Notes under the pieces: generated by a model
The model's database searches: none
What the model saw: only the letters and a program-made list of their open reading frames with translations
What the model was told of the DNA's origin: nothing
Made by a program: the position numbers and the translations under genes
Shown: one piece after another, positions 1-64,000 of the stretch
Position numbering within the stretch: position 1 is the first letter of the stretch
Layout: every line of letters begins with the position of its first letter
Assembly: GCA_014905635.1 (NCBI GenBank)
Contig: JABVCE010000004.1
Location: 496,001-560,000, forward strand
From: Scenedesmus sp. PABB004
Lineage: Eukaryota
DNA: 64,000 bases
Direction: 5' to 3'

Positions 1-2039
1 GGCGCAGCCGCGCGCGGCGGCGGGCGGCCAGGGCGCCGTGGGGCGCGCGCGCGGCGCGGTGCCCGTGCTCGGGCGCCGGCAGCAGCGCTGCGCGCCGCCG
101 GGCTCGCAGCCCCTGGGCGCCCGCGCTCGCGTGCTGGAGGGCGGCGTCGCGGACGGCTCCGGCAGCGACAGCGGCTGGAGCAATGAGGAGCTGGAGAGGC
201 ACCGGCGGGCGCGGGTCAGCCAGGTGCCAGGTGCACTGCAGCCCCCTCGCGCGGGCGTCGGCCGCAGGCCAGGCGGCACGCAGGCGCAGGCACAAGCCCA
301 GGCAGCGCCGCTGCTGCTGGCGCCGGCGTTCAGCGCCTCCACGGCGTGGCAGTGCAGCGCCGCCAACCTGGCGCGCGCGCTGCAGGGTGCCGCGCCCGGG
401 GGCCGGCAGCGCTTCAAGCCGGTGCTGCGGCCGGAGGCGCTGCTGCGCCCGCCGCTGGACGTGCGCGAGCTGTCCGCCGGCCGGGACCTGTGCTTGCAGG
501 TGGGTGCTGCGAGCTCCCGAGCCGCGCTCCTGCAAGCTCCTGAGCCTCACGCGCGACCCGCCGCCTGCGCCGCAGCTGCCGGAGCCTGGCTCGGGCGGCG
601 CCCGCCTGCTGCAGGCCCTGCTCGGCGACCAGCTGCCCACGTTTGCCGCCCGCTGCTCGGCAGCCTCACAGCAGCAGCAGCAGCCAGCCTGGGCTGCGCG
701 GCAGCAGCCAGCCTGGACTGCACAGCGGCCAGCTTGGCCCGCGCAGCAGCTGCAGGCAGCGGCCGTCGCCGCAGCGCAGAGTGACGACGAGTTCGATTGG
801 GATGCTGTGGACGCGCTGGAGGCTCAGCACGCCGGCGGCCCCGCGGCGGCGGCAACGGTGGCCGGGTCCGTTGTGGCGGCGCCGGGTGCCGGCGGGCGCG
901 CCACAGCGCCCGGCGGCTGCATGGCGGGCTTGGCTACGGCACTGGAGTGCCTGCGCGACCAGCCACAGCGTGGCCTCACGCCTGCGCCGGCCTGGACGGG
1001 CGCGGGCGCGGGCGCCTGGGCGCCGCCAGCTGTAGGTGCCTGGCCGCAGCAGCACCACCCGGGCGCGGCCCAGGGCGCTGACCGCGACGCGCAGGGCGGC
1101 GAGCCCCTCATCATCACAGGCCTGGACGAGGAGGACGAGGAGCAGGCGCTAGGCGAGGCCCGCCTGCAGGGCTGGCAGCAGCCCGCCGCGCCTCTGCAGC
1201 CGCTGCAGCCGCCGGGCTGGAGCTGCGAGCCGGCGGCGCCGCCGGGTGCCGCCGCGCTCGGGCACCCACCTGCCGGCGCGGCGGACGCGCAGGATGAGTG
1301 GGACGCGCTGGGCAGCATGGACGTGGTGATGCTGCCTGACCAGGACCAGGCGGGCAGCGCGCCGGCGACGTCGCCCGGCCGCGGCGGCGATCGCGGCGCC
1401 CAAGCCTGCGGCGTCGCCGCGCTCATCACTGGCTGGGACGACGGCGCGGCCCACGAGGAGTCCTGGCGGGCGCCGGACGCGGGCGCGGCCGGCTGGCAGG
1501 CGGCCGGCGGCGACGGCGACGGCGCGTGCGCAGCCCCGCCCCCGCCGCGCGACGCCGGCGGCTGGGCGGCGCTGGCGGCGGCGGAGGGCTGGGACGAGCT
1601 CGACGACGCCGACCTGGTGTGCCTGGTGTTTGCGGACCAGCTGGACCTGGAGGAGGCCGGCACCGCGGCAGCGGCCGCGCCCGCCGACGACGGACGCGAC
1701 GGTGACGGCACGGACGCGCCGCACGACGCGCCGCGCGAGGAGCGGCAGGGCGAGGCGGCGGCGGCGGCGCGCGGCGGCGGCGCGCCGGGGTGGCGGCGGC
1801 CCGCGCTGCCGCGGCCCGGCGGCGCGCGCGGCCCGCGGCCGCGCTCGCGGGCATGGCGCCGGCGGCGCGCGCCGCGTGGCTCGCGGGCGCGCGGGCGCGC
1901 CAGGCGCAGCTCTACACTCGCTTCATCTCTGCCGCGCTGCAGAGCCAGAGCGCGCTCGCGGGCGGCGCGGCGGGCAGCTGGGGCCTGCGCCAGCTCATGG
2001 CCCTGGTGGCCGAGGCCGTGCGCGAGGCCGTGGCGCAGC

Positions 2040-2106
<67 letters not shown>

Positions 2107-2371
2107 ACTGGACGCGATGGCGCTGCTCGCGGAGGTGCAGGCGCGGCACGCGCGCGTGCTGCTCGCGCAGCACGCCCAGCGCGGCGCGCCGGCCGGGGGC
2201 CCCGCGCCGCCGCCGGGCGGCGGCGTCGCGCCGCAGCGGATGTTTGTCGCGCTGCTCAACGTGGCGCACCAGAGCAACACGGCCGCGGCGGGCGGCGCCG
2301 GCGGCGCAGAGCAGGGCGCGGGCGACACCGCCGTGGCGTGGGTTCCGGGCGGCAAGGTGTTGTTCCGCTGA
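1..2371 (+). CDS. 5'-truncated multi-exon hypothetical protein; C-terminus weakly resembles a kleisin (condensin H-type) winged-helix end
   Basis: Coding-like segments in 38..499 (RFKPVLRPEALLRPPLDVRELS) and ~614..1790 (acidic DDEFDWDAVDALE, DELDDADLVCLVF). Last exon ~1909..2371 reads LYTRFISAAL...VAPQRMFVALLNVAHQSN...KVLFR*. FVALLNVAHQ recalls the barren/CAP-H FxCLLHLANE motif, which is inference only. Confidence 0.55.
2042..2104 (+). repeat. (GGC)n trinucleotide tract encoding a poly-Gly run of about 21 residues
   Basis: Uninterrupted ggc repeats inside the last exon of the first gene. Confidence 0.9.
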
Positions 2372-2709
2372 GAAGCGACGTGGCGGCGGCGCGCTCTGGC
2401 AACACCGTGCAAAGGCGATCGCAGACCCGCGCGACGGGGCGCAAGCGCGCCGCCGAACCGCCGCCGCGGCCGCCGCGCTGATGCTGCAGCGCGCCACCGC
2501 CGTGCGCTATCCGCACTGCGCCCGATCTCCAGGCGGCGCCACGCGCGAGTGGCGGGGCCCTGCGGCAGCAGCGCGCGCCTGCGACGAGCGCGCTCCCCCG
2601 GCCGCGGGCGCGGCGCACCCACCCCTGCCGAGCTCGCCAGTCGGTCACAATCGGGCTGTCAAAGCTCAAGCTCTGGCGCCAGCGGCAGCGCGAGAAGGGT
2701 GGCGCCGGC

Positions 2710-9244
<6,535 letters not shown>

Positions 9245-9769
9245 GAGCGCGGGGCGTTTTTTTGGGGTGGCTTTCCGGGGATTCGCTGATCTCGGTCGAC
9301 TGCCGCTGCCCCGCGCCGCGCGGGCGCGCGCGGCTCGCGCGCGGCGGTGCGGGCGGCGGCGGCGGCCGCGCCGTGTTCCTGCCCCGCTCGCACCCCTGCT
9401 GCTGCGTCGTGCGACGCCTCATCGCGTCCCCGTCCATTCGTCGTCCGCCCCCGTTGTGCAGCACCGTCGTCACTGTGTACATTGTTCGGTGGGCGCTCGG
9501 CAAGCGATCCCTTGCGGCCCGGCCGCCGCGCGTCGTCGTCGTGCGTGGAACCGCGGCGGTTCTGCGGCGACCGAGCGCCGACTGAGCAGGCCCCAGGCCG
9601 TGCGTGGCACACTCGCTCGCTCGGCCGTCAGAGGCGGCAGCTCCCGCACGCGCCAGCCCGCGCCGCGGCGGCCGGGCAGCGCGGCGGCGCGCGCGGGGGC
9701 CGCTGCGCGCCGGCAGCCCGCCGAACACCCCGCGCCGCGCCGCGTTAGCGCCTGCACCGGCCGCTCGAC

Positions 9770-9967
9770 ATGGACGGCCTGCTGGCGGCGCCCAGCGCCT
9801 TCGGCGGCGACAGCCACGGCGGCGCTTTGCCCGAGGGCTGCCTCGCCGACGCCACGCTCTGGCGCCTGCCGCCCAGTCCAATGCTGGCGGAGCCTCAGTG
9901 GGGCGTGGAGGCGCCGCTGCTGGCCGGCTGGAGTGACGCCGCAAACGCGCTGGCCGCCGGCGGCGAC

Positions 9968-10017
<50 letters not shown>

Positions 10018-13000
10018 GAGCGAGCCAGCGGCGGCGCCCCCGGCGCCTGTCTCTGCAGCAGAGACAGAGACCGAGACCGAGCCGGGGCAAACACCGCCGG
10101 CAGAGTCGGAAGATCCGCCGCGGAGCGCCGCGGGCGCCGCCGACAGCGGCGGCGCGCGCAGCGGGGGCGCGCAGGCGCCGCCGGGATCGGCGCCGCCGCA
10201 GCGGTCGGGGCCGGACTGCGCGGAGCAGTCGGAGGGGGAGGCGACGCCCAGCGCAGTGAGCCAGCCGCAGGCGCGGCAGGCCCGGAGCGAGCGGCAGCTG
10301 CGGCCGAGGCGGCCGCTGGCGCCGGCGCAGCAGCCGCAGCCGCGCCCGCCCCGGTGGCCGCCGCCGCGCCGCCCCGGCGGCCCGCGCAGCAGGCGGCCGC
10401 GCGCGAGCGGCAGGCGCCGGCCCCGCCGCGCGGCGCCAGCCCGGTCGCCTCGGCCGCGGCGGGGCAGCGGCCGCAGCAGGAGCCGGAGCAGGCGCGCGCG
10501 CCTGGTGGCGGCGGCGACTTTGGCGGATTTGTCGCATGGCTCGACGGCCAGGGCCTGATGCCCGAGCTATGCAGGCTGTGGGATCGCTGGCAGCTGCTCG
10601 GCCGCCCGCGGCCGCTGCTGGCCGGCGCGTGGCGCGGCGCCGCGCCGCGGGGGTGGCTGGCCGAGGGCTCAGACCTCCGCGCGCCGAGCGGGGGCGCCAG
10701 CGCGCACCGGGGCTGGCCGCCCGGCGCGCAGCCCCAGCCGCCGCGCGGCGCGGCGCGGCCGCCGGCGCCGCAGGGCTCCTCGGCCGGCGCGGCGGCGCGG
10801 CAGCCGCCGGCTGAGGAGCCGGGCAGCGAGCACCTCGTGCTGCTGGACATCCACCCCGCGCCGGGCAGGCGCACGCGCAGCCACCTCCTCATCAGCGCCG
10901 ACGAGGGCTGCGGCCCCGCGCCGGGCCCCGGCCACGCGCGCAGCGGCACGCCGGCGCCGCGTGCGGTCGCTGGCGGCGGCGGCGGCGGCACGCCCGACTC
11001 ACACATCAAGACGCCACTCATGTGTGAGGAAGCCTTCCCGCCGCCGCTGCCGCAGCCCGCCCGGGCCCGGCGCAGCTCCCTGGCGAAGCGTGCGCGCAGC
11101 ACGCCGGGCGGCGGCGGCGCCAGCGAGGGCGGCCTCAAGCGGCGGCAGCGCACGCCCGGCGCGGCGGCTTCGCGCTTCGCGGCAGACGCGCCGGAGGCCG
11201 GCTTCGCTGCAGAGCGGGCGCCTGCGTGCGGCGCGGCCCTGCTGGCCACGGCGCAGGACGCGGAGGCGCCGTCGCCGCGTGCGCCGGTGAGCGATGACCT
11301 GCTCTGCCCCGACCAGGAGCCGCCCGGCGCGCTGCCGTTTGGCAGCAGCGGCGAGTCCGTGGCGGCGGCGCAGCAGTCTGGGGGCGGCAGCGACGCGCTC
11401 ACAGTCACGGAGCCGGGCGGGCCGCAGGAGAGCCAGGCGCAGCCGGGTCTGCGTGACTCGCAGCAGAGCCGGGAGGCAGGGCAGCATCAGAGCAGGCGGG
11501 AGGTGGAGCAGCAGGGTCAGGAGGGGGAGGCGGAGCAGCAGCAGAGCCAGGGGGAGCGGGGACAGGGGGAGCAGGCGGAGCAGCAGGAGGAGCAGCAGGA
11601 GGAGCAGCAGCAGGAGGAGCAGCAGCAGCAGAGCCAGGGGGAGCAGCTGCAGCCACAGGGCTGGGAGGAGGGGCAGCAGCAGCACGAGGGGCGCCCGCCC
11701 GCGGCGGCCCCTGGCGGCGCGCGCCGCGGCGACAGCAGCGCCACGCGCCCTGCGGGCGGCCGCAAGCGCCGGCGCGGCGCCGCGGGCGCGCCCGATGCAG
11801 TGGACGCGGCCGGTGGCGGCGGCGAGGGCGCCCCGGACGGCGCCGCGCCCACGCCGGCCTGGGGCGCGGCGCTGGCGCCGGAGCTTGTGGCTGAGCTGGC
11901 GGCGGAGCATGCAGCCGACCACGTGCACGCCACTATCCGCGTCGACGACGACGGCGGCGGCTTTCGCCTGGCGGTGCTGGGCAGCCAGCTGCGCTGGCTC
12001 GCCGAGGTGCTGCACCTCCCGGTGCGGGCGGGTTGCCGTGCGGCGCTCGCTCGCCGCGGCGCCACGCCGCACCGCGCCGAGCGTGCTGCCGCGGCTCACC
12101 GCCGGACCGCGCGCGGGGCGCGCAGGTGCCGGCGCGCGTCGTGCTGGAGGCCATGGCTGCCTACGCGCGCGACGAGGAGGCGCTGTGCGAATGGCACGTG
12201 GGCCTCGCGTCGTGCTGCTACCCTGCAGACGTCGACGCCCTGAATTGCGCAGGCCTCTGGCCCGCCGAGCTCGGCAGGCGCGCGCGGCGCGGCGCGGCGC
12301 GACGCGGGCGGCGCGGCGCCGCAGGGGCCCGGCGGCGCTGCGCGGCCGCGCAGACGCCCCCCGCGCCGCGCCGCGCCGCAGGCCGCACCTGCAGAGCCTG
12401 GAGCAGAGCCCGCTGGGCCACCTCGTGCTCTCGTGGTCGCCGCCCGCGCCGCCGCGGGCGCCGCGCCGCGAGCGGCTGCTCTCGTACGCCTGGCCGATGA
12501 TGTTTGCGCCTGCGGCCGCCGATGCGGCGGACCGCGGCGCCGAGGCGTCGGGGCCCGGCTCTGTGCTCGGGGAGGAGCACGACACGGTGCTCGTCGCGCT
12601 CCCGTCGGGCGTGCGCAGCCGGTGGTCCCTCGCCGACGCCGCGGCCGCGGCCGCGGGCGCGGCGGGCGGCGGCAGGCGCGCGGCGCGCGGCGCGCGCGCG
12701 GCCACGTGGCCGTGCACGAACCGCTGGGTGGAGATCCGACTGTCTGCGGCGTGGCAGTACAAGCCGGGCGCGACGGGGCACCGCTCGTTCGCCGCCACGT
12801 CCTGGGCGACACTCTGGCCGCGCTACCTGAGCGCCGCGGCGGGCGCGGACGCCGCGCTCGCGCCGGAGCACCGCGCCGCGCTGCTGGCGCGCCTCGCCGT
12901 GTGCGAGGCAAAGTACGCGGAGGTGCTGCCCCTGCCGCCGGGCGGCGGCGGCGGCGGCGGGGCGTGCGGCGCGGGCGGGCCGCTCGCGGGCGGGCTGCAC

Positions 13001-13219
13001 GGCGTCTACTTTGCAGGCGGCCGCCCGCGCAGCCCCTACGACCTCGCGCGCGACGCGGACCTCTGGCTGCGCGGCGCGTGCGCGAGCCTCGCCGACGCGC
13101 TGCAGGCCGTCGCGGTCGCGCCGGAGCACCACGCCGCGGCGGTCAAGGCGCTGGTGGACGAGCACGAGCGTGCCGAGGCGGCGCGCGTGCTGGGCCTGCC
13201 GGAGGACGCCGCCGAGTGA
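9770..13219 (+). CDS. Hypothetical protein: low-complexity N-terminus, Q/E-rich tract, GRKRRRG NLS-like motif, globular C-terminal region
   Basis: ATG 9770 (MDGLLAAPSAF). Exons with canonical-looking junctions include HVHATIRVDD...LAEVLHLP|VPARVVLEAMAAY...CCYP and ...TNRWVEIRLSAAWQYKPG...LGLPEDAAE*. No family recognised. Confidence 0.7.
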
Positions 13220-13820
13220 GCGCGGCGCACGCGCGGGCGCCGCCGTGGCGGCACGCCAGCGCAAGGCCGGGCGAGCGAGCGCCGCAGGCAGCTGTGCCCT
13301 GAGCGGTGGGGCAGGGTGGTGCAGCTACTGCCTGAGCGGCGGCGGTGGCGCAAGTTGTTGCCGCCGCGGCGGCCGGGCGGGTGCGTTAATTTTCAAAACT
13401 GCCGGCCAGCTCCAGCCTTCCTTGCGCGGCCAGGCGCCCCCAGCGATCGAGCCAAGCGCTTACCAACGCCGCGCCGCGCCAGCTGTCGCGCCTGCAGCTC
13501 TCGGTCGACTGCCGGCTTTCTCGGCCGGTGCAGGCCGCCTGTGCGCCGAGCGGAGCGCGCAGCTTCATCGGTGGGCGGCGCATGGTCTGACAGGTCGCGC
13601 GCCCGACCAGCGAGCCTCCGGGAGGCGCGGAGAGCAGGTGGGGCAGCTGCCATCAATGGCAGGGGCCCAGCAGCGCGCCCGGGCGCTGGGGCCGCCATTT
13701 GGCGCCCTCCGGCGAGCACCTGGGCGGCGCTCTCGTTCCGGGGAGCCCTCGCGCGGCAGCGGCTGCGCTGAGCCTGCCGCCGCGCCCGCCGCAGCGCGAC
13801 CCTGCGCGCCGAGCGCAGCC

Positions 13821-15852
13821 ATGGACGGCGGCGGCGTGACCCGGCGCGAGAGCCGCATCCCGCGGCCCACCGGCGGCGTGCCGGCGGCGACGCGGCCGCT
13901 GGCGGACCGGGTGCGAACGCGCGGGGCCGCGCTCCGCCGCGCCGCCCGCCGCCCGCCACCGCTCCGACCCCGCCGCGTGCTCAAGCGCGCCGCCCGCCCG
14001 CCCGCCCGCGCGGCGCAGTCCAACAACGCCATGGACCGCAAGCGCCGCGGCGCGGCGCTCGACGGCATCCCCGAGGCCAAGCGCCCGCTGCGCGGCGGCG
14101 CCGCGGCCGCGGCCGCCGCCAAGCCCGCGGAGGCCAAGCCCGCGGAGGCCAAGCCCGAGGAGACCTGGGAGGATATCGTGGAGCGCACCGGCCTCAGCGT
14201 GGAGGACCTGCTGGGCCGGAAGCTCACCTTCAAGAAGGGCACGCTGCCCGCCAAGAAGCTCGAGGAGATGGGGCCGATGATCAGGGAGCTCAAGTGCGTC
14301 GCAGGGGGCACGGCGGCGCCGCGCGCGCTGCCACACGGCCGGCGCCCGACGCGCGGCCGCCGCGCCGCCGCCTGCGGTGCGCGCGCGCGCGCAGGGCGCT
14401 GGGCTGGTTCCTGCTCTCCGGCCGCGACAAGGCGCAGATGGACGCCACGCAGTGGGAGGCCGACGCGGCGGGCAAGCAGCAGCGTGTCGCCGAGCTGGAG
14501 GCGGAGCTCAAGCAGCTGCAGGAGGAGCTCGCCAAGCAGGTCGCCGCGCTCAAGGTGCGGCCGCAGGCCCCGGCTGCCGCGCCGCGGCGGCAGCGGCGGC
14601 GCGGCGCCTGCCGGCCCGGACCGACCGCCGCCCGCGGCCGCAGGCGGACGTCGCGGCGGCCGAGGCGCGCGCGGCGGCGCTGCAGGAGGCCGTGGTGGGC
14701 GCCGAGGCGCGCGTCGCGGCCAAGGCGTCCGAGGTCGAGGGCGTGGCGAAGCAGCTGGAGGGCGCGCAGGCGGAGCTGGAGAAGGTCACGCAGGCCGTCG
14801 CGGAGCGCGAGGCCAAGGTGGGTGCGCGGCCAGCCCGCGGCCGCGCGCCTCTCTGCCGGCGCGCCGGCGCTGGCAGGGCCCGCCGCGCCCCGCGCCGCGC
14901 CGTGCTGCGCGCTCAACCGCGCCGTGCTGATGGGGGCCCCCGCCAGATCCATGAGATGGAGGACGTGGTCAAGCAGAGCCAGACCTACGCGGCGACGCTG
15001 CAGAACTACAACACCAGCCTGCAGGCCGACGTGCAGGCGCGGCGGCGTCGGGGCTCGCGCCGCGCCGCGCGGCCGGGGCGCGCGCGGCGGCGCCGGGGCC
15101 CGCGCGGCGGCGGCGCGGCCGGGCGGGCTCAGCGCGCCGCCGCCGCTGCCGCCGCCGCGCGCGGGGCGCAGATGGAGAAGGGCCGCCGCGACGAGCTCAA
15201 CAGGGAGAAGGACAAGCTGCAGGGCCAGGTCGCGGAGCTGGGCGGCCTGCTCAAGAGCCAGGAGCGCCTGCTGGAGCTGGAGAAGGCGCGCACGGGCGGC
15301 GGGAGGGCAGGAGGGGGGGGGGGGCGAAGGGGCGGCGGCCAGGCGCCGGCGGCGGCCAGCGGCTCGCTCACGCGCCCACGCGGCCGCGCGGCTGGGCGGC
15401 CACGCCGCGCAGGAGCAATGCGGCAAGATGCAGGCGGAGCGCGAGGGCGCGATGCGCGACCTGGCGGTGCTGCGCTGCGACGTCGACGCGGCGCGCGGCG
15501 AGCGCGACCGCCTCGCGGCGGAGCTCAAGGAGGCGCGCGACGAGCTGGACAAGTGAGGGAGCGGCGCGTGCCACGCCGGCCCGGCGGCAGTGACGGCGGC
15601 GAGCCAGGCCCGCGTGCGCGGCGGGTGGCGCCGCGCCGTGCTCACGCGCCCGCGCGCCACCCGTGGCGCCAGGTACAAGGACGCCGGGGGCAAGAGCGAG
15701 GAGACGCTGGAGGCGGTGAAGCACAGCAAGGCGACGCTCGAGGCGCAGCTCACCAGCCAGCGCGCGCTCATCGACTCGATGCGCATGGAGCTGGGCGCCG
15801 CCAAGGTGCGTGCGCTTGTCTTTGTGTGTGGTGGTGGTGGTGGTGGTGGTGT

Positions 15853-15883
<31 letters not shown>

Positions 15884-18334
15884 GGGGGGGCTGGCGCCTG
15901 GGCGGCGCGGGCGTGCGGCGCGCATGCACGCGCGTTCGGCACGCTGAGCTGGGCCGCCCGCCGCCGCGCCGCCGCGCAGGAGCAGCACGCGCTCGCTGAG
16001 AGCCTGGCCAACAGCAGGGAGACGCAGATCAAAGACCTGCAGGCGCGCACGCACACGCACACGCACGCGCACACGCGGGCGCACATGCACGCGGACACGC
16101 GGCGCGCAGCCCCGCCAGCTGCCGCGTGCGCCGCGCGCTCACGTGCCGGCGGCCGCCGCCGCCGCCGCCGTGCCGGCGCCACGCAGGTCCAGCTGCAGGG
16201 CCTGCAGACGAGCCTGGCCGACGCGGAGCGGCGCGTGTACGAGAGCGAGCTCATCCGCCGCAAGCTGCACAACACCATCCAGGCGCGGCGCGGCGTGGCG
16301 CCGGCCCTATCGCTGGGTGCGCGGCGCGCCCCCGGAACCGCCACCCCTGACCCGGCCCCCGCCCCCACGCCCGCCGGCGGCGGCGCGCAGGAGCTCAAGG
16401 GCAACATCCGCGTGTTTGCGCGCGTGCGCCCGTCCGGCCCGCCCGGCGAGGACGGCGGCGGCGGCGCGCCGGCGACAGAGTTCCCCAGCAGCGGTGTGCG
16501 GCCGCGCTGCCGCGGCCCGCGCCGCCCACCCAGGGGGCGCGCGCGGCGGGCCGGGGCGTCGGGGCGTCGGGGCGGGCGCCGTGCGTGCGTGCGGCCAGCC
16601 TGCCCACGCCCTGCGCGCGTGCGTGCGCCCGGCCGCGCAGGCGAGCTGCTGGGGCGGGGCATCGAGATCACGGTGCCCGGCAGCCTCACCGGCCAGGCGC
16701 CGTCGAAGCACAGCTTTGCGTTTGACAAGGTCTTTGGCCCCTCGGCGGACCAGGCGGCGGTGTTTGAGGAGATCAGCGAGCTCATCCAGTCGGCGCTCGA
16801 CGGCCACAAGGCGCGCCGCGCGCGCCGCGCTCAGCGCACGCCGCGTTCCGCCCGCGCCGCGCCGCCCGCGGCGGCCGACCCCGCCGCGCGCGCGCCGCCG
16901 CGGCCGCAGGTGTGCATCTTTGCGTACGGCCAGACGGGCAGCGGCAAGACGTACACCATGTTTGGCAACAGCGAGAGCCGCGGCATCATCCCCCGCGCGA
17001 TGGCCCAGGCGCGCGGCGCGGCTTGGTGCCCGCGCCCGCGCCGGCCCTGCCGCCGCCGCGCGCCCCCGCGCACACGCGCCGCCGCGCCGCGCCGCGCGTC
17101 GCCGGCCCGCCGCGCCAGGTGTTTGAGAGCAGCCGCGTGCTGGGCAAGCAGGGCTGGCAGTTCAGCATGGCCGCGAGCATGCTGGAGATCTACAATGAGG
17201 AGTACAAGGACCTGCTCGCACGCAAGAAGCTGCCCGACGGCAAGGCCCACAAGGTGCGGCGGCGCGCGGCCGCGGCGGCGCGCGGGGCAGCTCTCCGTGG
17301 CCGCGCGCGGGCTCGCGGGAGCGCGCGCGCGCGCGAGTGAGCGCGCCGGCGCCACGTGTGTGCGCAGGTGGTGCACGACGGCAACGGCGGCACGAGCGTG
17401 TCGGACCTCACGCTGGTGGAGGTCAACACTCCGCAGGCGCGCGCGCCGGCGCGGGCACCGGCGATCCAGGCGGCCAGCGCGGGCTGCCCAGCAGGGCGGC
17501 GCGCCCCCGCTGGCGGCGCAGCGGCCGGCGGCGCCGCGGCGCCGCGGCCGGCGCCTCTCACTGCGCGCGGTCTCGCCGCGCCGCCGCGCCGCGCCGCAGG
17601 ACGTGGAGGACCTGCTGGCGCGCGCGATGGAGAAGCGCAGCGTCGGCTGCACGCAGCTCAACGAGCAGTCGAGCCGCAGCCACGCCGTGTTCACGCTGCG
17701 CATCGAGGGCACCAACGACTCCTCCAAGCTCAAGGCGCGCGCCGCGGGCGGCCGGCGCGCGCCGCGCGCGGGCACAGCCCGCGCGCCCTCGCCCGCCCCT
17801 CCCGCACGCCCCTCGCCCGCGCCGCCGACTAAACCTGAGCCTGAACCCTCGCGCTCAACCCTGCTCAGGTCTCTGGCGTGCTGAATCTCATCGACCTCGC
17901 CGGCAGCGAGCGCGTCAAGGAGAGCGGCGCGGCGGGCGTGCGGCTCACCGAGGCAAAGGCCATCAACAAGAGCCTCTCCGCGCTCGGTGCGCGCGCCGCG
18001 CCGCGCCAGGGGGCAGCAGAACTAGAGGGGGCGGCGGCCACGTGCGGCGGCCCGGGCGCGCGGAGTGAGCGCCGGCCGCGCGCGCCGCCGCGGGCGCCCC
18101 GCAGGCGACGTGATCGTGTCGCTCGCCAACAAGGAGAGCCACGTGCCCTACCGCAACTCCAAGCTCACCTGGCTGCTGCAGCCCTGCCTGGGCGGGGACG
18201 CCAAGACGCTGATGTTTGTGAACATCGCGCCGTGCCCCGAGTTTGCGCCGGAGAGCCTCTGCAGCCTGCGCTTCGCGGCCAAGGTCAACGCGTGCGAGAT
18301 CGGCGTCGCGCGCCGCAACGTGCGCACGACCTAG
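13821..18334 (+). CDS. Kinesin-14 (C-terminal motor; KAR3/KIFC1/ATK1-type), about 18 exons
   Basis: Long N-terminal coiled coil followed by the kinesin-14 neck [23 protein letters not shown], then [23 protein letters not shown] (P-loop), [14 protein letters not shown] (switch I), LIDLAGSER (switch II), [34 protein letters not shown] and [12 protein letters not shown] at 18334. Confidence 0.97.
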
Positions 18335-18611
18335 GCGGCGCGACGTCGCTGCGCCAGGGGCGGCAGGGCGCAACAGCTCTGGAGACAGGGGCTTGACGGG
18401 CGGCGGGCGCGGGAGTTGGGCGGGTTGGTGCGACGGCGTTGTAGCGCGGCTTGTCAGGTCCTCCGCTCATTGGAGCAGTTGAGCTGGACGGCCCACAGCC
18501 ACCGCCCATCCTGCGCTGTCGTCGCCGCAGCCACCCGCCGCACCGCGCGCTGCTGCCACGCGCTGCGCCGCCGCCGGTCGCGCCCACACCGCACGCGCCC
18601 GGGGCGGTGGA

Positions 18612-20180
18612 ATGCTGGGGCCAGCGCGCAGCCAGACGGCGCGCGCCAGCCACCGGCCGGCGCCCGCACAGCTCGACGCTGCGCCGCCGCGCTGCCGCCC
18701 GCGACCGCCGCGGCGCTGCCGGGCGGCCGCGCGTGGCGATGTCGGGGCGGTGAGCAGGCGAGAAGCTGGGCTGGCCTGCGCGACCACGCTGCTGCTCGGT
18801 GCGGCGCCGGCGGCGCTCTGGCTCGCAACGGCCGATCGCTGCGCAGGGCCCGCCGCCCGACTCGGGCACCGCCGCCGCCGCCGCCGCCAGGCGGTGCTGC
18901 GCGGTCGGGAGCAGCCGGCGCGGCGCCGCCGGTGCCGCCGTGCGCGGCGCAGCTCGACCCCGCGCTCGCGGCCGCGTTCCTCGGCGCCGTCGACGAGGCC
19001 GTCGCGGCGGCGGGGCTGCTGCCCGCCGCGCAGCTCCAGCGCGAGCGCTTCCTGCTGGCGCAGCGCGAGTGGCCTTACTACGCGGCCGCCAACGCGGGCC
19101 GCCTGCCCGCGCTGCCGGCGCTCGAGGATGGCAGCGGCGGGCTGAGCAACCGGCTGCGCTACAACTTTACGAGCTACACGCTCTGGTGGGTGCGCCGGTG
19201 GAGAGGAGGAGCGCAGGAGTGGAAGCCCGCGCGCGGGCTGCCGCGAGCTGCGACGCACCGCCGGCCCCGCCGCGTCGCGGGCCGCGCGGCGCGGCGCGGC
19301 CGCCCGCCGCCCGCCGCCCCAGCCGCGCCGTGCGGCGCGGCCCGCGCAGGAAGACGGTCGCGCGGCACCTGCCCACGCCCGAGGCGCGCACCGCGTTTTG
19401 CGCGGACGCCGGGCGCCGCCTGCTCGACGCGCTCGCGCCGGACGCGCGGCGCGCGATGGCTGCGGCCGCCGCGGCGGGTGCGTGTGCACGGCGGCGCACC
19501 GCGGCGCAGCTGTCCGCGGCGCGCACCGCGCGCGGAGCGCGCACCGCGCCGGCCAAAACCCCGGCCGCTGCCGCCCGGCCGCCGCCGCAGAGCCGTCGCG
19601 GCGCGCGCCCGCGGCGGCGCTCGTGCGCGAGCTGCAGGGGCTGCTGGCGCTGCTCCAGCGGCGCGGCTACGCCTGCGGCTCGCAGGTCGCGTGGGGCGGC
19701 CTGCCGGGCGGCTGGCCCGCCGACTGGGCGACTGCGCAGCCGCAGCTGCTGGGCGCCGACGAGCTCGCGGCGCGGCCGGGCCCGTTGGACGCGGGCGCCG
19801 AGTTCCAGGTGCGCTCGCGCCGCCGCGCCTGCGGGGCCCGGGGCGCGCCGCCGGGTCCGAGGCCGAGCCCGCGCGCCGTCGCGCCATCGCGCCGCGGCGG
19901 CGCGCAGGTCAAGCTGCTGCAGCCGGCCGACATTGAGGCGAGCGTCGCGCTGCGATCCGAGGAGGACGGCTTTGAGGGGCGCCAGGTCAGCAGCATGCTC
20001 GCAGCCCTGCTCGACGCGGCTGGGTATCGCTCCGCAAGCATTGATGCCTATTACTACCAAGATGCCTGGCAGGGCCCCTCGCGAGCGCGCGACCGGCTGC
20101 TGCTGCTGTTCGGCGACCCGCTGGAGCAGGCCGACGTGCCCTTCGTCCCGTCCACGCTCGTGCTGGACTGCGCGGTGTGA
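18612..20180 (+). CDS. Uncharacterised plastid protein with transit peptide and twin-arginine (Tat) signal; probably thylakoid lumen
   Basis: The R/A/P-rich N-terminus is followed by VSRREAGLACATTLLL. Coding exons include FLLAQREWPYY...RYNFTSYTLW|KTVARHL and VKLLQPADIEASVALRSEEDGF...LVLDCAV*. Confidence 0.7.
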
Positions 20181-20327
20181 GCCGGGGCCGCCGGGGCGCC
20201 GCTGGTCAGCCCCGGGCTCTCATGAGAGCTCGGGGACCTCGAGGTAACCTGCCCGGGCCCGAGCGCTGTCGCCGCCGGCGCGCCAGGCTGCCGCACCGCG
20301 CTGCGTGCTGGGCGCGCTGCGGCGCGG

Positions 20328-23066
20328 TCAGGCCTTGCCGAAGCCCTTGGGGCTGGCGGGGCGCGGCTTCTGGCCCTTGCGCGCCGCCACGACGGGCGAC
20401 TCCTTGAGCCCGGCGATGCGCGGCACCTGCGGCGGCGGCGGCGGCAGCGGCGCGCGGTCGCTGGCGCCGCGCGCGCGCGGCCGCGCGCCAGCGAGCGCAA
20501 GCCCCCGCTCTCGCGCCGCGTGCCTGCTTGAGCTTGTCCGCGAGCGCGGCGATCACGTCGACCAGCAGCTGCTTGCGCTGGCTGCGGAAGCTCAGCGCGA
20601 GGCACATGTCGGGGCTCAGCGACGCCGCCGGCGCGCCCCCGCCGCCGCCGCCGCCGCCGTCGCCGCCGCCGCCGCCGCCGGGCGGCCGGCCCTGCAGCGC
20701 GGCGAGGTCGGGGTCGACGCCGCAGCTGAAGTTCTGCAGCGCGACCATCGCGACGCCGATGAGCACGCGCAGCGTGGCCGCCTCGTTCTGCTTGTTCAGC
20801 GGGCGGTCCCAGCTGCCCAGCACCTCGAGCGTGAGGCTCTCCACCTCGCTCTGGTACGTCGCGACGAGCCCCCGCACCGCCGCGAGCAGCCGCGGCTCCA
20901 CGAGCGCGGGGCCGCCCAGCACGACCTGCCGCCGGCCGCGGCGGCGGCGGCGGCGGTAGCGTTGCGGCGGCGGCGGCGGCGGTGCAGCGGCGCGGCGCGG
21001 CGCGCGGCCCTGCGCCGGCAACGCGCCGGCTGCGGCGCCGGCCCCACCTGCAGGTTTTGCTTTGGCCCGCCGCCGCTCAGGCCGAGACGCGCGAGGTGCT
21101 GCTGCCGCCACGGCGTGCTCGCGTCGACCTGCAGCAGCTGCCCCGCGCCGTCGCGCGCGCCGCCGATGAGCGCCGCGCTCTGCGGGCGGCGGCGGCGCGG
21201 CGCGCGTCGCACGGCGGCGCCCCTCTCGCCCCTCGCCCAGCCCCCTCGCGCGCGCGGCCGGGCGGTGAACCCCAGCGCCGGCGTCGTCCCGGGCTGCGGC
21301 GGCCCGCGCCGCGCCGCGCGCTCACGGCGACGAGCTCCGGCTCAAAGCGCAGCGCCACGCGGTCGTGGGGGTTGTCCGGGACGACAAAGCCATAGTCCAT
21401 TAGCAGAAAGTCGTTGGACAGCGGGCCGTAGCTCAGCAGCAGCGGCGCGCCCGCGGGGATCTGCGCGCCGCGGCGGCGCCGGCCGGCCGCGTGGCGGGCG
21501 GCGCGCGGCGCGGCGCGGCGCGGCGCGGCGCGGCGCGGCGCGGCGCGGCGCGGCGCGGCGCGGGCGGCGCGGCGCGGGCGGCGCGGACCTTGGTCTTGGC
21601 CACCAGCGCGACGCCGCCCGGGACGGGCAGCACCTCGGCGTTGGGCTGGAAGCTGTGGTTGGCCTGGCGGGCGGGCAGGCGGGCGGGCGGGCGGGCGGCG
21701 GCGGCGGCGGCGGCGGCGCGGCGAGGGGCGGCTGAGCGGCGCCCGCGCAGCCGGCCGGGCGCCGCTGAGACCTGCCGATCGGAACGCGCGCGACGTCACC
21801 ATGTCGATAAGCGGCAGCAGCGCGGCGGGCGCGGTGGGGCCGGCCACGCGGAACGCGCGCGACGTCACCACCGCGAGCGCCCAGCCTGGCGGGCAGGCGG
21901 CGGGCGGGGCGCGCGACGGTCGGCGCGCGCGGCGGGCGTCGCACGGCCGCGCCCCAGCCGGCGCTGCTAGCTGCTGCGCGCGCCTGCGCGCGCTCGCGCG
22001 CCCTCACCGAGGCTGTTGGTGTCGACGGCGACGCCGTCAAACGGGTCGGCCGGCGTGCCCGGCAGCTTGGCGAGCACGTCCAGCGCGAAGCGGTGCAGCC
22101 AGCGCCCACGCCGCTTCACCTGCGCGGCGGCGGCGGCGCGCGCGCCGGCGTCCGCGCGCGCGCCGGGCCCGCCCCCGCGTCGCGCGCCCCGCCGCCGCGC
22201 GCGCGCGGCTCCTCCGTCTGCGCCTGCGCCGGCGGGGGGCCGCGCCGCCGCGCGCGCCTGCTCGACCACCGGCGGGTACTCCACGGCCTCGAGCGCGTCG
22301 CGCGCAAAAAACATCGGCACGCCGGCCACGCCCACGGGCAGCTGCGCGACGTACGGCGCAAACGCGCTGCCCCCGCCGGCGACGCGCTGCGCCAGCAGCT
22401 GCGCGGGCGGGCGGGGCGCGCGCGCGCGCGCGCGCGCGGGCGGCTGCTCGGGCGCCGCCCGCGCGCCTGCCGCCGATGCCGGCGCGCCCGAGCGCCCGCG
22501 CCGCGCGGGCAGCGCACCTGCAGCGCCAGCTTGGCGCCCCACAGCTCGTCCGGCACCTGCGCCACGAGCGCCAGCAGCCGCGGGTCGCTCGACTCGTCGT
22601 ACGTGAGCTGGCAGCGGCGCGGCAGCTCGATCAGGCGCGCGCCGGGCTGTTCCACGGCCTGCGGGCCGGCCGGCGACGGGCGGCTCGGCGGGCGGCTCGG
22701 CGGCGGGGCGGCCGCGCGGCGCGCTGCCGCTGCAGCGCCGCTCGCGCGCTGCACCTGCGTGGCCACCAGGCCCCAGCCCGAGCCGCCGTCGGCGCCGGCG
22801 AGGTCGGCAGGGGCCACGCCGTTGACGGCGCCGCCGTTGGCCCGCACCCACGCGACGAGCGGGTGGGCCGCGTCGCCGCCGGCCGCCGCTGCCGCCGCGC
22901 CGGCCGCCGCCGCCCACGTCGCCGCGCCGCGCCGGCGCGGCCGTCCCTGCTGCTGCTGCAGCTGCTGCTGCCGCGGCTGCGGCCAGGCGTGCGAGGCCGC
23001 GGCGGGCCAGGCCTGCCTGCTCGCCGCGCCGGCGGCCGCCGCCGCGCGCGCCAGGCCGCCGCGCAT
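20328..23066 (-). CDS. SET-domain protein-lysine methyltransferase, Rubisco LSMT family, probably plastid-targeted
   Basis: Transit peptide, then LVAWVRANGG, GWGLVAT, FAPYVAQLPVG, GWALAVVTSRAFR, LLPLIDM|ANHSF, LLLSYGPLSNDFLLMDYGFVVPDNPHD and an LSMT substrate-binding region (LALSFRSQRKQLL). Ends PKGFGKA* at 20328. Confidence 0.92.
21506..21561. repeat. (GCGCG)n pentanucleotide tract in an intron
   Basis: About 11 tandem cggcg units. Confidence 0.85.
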
Positions 23067-23870
23067 CACGCCGCCGCTGCCGCTGCTGCTGCTGCTGCTG
23101 CTGGCTCTGCTGCTGGCTCTGCTCCCGCAGCTGTCGGTGCGTCTGCTGGCGCTGGGGAGCGGCGGCCCAGGCGCGCGGCGTCAGCTGCAGCGGCAGCGGA
23201 GGTGGCAGCAGCGCGGCGCTCCCACCAGCTCACCCGTCGCGGAGGGCGCCCGAGCCCGGCGCGCCGGCGAGCATCGAGCCGCACGCAGACCGGCGGCGCC
23301 GCGCCGAGCTGCTGCCGCCGTCGAGCTGCTGCCGCCGCTGCCGGCTGCGGCCGCTGCCACGGCTGCTGCGCTCGGCCGGCACGGTGATCACCGTCAGTGC
23401 CGCCTCCCGATCGGGCGCAGGGATGAACAGCGCTGGGCGCGCGTGCCCGGCCAGCTGCCGCAGCGACTTTGCGGCCGCCAGCGCGCCATGCGCTTCGGCT
23501 GGGGCTTCTGTTGCGGCAGAACCGTCCGCTCTTGCAGCCCGCGCCGCGCAGCAGGCGCACCGCGCGCACCGGCAGCGGGGCGCCCGCGCCCGGCGCGGCC
23601 GGGGCCCGTACGGTTAGGCAGTGCATGTGACGAGGCGGCGGGTGACCGCGCCCGCGGCGCCTGAGGCAGCAGGAGCGCTCGGCGAGGCAGCAGCAGCACG
23701 CGGGGCCATCACGCCCGCCCCCTCGCCGGGGCACGGCCAGCGCCGGCGCGTGCTGGGGCGCAGGCCGCTGATCAGGCGCTCCAGCGCCCAGGCAGCGCCC
23801 CGCCGGTACCGCAGCGGCGGCCCTCGGGCGGCATCGACCGGGTGCTGCTGCCCGCCATCGCACGCCCGCC

Positions 23871-25442
23871 ATGGTCCGCTTCCACTGGCACGTGGAGGAC
23901 GGCCTGGGCGCCTTCACGCCGCCGGGGGGCATGTACTTCGTCCCCGGCGCCGGCGGCGTGCAGCACGTCGAGGTCGCGGTGCAGATCGCGGGCGAGGCGG
24001 AGCACATGCGCGCGCTGTTCACGGTGCCGGCGGGCTACATGACCGCGGGCCGCGTGCGCGACGTCGGCGTCGTGCTGGGCCACGGCGAGGACGCGGAGGA
24101 CTGGAAGGGCCCGCTGCTTACCGAGATTGCCGTCGCGCTCGCCAAAGCGGGTGCGGGCCGCGACGGCGCCGCCGCCGCGCCGCGCCGCGCCGCCCGCCCG
24201 CCCACGCCCGCCGCGCCGCGCCCCCTGCAGGCTACGTCGTGGTGCGCTACCACAGCGCGGGGCGCGAGCAGCGGCGGCAGCGCATGTTTGAAAAGGCGCT
24301 CGACGTCTGCGCGACGAGCCCGTTTGCGCGCTTCGTGCAGCGCTGGGTGCTGGCGGGGGTCGGCCACGGCGCGCGCCTCGCGGCGATCGTGGGCGCGCGC
24401 GCGCGCGGCGCCGTCGCCGGCTACGTGCTGCTCTCCTACCCCCTCACGGTGCGCCGGCGGGCGGGCGGCAGCGGCGCCCGCGGTGCCCACGGCGCAGCGC
24501 GCGCAGCGCAGGCAGGCCAGCGCGGCGGGCGCGCGCGCCGCTCGTGCAGCGGGAGGCCGAACGCGCCGCTGCCGCCGCCGCCGCGCGTGCGCGCAGGACT
24601 CGCTGCAGACCGCCAAGGGCCCCGTGCTGCCCGACAGCAGCATCCTGCTGCTGCGCGTGCCCGCGCCGGTGCTGTTTGTGCACGGCGGTGCCGACGGCAA
24701 GCACCCGGTCGGCCAGGTCCGCACGGTCGCGGCGCAGATGAGGCCCGCCGCGGCGCCACGGCTCGTGGAGGTCCCTGGCGTCGACGGGTCGTTTGCGAGC
24801 GGCGAGCCGCGCGCCGTCGCGCCCGGCACGCTCGCCGCGATCACCGGCCCGGTGCTCGAGTTTGTCGACGCGCTGCGCGTCGGCGCGGCGCCCGGGCCGT
24901 CCGTCCCGGCCGCGGTGCCGCCCGGCGCGTCGGCGGCGGCGCTCTCGGAGAGCGCCGCCGCGGGCATCGCCGCCCAGGTGGCCATCCTGGACGAGGACGA
25001 TGCCCTGGTGTATGAGGTGGAGCCCTTTGGCGGCGGCGGCGGCGGCGGCGGCGCCGACGGCGGCGGCGGCAGCGGCGGCAGCAGCGGCGGCGGCGCCGCC
25101 GCCAACGGCCAGGCGCTCACGCCGCACCAGCTGCTGCAGGCGCAGGCGCAGCTGCAGCTGCAACAGGTCTTCCAGCAGCAGCAGCTCGCCGCGGCGGCGG
25201 CCGCCAAGGGCGGGCAGCAGTTTGCCGCGATGCAGCAGGCCGCGGCGCAGCAGTTTGCTGCCATGCAGCAGGCCGCGGCCAAGCTGCAGGCCCAGGGCGG
25301 CGGCGTCGTGCTCACGCCGCAGATGCTCGCGGCGGCGCAGGCCATGGCGGCCGCGGCGGCGGCCAAGCAGCAGGGCGGCGCGCGGCCTGACGGCGCGGCG
25401 CAGGCGGCGGAGCAGCAGGCGGGCGAGGCGGGCCAGCAGTAG
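23871..25442 (+). CDS. KANSL3/TEX30-like alpha/beta-hydrolase-fold protein with Q/A-rich tail; catalytic residues appear lost
   Basis: GVVLGHG...LAKAGYVVVRY...WVLAGVGHGARLAA...GYVLLSYPL|...VPAPVLFVHGGAD...VEVPGVDGSF follows the TEX30/KANSL3 pattern (GxSMGxR, LxYPL, PxLFVQG, GGDHSF). Two introns at about 24150-24230 and 24449-24596. Confidence 0.8.
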   Translation: MVRFHWHVEDGLGAFTPPGGMYFVPGAGGVQHVEVAVQIAGEAEHMRALFTVPAGYMTAGRVRDVGVVLGHGEDAEDWKGPLLTEIAVALAKAGAGRDGAAAAPRRAARPPTPAAPRPLQATSWCATTARGASSGGSACLKRRSTSARRARLRASCSAGCWRGSATARASRRSWARARAAPSPATCCSPTPSRCAGGRAAAAPAVPTAQRAQRRQASAAGARAARAAGGRTRRCRRRRACAQDSLQTAKGPVLPDSSILLLRVPAPVLFVHGGADGKHPVGQVRTVAAQMRPAAAPRLVEVPGVDGSFASGEPRAVAPGTLAAITGPVLEFVDALRVGAAPGPSVPAAVPPGASAAALSESAAAGIAAQVAILDEDDALVYEVEPFGGGGGGGGADGGGGSGGSSGGGAAANGQALTPHQLLQAQAQLQLQQVFQQQQLAAAAAAKGGQQFAAMQQAAAQQFAAMQQAAAKLQAQGGGVVLTPQMLAAAQAMAAAAAAKQQGGARPDGAAQAAEQQAGEAGQQ

Positions 25443-26066
25443 GCGCCGCGGGCGCGGCGGCGGGGGCTGCGGCGAGGGCTGCGGCGAGGGCAGGGCAGGG
25501 CGGGCGGCACGAGGGGCGGGCGGGCGCGTGCCTGGCGCGGGGGGAGAGGGGCTCGAGCCACACAGTTGTCTGCGCGGAGCGCGCAGCGCGCGTTTGTCGG
25601 ACGAGGCTGCGGCGGGGCGCGTGCCAGCGCGGCGCGCCGGCCGCGGCGTCTGTCGGATGCGGGTGCACCGCCGCCACCGCGCCGGCGGCGGTCGGAGGAA
25701 CTCGCGGGCGTGCGCAGCCGGCGGCGGGCCCGGCGGCGCGGCGCAGGGTTGAGCTCCAACGCAGCGCAGCGGCTGCGCGCCCGCAACGCTCGCCCCAGCG
25801 CACGTCCCGCACTCCCGCGAACCCGCGCGGCCGGCCAGCGCCCCGGCGCGCTCGGCGTCCAGCGCCCGGCAGCGCCAGGGCGCGCCCGATCCGCTAGGCA
25901 GCGCGCCCCGCTCGCTGGCACCGCCTACAGAGCTCATGATCGCTCCCACGCAGCGCGCCACCGCGGCGCGGCGTCGCTGAGCCGCGGCGGGGGCGGCGGC
26001 AGCGACGCTGCTGCAGCGCAGGCGGCAGCAGGCCGCCCGGCAGCGCCTCCCACAGGCGCAGGCGCC

Positions 26067-27773
26067 ATGGGTCCCCGGGCGCTGAAGCTGAGCGGGCACA
26101 GCTACACGCTGCAGCTGAAGAAGCTCGAGCGCCAGCTCTCCACGCAGCTCGACCGCCTCGCGGTGAACGAGGAGACCGTGGCGGCGGCGGTGATGCGCGA
26201 GCAGGTGCTCTGCGACCTCATCGCGCACCAGGAGGTCGTCATTTCCCTGCTGGAGCAGCAGAAGCACTGGCTCGCGGCCCTGCAAGCGGGGCAGGCCCCC
26301 GCTGCGCCCGCCGCGGCGTCCGAGGCGGCGCCGAGCGCGGGCGAGCCGGCGAGCGAGGGCCAGGCGTCGGCGGCGGCGCCGCCGGCCGCGCCGTCGCGCG
26401 AGCGCTCGCCTAGCGTCCAGGAGGCGGCGCAGCAGGCGCCGCCGGACGGCGGCGGCGCGGCACTGAGCTACGTCGCGGGGCTGCTCGCCGCCGCGACGCC
26501 GGCGCAGCTGCAGCGCGTGCTGGACATGCGCGCGGAGGACTGGGAGCAGTACAAGCATGACCACTTTGTGCGCCTCGTCGCGCTGCTGGAGCTCGTCAAC
26601 CGCCCGCCCACGTACGACGACGACGACGGCGGCAGCGGCGGCGGCGGCGGCGGGAAGTGCGGCGGCGGCGACGCGTGCGGCGGCTCGCCGCGCCGCAGCG
26701 CCGGCAGCGCCGCCGGCGCGCGCAGCGGCGGCAGCGGCAGCGGCGGCGGCGGCGGCGGCGCGCCGAGCGGGCTCGCCGAGATGGACATCCCGCGCCAGTT
26801 TGCGGCGGTCGTTGACGAGGGCATCACGCTCTCCTTCCTCGCGCTCTTCTTCAACCACCTCTCCATCACCAGCGCGGCGACCAACCAGGACCTCTCCACG
26901 CACGCCGCGCCGCCGGGCCACTGGATGCGCGTGGTCAAGAAGCTCGACCTCACGCCGCAGCAGCTGCTGCAGATGCGCGTCGCGAGCGAGGAGTTCACGC
27001 GGCTCAACCGCGCCGCGTCGGCCGAGGCGGAGGCGCTCGTGAGCCGCGCCGCGGCGCCGAGCCTGCTGCTCGCGGCCGAGGCGTCCATCCAGGCCGCCGC
27101 GAGCAGCGCCGGCAGCGGCAGCGGCAGCGGCAGCGGCGGCGCGGCGATGGCGAGCGCGGGCAGCGGCTCGCCCTCCGCCCCCGACGGCGCGGCGCCGGCC
27201 GCGCCGTCGCTGCGCGCCGACGGCAGCGCCGAGGACAGCGCCGACGGCGGCGCCGGCGGCGCCGCCGCCTCGGCCACCGCGGGCGCGCCCGGCGCCGGCG
27301 CGGGCGACGCCGGCGCCGCCGCCGCGCCCGCCGGCGACGGCGCGCTGGACGGCCTGCTCGCGCGGCACCTGCGCCTGCGCTTCCTGTACATGGTGATGAT
27401 TGGAATGTTTGTGTTCAACTCCCTCTCGCGCATTCAAATCGCTCAGATGACCGTCTCCTGCTACCCCTACTATCCCATGCTCACCGCGGTGGCCGAGGCG
27501 GCGGGCGAGCTGCACAAGGCGCGCGAGGCGGAGGGCGGCGGCGGCCAGCGGCGGGCGCGGCGCGGCGGCGGCGCGGCCGCAGCGGCCGCCGCGCCCGCGC
27601 CGGCCGGCGACGACGACGGCGGCGCGGCCGCGGCGCGCTCGATCGCGCGGCAGCAGCTTGAGCGGCACCAGGCGCAGCGCAGCACGCTGCTGAGCCTGCA
27701 GCAGCGCTGGTTCCAGCAGACCGTGCAGGCGCAGCAGAGCATGGCGATGGACAGCGCCGGGCGGCCGCAGTGA
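26067..27773 (+). CDS. Intronless hypothetical protein with N-terminal coiled coil and C-terminal LSxxQxAxxxVxCYPxxP motif (chlorophyte bZIP-associated-type domain)
   Basis: ATG 26067 in Kozak-like gccATGg context. LKKLERQLSTQLDRL..., HWMRVVKKLDLTPQQ and NSLSRIQIAQMTVSCYPYYP. Family assignment is from memory of similar green-algal proteins. Confidence 0.75.
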   Translation: MGPRALKLSGHSYTLQLKKLERQLSTQLDRLAVNEETVAAAVMREQVLCDLIAHQEVVISLLEQQKHWLAALQAGQAPAAPAAASEAAPSAGEPASEGQASAAAPPAAPSRERSPSVQEAAQQAPPDGGGAALSYVAGLLAAATPAQLQRVLDMRAEDWEQYKHDHFVRLVALLELVNRPPTYDDDDGGSGGGGGGKCGGGDACGGSPRRSAGSAAGARSGGSGSGGGGGGAPSGLAEMDIPRQFAAVVDEGITLSFLALFFNHLSITSAATNQDLSTHAAPPGHWMRVVKKLDLTPQQLLQMRVASEEFTRLNRAASAEAEALVSRAAAPSLLLAAEASIQAAASSAGSGSGSGSGGAAMASAGSGSPSAPDGAAPAAPSLRADGSAEDSADGGAGGAAASATAGAPGAGAGDAGAAAAPAGDGALDGLLARHLRLRFLYMVMIGMFVFNSLSRIQIAQMTVSCYPYYPMLTAVAEAAGELHKAREAEGGGGQRRARRGGGAAAAAAAPAPAGDDDGGAAAARSIARQQLERHQAQRSTLLSLQQRWFQQTVQAQQSMAMDSAGRPQ

Positions 27774-28712
27774 CGCCGCCGCGCGCGCCCCCTGGCGCGC
27801 ACGCGCGCGTGCGCGCGCCGCCGCGGCCGGGCGGCAACGCGCACGACGTGTGCGCGTGCCTGTGCACTGGGGCGGGGGGAGCATGCAGCTGCACAGCGCT
27901 GCGAGTGGGCAAGCAGTCTTTTCTTTTCGGCGGCACCGTCGCATTGTCGCACGAGGCGGCGGCCATCTAATGCAGCATCAAATCAGGCGGCACGCGCATT
28001 CGATGTGCTGTGCATCCGTCCCAGGCTCTGGGCCGCGCACGCACGGCCGGGCTGCGGCCGCAGCAATTCCAACCGCGCGTGGCTTCTTCTGCCTCTCTTT
28101 TTTCTTGAGCTTGTGTGCAAAGCACTGCCCGGGCCCGCTTGAGCGCGAGCCACGCCGAAGCGCGCCGGTTGCGCCGCTGCGAGCGTGCTTCTGACTGCCG
28201 CGCCGCGCCAACGCGGTCCCCAAACGTGCCGCGCTCACAGCCCGGCGGCGTCGTGCGGCGGCGGCGCCGTCATGAACGCACCGCTCCTGCTGCTGGCGTT
28301 ACGCCAGCAGCTACATTGGTGCTGCGCGCGCTTTGCTTTGGGGCGGGGCGGGGCGGCCGGGCGGCGTCGCGGCGGCGTTGGCTGGGGCTGCGGGGAGTGG
28401 GCGGTGATGCCTCGGGAGGACAAGCGACGCCCGCGGGGCAAGCACACGTGATCTCTGTGCGGGAGGCGACGCGGGATGACGGCAACTCGCCCGCGGCGCC
28501 CGCCCGCCGCCCGCGCTGAACCCCGGCCGGCGCGGCGCATGGCACCCCGCACGCTGCAGCCCGGCCCCGCACAACGCCCCCCCCTGCGCTCGCCAGTCTC
28601 CCCGGCTTCTTCTCAGGAACCCCAGATCGCGCCCGCGCAGCAGCAGACGTCCGCAGCGGCAGCAGCAGCGGCAGCAGCAGCAGCGGCGGCCGCCGCCGGT
28701 GCCGGCGCCGCG

Positions 28713-29273
28713 ATGGCGGAGGAGGGCGAGGCGCCGCCCGCGCTGCCGGAGCCGGTGGTGGTGGAGTACGACCCCATCACGGGCGTGCCGGCGGAGTTCA
28801 ACGAGTTCCTGCCGCCCGAGAGCGCGGAGCACAAGCGATGGAAGGCCTCGCTCGCCGGCCCCGAGGCGCTGGCGGCGCTGACGCTCAAGGACAAGGACGG
28901 CAACGAGATCGAGAAGCAGCTGCCGGGCGGGAAGGTCAAGAAGAAGGCCAAGGCGGCCGTCGTGCTGGAGAGCCACACCCGCAACAAGAAGAAGTGCGTG
29001 ACCACTATCACCGGCCTCGAGTCCTTCGGCGTCAAGCTGGGCGACGCGGCCAAGCTGTTCGGCAAGAAGTTTGCGTGCGGCGCGAGCGTGGTGAAGAGCC
29101 CGCTCGGCACGGAGCAGATAGACATGCAGGGCGAGTTTGTCGACAAGCTCGCAGACCTGGTGCTCAAGACCTACGGCGCCAGCAACGGCATCGGCAAGCC
29201 CGACATCTACGTCGTGCAGGACAAGCGCAAGGTGCCGTTCTTCGACGCCGACAGCGACGGCTGCGACGAGTGA
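28713..29273 (+). CDS. DENR: Density-regulated protein / translation machinery-associated protein 22 (SUI1 domain), intronless
   Basis: KQLPGGKVKKK, RNKKKCVTTITGLESFGVKLGDAAKLFGKKFACGASVVK and EQIDMQGEF match DENR/TMA22. The N-terminal VEYDPITGVPAEFNEF aligns to the DENR N-domain. Confidence 0.95.
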   Translation: MAEEGEAPPALPEPVVVEYDPITGVPAEFNEFLPPESAEHKRWKASLAGPEALAALTLKDKDGNEIEKQLPGGKVKKKAKAAVVLESHTRNKKKCVTTITGLESFGVKLGDAAKLFGKKFACGASVVKSPLGTEQIDMQGEFVDKLADLVLKTYGASNGIGKPDIYVVQDKRKVPFFDADSDGCDE

Positions 29274-29907
29274 GCGCCGTGGCGGCGGCGCGCCGCGCGC
29301 CGTGGTGCGGCGCACGGCGGCAGGCTACGGCGGCGCGCCGGCGCGCGCGGCGCCAGCTGCGGCGGCACGCCCGGCAGCTGCCGGCCAGCGCGCCGGCGCG
29401 CGCGGGGCCAGCTGCAGCCGCCGCTGGGCGCGCCGCCGCGCGTGACCAGCTGCTGGCTGGCAGCACGCGGCAGCTGCCGGCGAGCTCGCGGAGCGCCGTC
29501 GCCAGCCTGGAGCAGGCGCGGGCGGCTGGCCTGGAGCAGCTGCGCTGCAGCTGGCGGCGGGCGAGGTGCAGCGAGGCCGTCAGCGGGCGACCGCGCCAGC
29601 CAGCGGCCACAAGCTCGGGAGCAGCGTCGGACGGCCTCTTGCAGCCCCAGCGCCAGAGCAGCTGGCGGCGCAGGCGGAGTGGCCGTGCCCCCCCCCCTCC
29701 CGGCCGAGCACGTGGGCGTCAACGCACGCGCGGCGGCACGCGCGGGGGCGCGAGCCCGCTTTGCGGCCGGCGCACGCGCACGCCACGCCCCAGCGTGGCG
29801 CGCGCAGCGCCGAGCTGAACGCGCCAGGCCCGCCTGCTGTGTGCGCGCGGCGCGGCCTCGGCGCGTGCGCGGTAATGGTTGCACGCGAGGGCCGTCGTCG
29901 CACGCCG

Positions 29908-29953
29908 CGCAGCGCAGCGCAGCGCAGCGCAGCGCAGCGCAGCGCAGCGCAGC
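29908..29953. repeat. (GCGCA)n pentanucleotide tract
   Basis: About 9 tandem agcgc units between convergent genes. Confidence 0.85.
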
Positions 29954-30010
29954 GCCCGCCGCCGCCGCCGCGCGCGCGCGCGGTCCGGCAGCGCGCACAC
30001 CGCGTCGCCG

Positions 30011-30498
30011 TCACTGCTGCGCGGCGGCGCCGTGCACCGCAAAGTAGATGCTGCTGGCGGTGCCGCAGTGCGCAAACTTCATCGTCCTGCGAGGCGACGC
30101 TCGCGGCGGCGCGCGTCGGCCTGGGGCCGGCGCGCGCGCGGCGCCGCGCGCAGCACGGCGTTCGCCCCCGTGCGCAGCGCGGCGTGCCCAGGCCCCGTGC
30201 GCACCGCCGGTCGCCCATGACGAGCTGGTTGATGCCGGAGAGCATCACCTTCTGGTGCTGCTCGGGCAGCGGGCACGGGCAGCGTCGCGCGCGACGCCGA
30301 CCGCGGCGGCGCGTTGTGCGGGCGGTGTGGCGCCTAGGATCACGCCCCCGGGGTCAGGCGCACCTCCATGGGCACGCCCGTGGCGAGCTGGAGCTGGCGC
30401 TTGACCTCCAGCAGCGGCGTCGACGCCTCAAGGTCGAGCTCCACCGACTGGCCGCACGGCAGGCCCTGCGGGAGCAGCTGCACCTTGACCGGCGCCAT
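30011..30498 (-). CDS. Small (~88 aa) three-exon ubiquitin-like-fold protein without a C-terminal GG
   Basis: MAPVKVQLLPQGLPCGQSVELDLEASTPLLEVKRQLQLATGVPME|HQKVMLSGINQLVMGDRR|TMKFAHCGTASSIYFAVHGAAAQQ*. Junction phases are consistent, and the pattern matches ubiquitin LEV..SDT..VK..I....GIP..QQRL. Confidence 0.8.
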
Positions 30499-30804
30499 GG
30501 TGGGATCGTGGGGTTTGGATGTGGGGGCATCGCCAGAGCGAGCTGGGCGCGCTCTGGGGTCGAGCCGCGCTGCGCCGCAGCAGACCGCGCGCCTCGGTCC
30601 GTGAACCCCGTGAACTAAGCCGGCGGCGCCGGGTTCCCAAAACGTTGCTGCCGTGCCTGCAGGCGGGGCTCGAGGCGGTGCAGCACGCCAGGAACGCGCC
30701 GCACGAGCGCGCAGCAGCAGCAGCAGCGCATCGGCGCCGCGTCGCCCGCCGCCGCGGCCCGCCTGGGCGCTGCCCGGCCGCGGCATGCGGGCCGTGGCAC
30801 CAGC

Positions 30805-31639
30805 ATGCTGAGATACGCTCACGTGAACTCGTGAGGCCGCTGGGGGGCGCGCGCGCCGGGCAGCAGCGGCGGCCCGCCCGCCGGGCGCCGACCGCCGCCG
30901 CTGCCCCGCAGCGTCAGGGAGCACCACGGCCAGCCCATCTGGTGCGTCACCTTCAACCAGACGCCTCCCAACCAGGACCTCGTGGCCAGCGTCGGCGGGC
31001 AGCAGGCGCGCGGCACGGCGCGGCAGCAGCGGCCGCAGCGCTCGCGCGCCGGCGGCGGCCCGAGCCCCGCCCGCCGCGCGCGCAGGCCACCATCTACCGC
31101 GCGCACCCCGGCGGCGGGCTGGAGGTCCTGCAGGTGTACGTGGACGACGCCGAGCGCCGCCTCAACAGCAATGAGGTGCGGCCGCGGCCCGCGCCCGCGC
31201 CGCGCCGCGTCGCCCGCGCCGTGTCGCCGCGCCCGCGCACCGCGGCCGCCGCCGCCGCCGCCCAGAGCGCCGCACCACCGCCGCCGCCGCCGCCGCCGGG
31301 GCGCGCAGCCGGCCGAGGCGGAGAGCTTTTTCTGCTGCAAGTGGAGCCACGACGCGGCGAGCGGCGACCCGCTGCTCCTGCTCGCGGGGCGGCTCGCCAT
31401 CATTCGCGTGGTCAACTGCGCCGCCTGCACCGCGGTGGTGGTGCGCGCGGGAGCGCCGGCACCGGCGCCGCGCCGGCACTGCGCGCGCGCGCGCGCGCGC
31501 GCCGGGCCCGGGCGCGCGGGCGACGCCGCGTCGCGCACGCGGCGGCGGCGCCGCAGACGCTCAGGGGCCACGGCAAGGAGGTGGACGACCTGGCGGTGCA
31601 CCCCCACCACCCGCACCTGCTGCTCAGCGCCAGCAAGGT

Positions 31640-31683
<44 letters not shown>

Positions 31684-32062
31684 CCGCCGCACGCTCCCCG
31701 CGCGGCCGCGCCGCCCCCGCGGCGCGCGCGCACACATCACCCGTCGCCGGCGCGGCCGCAGCAGGACCACTCCATCCGGCTGTGGAACATCAACGCCGCC
31801 TGCTGCGTGCTGCTCATGCGCGGCCCGGGCGCGCACGTGGGGGAGGTCTTCACGCTGGTGCGCCCCGCACGACGCGGAGGGGGGGGGGGGCGCCCTCGGT
31901 CGCAGCACGCCCTGCGCCGACGGCGCGCCCCGCCGCCGCTGCGCCGCGCGCCGCGCGCAGGACTTCCACCCCTGGGACCCCTACCTCTTTGCCTCGGGCG
32001 CGATGGACCGCGCGGTCAAGATCTGGTCGCTGCGCGGTGCGCGGGGCAGCGGGGCGCTGCGC

Positions 32063-32111
<49 letters not shown>

Positions 32112-33900
32112 AGCGCTCGCGCGCGCCGCCGCGCGGGCCGGCCGCGCCCGCGGCGGCCCGCGGCGTGCCGCCGCCAGCACGCGCCGCGCGGCCGCGGCGG
32201 CGCAGAGCACTGGCAGGCCATCTCCGCCAGCGAGGAGCATGCGGCGGCAGACGGGGGCGAGCGCCGCAGCTTGCCGGTGCGCCAGGTCGCGCACCCGGTC
32301 TTTTCGTCCACGCAGGTGCGCCGGGGGCTGCGGCGCGGCGCCACGCTGGCCCGCGGGCGGGCGCCGCGGCAGCGCGCCCGGCGGCGGCGGCGGCGGCTGG
32401 GGGGCGGCCGTGGCGGCGGCGGGGCGCGGCGCGCACAGGCACGGGCCGCCGCGCCGCGCCATGCCCGCCCGCCCGTCCGCTGGCCCTGCCAGCTGCATCA
32501 TGACTACGTGGACTGCTGCCGCTGGCTGGGCGACCTGGTGCTGTCCAAGACGACAGACTTTAGCGTGAGCCGCCCGCGGCGCGGCACAGCCCCAGGCCCA
32601 CCGCGCTGCCGGCCGGCCGACGCGCGGCGCCCGCGCTGCCGGCGGCAGGTCGCGCTGTGGCGGCCGCTGTATTCGGACAGCCCGCTGGAGACGAGCAGCC
32701 GCTTCGAGCTGCTGCGGGTGCGGCAGCACGGCGGCGCTGCGCGGCGCGGCTGGCGCGGGGGCCCGCAGCCACGCGCGCGGGGCGCGCCGGCGCAGCAGGC
32801 GCGGCGACCGCCGCGGCCGCCACGGCCGCCGCGGCTGCTGGCGCTGCTGCAGGTGCTCAACATGCCCGGCAGCATCATGTGGTGGGCGCGGTTCAGCATC
32901 GACCCCATGGGCCGCCTGCTGGCGTGCGGCAACACCGAGGGCAAGACCTATGTGTGGGACCTGCAGGCCGCAAGGCACCGCGCGCTGCAGCCGCCGCCGT
33001 CGCACGCCAAGCAGAGCACCGTGGTGCGCGGCTGCCCGGCGACGTCCGCCGGCCCGCGGGGCCCTCGCCCGTGCGCGCTGACCGCCGGCCGCCGCGGCCG
33101 CGCAGATTCGCCAGACGGCGATGTCGATGGACGGCGGCACCGTCATCAGCGCCACGCAGGACGGCCACCTCTGGCGCTACGACCGGCAGGCGCCGGCAGA
33201 GCCGGCGCCGGGCTCGCAGCAGCGCAGCGGCGCGCCGCGCAGCAGCCGCGGGCCGCCCTCCGTGGCCGCGAGCGGCGTGCGCAGCAGCAGCGGGCACGGC
33301 GGCAGCGACGCGCACGGCGACGAGGACGACGGCGGGGAGGACGAGCGCGACGAGCGGGAGCAGCAGCGGCGGCAGTGGCGCCTGCCGCAGCGCGGCGGCA
33401 GGGCGGGCAGGGCGGCCGCCCAGGGCCGCTGGCGCCCGGGGCAGGCGAGCAGCAGCAGGGGGAGCGGCAGCAGCGGCGGTAGCGCTGCTGAACGAGTGGA
33501 GGGCAGCGAGCCGCAGCAGGCGAGCGAGCCGCAGACGCTGCAGCAAGAGTTGTCGCCGCAGCCGGCGGCGCCGCTGCAGCAGCCTCAGCAGCCTCAGCAG
33601 CCGCAGCAGCCGCAGCAGCCGCAGCAGCCTCAGCAGCCCCAGCAGCCGCAGCAGCCACCTGAGCCGCCACCCCGGCAGCCTCCCGACCCGCAGCTGGGCG
33701 CAGCGAGCGGCGGCCAGCCGCCGGCCGAGCACGGGCGCGGCGGGGCGGGCGTCGCGCTGCAGCACGCGGGCGCCGCGCTGCAGCACGGCCCCCCGGGGCC
33801 CGCCGGCGCTGCAGAGCAGCCGATCGAGGTCGATGACGACGACAACGGTGACGCGATGGAGGTTGACGGCGGCGACGACGTGATCGTCGTGAGCGACTGA
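30805..33900 (+). CDS. FIE: Polycomb PRC2 WD40 subunit FIE/EED/ESC with a long Q/P-rich and acidic C-terminal extension
   Basis: MLRYAHVNS|VREHHGQPIWCVTFN, LEVLQVYVD, ESFFCCKWS...DPLLLLAG...IIRVVN, GHGKEVDDL..HP..PHLLLSASK|DHSIRLWN, DFHP..FASGAMDRAVKIWSL, HHDYVDCCRWLGDLVLSK, WWARFS, LACGNTEGKTYVWDL and IRQTAMSMDG...DGHLWRYD. Confidence 0.95.
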
Positions 33901-34030
33901 GCGGTCTCCGCTCATGAGCGGGCGGCGAGGGTTGCGGAGGCTGGCATGCGGGCTGCCCTGCCCTGCACAGGGCGTCTGACGCCCGCGCGTTGAGAGCGTA
34001 ACCGCCGCCGCCGAGGCCCGCGGCAGCAGC

Positions 34031-34035
34031 TTACA
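34031..34035 (-). promoter_or_regulatory. Putative chlorophyte polyadenylation signal TGTAA for the cupin gene
   Basis: ttaca at 34031 on the + strand (TGTAA on -), about 280 nt past the cupin stop codon, in a relatively AT-richer 3' region. Confidence 0.55.
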
Positions 34036-34309
34036 CTGACACACATACACCCGCTGTCGAATAGGGGGACAGACGCCTGCGGCCTGCGCGCGCATGCGGC
34101 GCGGAGCGGCCTGGCGAGAAAAGGGTGGCCGCAGCAGCAAAACCCGGCAGCCCGTTGGAGAGCGGGGAGGAGCGGTTGAGACTGATGGTACACGCGCGCG
34201 CGAATGACGCCAGCACGACAGCAAAAACCCAACATGTCCAGCAGCACAGCATGCAAAACTCGCGCGCACGCGGGCACAGACGGCGCCCGCGCGGCTTGCC
34301 CCTCGTGGG

Positions 34310-35778
34310 CTAGCCGCCGCAGCCCGCAGCGCCCACGAGGCGCGCCAGCTCGGCGGGGTCCATCGCGCCCGCCACCGCGCCGCTGCGCACAAACTCGGCA
34401 AAGCCCTCGTTGGGCAGCATCATCTGCGGCGCAGGCGCGGCGGGAGCGTTGGCGGCGGTGGCGGGGCGGTGCGGGCGACCGGGCGCGGGCGCGCCGCGCG
34501 GCGGCGCGCGCCTGGAAGCAGAAGAGCCGGCCGGGGCCGGGGTTGTCGATGCCGTGCTCCACGCCCGGCGGGAAGATCGCGGCGTCGCCGGGGCCGAGGC
34601 GCGCGCGCGACGCGCCGCCCGGGCCGTGCACGGCCTCGCCCGTGCCGGCGAGAACAAAGAAGAGCTCGTGGGCGGAGCCGTGCACGTGGAGCGGCGTGAC
34701 GTGCCCCGGCTCGAAGCACTCGACGCCGATCGAGAGCGACACCGCGGGCGCGGCGTGGGGGCCGAAGAGCAGCGCGAGGCGGTTGGTCTGGTGCGGCAGC
34801 GTGAACGCGGCGACCTCGGAGAGGCTGCGCTTCAGCGCCGACAGGCGCTGCACCAGCGGGCACGCCGGCGCCGCGGCGGCGGCCGCGCCCGCCGCGGCGC
34901 CCGCCTGAGCCGCCGGCGGCGGCGCCGCGCCGGGCTGCCGCGGCGGCGCGCCCGGCTGCTGCTGCGGCTGCGGCTGCCCCGCCGCGCCGGCGAGCAGCTC
35001 GCACGCGCGCTGCTGGTCGACCACGCCGGCCACCGCGGTGCGGTGCCGCGCCCAGGGCAGCGCGGCCGCGACCGCCTCGCAGTGGCCTGCGTGGTGCGTG
35101 TCGAGCTCGCCCGAGAGCAGCTCGCTCGGCAGCAGCAGCTGCAGCATCACGAGCTGCTCCTGCTCCGCGCCCGCCGCCGCCCGCGGGCGCAGTGGCCAGG
35201 GGAAGGCGTGGCGCCACCAGGCGCCGCCGCCCGGGCCGCCGGCCGCGAGCAGCTCGGGCGGCGGCGGCCCCGCGGCGAAGGCCACGTCGCCGTGCGGCGC
35301 GAGCACGCTGTCGCCCGGGCCCACGCGCTGCGCGGCGCCGGTGCTGTCGCAGAAATAGCCGCTGCCAGAGAGGCAGTAGGCAAGCTCGACCAGCCCGGGC
35401 GCCGCGCCGCCCGCGGCGCGGGGCGGCGCGGCCCCGCTGGGCAGGGGGCGGCGCTGGTGCAGCGACACGGCGAACGGCAGCGCCGCCGCGTCCAGCAGCG
35501 GGATCACGGTGTGGTGGGCGTCCAGCTCCAGCAGCGGCCGGCCCTCCAGGGGCGCGACGATGCCCGCCGGCGCGGCGGCAGCGGCGGCAGCGGCGGCAGC
35601 AGCGGCGGCGCGCCTGCGGGAGCAGTTGCGGGTCCACGAGCGCTCGGCGCGGGCCCTGCACCGCACGTTCCATGCGCCGAGATGCTCACCTGGGCGTCGT
35701 GCCGGCGGCCCTCGAGCGCGGGGGGCTGGCGGAGGGCTGGCCGCGCCTGCATGGGCGCGCCCCCGCGCACGCCCGCAT
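34310..35778 (-). CDS. Bicupin (RmlC-like) protein, probably plastid-targeted; C-terminal cupin has an intact metal site
   Basis: ATG 35778 with a phase-consistent intron. Degenerate cupin 1 (VELAYCLSGSG...VGPGDSVLAP). Cupin 2 reads TNRLALLF...ECFEPGHVTPLHVHGSAHELFFVLAGTG...GDAAIFPPGVEHGIDN. Last exon MMLPNEGFAEFVRSG...*. Confidence 0.85.
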
Positions 35779-36078
35779 CGTGGCACGGAGCTAAGATCGG
35801 AGCTGTCTGGAGTCGTGGGCGGGGCGTGGACGCAGGCGCGGTGGCTGTGCGGGGCCGTGGCGCGCGCGGAGCAGCACTTGTGAAGTGCGCGAGCTCGGCC
35901 AGGGTGTCACACGGTGTGAGAGCCCTGAGAGGTCGCCGGAGTGCGCGGTGGCGGCGTGGGGCAGCGGCCACAGACCGCCGCGGCTCTGCGCCGCCGCGCT
36001 GCAGCGCGGGCAGCGCTGCGCGGCGGCAGCCAAGGCGTCGCGGGAGCCGCGGCGACGCCCACTCGCCCCTTCTGACAG

Positions 36079-36876
36079 ATGACGGCCGCCGACCCCGGCG
36101 TCACGGCACTGCTGCGCGAGCTGTTCGACGACAGCGACGACTCCGAGCAGCTGCCGCCGCCGCCGCCGATCCCGGGCCTCGCGCACGTGCCGCCGCCGCC
36201 GCCGATCCCGGGCCTCGCGCACGTGCCGGCATTCCTCGCCGCCGCGGCGCACGCGGAGCTGCTCGCGGCGGTGCGCGCCTGGCTGGGCGCGGGGGGAAGC
36301 AACCAGGGCATGGTGTTTGGCGCCGCCAACATGCCCCGGTGGCTCGCCCGCCTCGCGGCGTCGCTGCCGCTCCCTGCGCACTGGCCGGCGGCGCTCGCGG
36401 GGCGCGCGCCGGCGTTTGACACGGCGATCCTCAACAGCTACGCGCCCGGCGACGGCATCGCGCCGCACGTCGACCTGCTGCGCTTTGCGGACGGCCTGGC
36501 CGTGCTGAGCCTCGGCGGCCCCGCGGTCATGGAGTTTGCAGAGGCGCAGCAGGCGCCGGCAGCGGCGGCGCAGCAGGCGCAGCCAGGGCAGGGGCAGCCA
36601 GGGCAGCAGGGGTGGCCCGTTCCGCGGCGGCATCAGCTGCTGCTGCGAGGCGGCGACCTGTTGCTCCTCGCCGGGGAGGCGCGGTACCGGTGGACCCACG
36701 GCATCGCGTGCGTGGCCGAGGAGCGGCTCTGGTGCGCCGCCTGCCGAGCGGCGGCTGCGGCGGGGGCCGCGCCCGCCCGCGGCTGCGACGCGTGCGCGCG
36801 CGTGGTGCGCGGGCAGCGCTGCTCCGTCACGCTGCGGCGGCTGGACGCCGAGCGCGCGACGCTGGACGTGCAGTGA
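36079..36876 (+). CDS. AlkB-family 2-oxoglutarate/Fe(II) dioxygenase (ALKBH6/8-like), intronless
   Basis: IPGLAHVPAFL, FDTAILNSYAPGDGIAPHVD (HxD), LSLG, LLLLAGEARYRWTHGI (distal His) and RCSVTLR (RxxxxxR). Confidence 0.92.
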   Translation: MTAADPGVTALLRELFDDSDDSEQLPPPPPIPGLAHVPPPPPIPGLAHVPAFLAAAAHAELLAAVRAWLGAGGSNQGMVFGAANMPRWLARLAASLPLPAHWPAALAGRAPAFDTAILNSYAPGDGIAPHVDLLRFADGLAVLSLGGPAVMEFAEAQQAPAAAAQQAQPGQGQPGQQGWPVPRRHQLLLRGGDLLLLAGEARYRWTHGIACVAEERLWCAACRAAAAAGAAPARGCDACARVVRGQRCSVTLRRLDAERATLDVQ

Positions 36877-36920
36877 GCCGCGCGACGCTGGACGTGCAGT
36901 GAGCCGCGCGACGCTGGACG
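36850..36920 (+). repeat. Tandem 26-bp repeat spanning the AlkB stop codon
   Basis: cgcgcgacgctggacgtgcagtgagc repeated about 2.7 times, each full unit containing the TGA. Confidence 0.85.
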
Positions 36921-36972
36921 CGGCCTGTTACTTGCTCGCTCGAGCCTGGGCGGCGGCGTCACGCGCGCGAGC

Positions 36973-37994
36973 TCAGGCGCGCCGGCGCCACGGCAGCCGC
37001 GCCGCCAGCCACGCGGCCGCGCCGGCGCTGGCGCGCGCCGGCGTGTGCGCGCCGTGCAGCCCCACCCGCCGGCGCTGCGCCCGCTCCGCGGCCCTGCGGC
37101 GGCAGCGGCGATCGCGAGCGGCGGCGGCGCTCGTGGGCGGCGACCCTGCGCCGCTGGCCCGGCAGGCCCCGCGTGCGCGCCCAGCCGCCGCGCGCGCCTC
37201 ACCTCGCGTACGCGCGCGCCGCGCCGCGCCGCACGCCGAGCCAGTCCTGGTCGGCGGCGTCGCAGTCGGCCAGCTGTGCGAGCCCGTGCGCCAGCAGCGC
37301 CTGCGCGACGTCCCGCCGCCGCAGCTGCGGCAGGCCGCTGCGCGCCAGGCTGGCGGGCTGCTCGCTGCCGCTGCGCCCTGCCGCGGCAGCGGCCTTGGCC
37401 GCCGCGCGGAGCTGTGCGGGCAGGACACCGCGCACCCACAGCTCCGCCCACAGCACCGGCTCGCCCGGTGACGGCTGCTGCGCCTGCTGCTCCAGCTCCG
37501 CCAGCTGCCCGTCCTGCTGCGGGCCGTCGCCGTACGTGACCGCAAACACGCGCAGCGACTGCACGCGGCCGGGGGCGCGCAGCACGAGCTGCTCCCGCAG
37601 CAGGCGGACCGCGCACGGCGCGACACCCTGCACGCCTGCGTCGGGCGAGCGGCGAGCGAGCGGCGAGGGGTCGCGAGGGTGGCACGCGCACGCCCGGCGC
37701 CGGCCCGGCGGCGGCGGCGGCCGCGCTCTCACCGGCGATGCGCACGCGGAGCGCCGCGCCGTCGCCGCTCGCCGTCGACGGCCGGCCGCGCCACGCGGCC
37801 CACCACCGTGCCAGCGGTGGCGTGTGGCGGGCCGCGACCGACAGCCGCCCGCCAGCGCCGGCGTCCGCGGCCAAGTCCACCAGCGTCACGGGCAGGCGCA
37901 GCGCAGCGCGGCCCCAGAGCCCGCCGCCGTGCGCCACAGTCAGCCTGGCGGCGGCGGCGGAGTCGTGGCGGTTCCGCGGAGTGTGAGGGGCCAT
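36973..37994 (-). CDS. Staphylococcal-nuclease (TNase/OB-fold)-like protein, C3orf33-like, probably inactive
   Basis: HTPPLARWW...LRVRIA|GV, DVAQALLAHGLA and terminal AAERAQRRRVGLH mirror the SNase VRLxGI, DVNxxLVxxGLA and AExxARxxxxGLW motifs. The start codon is uncertain. Confidence 0.6.
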
Positions 37995-38413
37995 CGCCTG
38001 CCGCTGGTGTGAAGCCCCCCGCCCTGCACACACGCACGCACACACACACGAACGCCCGCAGCCAGGCCGTCGCACGAGAATAGCGCGCAGCAGCAGACGC
38101 GTCACGCCGCGCGATCGGGACCTGCCGCAGGCGTTCTAGGGCGACTCTCTAGACATCCCCGGGTGCGCACGCGCGGCGCCAGCGTGCCGGGGCCACCGCG
38201 CGCGCCGGGAGGGGACAGCGCGCCCGCGCAGGCCCGCCCCGCGCGCCGGACGCACCACAGCTGCCCATGCGCGGCGCCGTGACCTCGCGCGCGGCCCGAC
38301 GCCGGCCCTGGGCAGCGTGGCGGGGCGCGCGGGGCTGCGGTGGGGCCGGCGCCGCGGCGCCACCTCACTCGCCGCCGCGCCGCTGTCGCCGCCTCACTCC
38401 CGCAGGCGCCACC

Positions 38414-41350
38414 ATGGTCGCCGCCGGCGCCCCTCCGCCCCCGCCGGCGCCCACCGGCGGCGCCGCGCTCGCTGCGGCGACGCGGCGCAGCCTCAGCCTC
38501 ACCGACCTGCCGGAGCCGCGCGGCGGCGCGCTCGCGCCGCGCGCCGGCGCGCTGCGGCCCCCGCCGTCGCCGCCGTCGTTGGAGCCTGAGGACGCGGCGG
38601 GCGGCCTGCCGCTGCCCGAGCCCTACAAGATCAAGATGGTCGAGTCCATCACGCTGCGCCCGCGCGCCGAGCGCCAGGTGCTGCTCGCGGCGGCCGGATA
38701 TAACGTCTTCGGCCTGCGCAGCGACGAGGTGTGCTGCCCGGCGCGCCGCCGCTGCCGCCGCTGCCGTCCGCGGGGGCCCCTCGCGAGCGACGCCGCCGCC
38801 GCCGCTGCCGTCCACGGGGGTCCCTCGCGAGCGACGCCGCCGCCGCCGCTGCCGTCTGCGGGGTCCCTCACGAGCGACGCCGCCGCCGCCGCGCGCCGCT
38901 GCCAGGTGTTTATCGATCTGCTCACCGATAGCGGAACCAGTGCCATGTCCGATGCGCAGTGGGCGGGCATGGTGGGCACGCCCCAGGCGTACGCCGGTGC
39001 GGCGGCGCGCGCGCGCGCCCGTCCCATCTGGCTGCCGCGCTGCCGCGCGCCGCCCCGCCCCGCCCCGGGACGCCCCGTGACGCGGCACTGCCCCGCCGCG
39101 CCGCGCCCCCGCCGCACGCCCCGCAGGCGCGTCGAGCTTTTACACGCTCGAGTCTGTCGTGCGGGACCTCTTTGGCTTTGCGCACGTCCTCCCCGTGCAC
39201 CAGGGCCGCGCCGCGGAGAACGTTCTGTTCTCCTGCCTCGTGTCGCCCGACTCGGGGGCGGTCGTCCCCAACAACTGGCACTTTGACACCACCGAGGTGC
39301 GTGCGTGCGTGTGCGTGTGCGGGCGGCGCGCGCGCGGCGACGGCGGCGCGGGCGGGCGGGCGCGCGCAGCCGGCGTTGGCCGCCGACCGGCGCTGGCGCT
39401 GCCGCCGCGCAGGCCAACGTGCTGCGCTGCGGGGGGCAGCCGGTCAACCTGACCGTGCCGGAGGCCTTTGACACCGCGCTCGCGGCGCCGTTCAAGGTGC
39501 GGCCGCGCACGCGCCGCGCGCCGCGCGCCGCGTGCCATCCGGCTGGCAGCGCGCGTGCCGGGCCCGCCGCCGCCGACGCGCGCGCCCGCCCGCCCTTGCC
39601 CGCACGCGCGCGGGGCGCAGGGCAACATGGACATCGCGGCGCTGGAGGCGCTGCTGTCTGACAAGGGCGCGGGCAGCGTCCCCGTCATCATGCTCACCGC
39701 CACCAACAACAGCGCGGGCGGGCAGCCGGTGTCAATGGACAACGTGCGCCAGGTGCGTCGTCGCGCGCCCGCGCCCGCGCCCGCGGCCCGCGCGGGCGCG
39801 CACGTCACGCGCGTGCGCCGCGGCTCCAGCGGGGGCAGCGGGCGGCGGCGCCGACGGCGCGCGCGCGGCCGCCGCAGGTGTCGGCGATCGCGCGCCGCGC
39901 CGGCATCCCGCTGTTCATTGACGCGGCGCGCTTCGCGGAGAATGCCTGGTTCATTCAGGTGCGGCTGGGCCCTTGGCGCGCGCGTGCGGCTGGCTCTGGG
40001 CGCGCGCGCTTGTGCGCGCGTGGAGGAGGGGATCGGGGCGGCGCGCCCGCGCGGCGTGCGCCGCCAGCAGGGGCGCACGCACGCCGGCCGCTCAGGCCGC
40101 GCCCGCGCCGCCCGCCGCCCGCGCGCCGCGCAGCGCTGGGAGCCGGGCTACGAGGGCCGCCCGCTGCGTGAGATTGTGCGTGAGTTCTTCTCCTACGCAG
40201 ACGGCTGCACGTTCAGGCGCGCGCCGCGGCGGCGGCGTGCTGCGCGCCGCGCGCCGCGTGCGGGCCGTGGGCTGCGTCGAAGGCGCGCCGGCGCCGCGCC
40301 GCGACGCCGAGCCGTGACACCGTGCCGCGCCGCGCCGCGCGCAGCGGCAAGAAGGAGGCGCTGGCCAACGTCGGCGGCCTGCTCTGCTGCAACGACGCCG
40401 CGCTGCACGAGACCCTGCGCAACCTGTCCATCGTCGTCGAGGGGTGCGGCGCGCGGCACGCGCGCGGGCCCCGCGGCCTCGAGCGCGGCCGTCGCCCGGG
40501 CCCCTCCCCCAAAACCCTGAACACTGCCGACCTCAAACCTCGCCCGCCCGCCCCTCTGAACCCCGCCCCGCCGCCAGCTACCCCACGTACGGCGGCCTCG
40601 CCTGCCGCGACCTCATGGCCATGGCCCGCGGCCTCATGGAGGCCACGGAGCAGCGCTACCAGGACCACCGCCACGCGTGCGCGCCCGCCGCCCGCGCCGC
40701 GCCGCGGCTGCCGGCGCGGCTGCCGCTGCCCGCGCCGCCCGCGCCGCGCCGCGCCGCCCGCCGACCCCGCCGACGCCTGCTCCGCGCCGCTCTGCGCCGC
40801 GCCGCGCAGCCAGATCGAGCTCCTGGCCGGCCTGCTGCGCGAGCGGGGCGTGCCGATCGTGGAGCCGCCCGGGGGCCACGCCGTGTACATTGACGCCGCG
40901 CGCTTCCTGCCGCACATACCCGCGCACCAGTTCCCCGCGCAGGCGCTGACCGCGGCGGTCTACGCCGCCTCTGGCGTGCGCGGCGTGGAGATCGGCAGCA
41001 GCTGCTTCGGGCACACCAACCCGGAGACCGGCGAGTTTGTGCCGTCGAGGCTGGAGCTGATGCGCCTCGCGCTGCCGCGCCGGTGCGCGCGCGCAGCGCG
41101 CCCTGCAAGCGCGCCGCACGCCGCCCGCGCCGCGCACGCGCCCGCCCACGCCGGCCCGCCGTCGCCGCCGCGCGTGCCGCCGCCGCGCAGCGTCTACACG
41201 AGCGACCACCTGCGCTACGTCGCGGCCGCGATCGTGGCTCTGCACGGCCAGCGCGACAGCATCGTCGGGCTGCGCCGCGTCTACGCGACCAAGCTCCTCT
41301 CCCACTTCACTGCGCAGTTCCAGCCGCTCGACGACGCGCCCGCCGCCTGA
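38414..41350 (+). CDS. tnaA: Tryptophanase (tryptophan indole-lyase; PLP beta-eliminating lyase), about 11 exons
   Basis: [38 protein letters not shown] (catalytic Tyr), [46 protein letters not shown] (PLP Lys), [40 protein letters not shown] and HFTA. FDTT, EIG and HFT are the tryptophanase rather than tyrosine phenol-lyase (FTTT, ERG, FFT) residues. Confidence 0.93.
38758..38892. repeat. 44-bp minisatellite x3 in tryptophanase intron 1
   Basis: Unit ctgccgtcc(g/a)cggggg(c/t)ccctcgcgagcgacgccgccgccgccg starts at 38761, 38805 and 38849. Confidence 0.85.
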
Positions 41351-42523
41351 GCGCGGCGGCAAGCCGAGCGGCGGCGCCGCCGAGCGGACCCATGGTCTAG
41401 ACAGCTGCACTTGCAATGTACATCAGGCACAGAGTGAGGGGGGATGCGAGCGGGCGGTCAGCCTCGCGTTTTTGAGTTGCTGCGGGGGCGATTGGCTGCG
41501 TTGTTGTTGTTCCAACCTTGAACAGGCGCCGGGCGGCGCGGGGAGGGCGGGCAGGAGGGGCGCACTCGCGACGGGCTGCACCGGAGGGGACCGGGGCGCG
41601 TGCAGCAGGCGGCAATCAACTCATCCCTTGGGCAGGCGGGTGGCATTGCGAATAAGTGCTCGGGCTGCGCGGAGGGGTTTGGGAGGGACGTGCGCAGCTG
41701 GTGGGCGGCCCGGCGGCGCGCGCACGCGCGTGCCCGCCGCGAGGCGGGGCGCGCCGCGCTGGCGCCGCCGGCCGCGACGGTGCGGGTGTGCCGTCGTAAC
41801 CACACCCGGACGAACAACGACCCGCTCGTCACACGCGACGCACGAAGAACACACGCGCTCACCGCGCGGCGAGCTCCGCGTTGGTGGGGATGCGCGTTGC
41901 GCCAGGGAAGCCGTGCAGGCGCACCAGCAGCGCGGCGCCGCCTGCAAGGGCGGCACGCCGCCGCGCGTCGGCGCTGCGGCAGGCCGCTGCCGCACGCCGC
42001 TGCCGCAGGGCGCGCGGCAGCGCACATGCGATGCCCAGCAGCCCGCCGGCGGCGAGGCCGCGTCGGTGCGCCTCAGCCCAGGCGACGCTGTCGGCCAGCG
42101 CCTCGCCAGCGGCGCGCCGCCACGCGCTGCCGCTGCTCGCGCTGCCAGGCTCGCTGCTGCTGCTCTCGTCCCGGGCAGGCATCTGCTCAGGTTCGGCGGT
42201 GGCTGATCGTTGGCGACGACTGCAGTGGTGCCACAGCGAGGGCCGGTCGCGCTGCTCTTGGCAAAAATCCGGCCGGCGGCCAGGGGTGTCGTCGTCGTGA
42301 AAACTCCCTCAAGCCCTGACTGCCTCCAAAGCCACCCCGCTGACCCCGTGAGCTGCTGGGCGACATACCAAGCTCACGAGAAAGTCACGGCCGCAGGCTG
42401 GGGAGCTGTCGACCTGCGAGCGCGGCGCCGGCAGCATCAACCGCTTTTGGCGTGGGCGGCGCGCGGCGCCGCCGCCGGGCGTCGAACAAGCCAGTGCGCG
42501 CCACGGCGGCTCAGACAGATCAC

Positions 42524-44678
42524 ATGAAGGCGTCCAGAGTGCCTGCCGCGAGCTGGGGGGCCGCTGGTGCGGCGCTCTTCCTGCTGCTGGCAGGCGGCGC
42601 GAGCGCCAGCGGCACTGCGGCGCCCTGCACCGGGCGCTGGATGGACGTCCTCAGCGGCGTTGCATCGGGCGCGACGGGCGAGCTGAGCCTGACTGACGCC
42701 CAGATGGGCATCGTGGCGACCGCGCTCGCGGCCGCGCGGCACGCGGGGCGGCGGCCGAGGCTGGTCGTCTTTGGCGAGTGCACGCGAGCCGGCGCGCGCA
42801 GGGCCGGCGCGGGAGGTGGCGGGACCCGGGGCGAGGGGGGAGGGTCAGGGACCCGACCCGCGGAGCGCTGCGCCGCGCGACCCGGCCCCCGCCGCGGCGC
42901 CGCGCGCAGGGGCCGGCTATGACAGCGCGCTCTGGGCGGCGATCAACTGCGACGGCGACACTACCATCATCGAGAACGACGCGGAGCGCGCGGCGGCGAC
43001 GCGCGCCGCGGCGCCGGGGCTGGACATCGAGCTCGTGTCGTACCGCAGCGACAGCCGGCGCGCGGCCGAGTTTTACGCCGCGCCCTGGGCCGTCGAGCTG
43101 CCACACAGCGTGGCGGGGTCGTGCCCCGACGCCGTGCTCATCGACTCGCCCGCCGCGTGAGCCGCCGCGGGCGCGCCGGCTCGCGGGGGCGGCGCTGCGT
43201 GCTGTGCCGCTGGCGCTCCGCGCCTCCCCAACTCAGCCACCCCACTCACGTAAAACACGCGCGCGCGCGCGCAGCTATGACCCGGCCCATGGCTTCCCCG
43301 GGCGCTTTGAGCCGAGCTACGCCGCGATCGCGCTGGCGGAGCGCTGCGTGTCGGCGGGGCGCGCCACCGCGGTCGCGCTCTTCCTGCACGACGCGCAGCG
43401 GCCCGAGGAGCGCGAGGCGATCGCGCGCCTCTTCGCGCCGCACCCGCTGGTCACCAGCCTCGGCGTCCTGCACGGTGGCAGCGGCTCGCTCGCGGCGTTC
43501 GTGCTCAGCACGAGCGGTGCGGCGGCGGCGGCGCCAGCGGCGCCCGCCGGCGCGCACCCCGAGGCGGTCGCGGCCGGCGGGCAGCTCGCGGCGGCGCCGG
43601 GCGGCGCGCGCGGGCGGTGGCTCGACGCGGTCGACGCCGCGCACAGCGGGCCGTCCGGGCGGCCCCAGATCAGCGTCGCGCAGCTCGCCCTCATCGCGAG
43701 CAGCCTGAAGTGGGCGGGCGCGCAGGACGGCGGGCGGCCGACGCGGCTCCTGGTGTGGGGCGTGGGCCACGACAGCGTGGCCCATGCCGCCATCAATGCC
43801 GGCGGGGCCACGCTGTTCCTCGAGGACAACGCCGAGTGGCTGGCCAAGATCTCGGGCGCCTACCCGGCGCTGTCGATCGAGCAGGTGGCCTACCGCGCGA
43901 CGGTCGCGGGCGCGGCCGCGTTCTTCGCGGCGCCCTGGCTCATGCACCTCCCCGCCGCCGCGGCGGAGGGGTGCTGGGACACCATCCTCATCGACGCGCC
44001 CGCGGGGTGCGCCCGCCCGCACGCCGCGGCGGCGGCGGCACCGGCGCCGCCGCACGCGCGCGCCGCGCCAGCATGCAGCCCGCACCCTCCCACGCCCTCC
44101 CCCTCCCCAGACAAGAACACCCACGCCCGCACGCGCGCGTCGCCGCGCCTGCCCGCAGGTACCGCCCCGAGCACCCGGGCCGCGTCGAGGCGAGCTACGC
44201 GGCGCTGCGCCTTGCCGAGGCATGCGTCGCCAGCGGGCGGGCGGCGGCCGTCACGCTCTTCCTGCACGACGTCGGCCGGCCGCTCGAGCGCGAGATCATG
44301 GCGCGCCTCTTTGACGCGCACCCGCTCGTGCGCCCGCTCGGCGTCGTGCAGGGCCACGGCACGCGCTGGCTCGCGGGCTATGTGATGTCCGCCGCGCACG
44401 GCGGCGGCGGCGCGGCGCACGGCGCCGCCCCGCCGCGCCAGCCCGCGCCCACGGCGGCGGCGCGCCACGACGGCGACGGGTGGAGCGACCGCGCCGCGCC
44501 CGGCGCCGCGCCGGGCGGCGCGGGCTGCGGCGCGCTGCCGCACCCGAGCCTGACCACCTTTCTGGCGTTTGCGCTCGGCGTCCTCGCCGGCCTCACCATG
44601 CGCGCGCCTGCGAGCCGCGTCTGGGCGGCGCGGTCGCCGACGGCGCGGGGCGTGGGCTACGCGCCGTTGCGAGGCTGA
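42524..44678 (+). CDS. Protein with two tandem DUF579 (GXM/IRX15/AGM polysaccharide O-methyltransferase-like) domains, N-terminal signal/anchor and C-terminal TM helix
   Basis: Domain 1: RLVVFG|AGYDSALWAAINCDGDTTIIEND...PDAVLIDSPA|SYDP...PGRFEPSYAA...LFLHDAQRPEERE. Domain 2: RLLVWGVGHDS...INAGGATLFLEDNAEW...WDTILIDAPAG|YRPEHPGRVEASYAA...LFLHDVGRPLERE. Both match the GXM FGLGHDS/GGRTxFLEED/WDxIxVDAP.GY.....PGR/VFVHD motifs. TM segment LTTFLAFALGVLAGL. Confidence 0.88.
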
Positions 44679-44888
44679 CCAGCCCGGCTCGCGAGCTGGG
44701 CTCGGGGTGCGGGCGCGTCCGCGTCGGGAGGGGGGCAGAGGCGGAGAACTGAGCTGGAACTGGGTGGTGGGCGTGAGAACCGCTGACTGTGGCCTGACCC
44801 TGCACCGCGCGCACCCGGCAGCCGGTCGCAGCTGTGCGCGACATTACCGCTTGACACTCACGCGCGCCGCCGCGCACCGCACCGTGCC

Positions 44889-46140
44889 TCACGCCAGCAC
44901 CAGCCGGCCGCCGGGGCCGGGCGCCGTCACGCCGACCGCGGTGCACAGCGCGGCCGCCGTGTCGCACAGCGCCGCGCCGTTCACGCACGCGCCGGCACAC
45001 ACGCGGCGCAGCAGCGACCGCGCCAGCCCGTGCTGCAGCGCGGGCGGCGCGGCGCCGTCCTGCTCCTCCAGGGCCTGCAGCAGCACCGCCGCGCACGCCC
45101 ACAGCGCCTCGCCCTTCAGGTCGTCCCGCGTGAGCCCCGCCGCGCCCCGTGCCGGCGCCTGCGCGCGGCCGTGCGCCGCCAGCAGCCCCCGCCCTGCAGG
45201 CACGCGACGACCACGGCCGCCTCCGCCTCGGACGCGCCGTGCACGCGGCGTGCCGCCACGCGCGCGAGCTCGATGGCGCCCTGCTCGGGCCGCGCGCGCC
45301 ACTGCGCGGCGGCGTGCTGCGCGAGCTGCAGCCGCCGCAGCCGCGCGCCCGGGCCGCCCGCCTGCAGCTGCTGCGGCGGCTGGACGGCCAGCGCGTCGCC
45401 GTTCCGCTCTTGGTCGTGCGGGCCGCGCCCCTCCTCCTGCTCGTGCTCCACCACCTCTCGCGCGTCGTGCCAGGCGGCGGGCTCCGAGTCGTCGTCCTGT
45501 TGCCGCCCCTGCTGCTGCTCCGCGGGTGTGACCGCGCTGCTCGCCGCCGCCAGCGCCGCGCCGTGGCCTTCGCTGGGGCTGAACCAGGCGCCGCCGCCGC
45601 CCGTGTCGGACGCGCCGCCGGGCGACGTGGGCTGCTGCGCGCCCCCAGCGCCGGCGTCGCCGGGCGTCCTGGCTGCCAGGGGCAGCGGGCCGTGCGGGGT
45701 GCCACAGGACTTGCGGGCATGGACCTGGAGCCTGCGCGTGTGCTGGCTGCCGCCGCTGGCCGCGCCGCCGGCGCCGGGCCCGCCGGCGCCAAGGGCGCCA
45801 GGGCTGGGCGTCCAGGCCCAGGCCGCCAGGGGCAGCGGGCCGTGCGGGCTGCCCAGTGACTTGCGGGCGACAAGCCTGCCCGTGGGCGTGAGCCGGCTGC
45901 CGCCGCTGAACGCGCTGCCGGCGCCGGGCCCGTCGGCGCCGATGGCGCCCCCGCTCGCGCCGAGGCGCGCGGCCGCCGCCGCACTGCTGCCGGCGGCGAG
46001 CGCCCCGGCCGCGTCTGCCGTCTCCAGCGGCCGCTTCCGTGACGCGGGCGGCGGCTGCTCCAGCACAGGGAACAGCGCGGCCCGGCCGCAGCTGGCGGCC
46101 GGGTCGCTGCGCACGTGGCCCGGGGCGTCGGTGGCGGTGA

Positions 46141-46175
<35 letters not shown>

Positions 46176-46767
46176 ACCTCTGGCGTATCCGGCTGCTGCG
46201 GCGCCGACTGCGAGGAGGCGCGCCGCGCCCTGCGGCCTGTGCTCGGCGGCGCGTCGCCGTCTCGGTGCGCGAGCCGCATCCCCTGCAGCTGCGGGCGCGC
46301 GCCGTGGGTGGGTGCGGCGGGCGGCGGGCGCTCAGAGCCGGGCTGCGCTGCTGGGCTGCGCGGCGGCGCAGGCTGCGCGGCCAGCGCGCGCGGCGCGGCG
46401 ACTTGCCAGAGCCTCAAAGTCCGACCGCACCGCCTCTGCGAGCGCCGCGGCGCCGCGCTTGCGGCCCCACGCGCCCTCCAGGCGCAGCAGGCCGGCGCCG
46501 ACCAAGACCTTGCACAAGTCTGCGACGGGCGGCGGCGGCGGCGGCTTCGTGCGGCAGCGCCGCCGCCCGCCCGGGCGCCGCCGCAGCGGCGCGCGCACCG
46601 TCGCCGTTGGCCGGGAGCTGCGCGCCGACCGAGAGCAGGTGCGCGACGAAGGCGCGCGCGAGCCCGTGCAGGTGCGCAAGAGCGTCGTCGCCGCGGCCGT
46701 CCCAGGAAATTGGCGCTGGCAGCGGTGCATCGTGGTCGCCGCTGCTGCTTGGCGACGCGCAGGCCAT
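44889..46767 (-). CDS. Hypothetical multi-exon protein with two ARKS (histone H3-tail-like) repeats
   Basis: ATG 46767 (MACASPSSS...ALAHLHGLARAFVAHLL), exon DLCKVLVGAGLLRL, a long disordered exon with LVARKSLGSPHGPLPLAA and VHARKSCGTPHGPLPLAA, and a helical last exon GLTRDDLKGEALWACAAVLL...RLVLA*. The exon structure is approximate. Confidence 0.65.
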
Positions 46768-47247
46768 TGCCGCGCCGCCGCCGCTGCCGCTGTTGCCGCT
46801 GACGCTGCTGCCGCCGCTGACCCTGCTTTAGCTGCTACTTCTGTGCTCCTCGGCGCGCGTCGCTCGAGTGGCGGAGGCGCGGTGCTCGAGAGCAGACCCG
46901 CCGCTGCCGCTGCTGCTGCTGCTGCCGCTGCTGCTCCTACGCTCCTCGCGGCGCGTGGGTCGAGTGCGCGGAGGCGCGGGTTGTGCTGGAGAGCGGACCC
47001 GCCGCTGCAGAAGAGGCGCGCCGCTGAACAGCGTCCGTTCGGCGCCGGGCGCCCAGCAGCGCGGCGCCCGGCGCGGGCGGCGGTCACACCTCCGCCGCTC
47101 TGCGACGAGTGCACTGAGCTGAGCTGAACGATCTTTCTCGGTTGACGAGGTACGCGGCGTGCTCACACTAGCACCAGTGCCTGGCAGCAGCGGGCGGCAC
47201 CAGCGGAGCGCCGCTCCAGGAGGCCCCGCCGCCGCCTGCTGCTGCGC

Positions 47248-47678
47248 ATGTTGGCGGCGGCCCGGCGGCGCGCCGTTCCCGCAGCTGGCGGCCGCCGCGC
47301 GCGCGCCCGGCGCCTCGCGGCGATGGCGGCGCGCCAGCCCGCGCCGGCGGCGCCGGCCGCGGCGGCGCCCGCGGGCCGGCTGTCGCGCAGCGTCGCCGTG
47401 ATCGGCGCCGGCGCGGCGGGGCTCGCGGCGCTGCGCGAGCTGCGCGCCGAGGGCCACGCGGCGGTCGCGTTTGAGCTCGCCGCCCGCACCGGCGGCGTGT
47501 GGGTGTACGATGAGGCGGACGTCGACTCGGACCCGCTCGGCGCGGCACCGGCGCGGCGGCGCGCGCACGGCTCGATGTACCGCGACCTGCGGACCAACCT
47601 GCCGCGCGAGCTCATGGTGTGCGGCGTTCCGGGGGCGCGGGCGCGGCGCGGCGCTCGCCGAAGCACGACACCGCGCCG

Positions 47679-47710
<32 letters not shown>

Positions 47711-49409
47711 CCGAGCGCAGGGCTTTGCGTGCCTCCCGTTCACGCCGCGCATGCTCGGCGCGCGCAGCGTGGACGCGCGGCGCTTCTGCGGCCACGCCGA
47801 GGTGCTGGCCTACCTGGACGCCTTTGCGCACGCGCACGGCCTGCACGAGCACGTCCGCCTCAGCACGCGCGTGCTGCAGGCGTCGCCGCTGCCGCACGCG
47901 GACGGCGGCGCCGCCGGCCCGCGCTGGCGCGTGCGCCACGTGCGCCTGGGCCCGGGCGGCGAGCCCGCCGGCGCGGTCGTCAGCCAGGCGCGCCACGCGG
48001 CGCGCGCGGCGCGCGCGACGCGCCGCGCCGGCCCCCGCCCGCGCCCGCCCGGCAGCGCCGCGCCGCCGCCGACGGCGCCGCCGCGCGCAGGACTTTGACG
48101 CCCTGCTGGTGTGCAACGGGCACTACTCTGAGCCCAACCTGCCAGAAGACGTGCCCGGCGCCGCCGCCTGGCCGGGGCGGCAGCTGCACAGCCACAATTA
48201 CCGATCCCCGGACGCGTTTGCCGGGCAGACGGTCGTCGTGGTCGGCGCGTCCAACTCGGGTGCGCGGCCCGCCGCCGCCGCCGCCGTCGCCGCCGCCGCA
48301 GAGGCGCCCGCGTGCGCCGCCGCAGCGGGCTGCCACGCCCGGCGCGCCGCGCCCAGCTCGCGCCTCCCGCCGCTGCGTGCTGCCGCCGCGTGTTGCCGCC
48401 GCCGCGCAGGCGAGGACGTGAGCCGAGAGGTCGCTGCGGTCGCGGACCGCGTCGTCGTGGCCGCGCGCAGCTGGAAAAATCCAGAGTGGGCGGCCGACCC
48501 GGCGCCGTTTGGCCAGCGGGGCAACGTCAGCCGGCGCGGCATGGTCACCGCGCTGCGGCCCGACGGCGGCGTGGAGTTTGCCGAGGCGCGGCGCCCGCGC
48601 GCGGCCCCGCGGCCCCGCCCCGCCCCGCGGCCCGCCGCCCGCGGCGCGGCGCCCGGCCAGGACCGCCGCCGCCGCCGCCGCCCAGCGCGCGCCGCCGCCG
48701 CCGCCGCGGGCGCCGCGCCGCGACCGCCGCGCAGGGCCCTGCGCTCGCGCGCGCCGACGCTGTGATCTATTGCACGGGCTACCGGTACCGCTTTCCCTTT
48801 TTCGAGGACGACGCGGCGACGTCGGGCATGAGCGGGGGGCAGCACGTGCCGGGGCTGTTCCGACACATGTGGGTGCCGTCCCTGCCGACCCTCGCCCTCA
48901 TCGGCGTGCCCTGGAAGGTGGTGCCCTTCCCCCAGTTTGAGCTGCAGGCGCGCCTCGCCGCGCGCGTGCTGTCCGGGCGCGCGGCGCTGCCGCCGCCCGC
49001 GGAGCAGGCGGCCGCCGCGGCGGCCGAGGCCGCGGAGCGGCGCGCCGCGGGCGTGCCGCTGCGCTGGACGCATATGATGGGCGAGGACCAGTGGGAGTAC
49101 GATGCCTGGCTCGCTGACGCGGCGGGGCCCGACGTGCCGCGCCTGCCGCGCTGGCGAGAGGCCATGTACGCCGCCGTGGGCGCGTCCAAGCGGGCGCACC
49201 CCGAGGACTACCGGGACAGGCGAGAGGGGGCTGGGCGGGGCGGGGCTGCAGCCGCGGCCCGCAGCCCGCGCCACCGGCGCCCGCGACGATGCTGCGGCCC
49301 CGCCGCTGCCGGCCGCCGCAGGTGGGACGACGCCGCGAGCGCGGCGGCCGCGGCGGCCGAGCTGGAGGCGCTCACGGACGCGCTGCTGGCGGGCGTGCCG
49401 GCTCCCTGA
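47248..49409 (+). CDS. Flavin-containing monooxygenase (class B FMO, plant FMO GS-OX-like)
   Basis: VAVIGAGAAGL (FAD), GGVW, HGSMYRDLRTNLPRELM|GF, CNGHYSEP, WPGRQLHSHNYR (FMO motif), VVGASNSG|ED (NADPH), DAVIYCTGY, PWKVVPFPQFELQA and HPEDYRD. The N-terminal extension could be a targeting peptide. Confidence 0.95.
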
Positions 49410-49421
49410 CCCGGCCGCCGG

Positions 49422-50170
49422 AGCGGCGCGGCAGGCGCAGCGCGGCGCGGCGCCGCCGCGGCCGGTCTCGGGGCGCGGCCTGGCCCGCAATCCGGGCGCG
49501 GGCGCGGTCCGGGGCGCTGAATCTGCCGGCGCCGGGGCCCCGCGGCAGTCGCGGCGCGCGGTTTGGCGCGGGGCAAGGAAGGCCGCCTGCGCGCGCCCCG
49601 CCGGCCTGCGCCAGTTGCCCGCCCGCGCGTAGTTGAGTAGGGGCAGCCGAGGGCGCACCGCGCAGCACCTCGCCCGCTGCGCGCGCGCGAGCCAGCCCCG
49701 CGCAGCGCAGCAGCTCGCGGCCCGGCAGCAGCGCGTGAGATGGACGGCCGCAAGCGGGCGGGGCTGGACGGCACGGAGGCACGCGCCACCAAGCGGGCGG
49801 CGCGGGCGGCGCAGGCCGGCGCGGTGAGGCGGGGGGCGGGGCAATCCGCGCCAACAGCCAGCGAACGCGCGCGCGCGCCGGCCCGGGATCCGCCCGCCGA
49901 GCCGGCCCGCGCCGCGACTTATGGCGCCTCACGGCGCTGCGGTGCGCCCCGCCGCCGCCCCGCGTCCGTTGTAGGCGCGCGCGGTGCAGCAGGAGTCCCG
50001 GGACGAGCTCGCCTTTGCGCCCCGCGGCGGCGACGGCGGCCCGGAGCTGCCGTGGTGGGCTGGCGCGCCCAGGGGCGCGGGCGGCGCGCTGCCGCGCGCG
50101 GCGCGCGCGTCGGAGAGCGCCGGCGCAATCAGCCTCGCGCAGTGGCAGCAGGTGCGCGCCCGGCGCCGCC
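49422..50170. repeat. Left arm of a ~750-bp near-identical inverted duplication (partner 53065..53810)
   Basis: Reverse complement of 53065..53810 with few differences; the shared peptides MDGRKRAGLDG and QESRDELAFAPRGG appear on opposite strands in the ORF track. Confidence 0.95.
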
Positions 50171-50707
50171 CGTGCGCGCGTGGTGCACGGCCGCGGCTAC
50201 CTGCAGGCCAGGGGAGCCGCTGCCAGGGGCTCACGCCGCCGCCGTGGCGCGCCGCAGGCCGAGGCGTGCCAGAGCCGGTCGGCGGCGAGCCTGCAGCGCT
50301 GGGCGCACCCCGGCGGCGCACACTGCCCCTGGTGAGCGGCTGCACGGTGCTGGGAGTCACTCGCGCGGCGCCGCGGCAATTGCGCGCGCGCCGCCCGCGC
50401 CGCGCGGCCCGCCGGCAGCGGCCGACACGCCGCCGCGCGCGCCGCCGCCCGCAGCTCGCTGAGTGAGGCCGACGACGACGACAGCCAGGACACGGCCAAC
50501 AGCAGCTCCTCGGAGGGCAGCGCCGGCGCGGGCGCGCTGCCGGAGCGGCAGCAGCGGCTGCCGGCGGGCGGCGACGGCAGCATCACGAGCGCGCGGCCGC
50601 TCGCCGCGTCGTCGGCCGCGTTCAGCTTCGGGCCCCTGCCCCTGGACGCCCCCGCGGCGGAGCTGGTGCTCGCCTGGCCGGCGGCCGGGGCGTCGCCCGG
50701 CCGGTAG
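49740..50707 (+). CDS. Small four-exon hypothetical protein whose promoter and exons 1-2 are duplicated in the inverted repeat
   Basis: MDGRKRAGLDGTEARATKRAARAAQAGA|(Q)QESRDELAFAPRGG...PWWAG...ISLAQWQQ|AEACQSRSAASLQRWAHPGGAHCP|..SLSEADDDDSQD...ELVLAWPAAGASPGR*, with gtgagg, gtgcgc and gtgagc donors. Confidence 0.6.
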
Positions 50708-51855
50708 CGGCGGCGGCCAGCAGCAGCAGCGGCAGGGCAGCGCCAGGCTGGCGCGCGGGGCGCCGCAGATTCGGCGTCGAGCTACGGCGCGCGAGCCCTG
50801 TGCTCTGGGCGTTTTGCGTCGCTCCATAGGTAGGGGCAGGACAGGACAGACAGGGCGGCCGGGCGCATGCGCCCTGCAGCTGCGCGCCCTGCCAGGGCGG
50901 CCCGCGCCGCCAGCCAGCGGCAGCGTCTCGAGCGCCGGGGGGGGGGGCACAAAAAATAACGCACTGCAAGCTTTTCGGGCACGCCGCGGCGGCGCACTGG
51001 CAAGGTCGCCCCGGGTCTAGGAGTCAGTGGGGGCTGCAGGCGGGTGGCAGGCTAGCAGCAGCCGTTTTCGGCGCGCGGGCGCCGGAGCGCCCCGCGTCTG
51101 CGCGGCATGCCCTCACGGAGCAGCAGCAGCAGCAGCAGCCGCGGCGCGGCGGCAGGGGCGGGGGTTTTAGTAGGTGTTCTGTGATGATGATGATGATGAT
51201 CATGATCATGAGGCGGGGCCGGCAGGCGGGCCGCTCGTGCGGCCGCGGCCCCGACGCACGCATGCAGCAGCGAGAGGGAGAGCCAGTGGGCCCAGTCGGC
51301 GTTGGCGGGCGGCACGCCCACTGGCGTGCCCCGCAGCCCGGCAACGCCGGGGCGGGCCCATGTGCGCCGCGCGCCCGCCGCCGTGTGAGCGCGGCGGGCG
51401 CGCGCGCGGAGTGTCGGGCGCTGCGACGCCACCCGCGCACACGGACTGGGCTGGCGCTGGGCGGGAGCACGCCTCGAACCTGCGGACCTGCGGCCGGCGC
51501 CGACGCCGCGCCCCTGCTGTGTGTTCGCTGTACATACCCCATCGTTTTGCACTGGGTCTGTCAATCAATCAGCCTTCTCCCTCGCTCTTTTCTTTGCACG
51601 GCCGGCGCAGACCTGCGTTCGCGCCCGGACGCCGCCCTGCAGATGGACCCGCGCGCCCTGCTCTCTCTCTCTCTCGCCGGGCGTGCGCGCGCGTCTGCGC
51701 CCCTCGTGCGCAGCGCGGATGTAAACGCGTTACCCAAACGACGACCGCGGCGCGCCCGCGCCTCGCTCCCCTGCACCGCTGCGCGCGCCGGCGCCACAGC
51801 TGGCACAGCTGCCACAGCCCTGCTCGAGCTGGGCCATGAGCTTCTGATCAGAAGC

Positions 51856-52834
51856 TCAGAAGAGCACCTTGCCGGTGAAGGCCTCGAGCGCGAGCAGGCC
51901 GGCGATGCCAATCATCGCGACGCGGCCCGTCCAGAGCTCCAGGCCGGTGTCAAACAGGCCCAGCACCTGCGCGGCGCCGCCGCCCGAGCCCGCGAGGTTG
52001 GCGCTCGTCGCGCTCGCGTGCAGGTCCTGCGCGCGCGGCGCCGGGGCGGGGCGGGGCGGGGTGGGGGTCGGCGCGCGGCGCGGGGTCGGCGGCGCCGCGC
52101 GTGCCGCGGCGGCGTCCGGGGCGGCGGCGCGCCGCTGGGCGCGACCGCGCGCGGCCACCGACCTTGAGGGAGCTGCCGGAGACAAACTTGGGGAAGATGG
52201 AGGCAAAGGTGAGCGCGAGCGACAGCAGCGCGACGCCGCCGACGTCCGCGCCAAACTGCTCCGCCGCGGGGACCTGCTGCTTGAACTCGGCGAGCGCGAT
52301 GCCGGCAAAGCCCAGCATCGCGAGGCGGCCGTTGAGGCGCTGCGCGCGCGGGCGTGGGGGCGGGCGGCTGCGGTGAGCGGCGGCTCACCGCCGCGCGGCG
52401 GGGGCTCCCGGGGCGGCCGGCCAGACGGGGCGGCGGCCGCGGCCGCCGCCGCACCTCGGGCAGCGAGCCGCTGAACGCAAAGACGTCGCGCGCCGTCTCA
52501 GTGTCCTGGGGCCACGTCAGCACGGGCGGGCTGCGCGGCGCCACGGCGCTGTCGTCCGCAGCCGCCCGCACCAGCGCGGCGCTCCTGCCGCGCCGCACGC
52601 CCGCCGCGCCGCCGGCGCGCGGCAGCACCGCGCCGCGCGCGGTGCGGCCGCTGCTGCACGCCACCTGCGGTTCAGGAGCCGAGCCGGGCGCGGCGGGTGA
52701 GCGGTGGCCGCGACAGGCGCGCACGCTGCTGCAGCCACGATTGGCGCCCCCCGCGCGCGGGCTCGCCCTGCGGCCGCTCGCGCCGTCGCCACGCGCACCT
52801 CTGCGCCCCTCACGGCCTGCATGCGGAGCGCCAT
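51856..52834 (-). CDS. ELIP: Three-helix early light-induced / carotene-biosynthesis-related protein (LHC superfamily)
   Basis: Transit peptide MALRMQA|VACSSGR...VRAAA, FAFSGSLPE|RLNGRLAMLGF (helix 1 ExxNGRxAM), second hydrophobic helix, ELWTGRVAMIG (helix 3), ending GKVLF*. Confidence 0.9.
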
Positions 52835-53064
52835 TGGTGCTGCGCTGACGGCAGGCCCGCGGGCGCGGCAGCAATCGTGTGGTGCGGCGCTCGAGCGGCT
52901 GGCGAGGGAGCTCGCGGGGGGATGCGTGTGGGCGCGGTGTCCGAGTGGCAGCGCGACCAGCCAATTGCCCGGAGGCGGTGTCGACGCGCGGCGGCGCAGG
53001 GCTCTAGCGCGCGCCGTCGAGGTCCGCCGCTCGCGCCCCGGCCGCGCACCGGCGCTCGCCTGCT

Positions 53065-53810
53065 GGCGGCGCCGGGCGCGCACCTGCTGCCACTGCGCGA
53101 GGCTGATTGCGCCGGCGCTCTCTGACGCGCGCGCCGCGCGCGGCAGCGCGCCGCCCGCGCCCCTGGGCGCGCCAGCCCACCACGGCAGCTCCGGGCCGCC
53201 GTCGCCGCCGCGGGGCGCAAAGGCGAGCTCGTCCCGGGACTCCTGCTGCACCGCGCGCGCCTACAACGGACGCGGGGCGGCGGCGGGGCGCACCGCAGCG
53301 CCGTGAGGCGCCATAAGTCGCGGCGCGGGCCGGCTCGGCGGGCGGATCCCGGGCCGGCGCGCGCGCGCGTTCGCTGGCTGTTGGCGCGGATTGCCCCGCC
53401 CCCCGCCTCACCGCGCCGGCCTGCGCCGCCCGCGCCACCCGCTTGGTGGCGCGTGCCTCCGTGCCGTCCAGCCCCGCCCGCTTGCGGCCGTCCATCTCGC
53501 GCGCTGCTGCCGGGCCGCGAGCTGCTGCGCTGCGCGGGGCTGGCTCGCGCGCGCGGCGGGCGAGGTGCTGCGCGGTGCGCCCTCGGCTGCCCCTACTCAA
53601 CTACGCGCGGGCGGGCAACTGGCGCGGGCCGGCGGGGCGCGCGCAGGGAGGCCTTCCTTGCCCCGCGCCAAACCGCGCGCCGCGACTGCCGCGGGGCCCC
53701 GGCGCCGGCAGATTCAGCGCCCCGGACCGCGCCCGCGCTCGGATTGCGGGCCCGGCCGCGCCCCGAGACCGGCCGCGGCGCCGCGCCGCGCTGCGCCTGC
53801 CGCGCCCGCT
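53065..53810. repeat. Right arm of the inverted duplication; partial (pseudo)copy of the 49740 gene on the - strand, upstream of ELIP
   Basis: Contains the ATG at 53495 (-) and exons 1-2 of the 49740 gene; homology ends ~19 nt into intron 2. Confidence 0.9.
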
Positions 53811-54167
53811 GCGCCTGCCGCGCCCCCTGCGCCTGCCGTGCCCGCTGCGGCTCTGAGCACACGTCGCGCCTCGCGCGGCGCCGTGCAGCGCCGCGCCAGC
53901 CGGCGCCCGCCGGCTGCAATGCCAGGCCTCTCAGGCCAGGCCTCTCCGCCCCCGCTCCTGCCTAGAAAAGAATTCTGTGAGCGCGCGTCGCCGTTATGAT
54001 GGGTGGGAACAGGATGACTCGTGCGCGCCGCCCGTTGGCGTGCGGCCGCCACACTGGAGCTGGCGGGCCGCCCCGCGCCGGCTGCGCGGCACCGCCCCGC
54101 TGCGCATCACCCCCCCCCCCCCCAAAAAAACCACACATACACACACCCGCCCGCCCGCGCGCCCGCG

Positions 54168-57069
54168 TCAAATGCGCGGGAAGAGCCCCGCGCCGCTCGG
54201 CGACGGGCTGCCGCGCGCCCAGCCCGCGCCGCCCGGCGGCGGCGCCGGCGGCGCCGGCCCGTAGCCGTACCCCGCCGGCTGCGGCGGGTACGCGTAGCCG
54301 GGCGGCGGCGCGCCGGGCGCGGCGATGCTCGGGTACATGCGTGGCGAGGGCATGACCGGCGCGCAGGCGGGGCTCGGCATCACGAGCGGCGCCGGCGGCG
54401 CCTCGGGCGGCAGCTCCGGCGGTGCGGGCGCGGCGCGGCGCGGCGCGCGTGAGCTGGCTGACCGGCCACGCAGGCGCGGGGGCGCGCGTGGGCGCGGCCC
54501 CGCAGGCCGCGCCGCAGGCCGCCGCACCTCGTACGCCTTGCCCTTGCCGCCGCCGCCGCCGCCGATGGCAATGACCGCGACCGTCTCGTCGCCGTCCGAC
54601 GGCAGGCGGCCGTGCCCCGGCGGCGCGGCGGCGTAGTCGCCCGGCTTGTAGCACGCGCACGCGCAGCAGCTCTCTGCGGGGCGCGCGGGGCCGTGCGCCG
54701 CACGCGCGGCGGCGGGGCTGGGCTGGGCGGGCCGCGGCGGCGCCCGCGCGCGCGCGCCCCCCGCCGAGCGCCGCGCGCCAGCTCGCACACGCGCGCGCGC
54801 GCGCGCACACCTGACAGCCCGTCGAGCGCCTTGAGCGCGACGAGCCCGCACTGCACCGCCGCCCACGCGACCGCGAGCAGGATGAGCGCGGCCGCCCACT
54901 GCACGAAGAGCTGGTCCCCCAGGTTGCAGCAGAGCCAGGACTTGACCTGGCCGATCACGGCCGACACGCTCGGGTAGTCTAGCAGCGCGATGACGCCGTC
55001 CACGCCCGCCAGCAGCGCCGCGACCGCGCCGGTCGTGGCGTCGAGCACCGCCGCCGCCTGCGCGCGGGCGGGCGGCGCGCGCCGCGCGTGGGCACGCGCG
55101 CCCCGCCGCCGCCGGCAACGGCGCTGCCAGCTGCGCGCGCCCTGGCAGGCGCCCGTGCGCGTGCGCGCCCACGACCCCGCGCCCCCGCGCACCCGTGGCC
55201 GCAGCACAATGCCCTGGTCCGCGAGGCTCCCCAGCACGCCGTCGAGCGTCGCGTTGACCCGGGCCTTGAGCCCCGCCACGTCGTAGTCCGGGTTGAGCCC
55301 CGCGACGAGCTCTGCCACGCCGACGCGCGTGCCGTTGGGCCCGAGGCCGCCGCCGAGGTAGTAGCCCGCGACGCTCGCCGCGAGCGACCCGTTTCCGGCC
55401 TTGAGGCCCACCGCCTTGACCGCGATCCCCTCCACGTTGGCGCACGTGTCGCGGAGCAGCAGCAGCGCGACGGTGTAGATCACAGGCAGCAGACCAAAGA
55501 TGATGAGCAGCACGTTGAGCAGCGACCCGAGCAGGCACAGCCCCGCGGGGAAGTTGCGCAGCGCCGCGACGAGCAGCAGCAGCAGCACCGCCAGCACGAT
55601 CGCGTACGGCGCGAGCAGCCCCTGCGGCGCCGGCGCGGGAGCCGGCGGCGGGGCAGGGCTGGGACGGGCGCCGGGCGCCGCCGCGCGCGCTGCGTGTCCG
55701 CGCGCGCGCTCCCCGCTGCCCCGGCGGCCCCGCGCGCTGCCCCGGCGGCGGCTCACGTAGAAGGCGTACGTCGAGGCCTTGGCCACGAGCCCGCCCGCGC
55801 CGCTGCCGCGGGGCGGCAGGAAGCGCGCCTGGTAGTTGTCCACGGCGGTGACCGTGAGCGCCTCGATGCGGTCCGCGACGCCCGTGACCATGCCGCTCAC
55901 GTTGGACACCATGCCCTGCGCGCCCGCGAGCTGCCCGCTCGCGAGCGCGCCGAGGTCGTCCAGCAGCGACACCACGGGGCCGGTCACCTGCGCGTGCGGC
56001 CGCGCCGCCGGACGAGGCACGCGCGCGCGCGCTGAGCCGCCGCCGCAGCCCGCGCGCGGGGGCCGGCCGGCGCGTGGTGCGTGCGCGCGTGGCGCGGCGC
56101 ACCGACGCGGGGTTGCCGCCGAGGCCGTCGTACGCTTGCTGCGCGTCGCCCAGCGCGCCCCTGAATGCGGCGAGGCTGAACCCATCGACCGTGGCGCGTG
56201 CGTCCGCCACGGCGGCCGCCTGTGCGCTGAGGCCGCCGTCGGCGCCGGACAGCGCGTCGCTGAGGTCCACCGCCGCGCCAGTGATGAAGGTGCCAAGGTT
56301 GGCGCTGGCAAGCGCGGCCGCCGCGCCCGCCACGGCGGCGCCGCCCGCGCCGCTGCTGGCGGCCTGCAGCGTGCTCCAGGCCGCCACGGTCGGCGCGGCG
56401 TCAAACGCGGCCACGCCGGCGCCGATGGCGCCGACCGGCGCCGCCGCCGCGTTGAGCGCGGCGGCGAGGCCGGTCAGCGCCGCCGTGAGCGTGCCGAGGC
56501 TGCCTGCCGCGCCGGCCAGGCTCGCGTCGGCGTCGCCCAGGCTGCCGCGCAGCGCGGTCGCGTCGGGGAGCGACAGGTTGGCCGCCACGCCGTCGATGCG
56601 CGCCGGCAGCAGCGCGAGGCTGTCGGCGCCGGCGTACATGGCGTTGACGTCGGCCAGCGAGCCGTTGAGCAGCGACACCGTCGCGCTCACGTCGGGCGGG
56701 AGCTGGACGATGCTCTCGTTGACGTGCGCCGCGTTACCGAGCAGGTGCTCGAGCGCGGGCGCGCCGCCGCCGAGCCAGGCGGCGTTGAACGCCGCGACGC
56801 CACCCGAGAGCGCGGTCAGCTTGGCGCCGCGCGCGTCGGCGGCGGCCGCGTTCACCGCGTCCAGGCGCGCCAGGAGCGCGGCCATCGGGCTCGCCCCGGG
56901 CGCCTGCATGGCCACGAGCGCGGCCGCGGCGGCCTGGGCGCCGGCGAGCTCCGCCTGCCAGGCCGGCACGTCGACGCCCGCCTGCGCCGCCTTGAGCGCC
57001 TGGAACTCGCCGCCCGGGGCGTCGCGCTGCGCCGCGGCGGCCGCGTCGTCCGCGGGCACGGCCCTGCGC

Positions 57070-57109
<40 letters not shown>

Positions 57110-57682
57110 GGGGCGCCCCGCCGAGCCACACCCAACGCGGGGCCGCCGCGCCGCGCCGCGGTGCGCTGCTGGCGCAGCTGGCGCTCACGCGGCGCCCATC
57201 GCGGTGACGGCGGCGCTGTAGGTGCCCAGCGCGGCCGCCCAGGGCGCGACCGTGAACGCGCGCAGCGTCGCGACGTGGGCGCGCAGCGCCGCGAGGTCGC
57301 CGCCCGGGCCCAGGTCGGCGGCGACGCCGTCGAGCTGCGCCGCGAGCGCGACGCGCAGCGCGGCGTCGAGGTCGTCGAGCGCCGCGGTCAGCGCCGCGGG
57401 CGTGGGCGCGTCGGCGAAGAACGCGTCCACCGCGGCGAGGCCGGCGCGCATGCCGGTCACGTTGACCTCGGCAATGATCCCTTCAAAGGCCGCGAGCGGC
57501 GCGCCCACGGCGGCCGTCTGCGCCGCGAGGTCGCGCACCGCGGCGACGACGGACGCGGGGAAGGCCTGCACGATGTCGACCTCGGCAGACACGCTGCCAG
57601 ACACGTCGCGGTCGAGCGAGGCCATGCCCCAGCCCGCCATCGCGGCGCCGACGGCCGCGCACACGAGCATGATCCCCTGGCC

Positions 57683-57727
<45 letters not shown>

Positions 57728-58573
57728 TGAGCGGGGCGGGTCCAGAGGCGCGGCCGGTCGGCGCGCGGTCTCGGCGCACCTTGCAGACGCGCAGCTTCCG
57801 GCTGAACAGCACCTTGCTGGCGTCCGCGTACGCCTCCTGCTGGCAGCAGCAGACGCACAGGCAGCGCAGGAAGCGCCTGCAGCGGCGCGCCGGCGGCGGC
57901 GGCGGGTCGGCCGCCAGGCGCGCGGAGTGCGCGGGCGCGCCCGCCCCCGACGCCGCCGCCGCGCCGCGCACCAGGCGACGATGAGCAGCAGGCTGAGGAT
58001 GGTGAGCGCGTACAGCGCGCCCACGCCGGCGATCGGCTGAATGGAGTAGCGCTTGAGGTAGGCGATGAGCTCGGGCTTGAGCGCGGCCTTGTCGAACGAG
58101 GCAAACGCGCGGCCCTGCACCACCCACCACACCGGCGCGAGCAGGCTGTCCAGGTCCTCCGCGCTCACGGGCGTGCGCATGAAGGGCGCGACCTGGGGCA
58201 GCGGCGCGCGCGGGGGGTCGTCGGGGCGCGCGCCGCGCGCCGCGCGCCGCGCGCGGGTCGCGGCGCGGCGGTGGCGCCGCCGCAGGCCCTGCCGCGTTCA
58301 GCGTGGCATGGCAGGCGGCCTGCCCCTGCCGCCCCGCTGCCCAGCGGCGCGCCCCGCGGCGGCGCCGCGCCGGCGGCGGCCGGTCTTCGCGGCCGTACAG
58401 CGGGCGACCAATCGGCCCGCCCCGGCGCCTGCGCGCCCCGCGCCCGCGCGCACGTTCTGTTTGGCGTCTTTGCACGTCTCCGCAGCGGCGCTGGGGTCGG
58501 TCAGCGAGGCGCAGAGCAGCACCAGCGCGAGGCCTGCCCAACCCGGCCACGCGAGCCCCCCTCGCCGCGCCAT
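54168..58573 (-). CDS. Large secretory-pathway five-TM protein with prominin/tweety-like topology
   Basis: Signal peptide (MARRGGLAWPGWAGLALVLLCASLT), TM1 followed by a Cys cluster (RFLRCLCVCCC), TM2, a large amphipathic helical loop with NxS/T sites, TM3-TM4 hairpin followed by RDTC, a second loop, WLCC then TM5, and a Cys-rich then Pro/Tyr-rich cytosolic tail ending GLFPRI*. Confidence 0.78.
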
Positions 58574-58942
58574 GGCGGCCGGAGGTCGGTGCTCGAGCTG
58601 TATTGGGAGCAGCAGCTGTCGACGCTGCTGGCTACGCTCCAAAACAGCTCGGCCGCGGAGCTGCCGCACACTGGCCGCTGAGCTGGAGGCCGGCGATGAA
58701 TCAGCATGCGGTTGAGCCCCTGCGTGCGCGCGCGGCGTTGCCAGGGCTGCGGCGCTGCCGGCGGGGCGGGCCGCCGCCGCTGAGCCCTGGGCGCCGGGGC
58801 GTGCTGCGAGAGCCGCGCTCGCCAGAATTGCAAGCAAGCACCCACGCCTGTGCCGCCGCCTGCGTACGCGATCCCGGCCACTGCCTAACCCACCCCGCGC
58901 CTGCTCTACGCGTCGCGCCCGCCGCGCCACAGCGGCCGAGGC

Positions 58943-60358
58943 TCAGCCGCTGGCCAGCCGGCCGCGCGGGCCGGCCGCGGCGCCGCCGCCGCCGCCGTGG
59001 GCGAGGTTGCCGTGGTGCCGGCGCAGGGGCGCCATGCACGCGAGCTCGGCAGGCACCGCGTCGACCGACGCGCTCGCCGCGCCGCCGCGCGGGCGCCGCG
59101 GCCACGGCTGCGCTGGCAGGCCGGCGCCGCCCCAGCTGTGCCGCTGCGGCGGCGGCGCGCCGCGGGGCGCCGGCGCGCCGGCCCTGCCGCCGCTGCTGGC
59201 GGCGCCGACGCTATTGCTGCTGATGCTGCTGCCGCTGCACGGCGGCGGCGTGGCGCCGCCGGGCGCCCACGCGGGCGGGGCCGCCGGCGCCGCCGCCGGC
59301 CCCCGCGGCGGCGCCGCGCTCGCGCCCGCCCTGCCCCGCGCGCCTGGCTCCCCCTCGCACTGTCCGCCCCCCTCGCTCTCGCCCTCCTCCTCGGCGATGC
59401 CGGCCGGCTGCCTGCCGCCGGCGCCGCCCCGGTGCGCGGGCAGGCTGCCGACGCTGCTGGCCACGTCCGGCGCCGCCTCGTGCGCGTGGCCGCTGAAGAC
59501 GCTGGCGCTGCCCCAGTCGGCCGACGCGGCGAGGCAGCTCGGGTTGGAGCTCGCGGGCTCAGCGAGGCTGTCGGCCGGGCCGGCGCACGCCCACGCGGGC
59601 GGCGCGCGCGGCGCGGGCGCCGGCGACAGCGCCTGGCCGTCCTCCAGGCGTGCCTGCCAGCTCAGCGCCAGCCCGCGCAGCTGGTCCGCGACCTGCAGCA
59701 CGTGGCGCTGCACGCGGGCGCTGCTGCGCCCGAGGCGCGGCTGCGCCGACAGCAGCGGGCTGCAGTCGGAGCCGGCGCCGCTGGCGGGCGCGCCGGCCCC
59801 CCGCGCCGCCGCCTCCGCCGGGCGCAGCCGGCTCTTGGCGCGCGCGCTGCCGCCGGTGCCCGGCGTCGCGCCGCCCGGCATCGAGCTGCCCTGGTCGGCA
59901 GCCGCGCCGCGCGGCAGCGGCACGTCCGCGCCGCCGCCGACGCTGCGCGCGCGCCGCGGCTCGGTCGCGGGCTCGCCCGGCGGCTGCTGCCAGGCGCCGA
60001 GGGCGTCCGAGCTGGCGCTGGCGTCGGCGCCAAAGAAGGCGCGCAGGCTCTCGCCCATCTCGCTCGCCGCGGCGGCAGCCGCCGCGATCTCGCGCTCGAG
60101 CGCGGCGCGCGCTGCGGCCTCCGCCGCGAGCGCCTCCTGCGCCGCCGCGCGCGCCGCGGCCTCGCGCTCCAGCGCGGCGCGCAGCCAGGCCACCTCGTCG
60201 GCCAGGCCCGACGCGCGCGCCGCGCCGCCGCCGCCACCGCCGAAGCACTGCGCGCGGCGCGGCCGGCAGCGGCGCGGGCGGCAGCGGGCGCTCACGCGGC
60301 AGCCGGTGCCGCCGCGCCCCGACGGGCCAGAAGGCGGGCGCGCTCGCACCCCAAACAT
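58943..60358 (-). CDS. Hypothetical protein with N-terminal coiled coil and disordered remainder
   Basis: ATG 60358, probable intron from gtgagc, CFGG...LADEVAWLRAALEREAAARAAAQEALAAE, then RVQRHVLQVADQLRGLALSWQARL. Confidence 0.6.
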   Translation of the reverse strand: MFGVRARPPSGPSGRGGTGCRVSARCRPRRCRPRRAQCFGGGGGGAARASGLADEVAWLRAALEREAAARAAAQEALAAEAAARAALEREIAAAAAAASEMGESLRAFFGADASASSDALGAWQQPPGEPATEPRRARSVGGGADVPLPRGAAADQGSSMPGGATPGTGGSARAKSRLRPAEAAARGAGAPASGAGSDCSPLLSAQPRLGRSSARVQRHVLQVADQLRGLALSWQARLEDGQALSPAPAPRAPPAWACAGPADSLAEPASSNPSCLAASADWGSASVFSGHAHEAAPDVASSVGSLPAHRGGAGGRQPAGIAEEEGESEGGGQCEGEPGARGRAGASAAPPRGPAAAPAAPPAWAPGGATPPPCSGSSISSNSVGAASSGGRAGAPAPRGAPPPQRHSWGGAGLPAQPWPRRPRGGAASASVDAVPAELACMAPLRRHHGNLAHGGGGGAAAGPRGRLASG

Positions 60359-60733
60359 GGTCGCTCGGGCGCCGGGGAGCTGCAGGCGGCGGGCGGGGCC
60401 GCGACGGCGGCGCCGCTGATGCCGTGGGCCGCCTCGCGCGCCCTACGCACCCGTGCGCCGGCAGCGCATGACGATTGGCAATGAAAGGATGCAGGTGAGG
60501 GCCTGGCGCTGGCCGCGGCGCGCGGGGGTCGTTGTTGCGGCCTGGAGCAGCGGCGTGAAGCTGCGCTGTGCGGCGCGCACAACAACGGGCGCCAGGGCCG
60601 CGCGCGTTGGCAGGAGAAGGCGGGAGCGGCAGTGCGCTCGCCGCCCCCACCGCCGCTCCCGTCCCGCGACGCTGCGCAGCTCGTTTGAACGCGCGGGGGT
60701 TCACGTGCGAGCCCCGAACGCGCCGGGCGCGGC

Positions 60734-61051
60734 GCGCGCGGGCAACAGGGGCGGGCGAATTGGCGACGACGGGGCCGGCGTCGTTCCACGCGCGCGGCGC
60801 CGTTTGCGTGCCGCCCGATCCCGGGCGCGCGGTGGGAGTGGCGTGGCCGGAGGCGGCGCGCGGTGGCGGCCTTGGCCGCGCGCGCGGCCGCATGGGGGGC
60901 GGGTGCGTGGGGCACACACTACACTCCCACGGCGAGGTAGGGAGGGGGTAGGCAGGCCGCGCGCCGGGCCGCGGCCGCTGCAGCGCACGCGGGGCCGCCG
61001 GGGCGGAGCGGGCGCGGCGCGGGCGCAATCCCGTCCCACACGATGGCGCGA
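60734..61051. repeat. Direct repeat copy 1 (~300 bp; partner 63173..63514)
   Basis: Shares ggcaacaggggcgggcgaattggcgacgacggggccggcg...ggggcacacactacactcccacggcgaggtagggagggggtaggcaggcc with copy 2. Confidence 0.93.
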
Positions 61052-61524
61052 GCGCAGTGTGTTTTACCCTATGCCACGCTGGCAGCAGCAACCAGGCAGC
61101 TGCAGCGCCGCGAGCGGCGACAACAAGGGATGACGTGCGCACCGAGTGCGCGTTCGCGCCCGGGCGCGGCGGCCTGCCTAACGCGAGTACACGCGAGTAC
61201 ACGGGCGGCGGCACAGCCCAATGGGGTAGTACCCAGCGCGGCGGCGGCACAGCAATGCAGGGCACGCACGCACGCCGCCTACTCTCCCCCGCAACCATGT
61301 ACACCCTGGTGGCGCAACAGCGTTGCCTTTTTTATATCCCACAGCGCACCCACACCAGCCGCAAAACTCCGCGTGGCGCGGGCCGATGGGCCGGGCACGC
61401 GCGGCCGGCGAGCGCACGTGCGCTGCGAGGCGCGCGCGCGCGCGGGGCGCGCGGCGCGGGCCCCTGCCTCCCCCCATTGTCGTCGTCGCCGCCGGCCGCC
61501 GGCCGGCCGGCTGCAGCGGGCCGC

Positions 61525-62897
61525 TCACGCGCGCGCCGCCGCCCAGCGCGCGCGGCCCTCGCCCGCGAGGCCGAGCGTGAGCGCGAAGAGCTCCGCGACC
61601 GGCTCGGGCGCGTCGAGCACCGCGATCGCGCTCATGCGCTTCTTGCTGCCGAAGACCTGGCCGATGCGCTTGCGCGAGAGCGCAAACACGACCGGCACGG
61701 GCGCCGCCGCGCGCGCGCCGGCGGCCACGATCTCGGCGACGCGGCCGTCGAGCACGCGGTCGGGCTTGCCGGCCTTGTTCAGCTGAATGTCTGGCGCGAG
61801 CAGCACCGCGCGCGCGCGGCCGGTCTTGATGGCCTTGCACGCCTCGCGCAGGCCGCACACGTAGAGGCGCCGCGCCGCGGGGCGCGGGCTGTCGCCGCCG
61901 TACTGCAGCGCGCGGAGCTTGTTGAGCAGCAGGCTCGCGGCGGCGTTGAGGCCGGCGCAGATGTCCTGGTGCACAAACGCGCCGTGCACGACCGGGCCCT
62001 CCTCCTCGTCGTCCGACAGCGTGAGCTGGCTCGACGCGTAACCCGCGCTGCCGGCGCTGCTGACCGTGCTCGCGTAGCTGCTCGCGAGGCTGCCCGCGCG
62101 CAGCGGCGTGCTGCCGCCGCTGCTGCAGCCGCCGCCGCGCGGCGGCGGCGGCGGCGCCGCGCCGCCGCGCAGGCTGAGCGCCGCGAGCGCGAGCTCGAGC
62201 TCGCCCGACGCCTGCGGCTGCGCCAGGCCGTAGGGGCCCGCCAGCTGCAGGTGCGGCGCGTCGTAGGCCCCCGCCGGGCCCAGCTGCCCACCAAACGCGC
62301 CGCCGTGCAGGTGCTGGTGCTGGTGCTGCCCCGGCCAGCACTGCTGCTGGCCAAACGCGGCCAGGCGCGCCGCCTCGGGCGCGGCGGCGTGCTGCTGCGG
62401 CCACGCGGGCTGCTGCGGCCCGCCCGACGCCGCGAGCACGTAGGCGGCCAGCGCGCTCTCGCTCGCCGCGGCGGCCGCCATCGCCTGCTCGAGCAGCACC
62501 TGCTGCACCAGCGACAGCCCGCCGGGCGACAGGGCCGCCGCCGCGGCGAGCTGCTGGGGCGTGGGCAGGCTCAGCGTGGGCAGGCCGGCCGGCTCGAGGC
62601 CCAGGCCGGGCGGCGGCGCCTGCGGGCGGCGGGGCGGGCGGGCGGGCGGCGCGCGTGTGAGGGGGGGCCGCCAGCCGCGCGCATCCTCCGCTGCCGCAAA
62701 AGAGTGCCGCAGCTGCGGGCGTTCCAGGGCGGCCAGGCCGGCCCCGGAACGCCGCGCGCCAGGGGCCGCGGCGCGGTGTGCGGTGCGCGGAGGGCGGCTG
62801 GGCGGCGTCCCATGTTCCGAGGAACGGCGGCCGACCGCGCGGCGCGTCGCACCTGCCCGTGCGAGCCGACGTAGGGCATGAACATTAGCTCCTGCAT
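61525..62897 (-). CDS. SECIS-binding protein 2 (SBP2)-like L7Ae RNA-binding protein, divergent, two exons
   Basis: MQELMFMPYVGSHGQ|APPP (phase consistent). FVHQDICAGLNAAASLLLNKLRALQ...RRLYVCGLREACKAIKTGRARAVLLAPDI...LD...VPVVFALSRKRIGQVFG...SAIAVLD aligns with the SBP2 YCxQ...LLxELxxFQ...RRLVxGLREV.K...PxVFALxRKxLG pattern. Confidence 0.85.
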
Positions 62898-63172
62898 CGC
62901 GTCAGCAGGCCTTCAGGACGCGACCGCGGGCGAGGACGCGTGCCTGTGTCGCGGTTGCCCCGAGCGCCGCGTTCTGGCTCCGCGGCGAGCGGTGGGAGGT
63001 CCACGAGCTCCTCCGACGTCGTGGGGATGCGAGGGTGGGCCGCCTGGTCCGCTGGGCCGCCGGCGAGGGCTGGGCGCGGGCAGGGGTCGCTGCACGCGCG
63101 CGGGGTCGCAGGGCTGCTGCGCGAGAGCGTCGATGCAGGAACGGGGCGTTGAGGCTCTGGCGGTCGCGCCGG

Positions 63173-63514
63173 GCGCGCGGGCAACAGGGGCGGGCGAATT
63201 GGCGACGACGGGGCCGGCGCCGTTCCACGGCGTGGCGCCGTTTGCGTGCCGCCCGATCCCGGGCGCGCGGTGGGAGTGGCGTGGCCGGAGGCGGCGCGCG
63301 GTGGCGGCCTTGGCCGCGCGCTTGGGGGGCGGGTGCGCGGGGCACACACTACACTCCCACGGCGAGGTAGGGAGGGGGTAGGCAGGCCGCGCGCCGGGCC
63401 GCGGCCGCTGCAGCGCACGCGGGGCCGCCGGGGCGGTGCGCAGGGCGGCACGCGGGGCGGCGAGGGGGCGCGCGCGGCGCGGGGCGGCACGGTCCCATCC
63501 CCGCGATGGCGCGA
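63173..63514. repeat. Direct repeat copy 2
   Basis: High identity to 60734..61006 over the core, with small indels and a weaker 3' tail ending cgatggcgcga. Confidence 0.93.
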
Positions 63515-64000
63515 CCCCCACCCGTCACGGCTCCCCGGCGGCCCGCGCCGGTCGGCCACGATCCGGACGGAGCAAGCAGTGGTATCACGCCGCCGAGCTC
63601 GCGCGGCGCGCGCTCAGGCAGCCGGCCGCCACGCCGCGGATCGCGACGCGCGCGCGGCGTTCGCGCGGCGCGCACCGGCCGGCCGCGACGTCAGCGCCGC
63701 TCACATGCTCTTGCCGATGCGCCCCCGAGCGTCAGCAGGCTCTGGTAAGATGCCAGCGCGGGCGGCGGCAGCCCGCGGGCGCGCCCTCTGACCGGAGCGG
63801 CGGCGGAGATCGCGGCGCCGTCCGGCCTGGCGCGCGTCGGGGCCGGCCGCGCGGCAGTGCGCATGCGGCGCGTCGGGTCAGGCAGAGCCTCCGCGGCGCA
63901 CCCACGGCCCGGCGCCCGGCGGCGGCCACGTCCTCGAGCCTGCGCTCATGGCAGGGCGCGCCAACCGACGCGGGCGGCGGCTTTGCAAGCGGTTCTGGTG

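What the first reader, a model, noticed from the sequence alone, without database searches (positions are those of the whole stretch)
38414..41350. Bacterial-type tryptophanase fully domesticated (about 10 introns) in a green-algal nuclear genome
Seen: a complete TnaA-like protein split by ~10 host-style GT/GC-AG introns, so it is not bacterial contamination. It keeps the PLP Lys (SGKK), the catalytic Tyr (AYAG) and the substrate-binding Arg (MRLAL). Established: tryptophanase is a mainly bacterial enzyme that makes indole, and FDTT/EIG/HFT distinguish it from tyrosine phenol-lyase. Inference: old horizontal transfer that could let the alga release indole (an inter-kingdom signal) or use Trp/Cys as an N source. 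KKD>KKE and LRHF>LSHF could alter specificity, and the ~60-aa N-terminal extension may be a targeting peptide.
Basis: partly seen in the sequence, partly recalled or inferred. Interest (0 to 1): 0.8.

Follow-up and report, generated by a model that had tools for sequence, protein, structure and literature searches.

The report
Archaeal-type tryptophanase gene in green alga
A green alga carries an intron-filled nuclear gene for a tryptophanase-like enzyme that most likely came from sediment archaea, but the gene is already annotated and already listed as a likely transfer in related algae.

Summary
Window 38414-41350 (+) holds an 11-exon, 10-intron gene (nine GT-AG introns, one GC-AG). Its 528-aa product is letter-for-letter the public record "tnaA [Scenedesmus sp. 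PABB004]". It is a PLP beta-eliminating lyase of the tryptophanase/tyrosine phenol-lyase family. All catalytic residues I checked are present, and the three specificity positions read as in tryptophanase (D189, I446, H514). It misses the NCBIfam equivalog cut-offs for both enzymes.

Neighbouring genes (kinesin, eIF1/SUI1) and shared intron style show nuclear algal DNA, not contamination. Orthologues occur in other Sphaeropleales: Scenedesmus NREL 46B-D3, Chromochloris and Monoraphidium.

The "bacterial-type" label is wrong. The algal clade (100/100) sits in a clade whose named members are archaea plus one Microgenomates bacterium, and ML nests it among Bathyarchaeia sequences (65-68% identity). 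AU tests of that nesting are only borderline (p 0.07 and 0.049). KKE and S/G-H-F are features of the whole clade, not algal changes. Nothing supports a targeting role for the N-terminal extension.

A 2026 Scenedesmaceae paper already lists tryptophanase-annotated orthologues among putative HGT genes, with expression data. I rate it a new member of a known kind, of moderate interest.

The parts
38414..38728 (+). Exon 1 (ATG at 38414 in the context caccATGg). It encodes residues 1-105, which cover the ~66-aa Ala/Pro/Gly-rich N-terminal extension and the start of the conserved core (PEPYKIKM).
   Evidence: The extension is absent from all 8 prokaryotic rows of alignment A1. pLDDT is below 50 for residues 1-82.
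38729..38905 (+). Intron 1 (177 nt, GT-AG, phase 0). It contains a 44-nt tandem repeat of 3.4 copies at 38743-38892.
38906..38996 (+). Exon 2 ([10 protein letters not shown] ... AYA). The catalytic Tyr134 codon is 38990-38992. It is followed by intron 2 (38997-39126, GT-AG, phase 1).
39127..39296 (+). Exon 3. It holds HQGR (Q161, R163) and FDTT, with the Asp189 codon at 39285-39287. It is followed by intron 3 (39297-39412, GT-AG, phase 0).
39413..39496 (+). Exon 4, followed by intron 4 (39497-39620, GT-AG, phase 0).
39621..39752 (+). Exon 5 (GNMD ... [11 protein letters not shown]; the Asn250 codon is 39708-39710), followed by intron 5 (39753-39877, GT-AG, phase 0).
39878..39958 (+). Exon 6 ([10 protein letters not shown]; the Asp279 codon is 39920-39922 and the Arg282 codon is 39929-39931), followed by intron 6 (39959-40133, GT-AG, phase 0).
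40134..40216 (+). Exon 7, which ends inside the Ser319 codon. It is followed by intron 7 (40217-40344), the only GC-AG intron (phase 2).
   Evidence: Only the GC donor restores the conserved S-G-K-K.
40345..40443 (+). Exon 8. It holds GKKE, with Lys321 at 40349-40351, the PLP-binding Lys322 at 40352-40354 and Glu323 at 40355-40357. It is followed by intron 8 (40444-40577, GT-AG, phase 2).
40578..40676 (+). Exon 9 (YPTYGGLA ...), followed by intron 9 (40677-40809, GT-AG, phase 2).
   Evidence: The ORF fragments P0002, P0003 and P0033 from other algal-like contigs read into the same boundary (S|QIELL), as seen.
40810..41082 (+). Exon 10, the largest core exon. It holds VEIGS (the Ile446 codon is 40991-40993) and MRLAL (the Arg470 codon is 41063-41065). 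It is followed by intron 10 (41083-41190, GT-AG, phase 2).
41191..41350 (+). Exon 11. It holds LLSHFTA (the His514 codon is 41303-41305) and the TGA stop at 41348-41350.

Best explanation
This is a functional nuclear gene of the green alga Scenedesmus sp. PABB004. It encodes a PLP-dependent beta-eliminating lyase of the tryptophanase/tyrosine phenol-lyase family. An ancestor of the Sphaeropleales acquired it by horizontal transfer from a prokaryote, most probably a Bathyarchaeia-like archaeon rather than a bacterium. It has since been fully domesticated, with 10 spliceosomal introns, host codon bias and an added N-terminal extension.

Most likely mechanism (inferred from conserved residues, not assayed): Lys322 carries PLP as a Schiff base. 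Arg470 binds the substrate carboxylate. Tyr134 protonates the leaving group. Asp189, Ile446 and His514 form the tryptophanase-type side-chain pocket. The enzyme would then split L-tryptophan into indole, pyruvate and ammonium, with the usual side activities on Cys, Ser and S-alkyl-cysteines.

Its physiological role in the alga is not known. Candidates are tryptophan/cysteine catabolism during mixotrophic growth and release of indole.
For: Gene reality and host:
- The clean 11-exon model is identical to the public record 'tnaA [Scenedesmus sp. PABB004]', which lies on a contig of 1,787,601 bp.
- GC3 is 0.94. Introns have 81-92% GC in a window of 75-83% GC.
- The neighbouring kinesin gene has an intron of the same style (17987-18104, GTGCGC...GCAG), and splicing it restores the motif KSLSALG|DVIV.
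- Neighbours carry kinesin, SUI1, L7Ae, protein-kinase and IRX15/GXM domains.
- PMC12571836 (passages) gives this genome as 39.8 Mb with 78.5% GC.

Family:
- PF01212 at E 9.9e-74.
- NCBIfam NF009709 'tryptophanase' subfamily at 618.8 bits against a cut-off of 285.
- Solved structures match at E 1e-137 to 1e-108.

Residues:
- E. coli TnaA Y74, D137, N198, R230, K269, K270, V394, E395, I396, R419, H463 and F464 are all identical in the algal protein.
- The tyrosine phenol-lyase positions T124, R381 and F448 align to D189, I446 and H514.

Distribution:
- Orthologues at 70-79% identity occur in Scenedesmus sp. NREL 46B-D3, Chromochloris zofingiensis (Cz05g03040) and Monoraphidium neglectum (partial), plus six unnamed fragments or proteins.

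Origin:
- The best prokaryotic hits are 61-68% identical, and all named ones among them are Bathyarchaeota/Bathyarchaeia. Thermoplasmatota reach about 57% and bacteria at most 58%.
- Among the 80 named GTDB loci kept, the top one is a Bathyarchaeia MAG at 63%. Two are Thermoplasmata/Thermoplasmatota (55-57%) and 77 are bacteria (49-57%).
- In the careful ML tree (69 rows, 459 columns) the algae form a 100/100 clade sister to P0012 (96/88). They lie inside clades of 17 rows (100/98), 34 rows (100/99, all named members Bathyarchaeia) and 50 rows (100/100, archaea plus one Microgenomates).
- 90%-identity clusters inside the 17-row clade hold NCBI 'Candidatus Bathyarchaeota archaeon' records.

Expression in relatives:
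- Supplementary Data 3g of PMC13315243 lists tryptophanase-annotated genes of Tetradesmus lagerheimii and strain NREL 46B-D3 among putative HGT-acquired genes, with differential expression calls.
- P0005 is an uninterrupted 558-aa orthologue on a 2,842-bp contig. I infer that this is a transcript.
Against: - No activity has been measured for any member of this clade.
- The protein misses the equivalog cut-offs of TnaA (461.2 < 825.8 and 509.8 < 750) and of TPL (520.3 < 720.7).
- Overall it is closer to solved TPLs (461 bits) than to solved tryptophanases (425 and about 368 bits).
- The nesting inside Bathyarchaeia is not firmly proven. Holding the 30 non-algal rows of the 34-row clade together costs 22.5 lnL (p-AU 0.0705). 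Holding all 46 non-algal rows of the archaeal-type clade together costs 38.7 lnL (p-AU 0.0489). Both groups were named after the tree was seen.
- P0001 has a deviant amino-acid make-up, which flags.
- Only 4 of the 401 sampled genomes of that archaeal class hold the close type (63-64%).
- I have no transcript evidence for PABB004 itself.
- In T. lagerheimii the orthologue is 'down' under low nitrogen, which does not fit induction for nitrogen scavenging.
- The horizontally acquired tryptophanase of Blastocystis is reported to prefer the reverse reaction (PMC8448343, abstract).
Confidence: 0.6

Rival explanations
1. The origin and fold are as above, but the main reaction differs. It could be a cysteine or S-substituted-cysteine/serine beta-lyase, a lyase for a modified tryptophan, or an enzyme that works mainly in reverse, making tryptophan from scavenged indole, pyruvate and ammonium.
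For: The protein falls below both the TnaA and the TPL equivalog cut-offs, so it belongs to a third, uncharacterised clade. Blastocystis BhTnaA is reported to prefer indole-to-tryptophan (PMC8448343, abstract). That TnaA-family enzymes are promiscuous toward Cys, Ser and S-alkyl-Cys is established knowledge that I recall, not a result of a call here.
Against: All three side-chain-pocket positions are tryptophanase-type in all 47 rows of the clade examined. The same holds in 270 of the 329 family rows surveyed.
Confidence: 0.22
2. The donor was a bacterium. The Bathyarchaeia and the algae would then both be recipients, or the archaeal MAG labels would be binning errors.
For: The AU tests do not firmly reject placing the algae outside the Bathyarchaeia-labelled rows (p 0.0705; p 0.0489). 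A Microgenomates sequence sits at the base of the clade. The nearest sisters are unnamed. The family is overwhelmingly bacterial.
Against: Every named sequence within the 34-row clade is Bathyarchaeota/Bathyarchaeia, from several independent records. Four genomes of that class carry the close type on contigs, one at position 345,658-347,034. Named bacterial loci reach only 49-57% identity, against 63-68% for the archaeal clade.
Confidence: 0.2
3. It is a tyrosine phenol-lyase.
For: The best solved-structure matches and the higher equivalog score are to TPL (461 bits; TIGR02618 520.3 against TIGR02617 461.2).
Against: The TPL positions T124, R381 and F448 are D, I and H here. The roles of these positions in phenol binding are recalled from the literature. 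The TIGR02618 score is below its cut-off of 720.7. Only 7 of the 329 family rows carry T-R-F, and none of them is in this clade.
Confidence: 0.04
4. It is prokaryotic contamination or an assembly artefact, or an ancient eukaryotic gene inherited vertically.
For: The high similarity to prokaryotic proteins.
Against: The gene has ten spliceosomal introns that interrupt conserved motifs. The intron style matches the neighbouring kinesin gene. Flanking genes are eukaryotic and the scaffold is 1.79 Mb. The named eukaryotic orthologues listed are only Sphaeropleales, and the clade nests among prokaryotes.
Confidence: 0.03

Closest known systems
Uncultured Bathyarchaeia/Bathyarchaeota 'tryptophanase' proteins (for example P0012, P0007, P0048, L002; 458-462 aa)
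   Same: Identity is 61-68% over the whole core. They share the same clade features: KKE after the PLP lysine, S or G before the His of HF, FDTT and VE[I/L]G.
   Different: They are intronless and lack the N- and C-terminal extensions. They come from anaerobic sediment-type archaeal MAGs. None has been characterised biochemically, as far as my searches found (one search listed 2 papers holding both terms, and neither title or abstract is about the enzyme).
Escherichia coli tryptophanase TnaA (b3708; solved structures 2oqx, 2c44)
   Same: The fold family and all catalytic and specificity residues I checked are the same: Y74, D137, N198, R230, K269/K270, I396, R419 and H463/F464.
   Different: Identity is only 41% over 460 aligned positions. 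The score is below the TIGR02617 equivalog cut-off. D271 is E and R462 is S. There is no tnaC leader or tnaB permease operon context (one search shows the E. coli operon).
Tyrosine phenol-lyase (solved structures 1c7g, 2ez1, 1tpl, 9j3u)
   Same: These are the best-scoring solved relatives (E about 4e-137, 461 bits). The PLP lysine, Asp214-equivalent and Arg217-equivalent are the same.
   Different: T124, R381 and F448 of TPL are D189, I446 and H514 here. The score is below the TIGR02618 cut-off.
Horizontally acquired tryptophanases of other eukaryotes (Blastocystis BhTnaA; Trichomonas, Entamoeba, fungi, cnidarians and others surveyed in PMC8537960)
   Same: A prokaryote-derived tnaA fixed in a eukaryotic nuclear genome (PMC8448343, abstract; PMC8537960, passages).
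   Different: Those cases are described as of bacterial origin and mostly come from anaerobic protists, fungi or animals. The survey PMC8537960 has no occurrence of Scenedesmus, Monoraphidium or Chlorophyt-. The present gene groups with archaea.
Putative HGT-acquired tryptophanase-annotated genes of Scenedesmaceae in PMC13315243 (Tetla_jg1173.t1, Scesp_NREL_6256911.1)
   Same: They belong to the same algal family and carry the same Swiss-Prot annotation class (TNAA). They are listed among putative HGT-acquired genes with expression changes (Supplementary Data 3g). They are probably orthologues.
   Different: The main text of that paper never mentions tryptophan (0 occurrences). I did not see a donor assignment for this family. 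The individual trees are on Figshare, which I could not read.

Membership tests
Pfam PF01212 Beta-eliminating lyase (fold-type I PLP enzymes) | Match to the family profile above the gathering score | tested here: met
   248.7 bits against a cut-off of 27, E 9.9e-74, residues 109-488 covering profile positions 1-287 of 288.
Tryptophanase/TPL subfamily (NCBIfam NF009709, PRK13238) | Score above the curated cut-off over the full length | tested here: met
   618.8 bits against a cut-off of 285, residues 67-522 covering profile positions 7-461 of 463.
Tryptophanase TnaA equivalog (TIGR02617; NF053783) | Score above the equivalog cut-off | tested here: not met
   461.2 against 825.8, and 509.8 against 750. 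The archaeal relative P0007 also fails (526.8 and 549.9), so the whole clade lies outside these bacterial equivalogs.
Tryptophanase (functional class, EC 4.1.99.1) | Tryptophanase-type residues at the three positions that differ from TPL (E. coli D137, I396, H463; their roles are recalled from the literature) | tested here: met
   D189, I446 and H514. D-[I/L]-H is found in all 47 rows of the clade examined.
Tryptophanase (functional class, EC 4.1.99.1) | PLP lysine, catalytic Tyr and carboxylate-binding Arg | tested here: met
   K322 (with K321), Y134, R470, and also N250, R282 and D279.
Tryptophanase (functional class, EC 4.1.99.1) | Indole formation from L-tryptophan | not testable with these tools
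   This needs an enzyme assay. My literature searches found no assay of an algal or Bathyarchaeia member.
Tyrosine phenol-lyase equivalog (TIGR02618) | Score above the equivalog cut-off, and T124/R381/F448-type residues | tested here: not met
   520.3 against 720.7. The aligned residues are D, I and H instead of T, R and F.
Horizontally acquired prokaryotic gene domesticated in a eukaryote | Spliceosomal introns and eukaryotic flanks; patchy eukaryotic distribution; nested among prokaryotes in a tree | tested here: met
   There are 10 introns, and kinesin and SUI1 genes lie nearby. The only named eukaryotes among the hits are Sphaeropleales. The algal clade lies inside a 100/100 prokaryotic clade. 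Caveat: eukaryotic genomes could not be searched directly.
Archaeal (Bathyarchaeia) donor | Algal clade nested within Bathyarchaeia sequences with alternatives rejected | tested here: inconclusive
   ML support along the nesting path is 96/88 to 100/99. The AU tests give p 0.0705 and p 0.0489. The nearest sisters are unnamed.

The most novel reading that the evidence does not exclude
An anaerobic sediment archaeon of the Bathyarchaeia gave a tryptophanase gene to the common ancestor of the Sphaeropleales green algae. The gene was kept for hundreds of millions of years and lets these algae make or consume indole. That would make a photosynthetic eukaryote a player in indole signalling with its bacterial partners. 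The conserved short R-x-x-S motif in the added N-terminal tail could hint at host-type regulation.
Probability: 0.35. Interest if true: 0.65.

Novelty: new member of a known kind. Interest (0 to 1): 0.4.

Why it matters
Prokaryote-derived tryptophanases in eukaryotes are already known from gut protists, fungi and some animals. A green-algal one is therefore an extension and not a new principle. This gene is already annotated, and its orthologues are already flagged as HGT candidates in a supplement.

Three points would matter if confirmed:
1. The donor looks archaeal. Archaeon-to-alga transfers of metabolic genes are seldom documented.
2. The gene is retained across Sphaeropleales that are used in wastewater and biofuel work. 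There, indole, a bacterial signal and growth modulator, or tryptophan/cysteine breakdown could shape alga-bacteria consortia.
3. The whole archaeal-type clade has never been assayed. The algal protein is therefore a convenient entry point to its biochemistry.

Tried and rejected
- RNA evidence for this locus: no RNA holder was listed, so no reads could be laid.
- Whole genome of the window: none is held.
- First Pfam call on single exons: it failed on a frame error of mine. I replaced it by scanning P0001, which is identical to the spliced product.
80 loci were kept, the best at 63%, and none was algal-like. It gave no help on the taxonomy of P0012.
- 'Shorter' protein search for hidden algal fragments: the best 120 listed were prokaryotic fragments, and no new alga appeared.
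- Viral vector idea: 5 viral contigs hold relatives, at 41-48% identity only. None is close, so I found nothing pointing to a viral route.
- ESM Atlas: it returned only family-level bacterial clusters and was uninformative.
- Earlier findings of this scan: none.
- AlphaFold2 model from a 12-row alignment: mean pLDDT was 67.5. I used it only to note the low confidence of residues 1-82 and ran no fold search, because sequence homology to solved structures is already decisive.
- Targeting-peptide idea: no predictor was available. The extension of P0001 is Pro/Ala/Gly-rich (16 P, 15 A and 8 G of 66 residues). Those of P0005, P0018 and P0337 are quite different. The question stays open.
- Tree bookkeeping:
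  - The overview FastTree used 329 rows. These were all stored proteins of 430-700 aa up to P0335, plus P0337, plus ORFs of L001-L081.
  - The careful tree used 69 rows that I hand-picked from them, plus L083-L086.
  - L088 and L093 were dropped because my motif filter found no ORF.
  - The P0018 model contains mis-spliced stretches but was kept.
Full report
**1. The observation**

The window is extremely GC-rich, at 75-83% in 2-kb windows. I read 38000-41800 and translated three frames. From this I built a model of 11 exons and 10 introns.

- The exons are 38414-38728, 38906-38996, 39127-39296, 39413-39496, 39621-39752, 39878-39958, 40134-40216, 40345-40443, 40578-40676, 40810-41082 and 41191-41350.
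- The CDS is 1587 nt and encodes 528 aa followed by TGA.
- The introns are 108-177 nt long and have 81-92% GC. All end in CAG.
- Nine introns begin with GT (mostly GTGCG). Intron 7 begins with GC, and only this donor restores the conserved S-G-K-K.
- Intron phases are 0, 1, 0, 0, 0, 0, 2, 2, 2, 2.
- GC3 of the CDS is 0.94.

The spliced protein is identical to database protein P0001. NCBI names that record 'tnaA [Scenedesmus sp. PABB004]', and it lies on a contig of 1,787,601 bp.

**2. It is algal nuclear DNA**

I scanned 143 stop-to-stop ORFs of the window against Pfam. The hits were:

| Domain | Window position | Strand |
|---|---|---|
| Kinesin motor, in pieces | 15557-18393 | + |
| SUI1/eIF1 | 28452-29270 | + |
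| Cupin | 33915-35906 | - |
| 2OG-Fe(II) oxygenase | 36076-36873 | + |
| IRX15/GXM | 42693-44382 | + |
| L7Ae | 61528-62901 | - |
| Protein kinase | within 7068-9173 | + |
| cNMP-binding | within 4713-5237 | + |

In the kinesin gene, an intron at 17987-18104 (GTGCGC...GCAG, 118 nt) joins KSLSALG to DVIVSLANK. It has the same style as the introns of the lyase gene. Window-wide, GGTGCG (87 on the + strand, 73 on the - strand) far outnumbers GGTGAG (13 and 23) and GGTAAG (1 and 2).

PMC12571836 (passages) lists Scenedesmus sp. PABB004 with 39.8 Mb, 78.5% GC and 7,092 genes. This fits the window.

**3. Family and residues**

- Pfam PF01212 matches at E 9.9e-74.
- NCBIfam places the protein in the 'tryptophanase' subfamily NF009709 (618.8 bits, cut-off 285).
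- It falls below every equivalog cut-off: TPL TIGR02618 520.3 < 720.7, TnaA NF053783 509.8 < 750, and TnaA TIGR02617 461.2 < 825.8. The archaeal relative P0007 behaves the same way.
- Among solved structures, tyrosine phenol-lyases score best (461 bits). Tryptophanases follow at 425 bits (1ax4) and about 368 bits (the E. coli entries).

The residues point the other way from the overall scores. Aligned to E. coli TnaA taken from NC_000913.3, the following are all identical:

| E. coli TnaA | Algal protein |
|---|---|
| Y74 | Y134 |
| D137 | D189 |
| N198 | N250 |
| R230 | R282 |
| K269/K270 | K321/K322 |
| V394-E395-I396 | V444-E445-I446 |
| R419 | R470 |
| H463/F464 | H514/F515 |

In the printed TPL alignments, TPL T124, R381 and F448 face D189, I446 and H514. 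That these three positions set indole versus phenol specificity is recalled from the enzymology literature and was not tested here.

I surveyed 329 family rows.

- D-[I/L/V/M]-H occurs in 270 rows and T-R-F in 7.
- All 47 rows examined of the clade that holds the algae have Y, D, KK, I/L, R and H.
E after the two lysines occurs in 42 of 47 rows. The residue before the His is G (35), S (8), P (3) or T (1), and never R.

**4. Relatives**

Algal orthologues found:

- P0005 (558 aa, unnamed, 79% identity).
- P0018 (Scenedesmus sp. NREL 46B-D3, 73%).
- P0337 (Chromochloris zofingiensis Cz05g03040). It was hidden in a cluster whose representative is a 165-aa fragment.
- P0004 (Monoraphidium neglectum, partial).
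- The unnamed fragments P0002, P0003, P0006, P0033 and P0041.

All named ones are Sphaeropleales. No other named eukaryote appeared among the 120 best rows.

Evidence on intron positions in the relatives is indirect.

- The fragments P0002, P0003 and P0033 read S|QIELL at their start. This is what the 3' splice site of intron 9 gives in frame in the window.
- P0018 and P0004 look mis-spliced exactly at the positions of introns 8 and 9.
- P0018 and P0033 carry extra sequence after FPAQ, inside what is exon 10 here.
- Four fragments (P0002, P0003, P0006 and P0041) run through the position of intron 10.

I infer that some intron positions are shared and others differ. This fits a long residence in the lineage.

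The next-best proteins are 462-aa prokaryotic ones at 61-68% identity. Every named one is Bathyarchaeota/Bathyarchaeia. Thermoplasmatota and Diapherotrites follow at 57-59%, and bacteria reach at most 58%.

In the species-representative genomes, the 80 best loci start with a Bathyarchaeia MAG (63%). Two are Thermoplasmata/Thermoplasmatota (55-57%), and the other 77 are bacterial MAGs at 49-57%.

I sampled 401 genomes of the class that holds that MAG.

- 50 have a family member at E <= 1e-50.
- Only 4 carry the close type, at 63-64% identity.
- The next best is 46%.

**5. Phylogeny**

A FastTree of 329 rows puts the four algal proteins together (support 100). They lie deep inside a group whose named members are all Bathyarchaeia, and that group lies inside an archaeal group.

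I then ran a careful IQ-TREE analysis on 69 hand-picked rows and 459 columns, with LG+C20+F+G4 by PMSF and E. coli TnaA as outgroup. The path from the algae outward is:

| Clade | Support |
|---|---|
| Algae | 100/100 |
| Algae + P0012 | 96/88 |
| 17-row clade | 100/98 |
| 34-row clade (all named members Bathyarchaeia) | 100/99 |
| 48-row clade | 96/86 |
| 50-row clade (archaea plus one Microgenomates) | 100/100 |

Labels inside the inner clades come from several records.

- P0031 is labelled Bathyarchaeales.
- P0015 and P0016 (Bathyarchaeota) are 99.7-100% identical to P0017.
- P0020 is 98% identical to P0027.
- The 90%-identity clusters of P0043 and P0038 hold NCBI 'Candidatus Bathyarchaeota archaeon' records.

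Three cautions apply.

- The AU tests are borderline. Forcing the 30 non-algal rows of the 34-row clade together costs 22.5 lnL (p 0.0705). Forcing all 46 non-algal rows of the 50-row clade together costs 38.7 lnL (p 0.0489). I named both groups after seeing the tree.
- P0001 has a deviant composition, which flags.
- The direct sisters are unnamed.

Membership of the algal genes in this archaeal-type clade is solid. Nesting within Bathyarchaeia is likely but not proven.

**6. Expression and earlier literature**

No RNA run was listed for this locus.

[quoted passage not shown] I read passages of the main text, and sheets and rows of supplementary file 5. Supplementary Data 3g is titled as expression changes of putative HGT-acquired genes. 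It lists two genes annotated TNAA_CALS4 tryptophanase:

- Tetla_jg1173.t1: 'down' in 0.1N versus 3N medium, with no change in glucose/dark.
- Scesp_NREL_6256911.1: 'down' in cold, with no change in heat.

The main text has no occurrence of 'tryptophan'. I saw no donor call for this family, because the trees are on Figshare.

The tnaA survey PMC8537960 (passages) covers 21 eukaryotic species and 16 fungi but has no occurrence of Scenedesmus, Monoraphidium or Chlorophyt-. Searches for tryptophanase with 'green alga', with microalga plus indole, and with Bathyarchaeota listed no paper whose title or abstract is about an algal or Bathyarchaeia enzyme. The search with the six genus names required only two of six terms, and its 20 listed rows all had 0 occurrences of 'tryptophanase'.

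**7. N-terminal extension**

Residues 1-66 are Pro/Ala/Gly-rich (16 P, 15 A, 8 G). They are absent from all 8 prokaryotic rows of A1. All four algal proteins have an extension, but the sequences are different. The exception is a short motif ([12 protein letters not shown] here, NRSLSWDLPEP and NRTLSWDLPQ in two Scenedesmaceae), and Chromochloris lacks it. The AlphaFold2 model gives pLDDT below 50 for residues 1-82. Nothing here shows a transit peptide. A regulatory or disordered tail is equally possible.

**8. Verdict**

The gene is real, intact and algal. It belongs to the tryptophanase/TPL family with tryptophanase-type pocket residues, so a tryptophan indole-lyase is the most likely activity. 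This is inferred and not shown.

It entered the Sphaeropleales lineage by horizontal transfer, most likely from a Bathyarchaeia-like archaeon. This corrects the 'bacterial-type' reading.

The gene is annotated, eukaryotic HGT tryptophanases are a known kind, and Scenedesmaceae orthologues are already flagged as HGT candidates. I therefore rate it a new member of a known kind, with moderate interest. The interest rests on the archaeal donor and the untested possibility of algal indole metabolism.

Noticed in passing
P0186-P0193, P0195, P0196, P0202; P0021; G261:C17 6323-9043 and G219:C202 642-3347: Many prokaryotes, including genomes of the Bathyarchaeia class and a 'Deltaproteobacteria' MAG, encode proteins of about 850-930 aa that match the query in two stretches. 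These are tandem double tryptophanase-like proteins in one open frame. They top the 50%-representative search only because both halves score.
   Followed up: no
window 38743-38892 (intron 1): A 44-nt unit is repeated 3.4 times at 92% match inside intron 1. Other introns hold shorter GC-rich repeats, for example a 47-nt unit in 2.9 copies at 40663-40807 in intron 9.
   Followed up: partly
window 33915-35906 (-) and 36076-36873 (+): Directly upstream of the lyase gene lie ORFs with a Cupin_2 domain (E 1.7e-17) and a 2OG-Fe(II) oxygenase domain (E 8.6e-12). I did not examine whether these are also acquired genes or are functionally linked.
   Followed up: no
window 17987-18104: The kinesin gene has an intron with the same GTGCGC...GCAG style and a similar length (118 nt) as the lyase introns. 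Splicing it restores the kinesin motif [16 protein letters not shown].
   Followed up: yes
P0018 (Scenedesmus sp. NREL 46B-D3) and P0004 (Monoraphidium neglectum): The public gene models look mis-spliced. P0018 replaces [15 protein letters not shown] with unrelated residues and carries a 14-aa insert after FPAQ. P0004 lacks four residues at the position of intron 9.
   Followed up: partly
window 38414-41350, exons versus introns: The introns (81-92% GC) are more GC-rich than the conserved exons (65-74% GC), while GC3 is 0.94. Composition is driven to the extreme wherever the protein sequence allows it.
   Followed up: partly
P0001 residues 22-35; P0005 and P0018 N-termini (alignment A1, columns 40-55): A short conserved motif with R-x-x-S ([23 protein letters not shown]) sits in the otherwise divergent N-terminal extension of the Scenedesmaceae proteins. 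A phospho-regulatory site is a speculation that I did not test.
   Followed up: no
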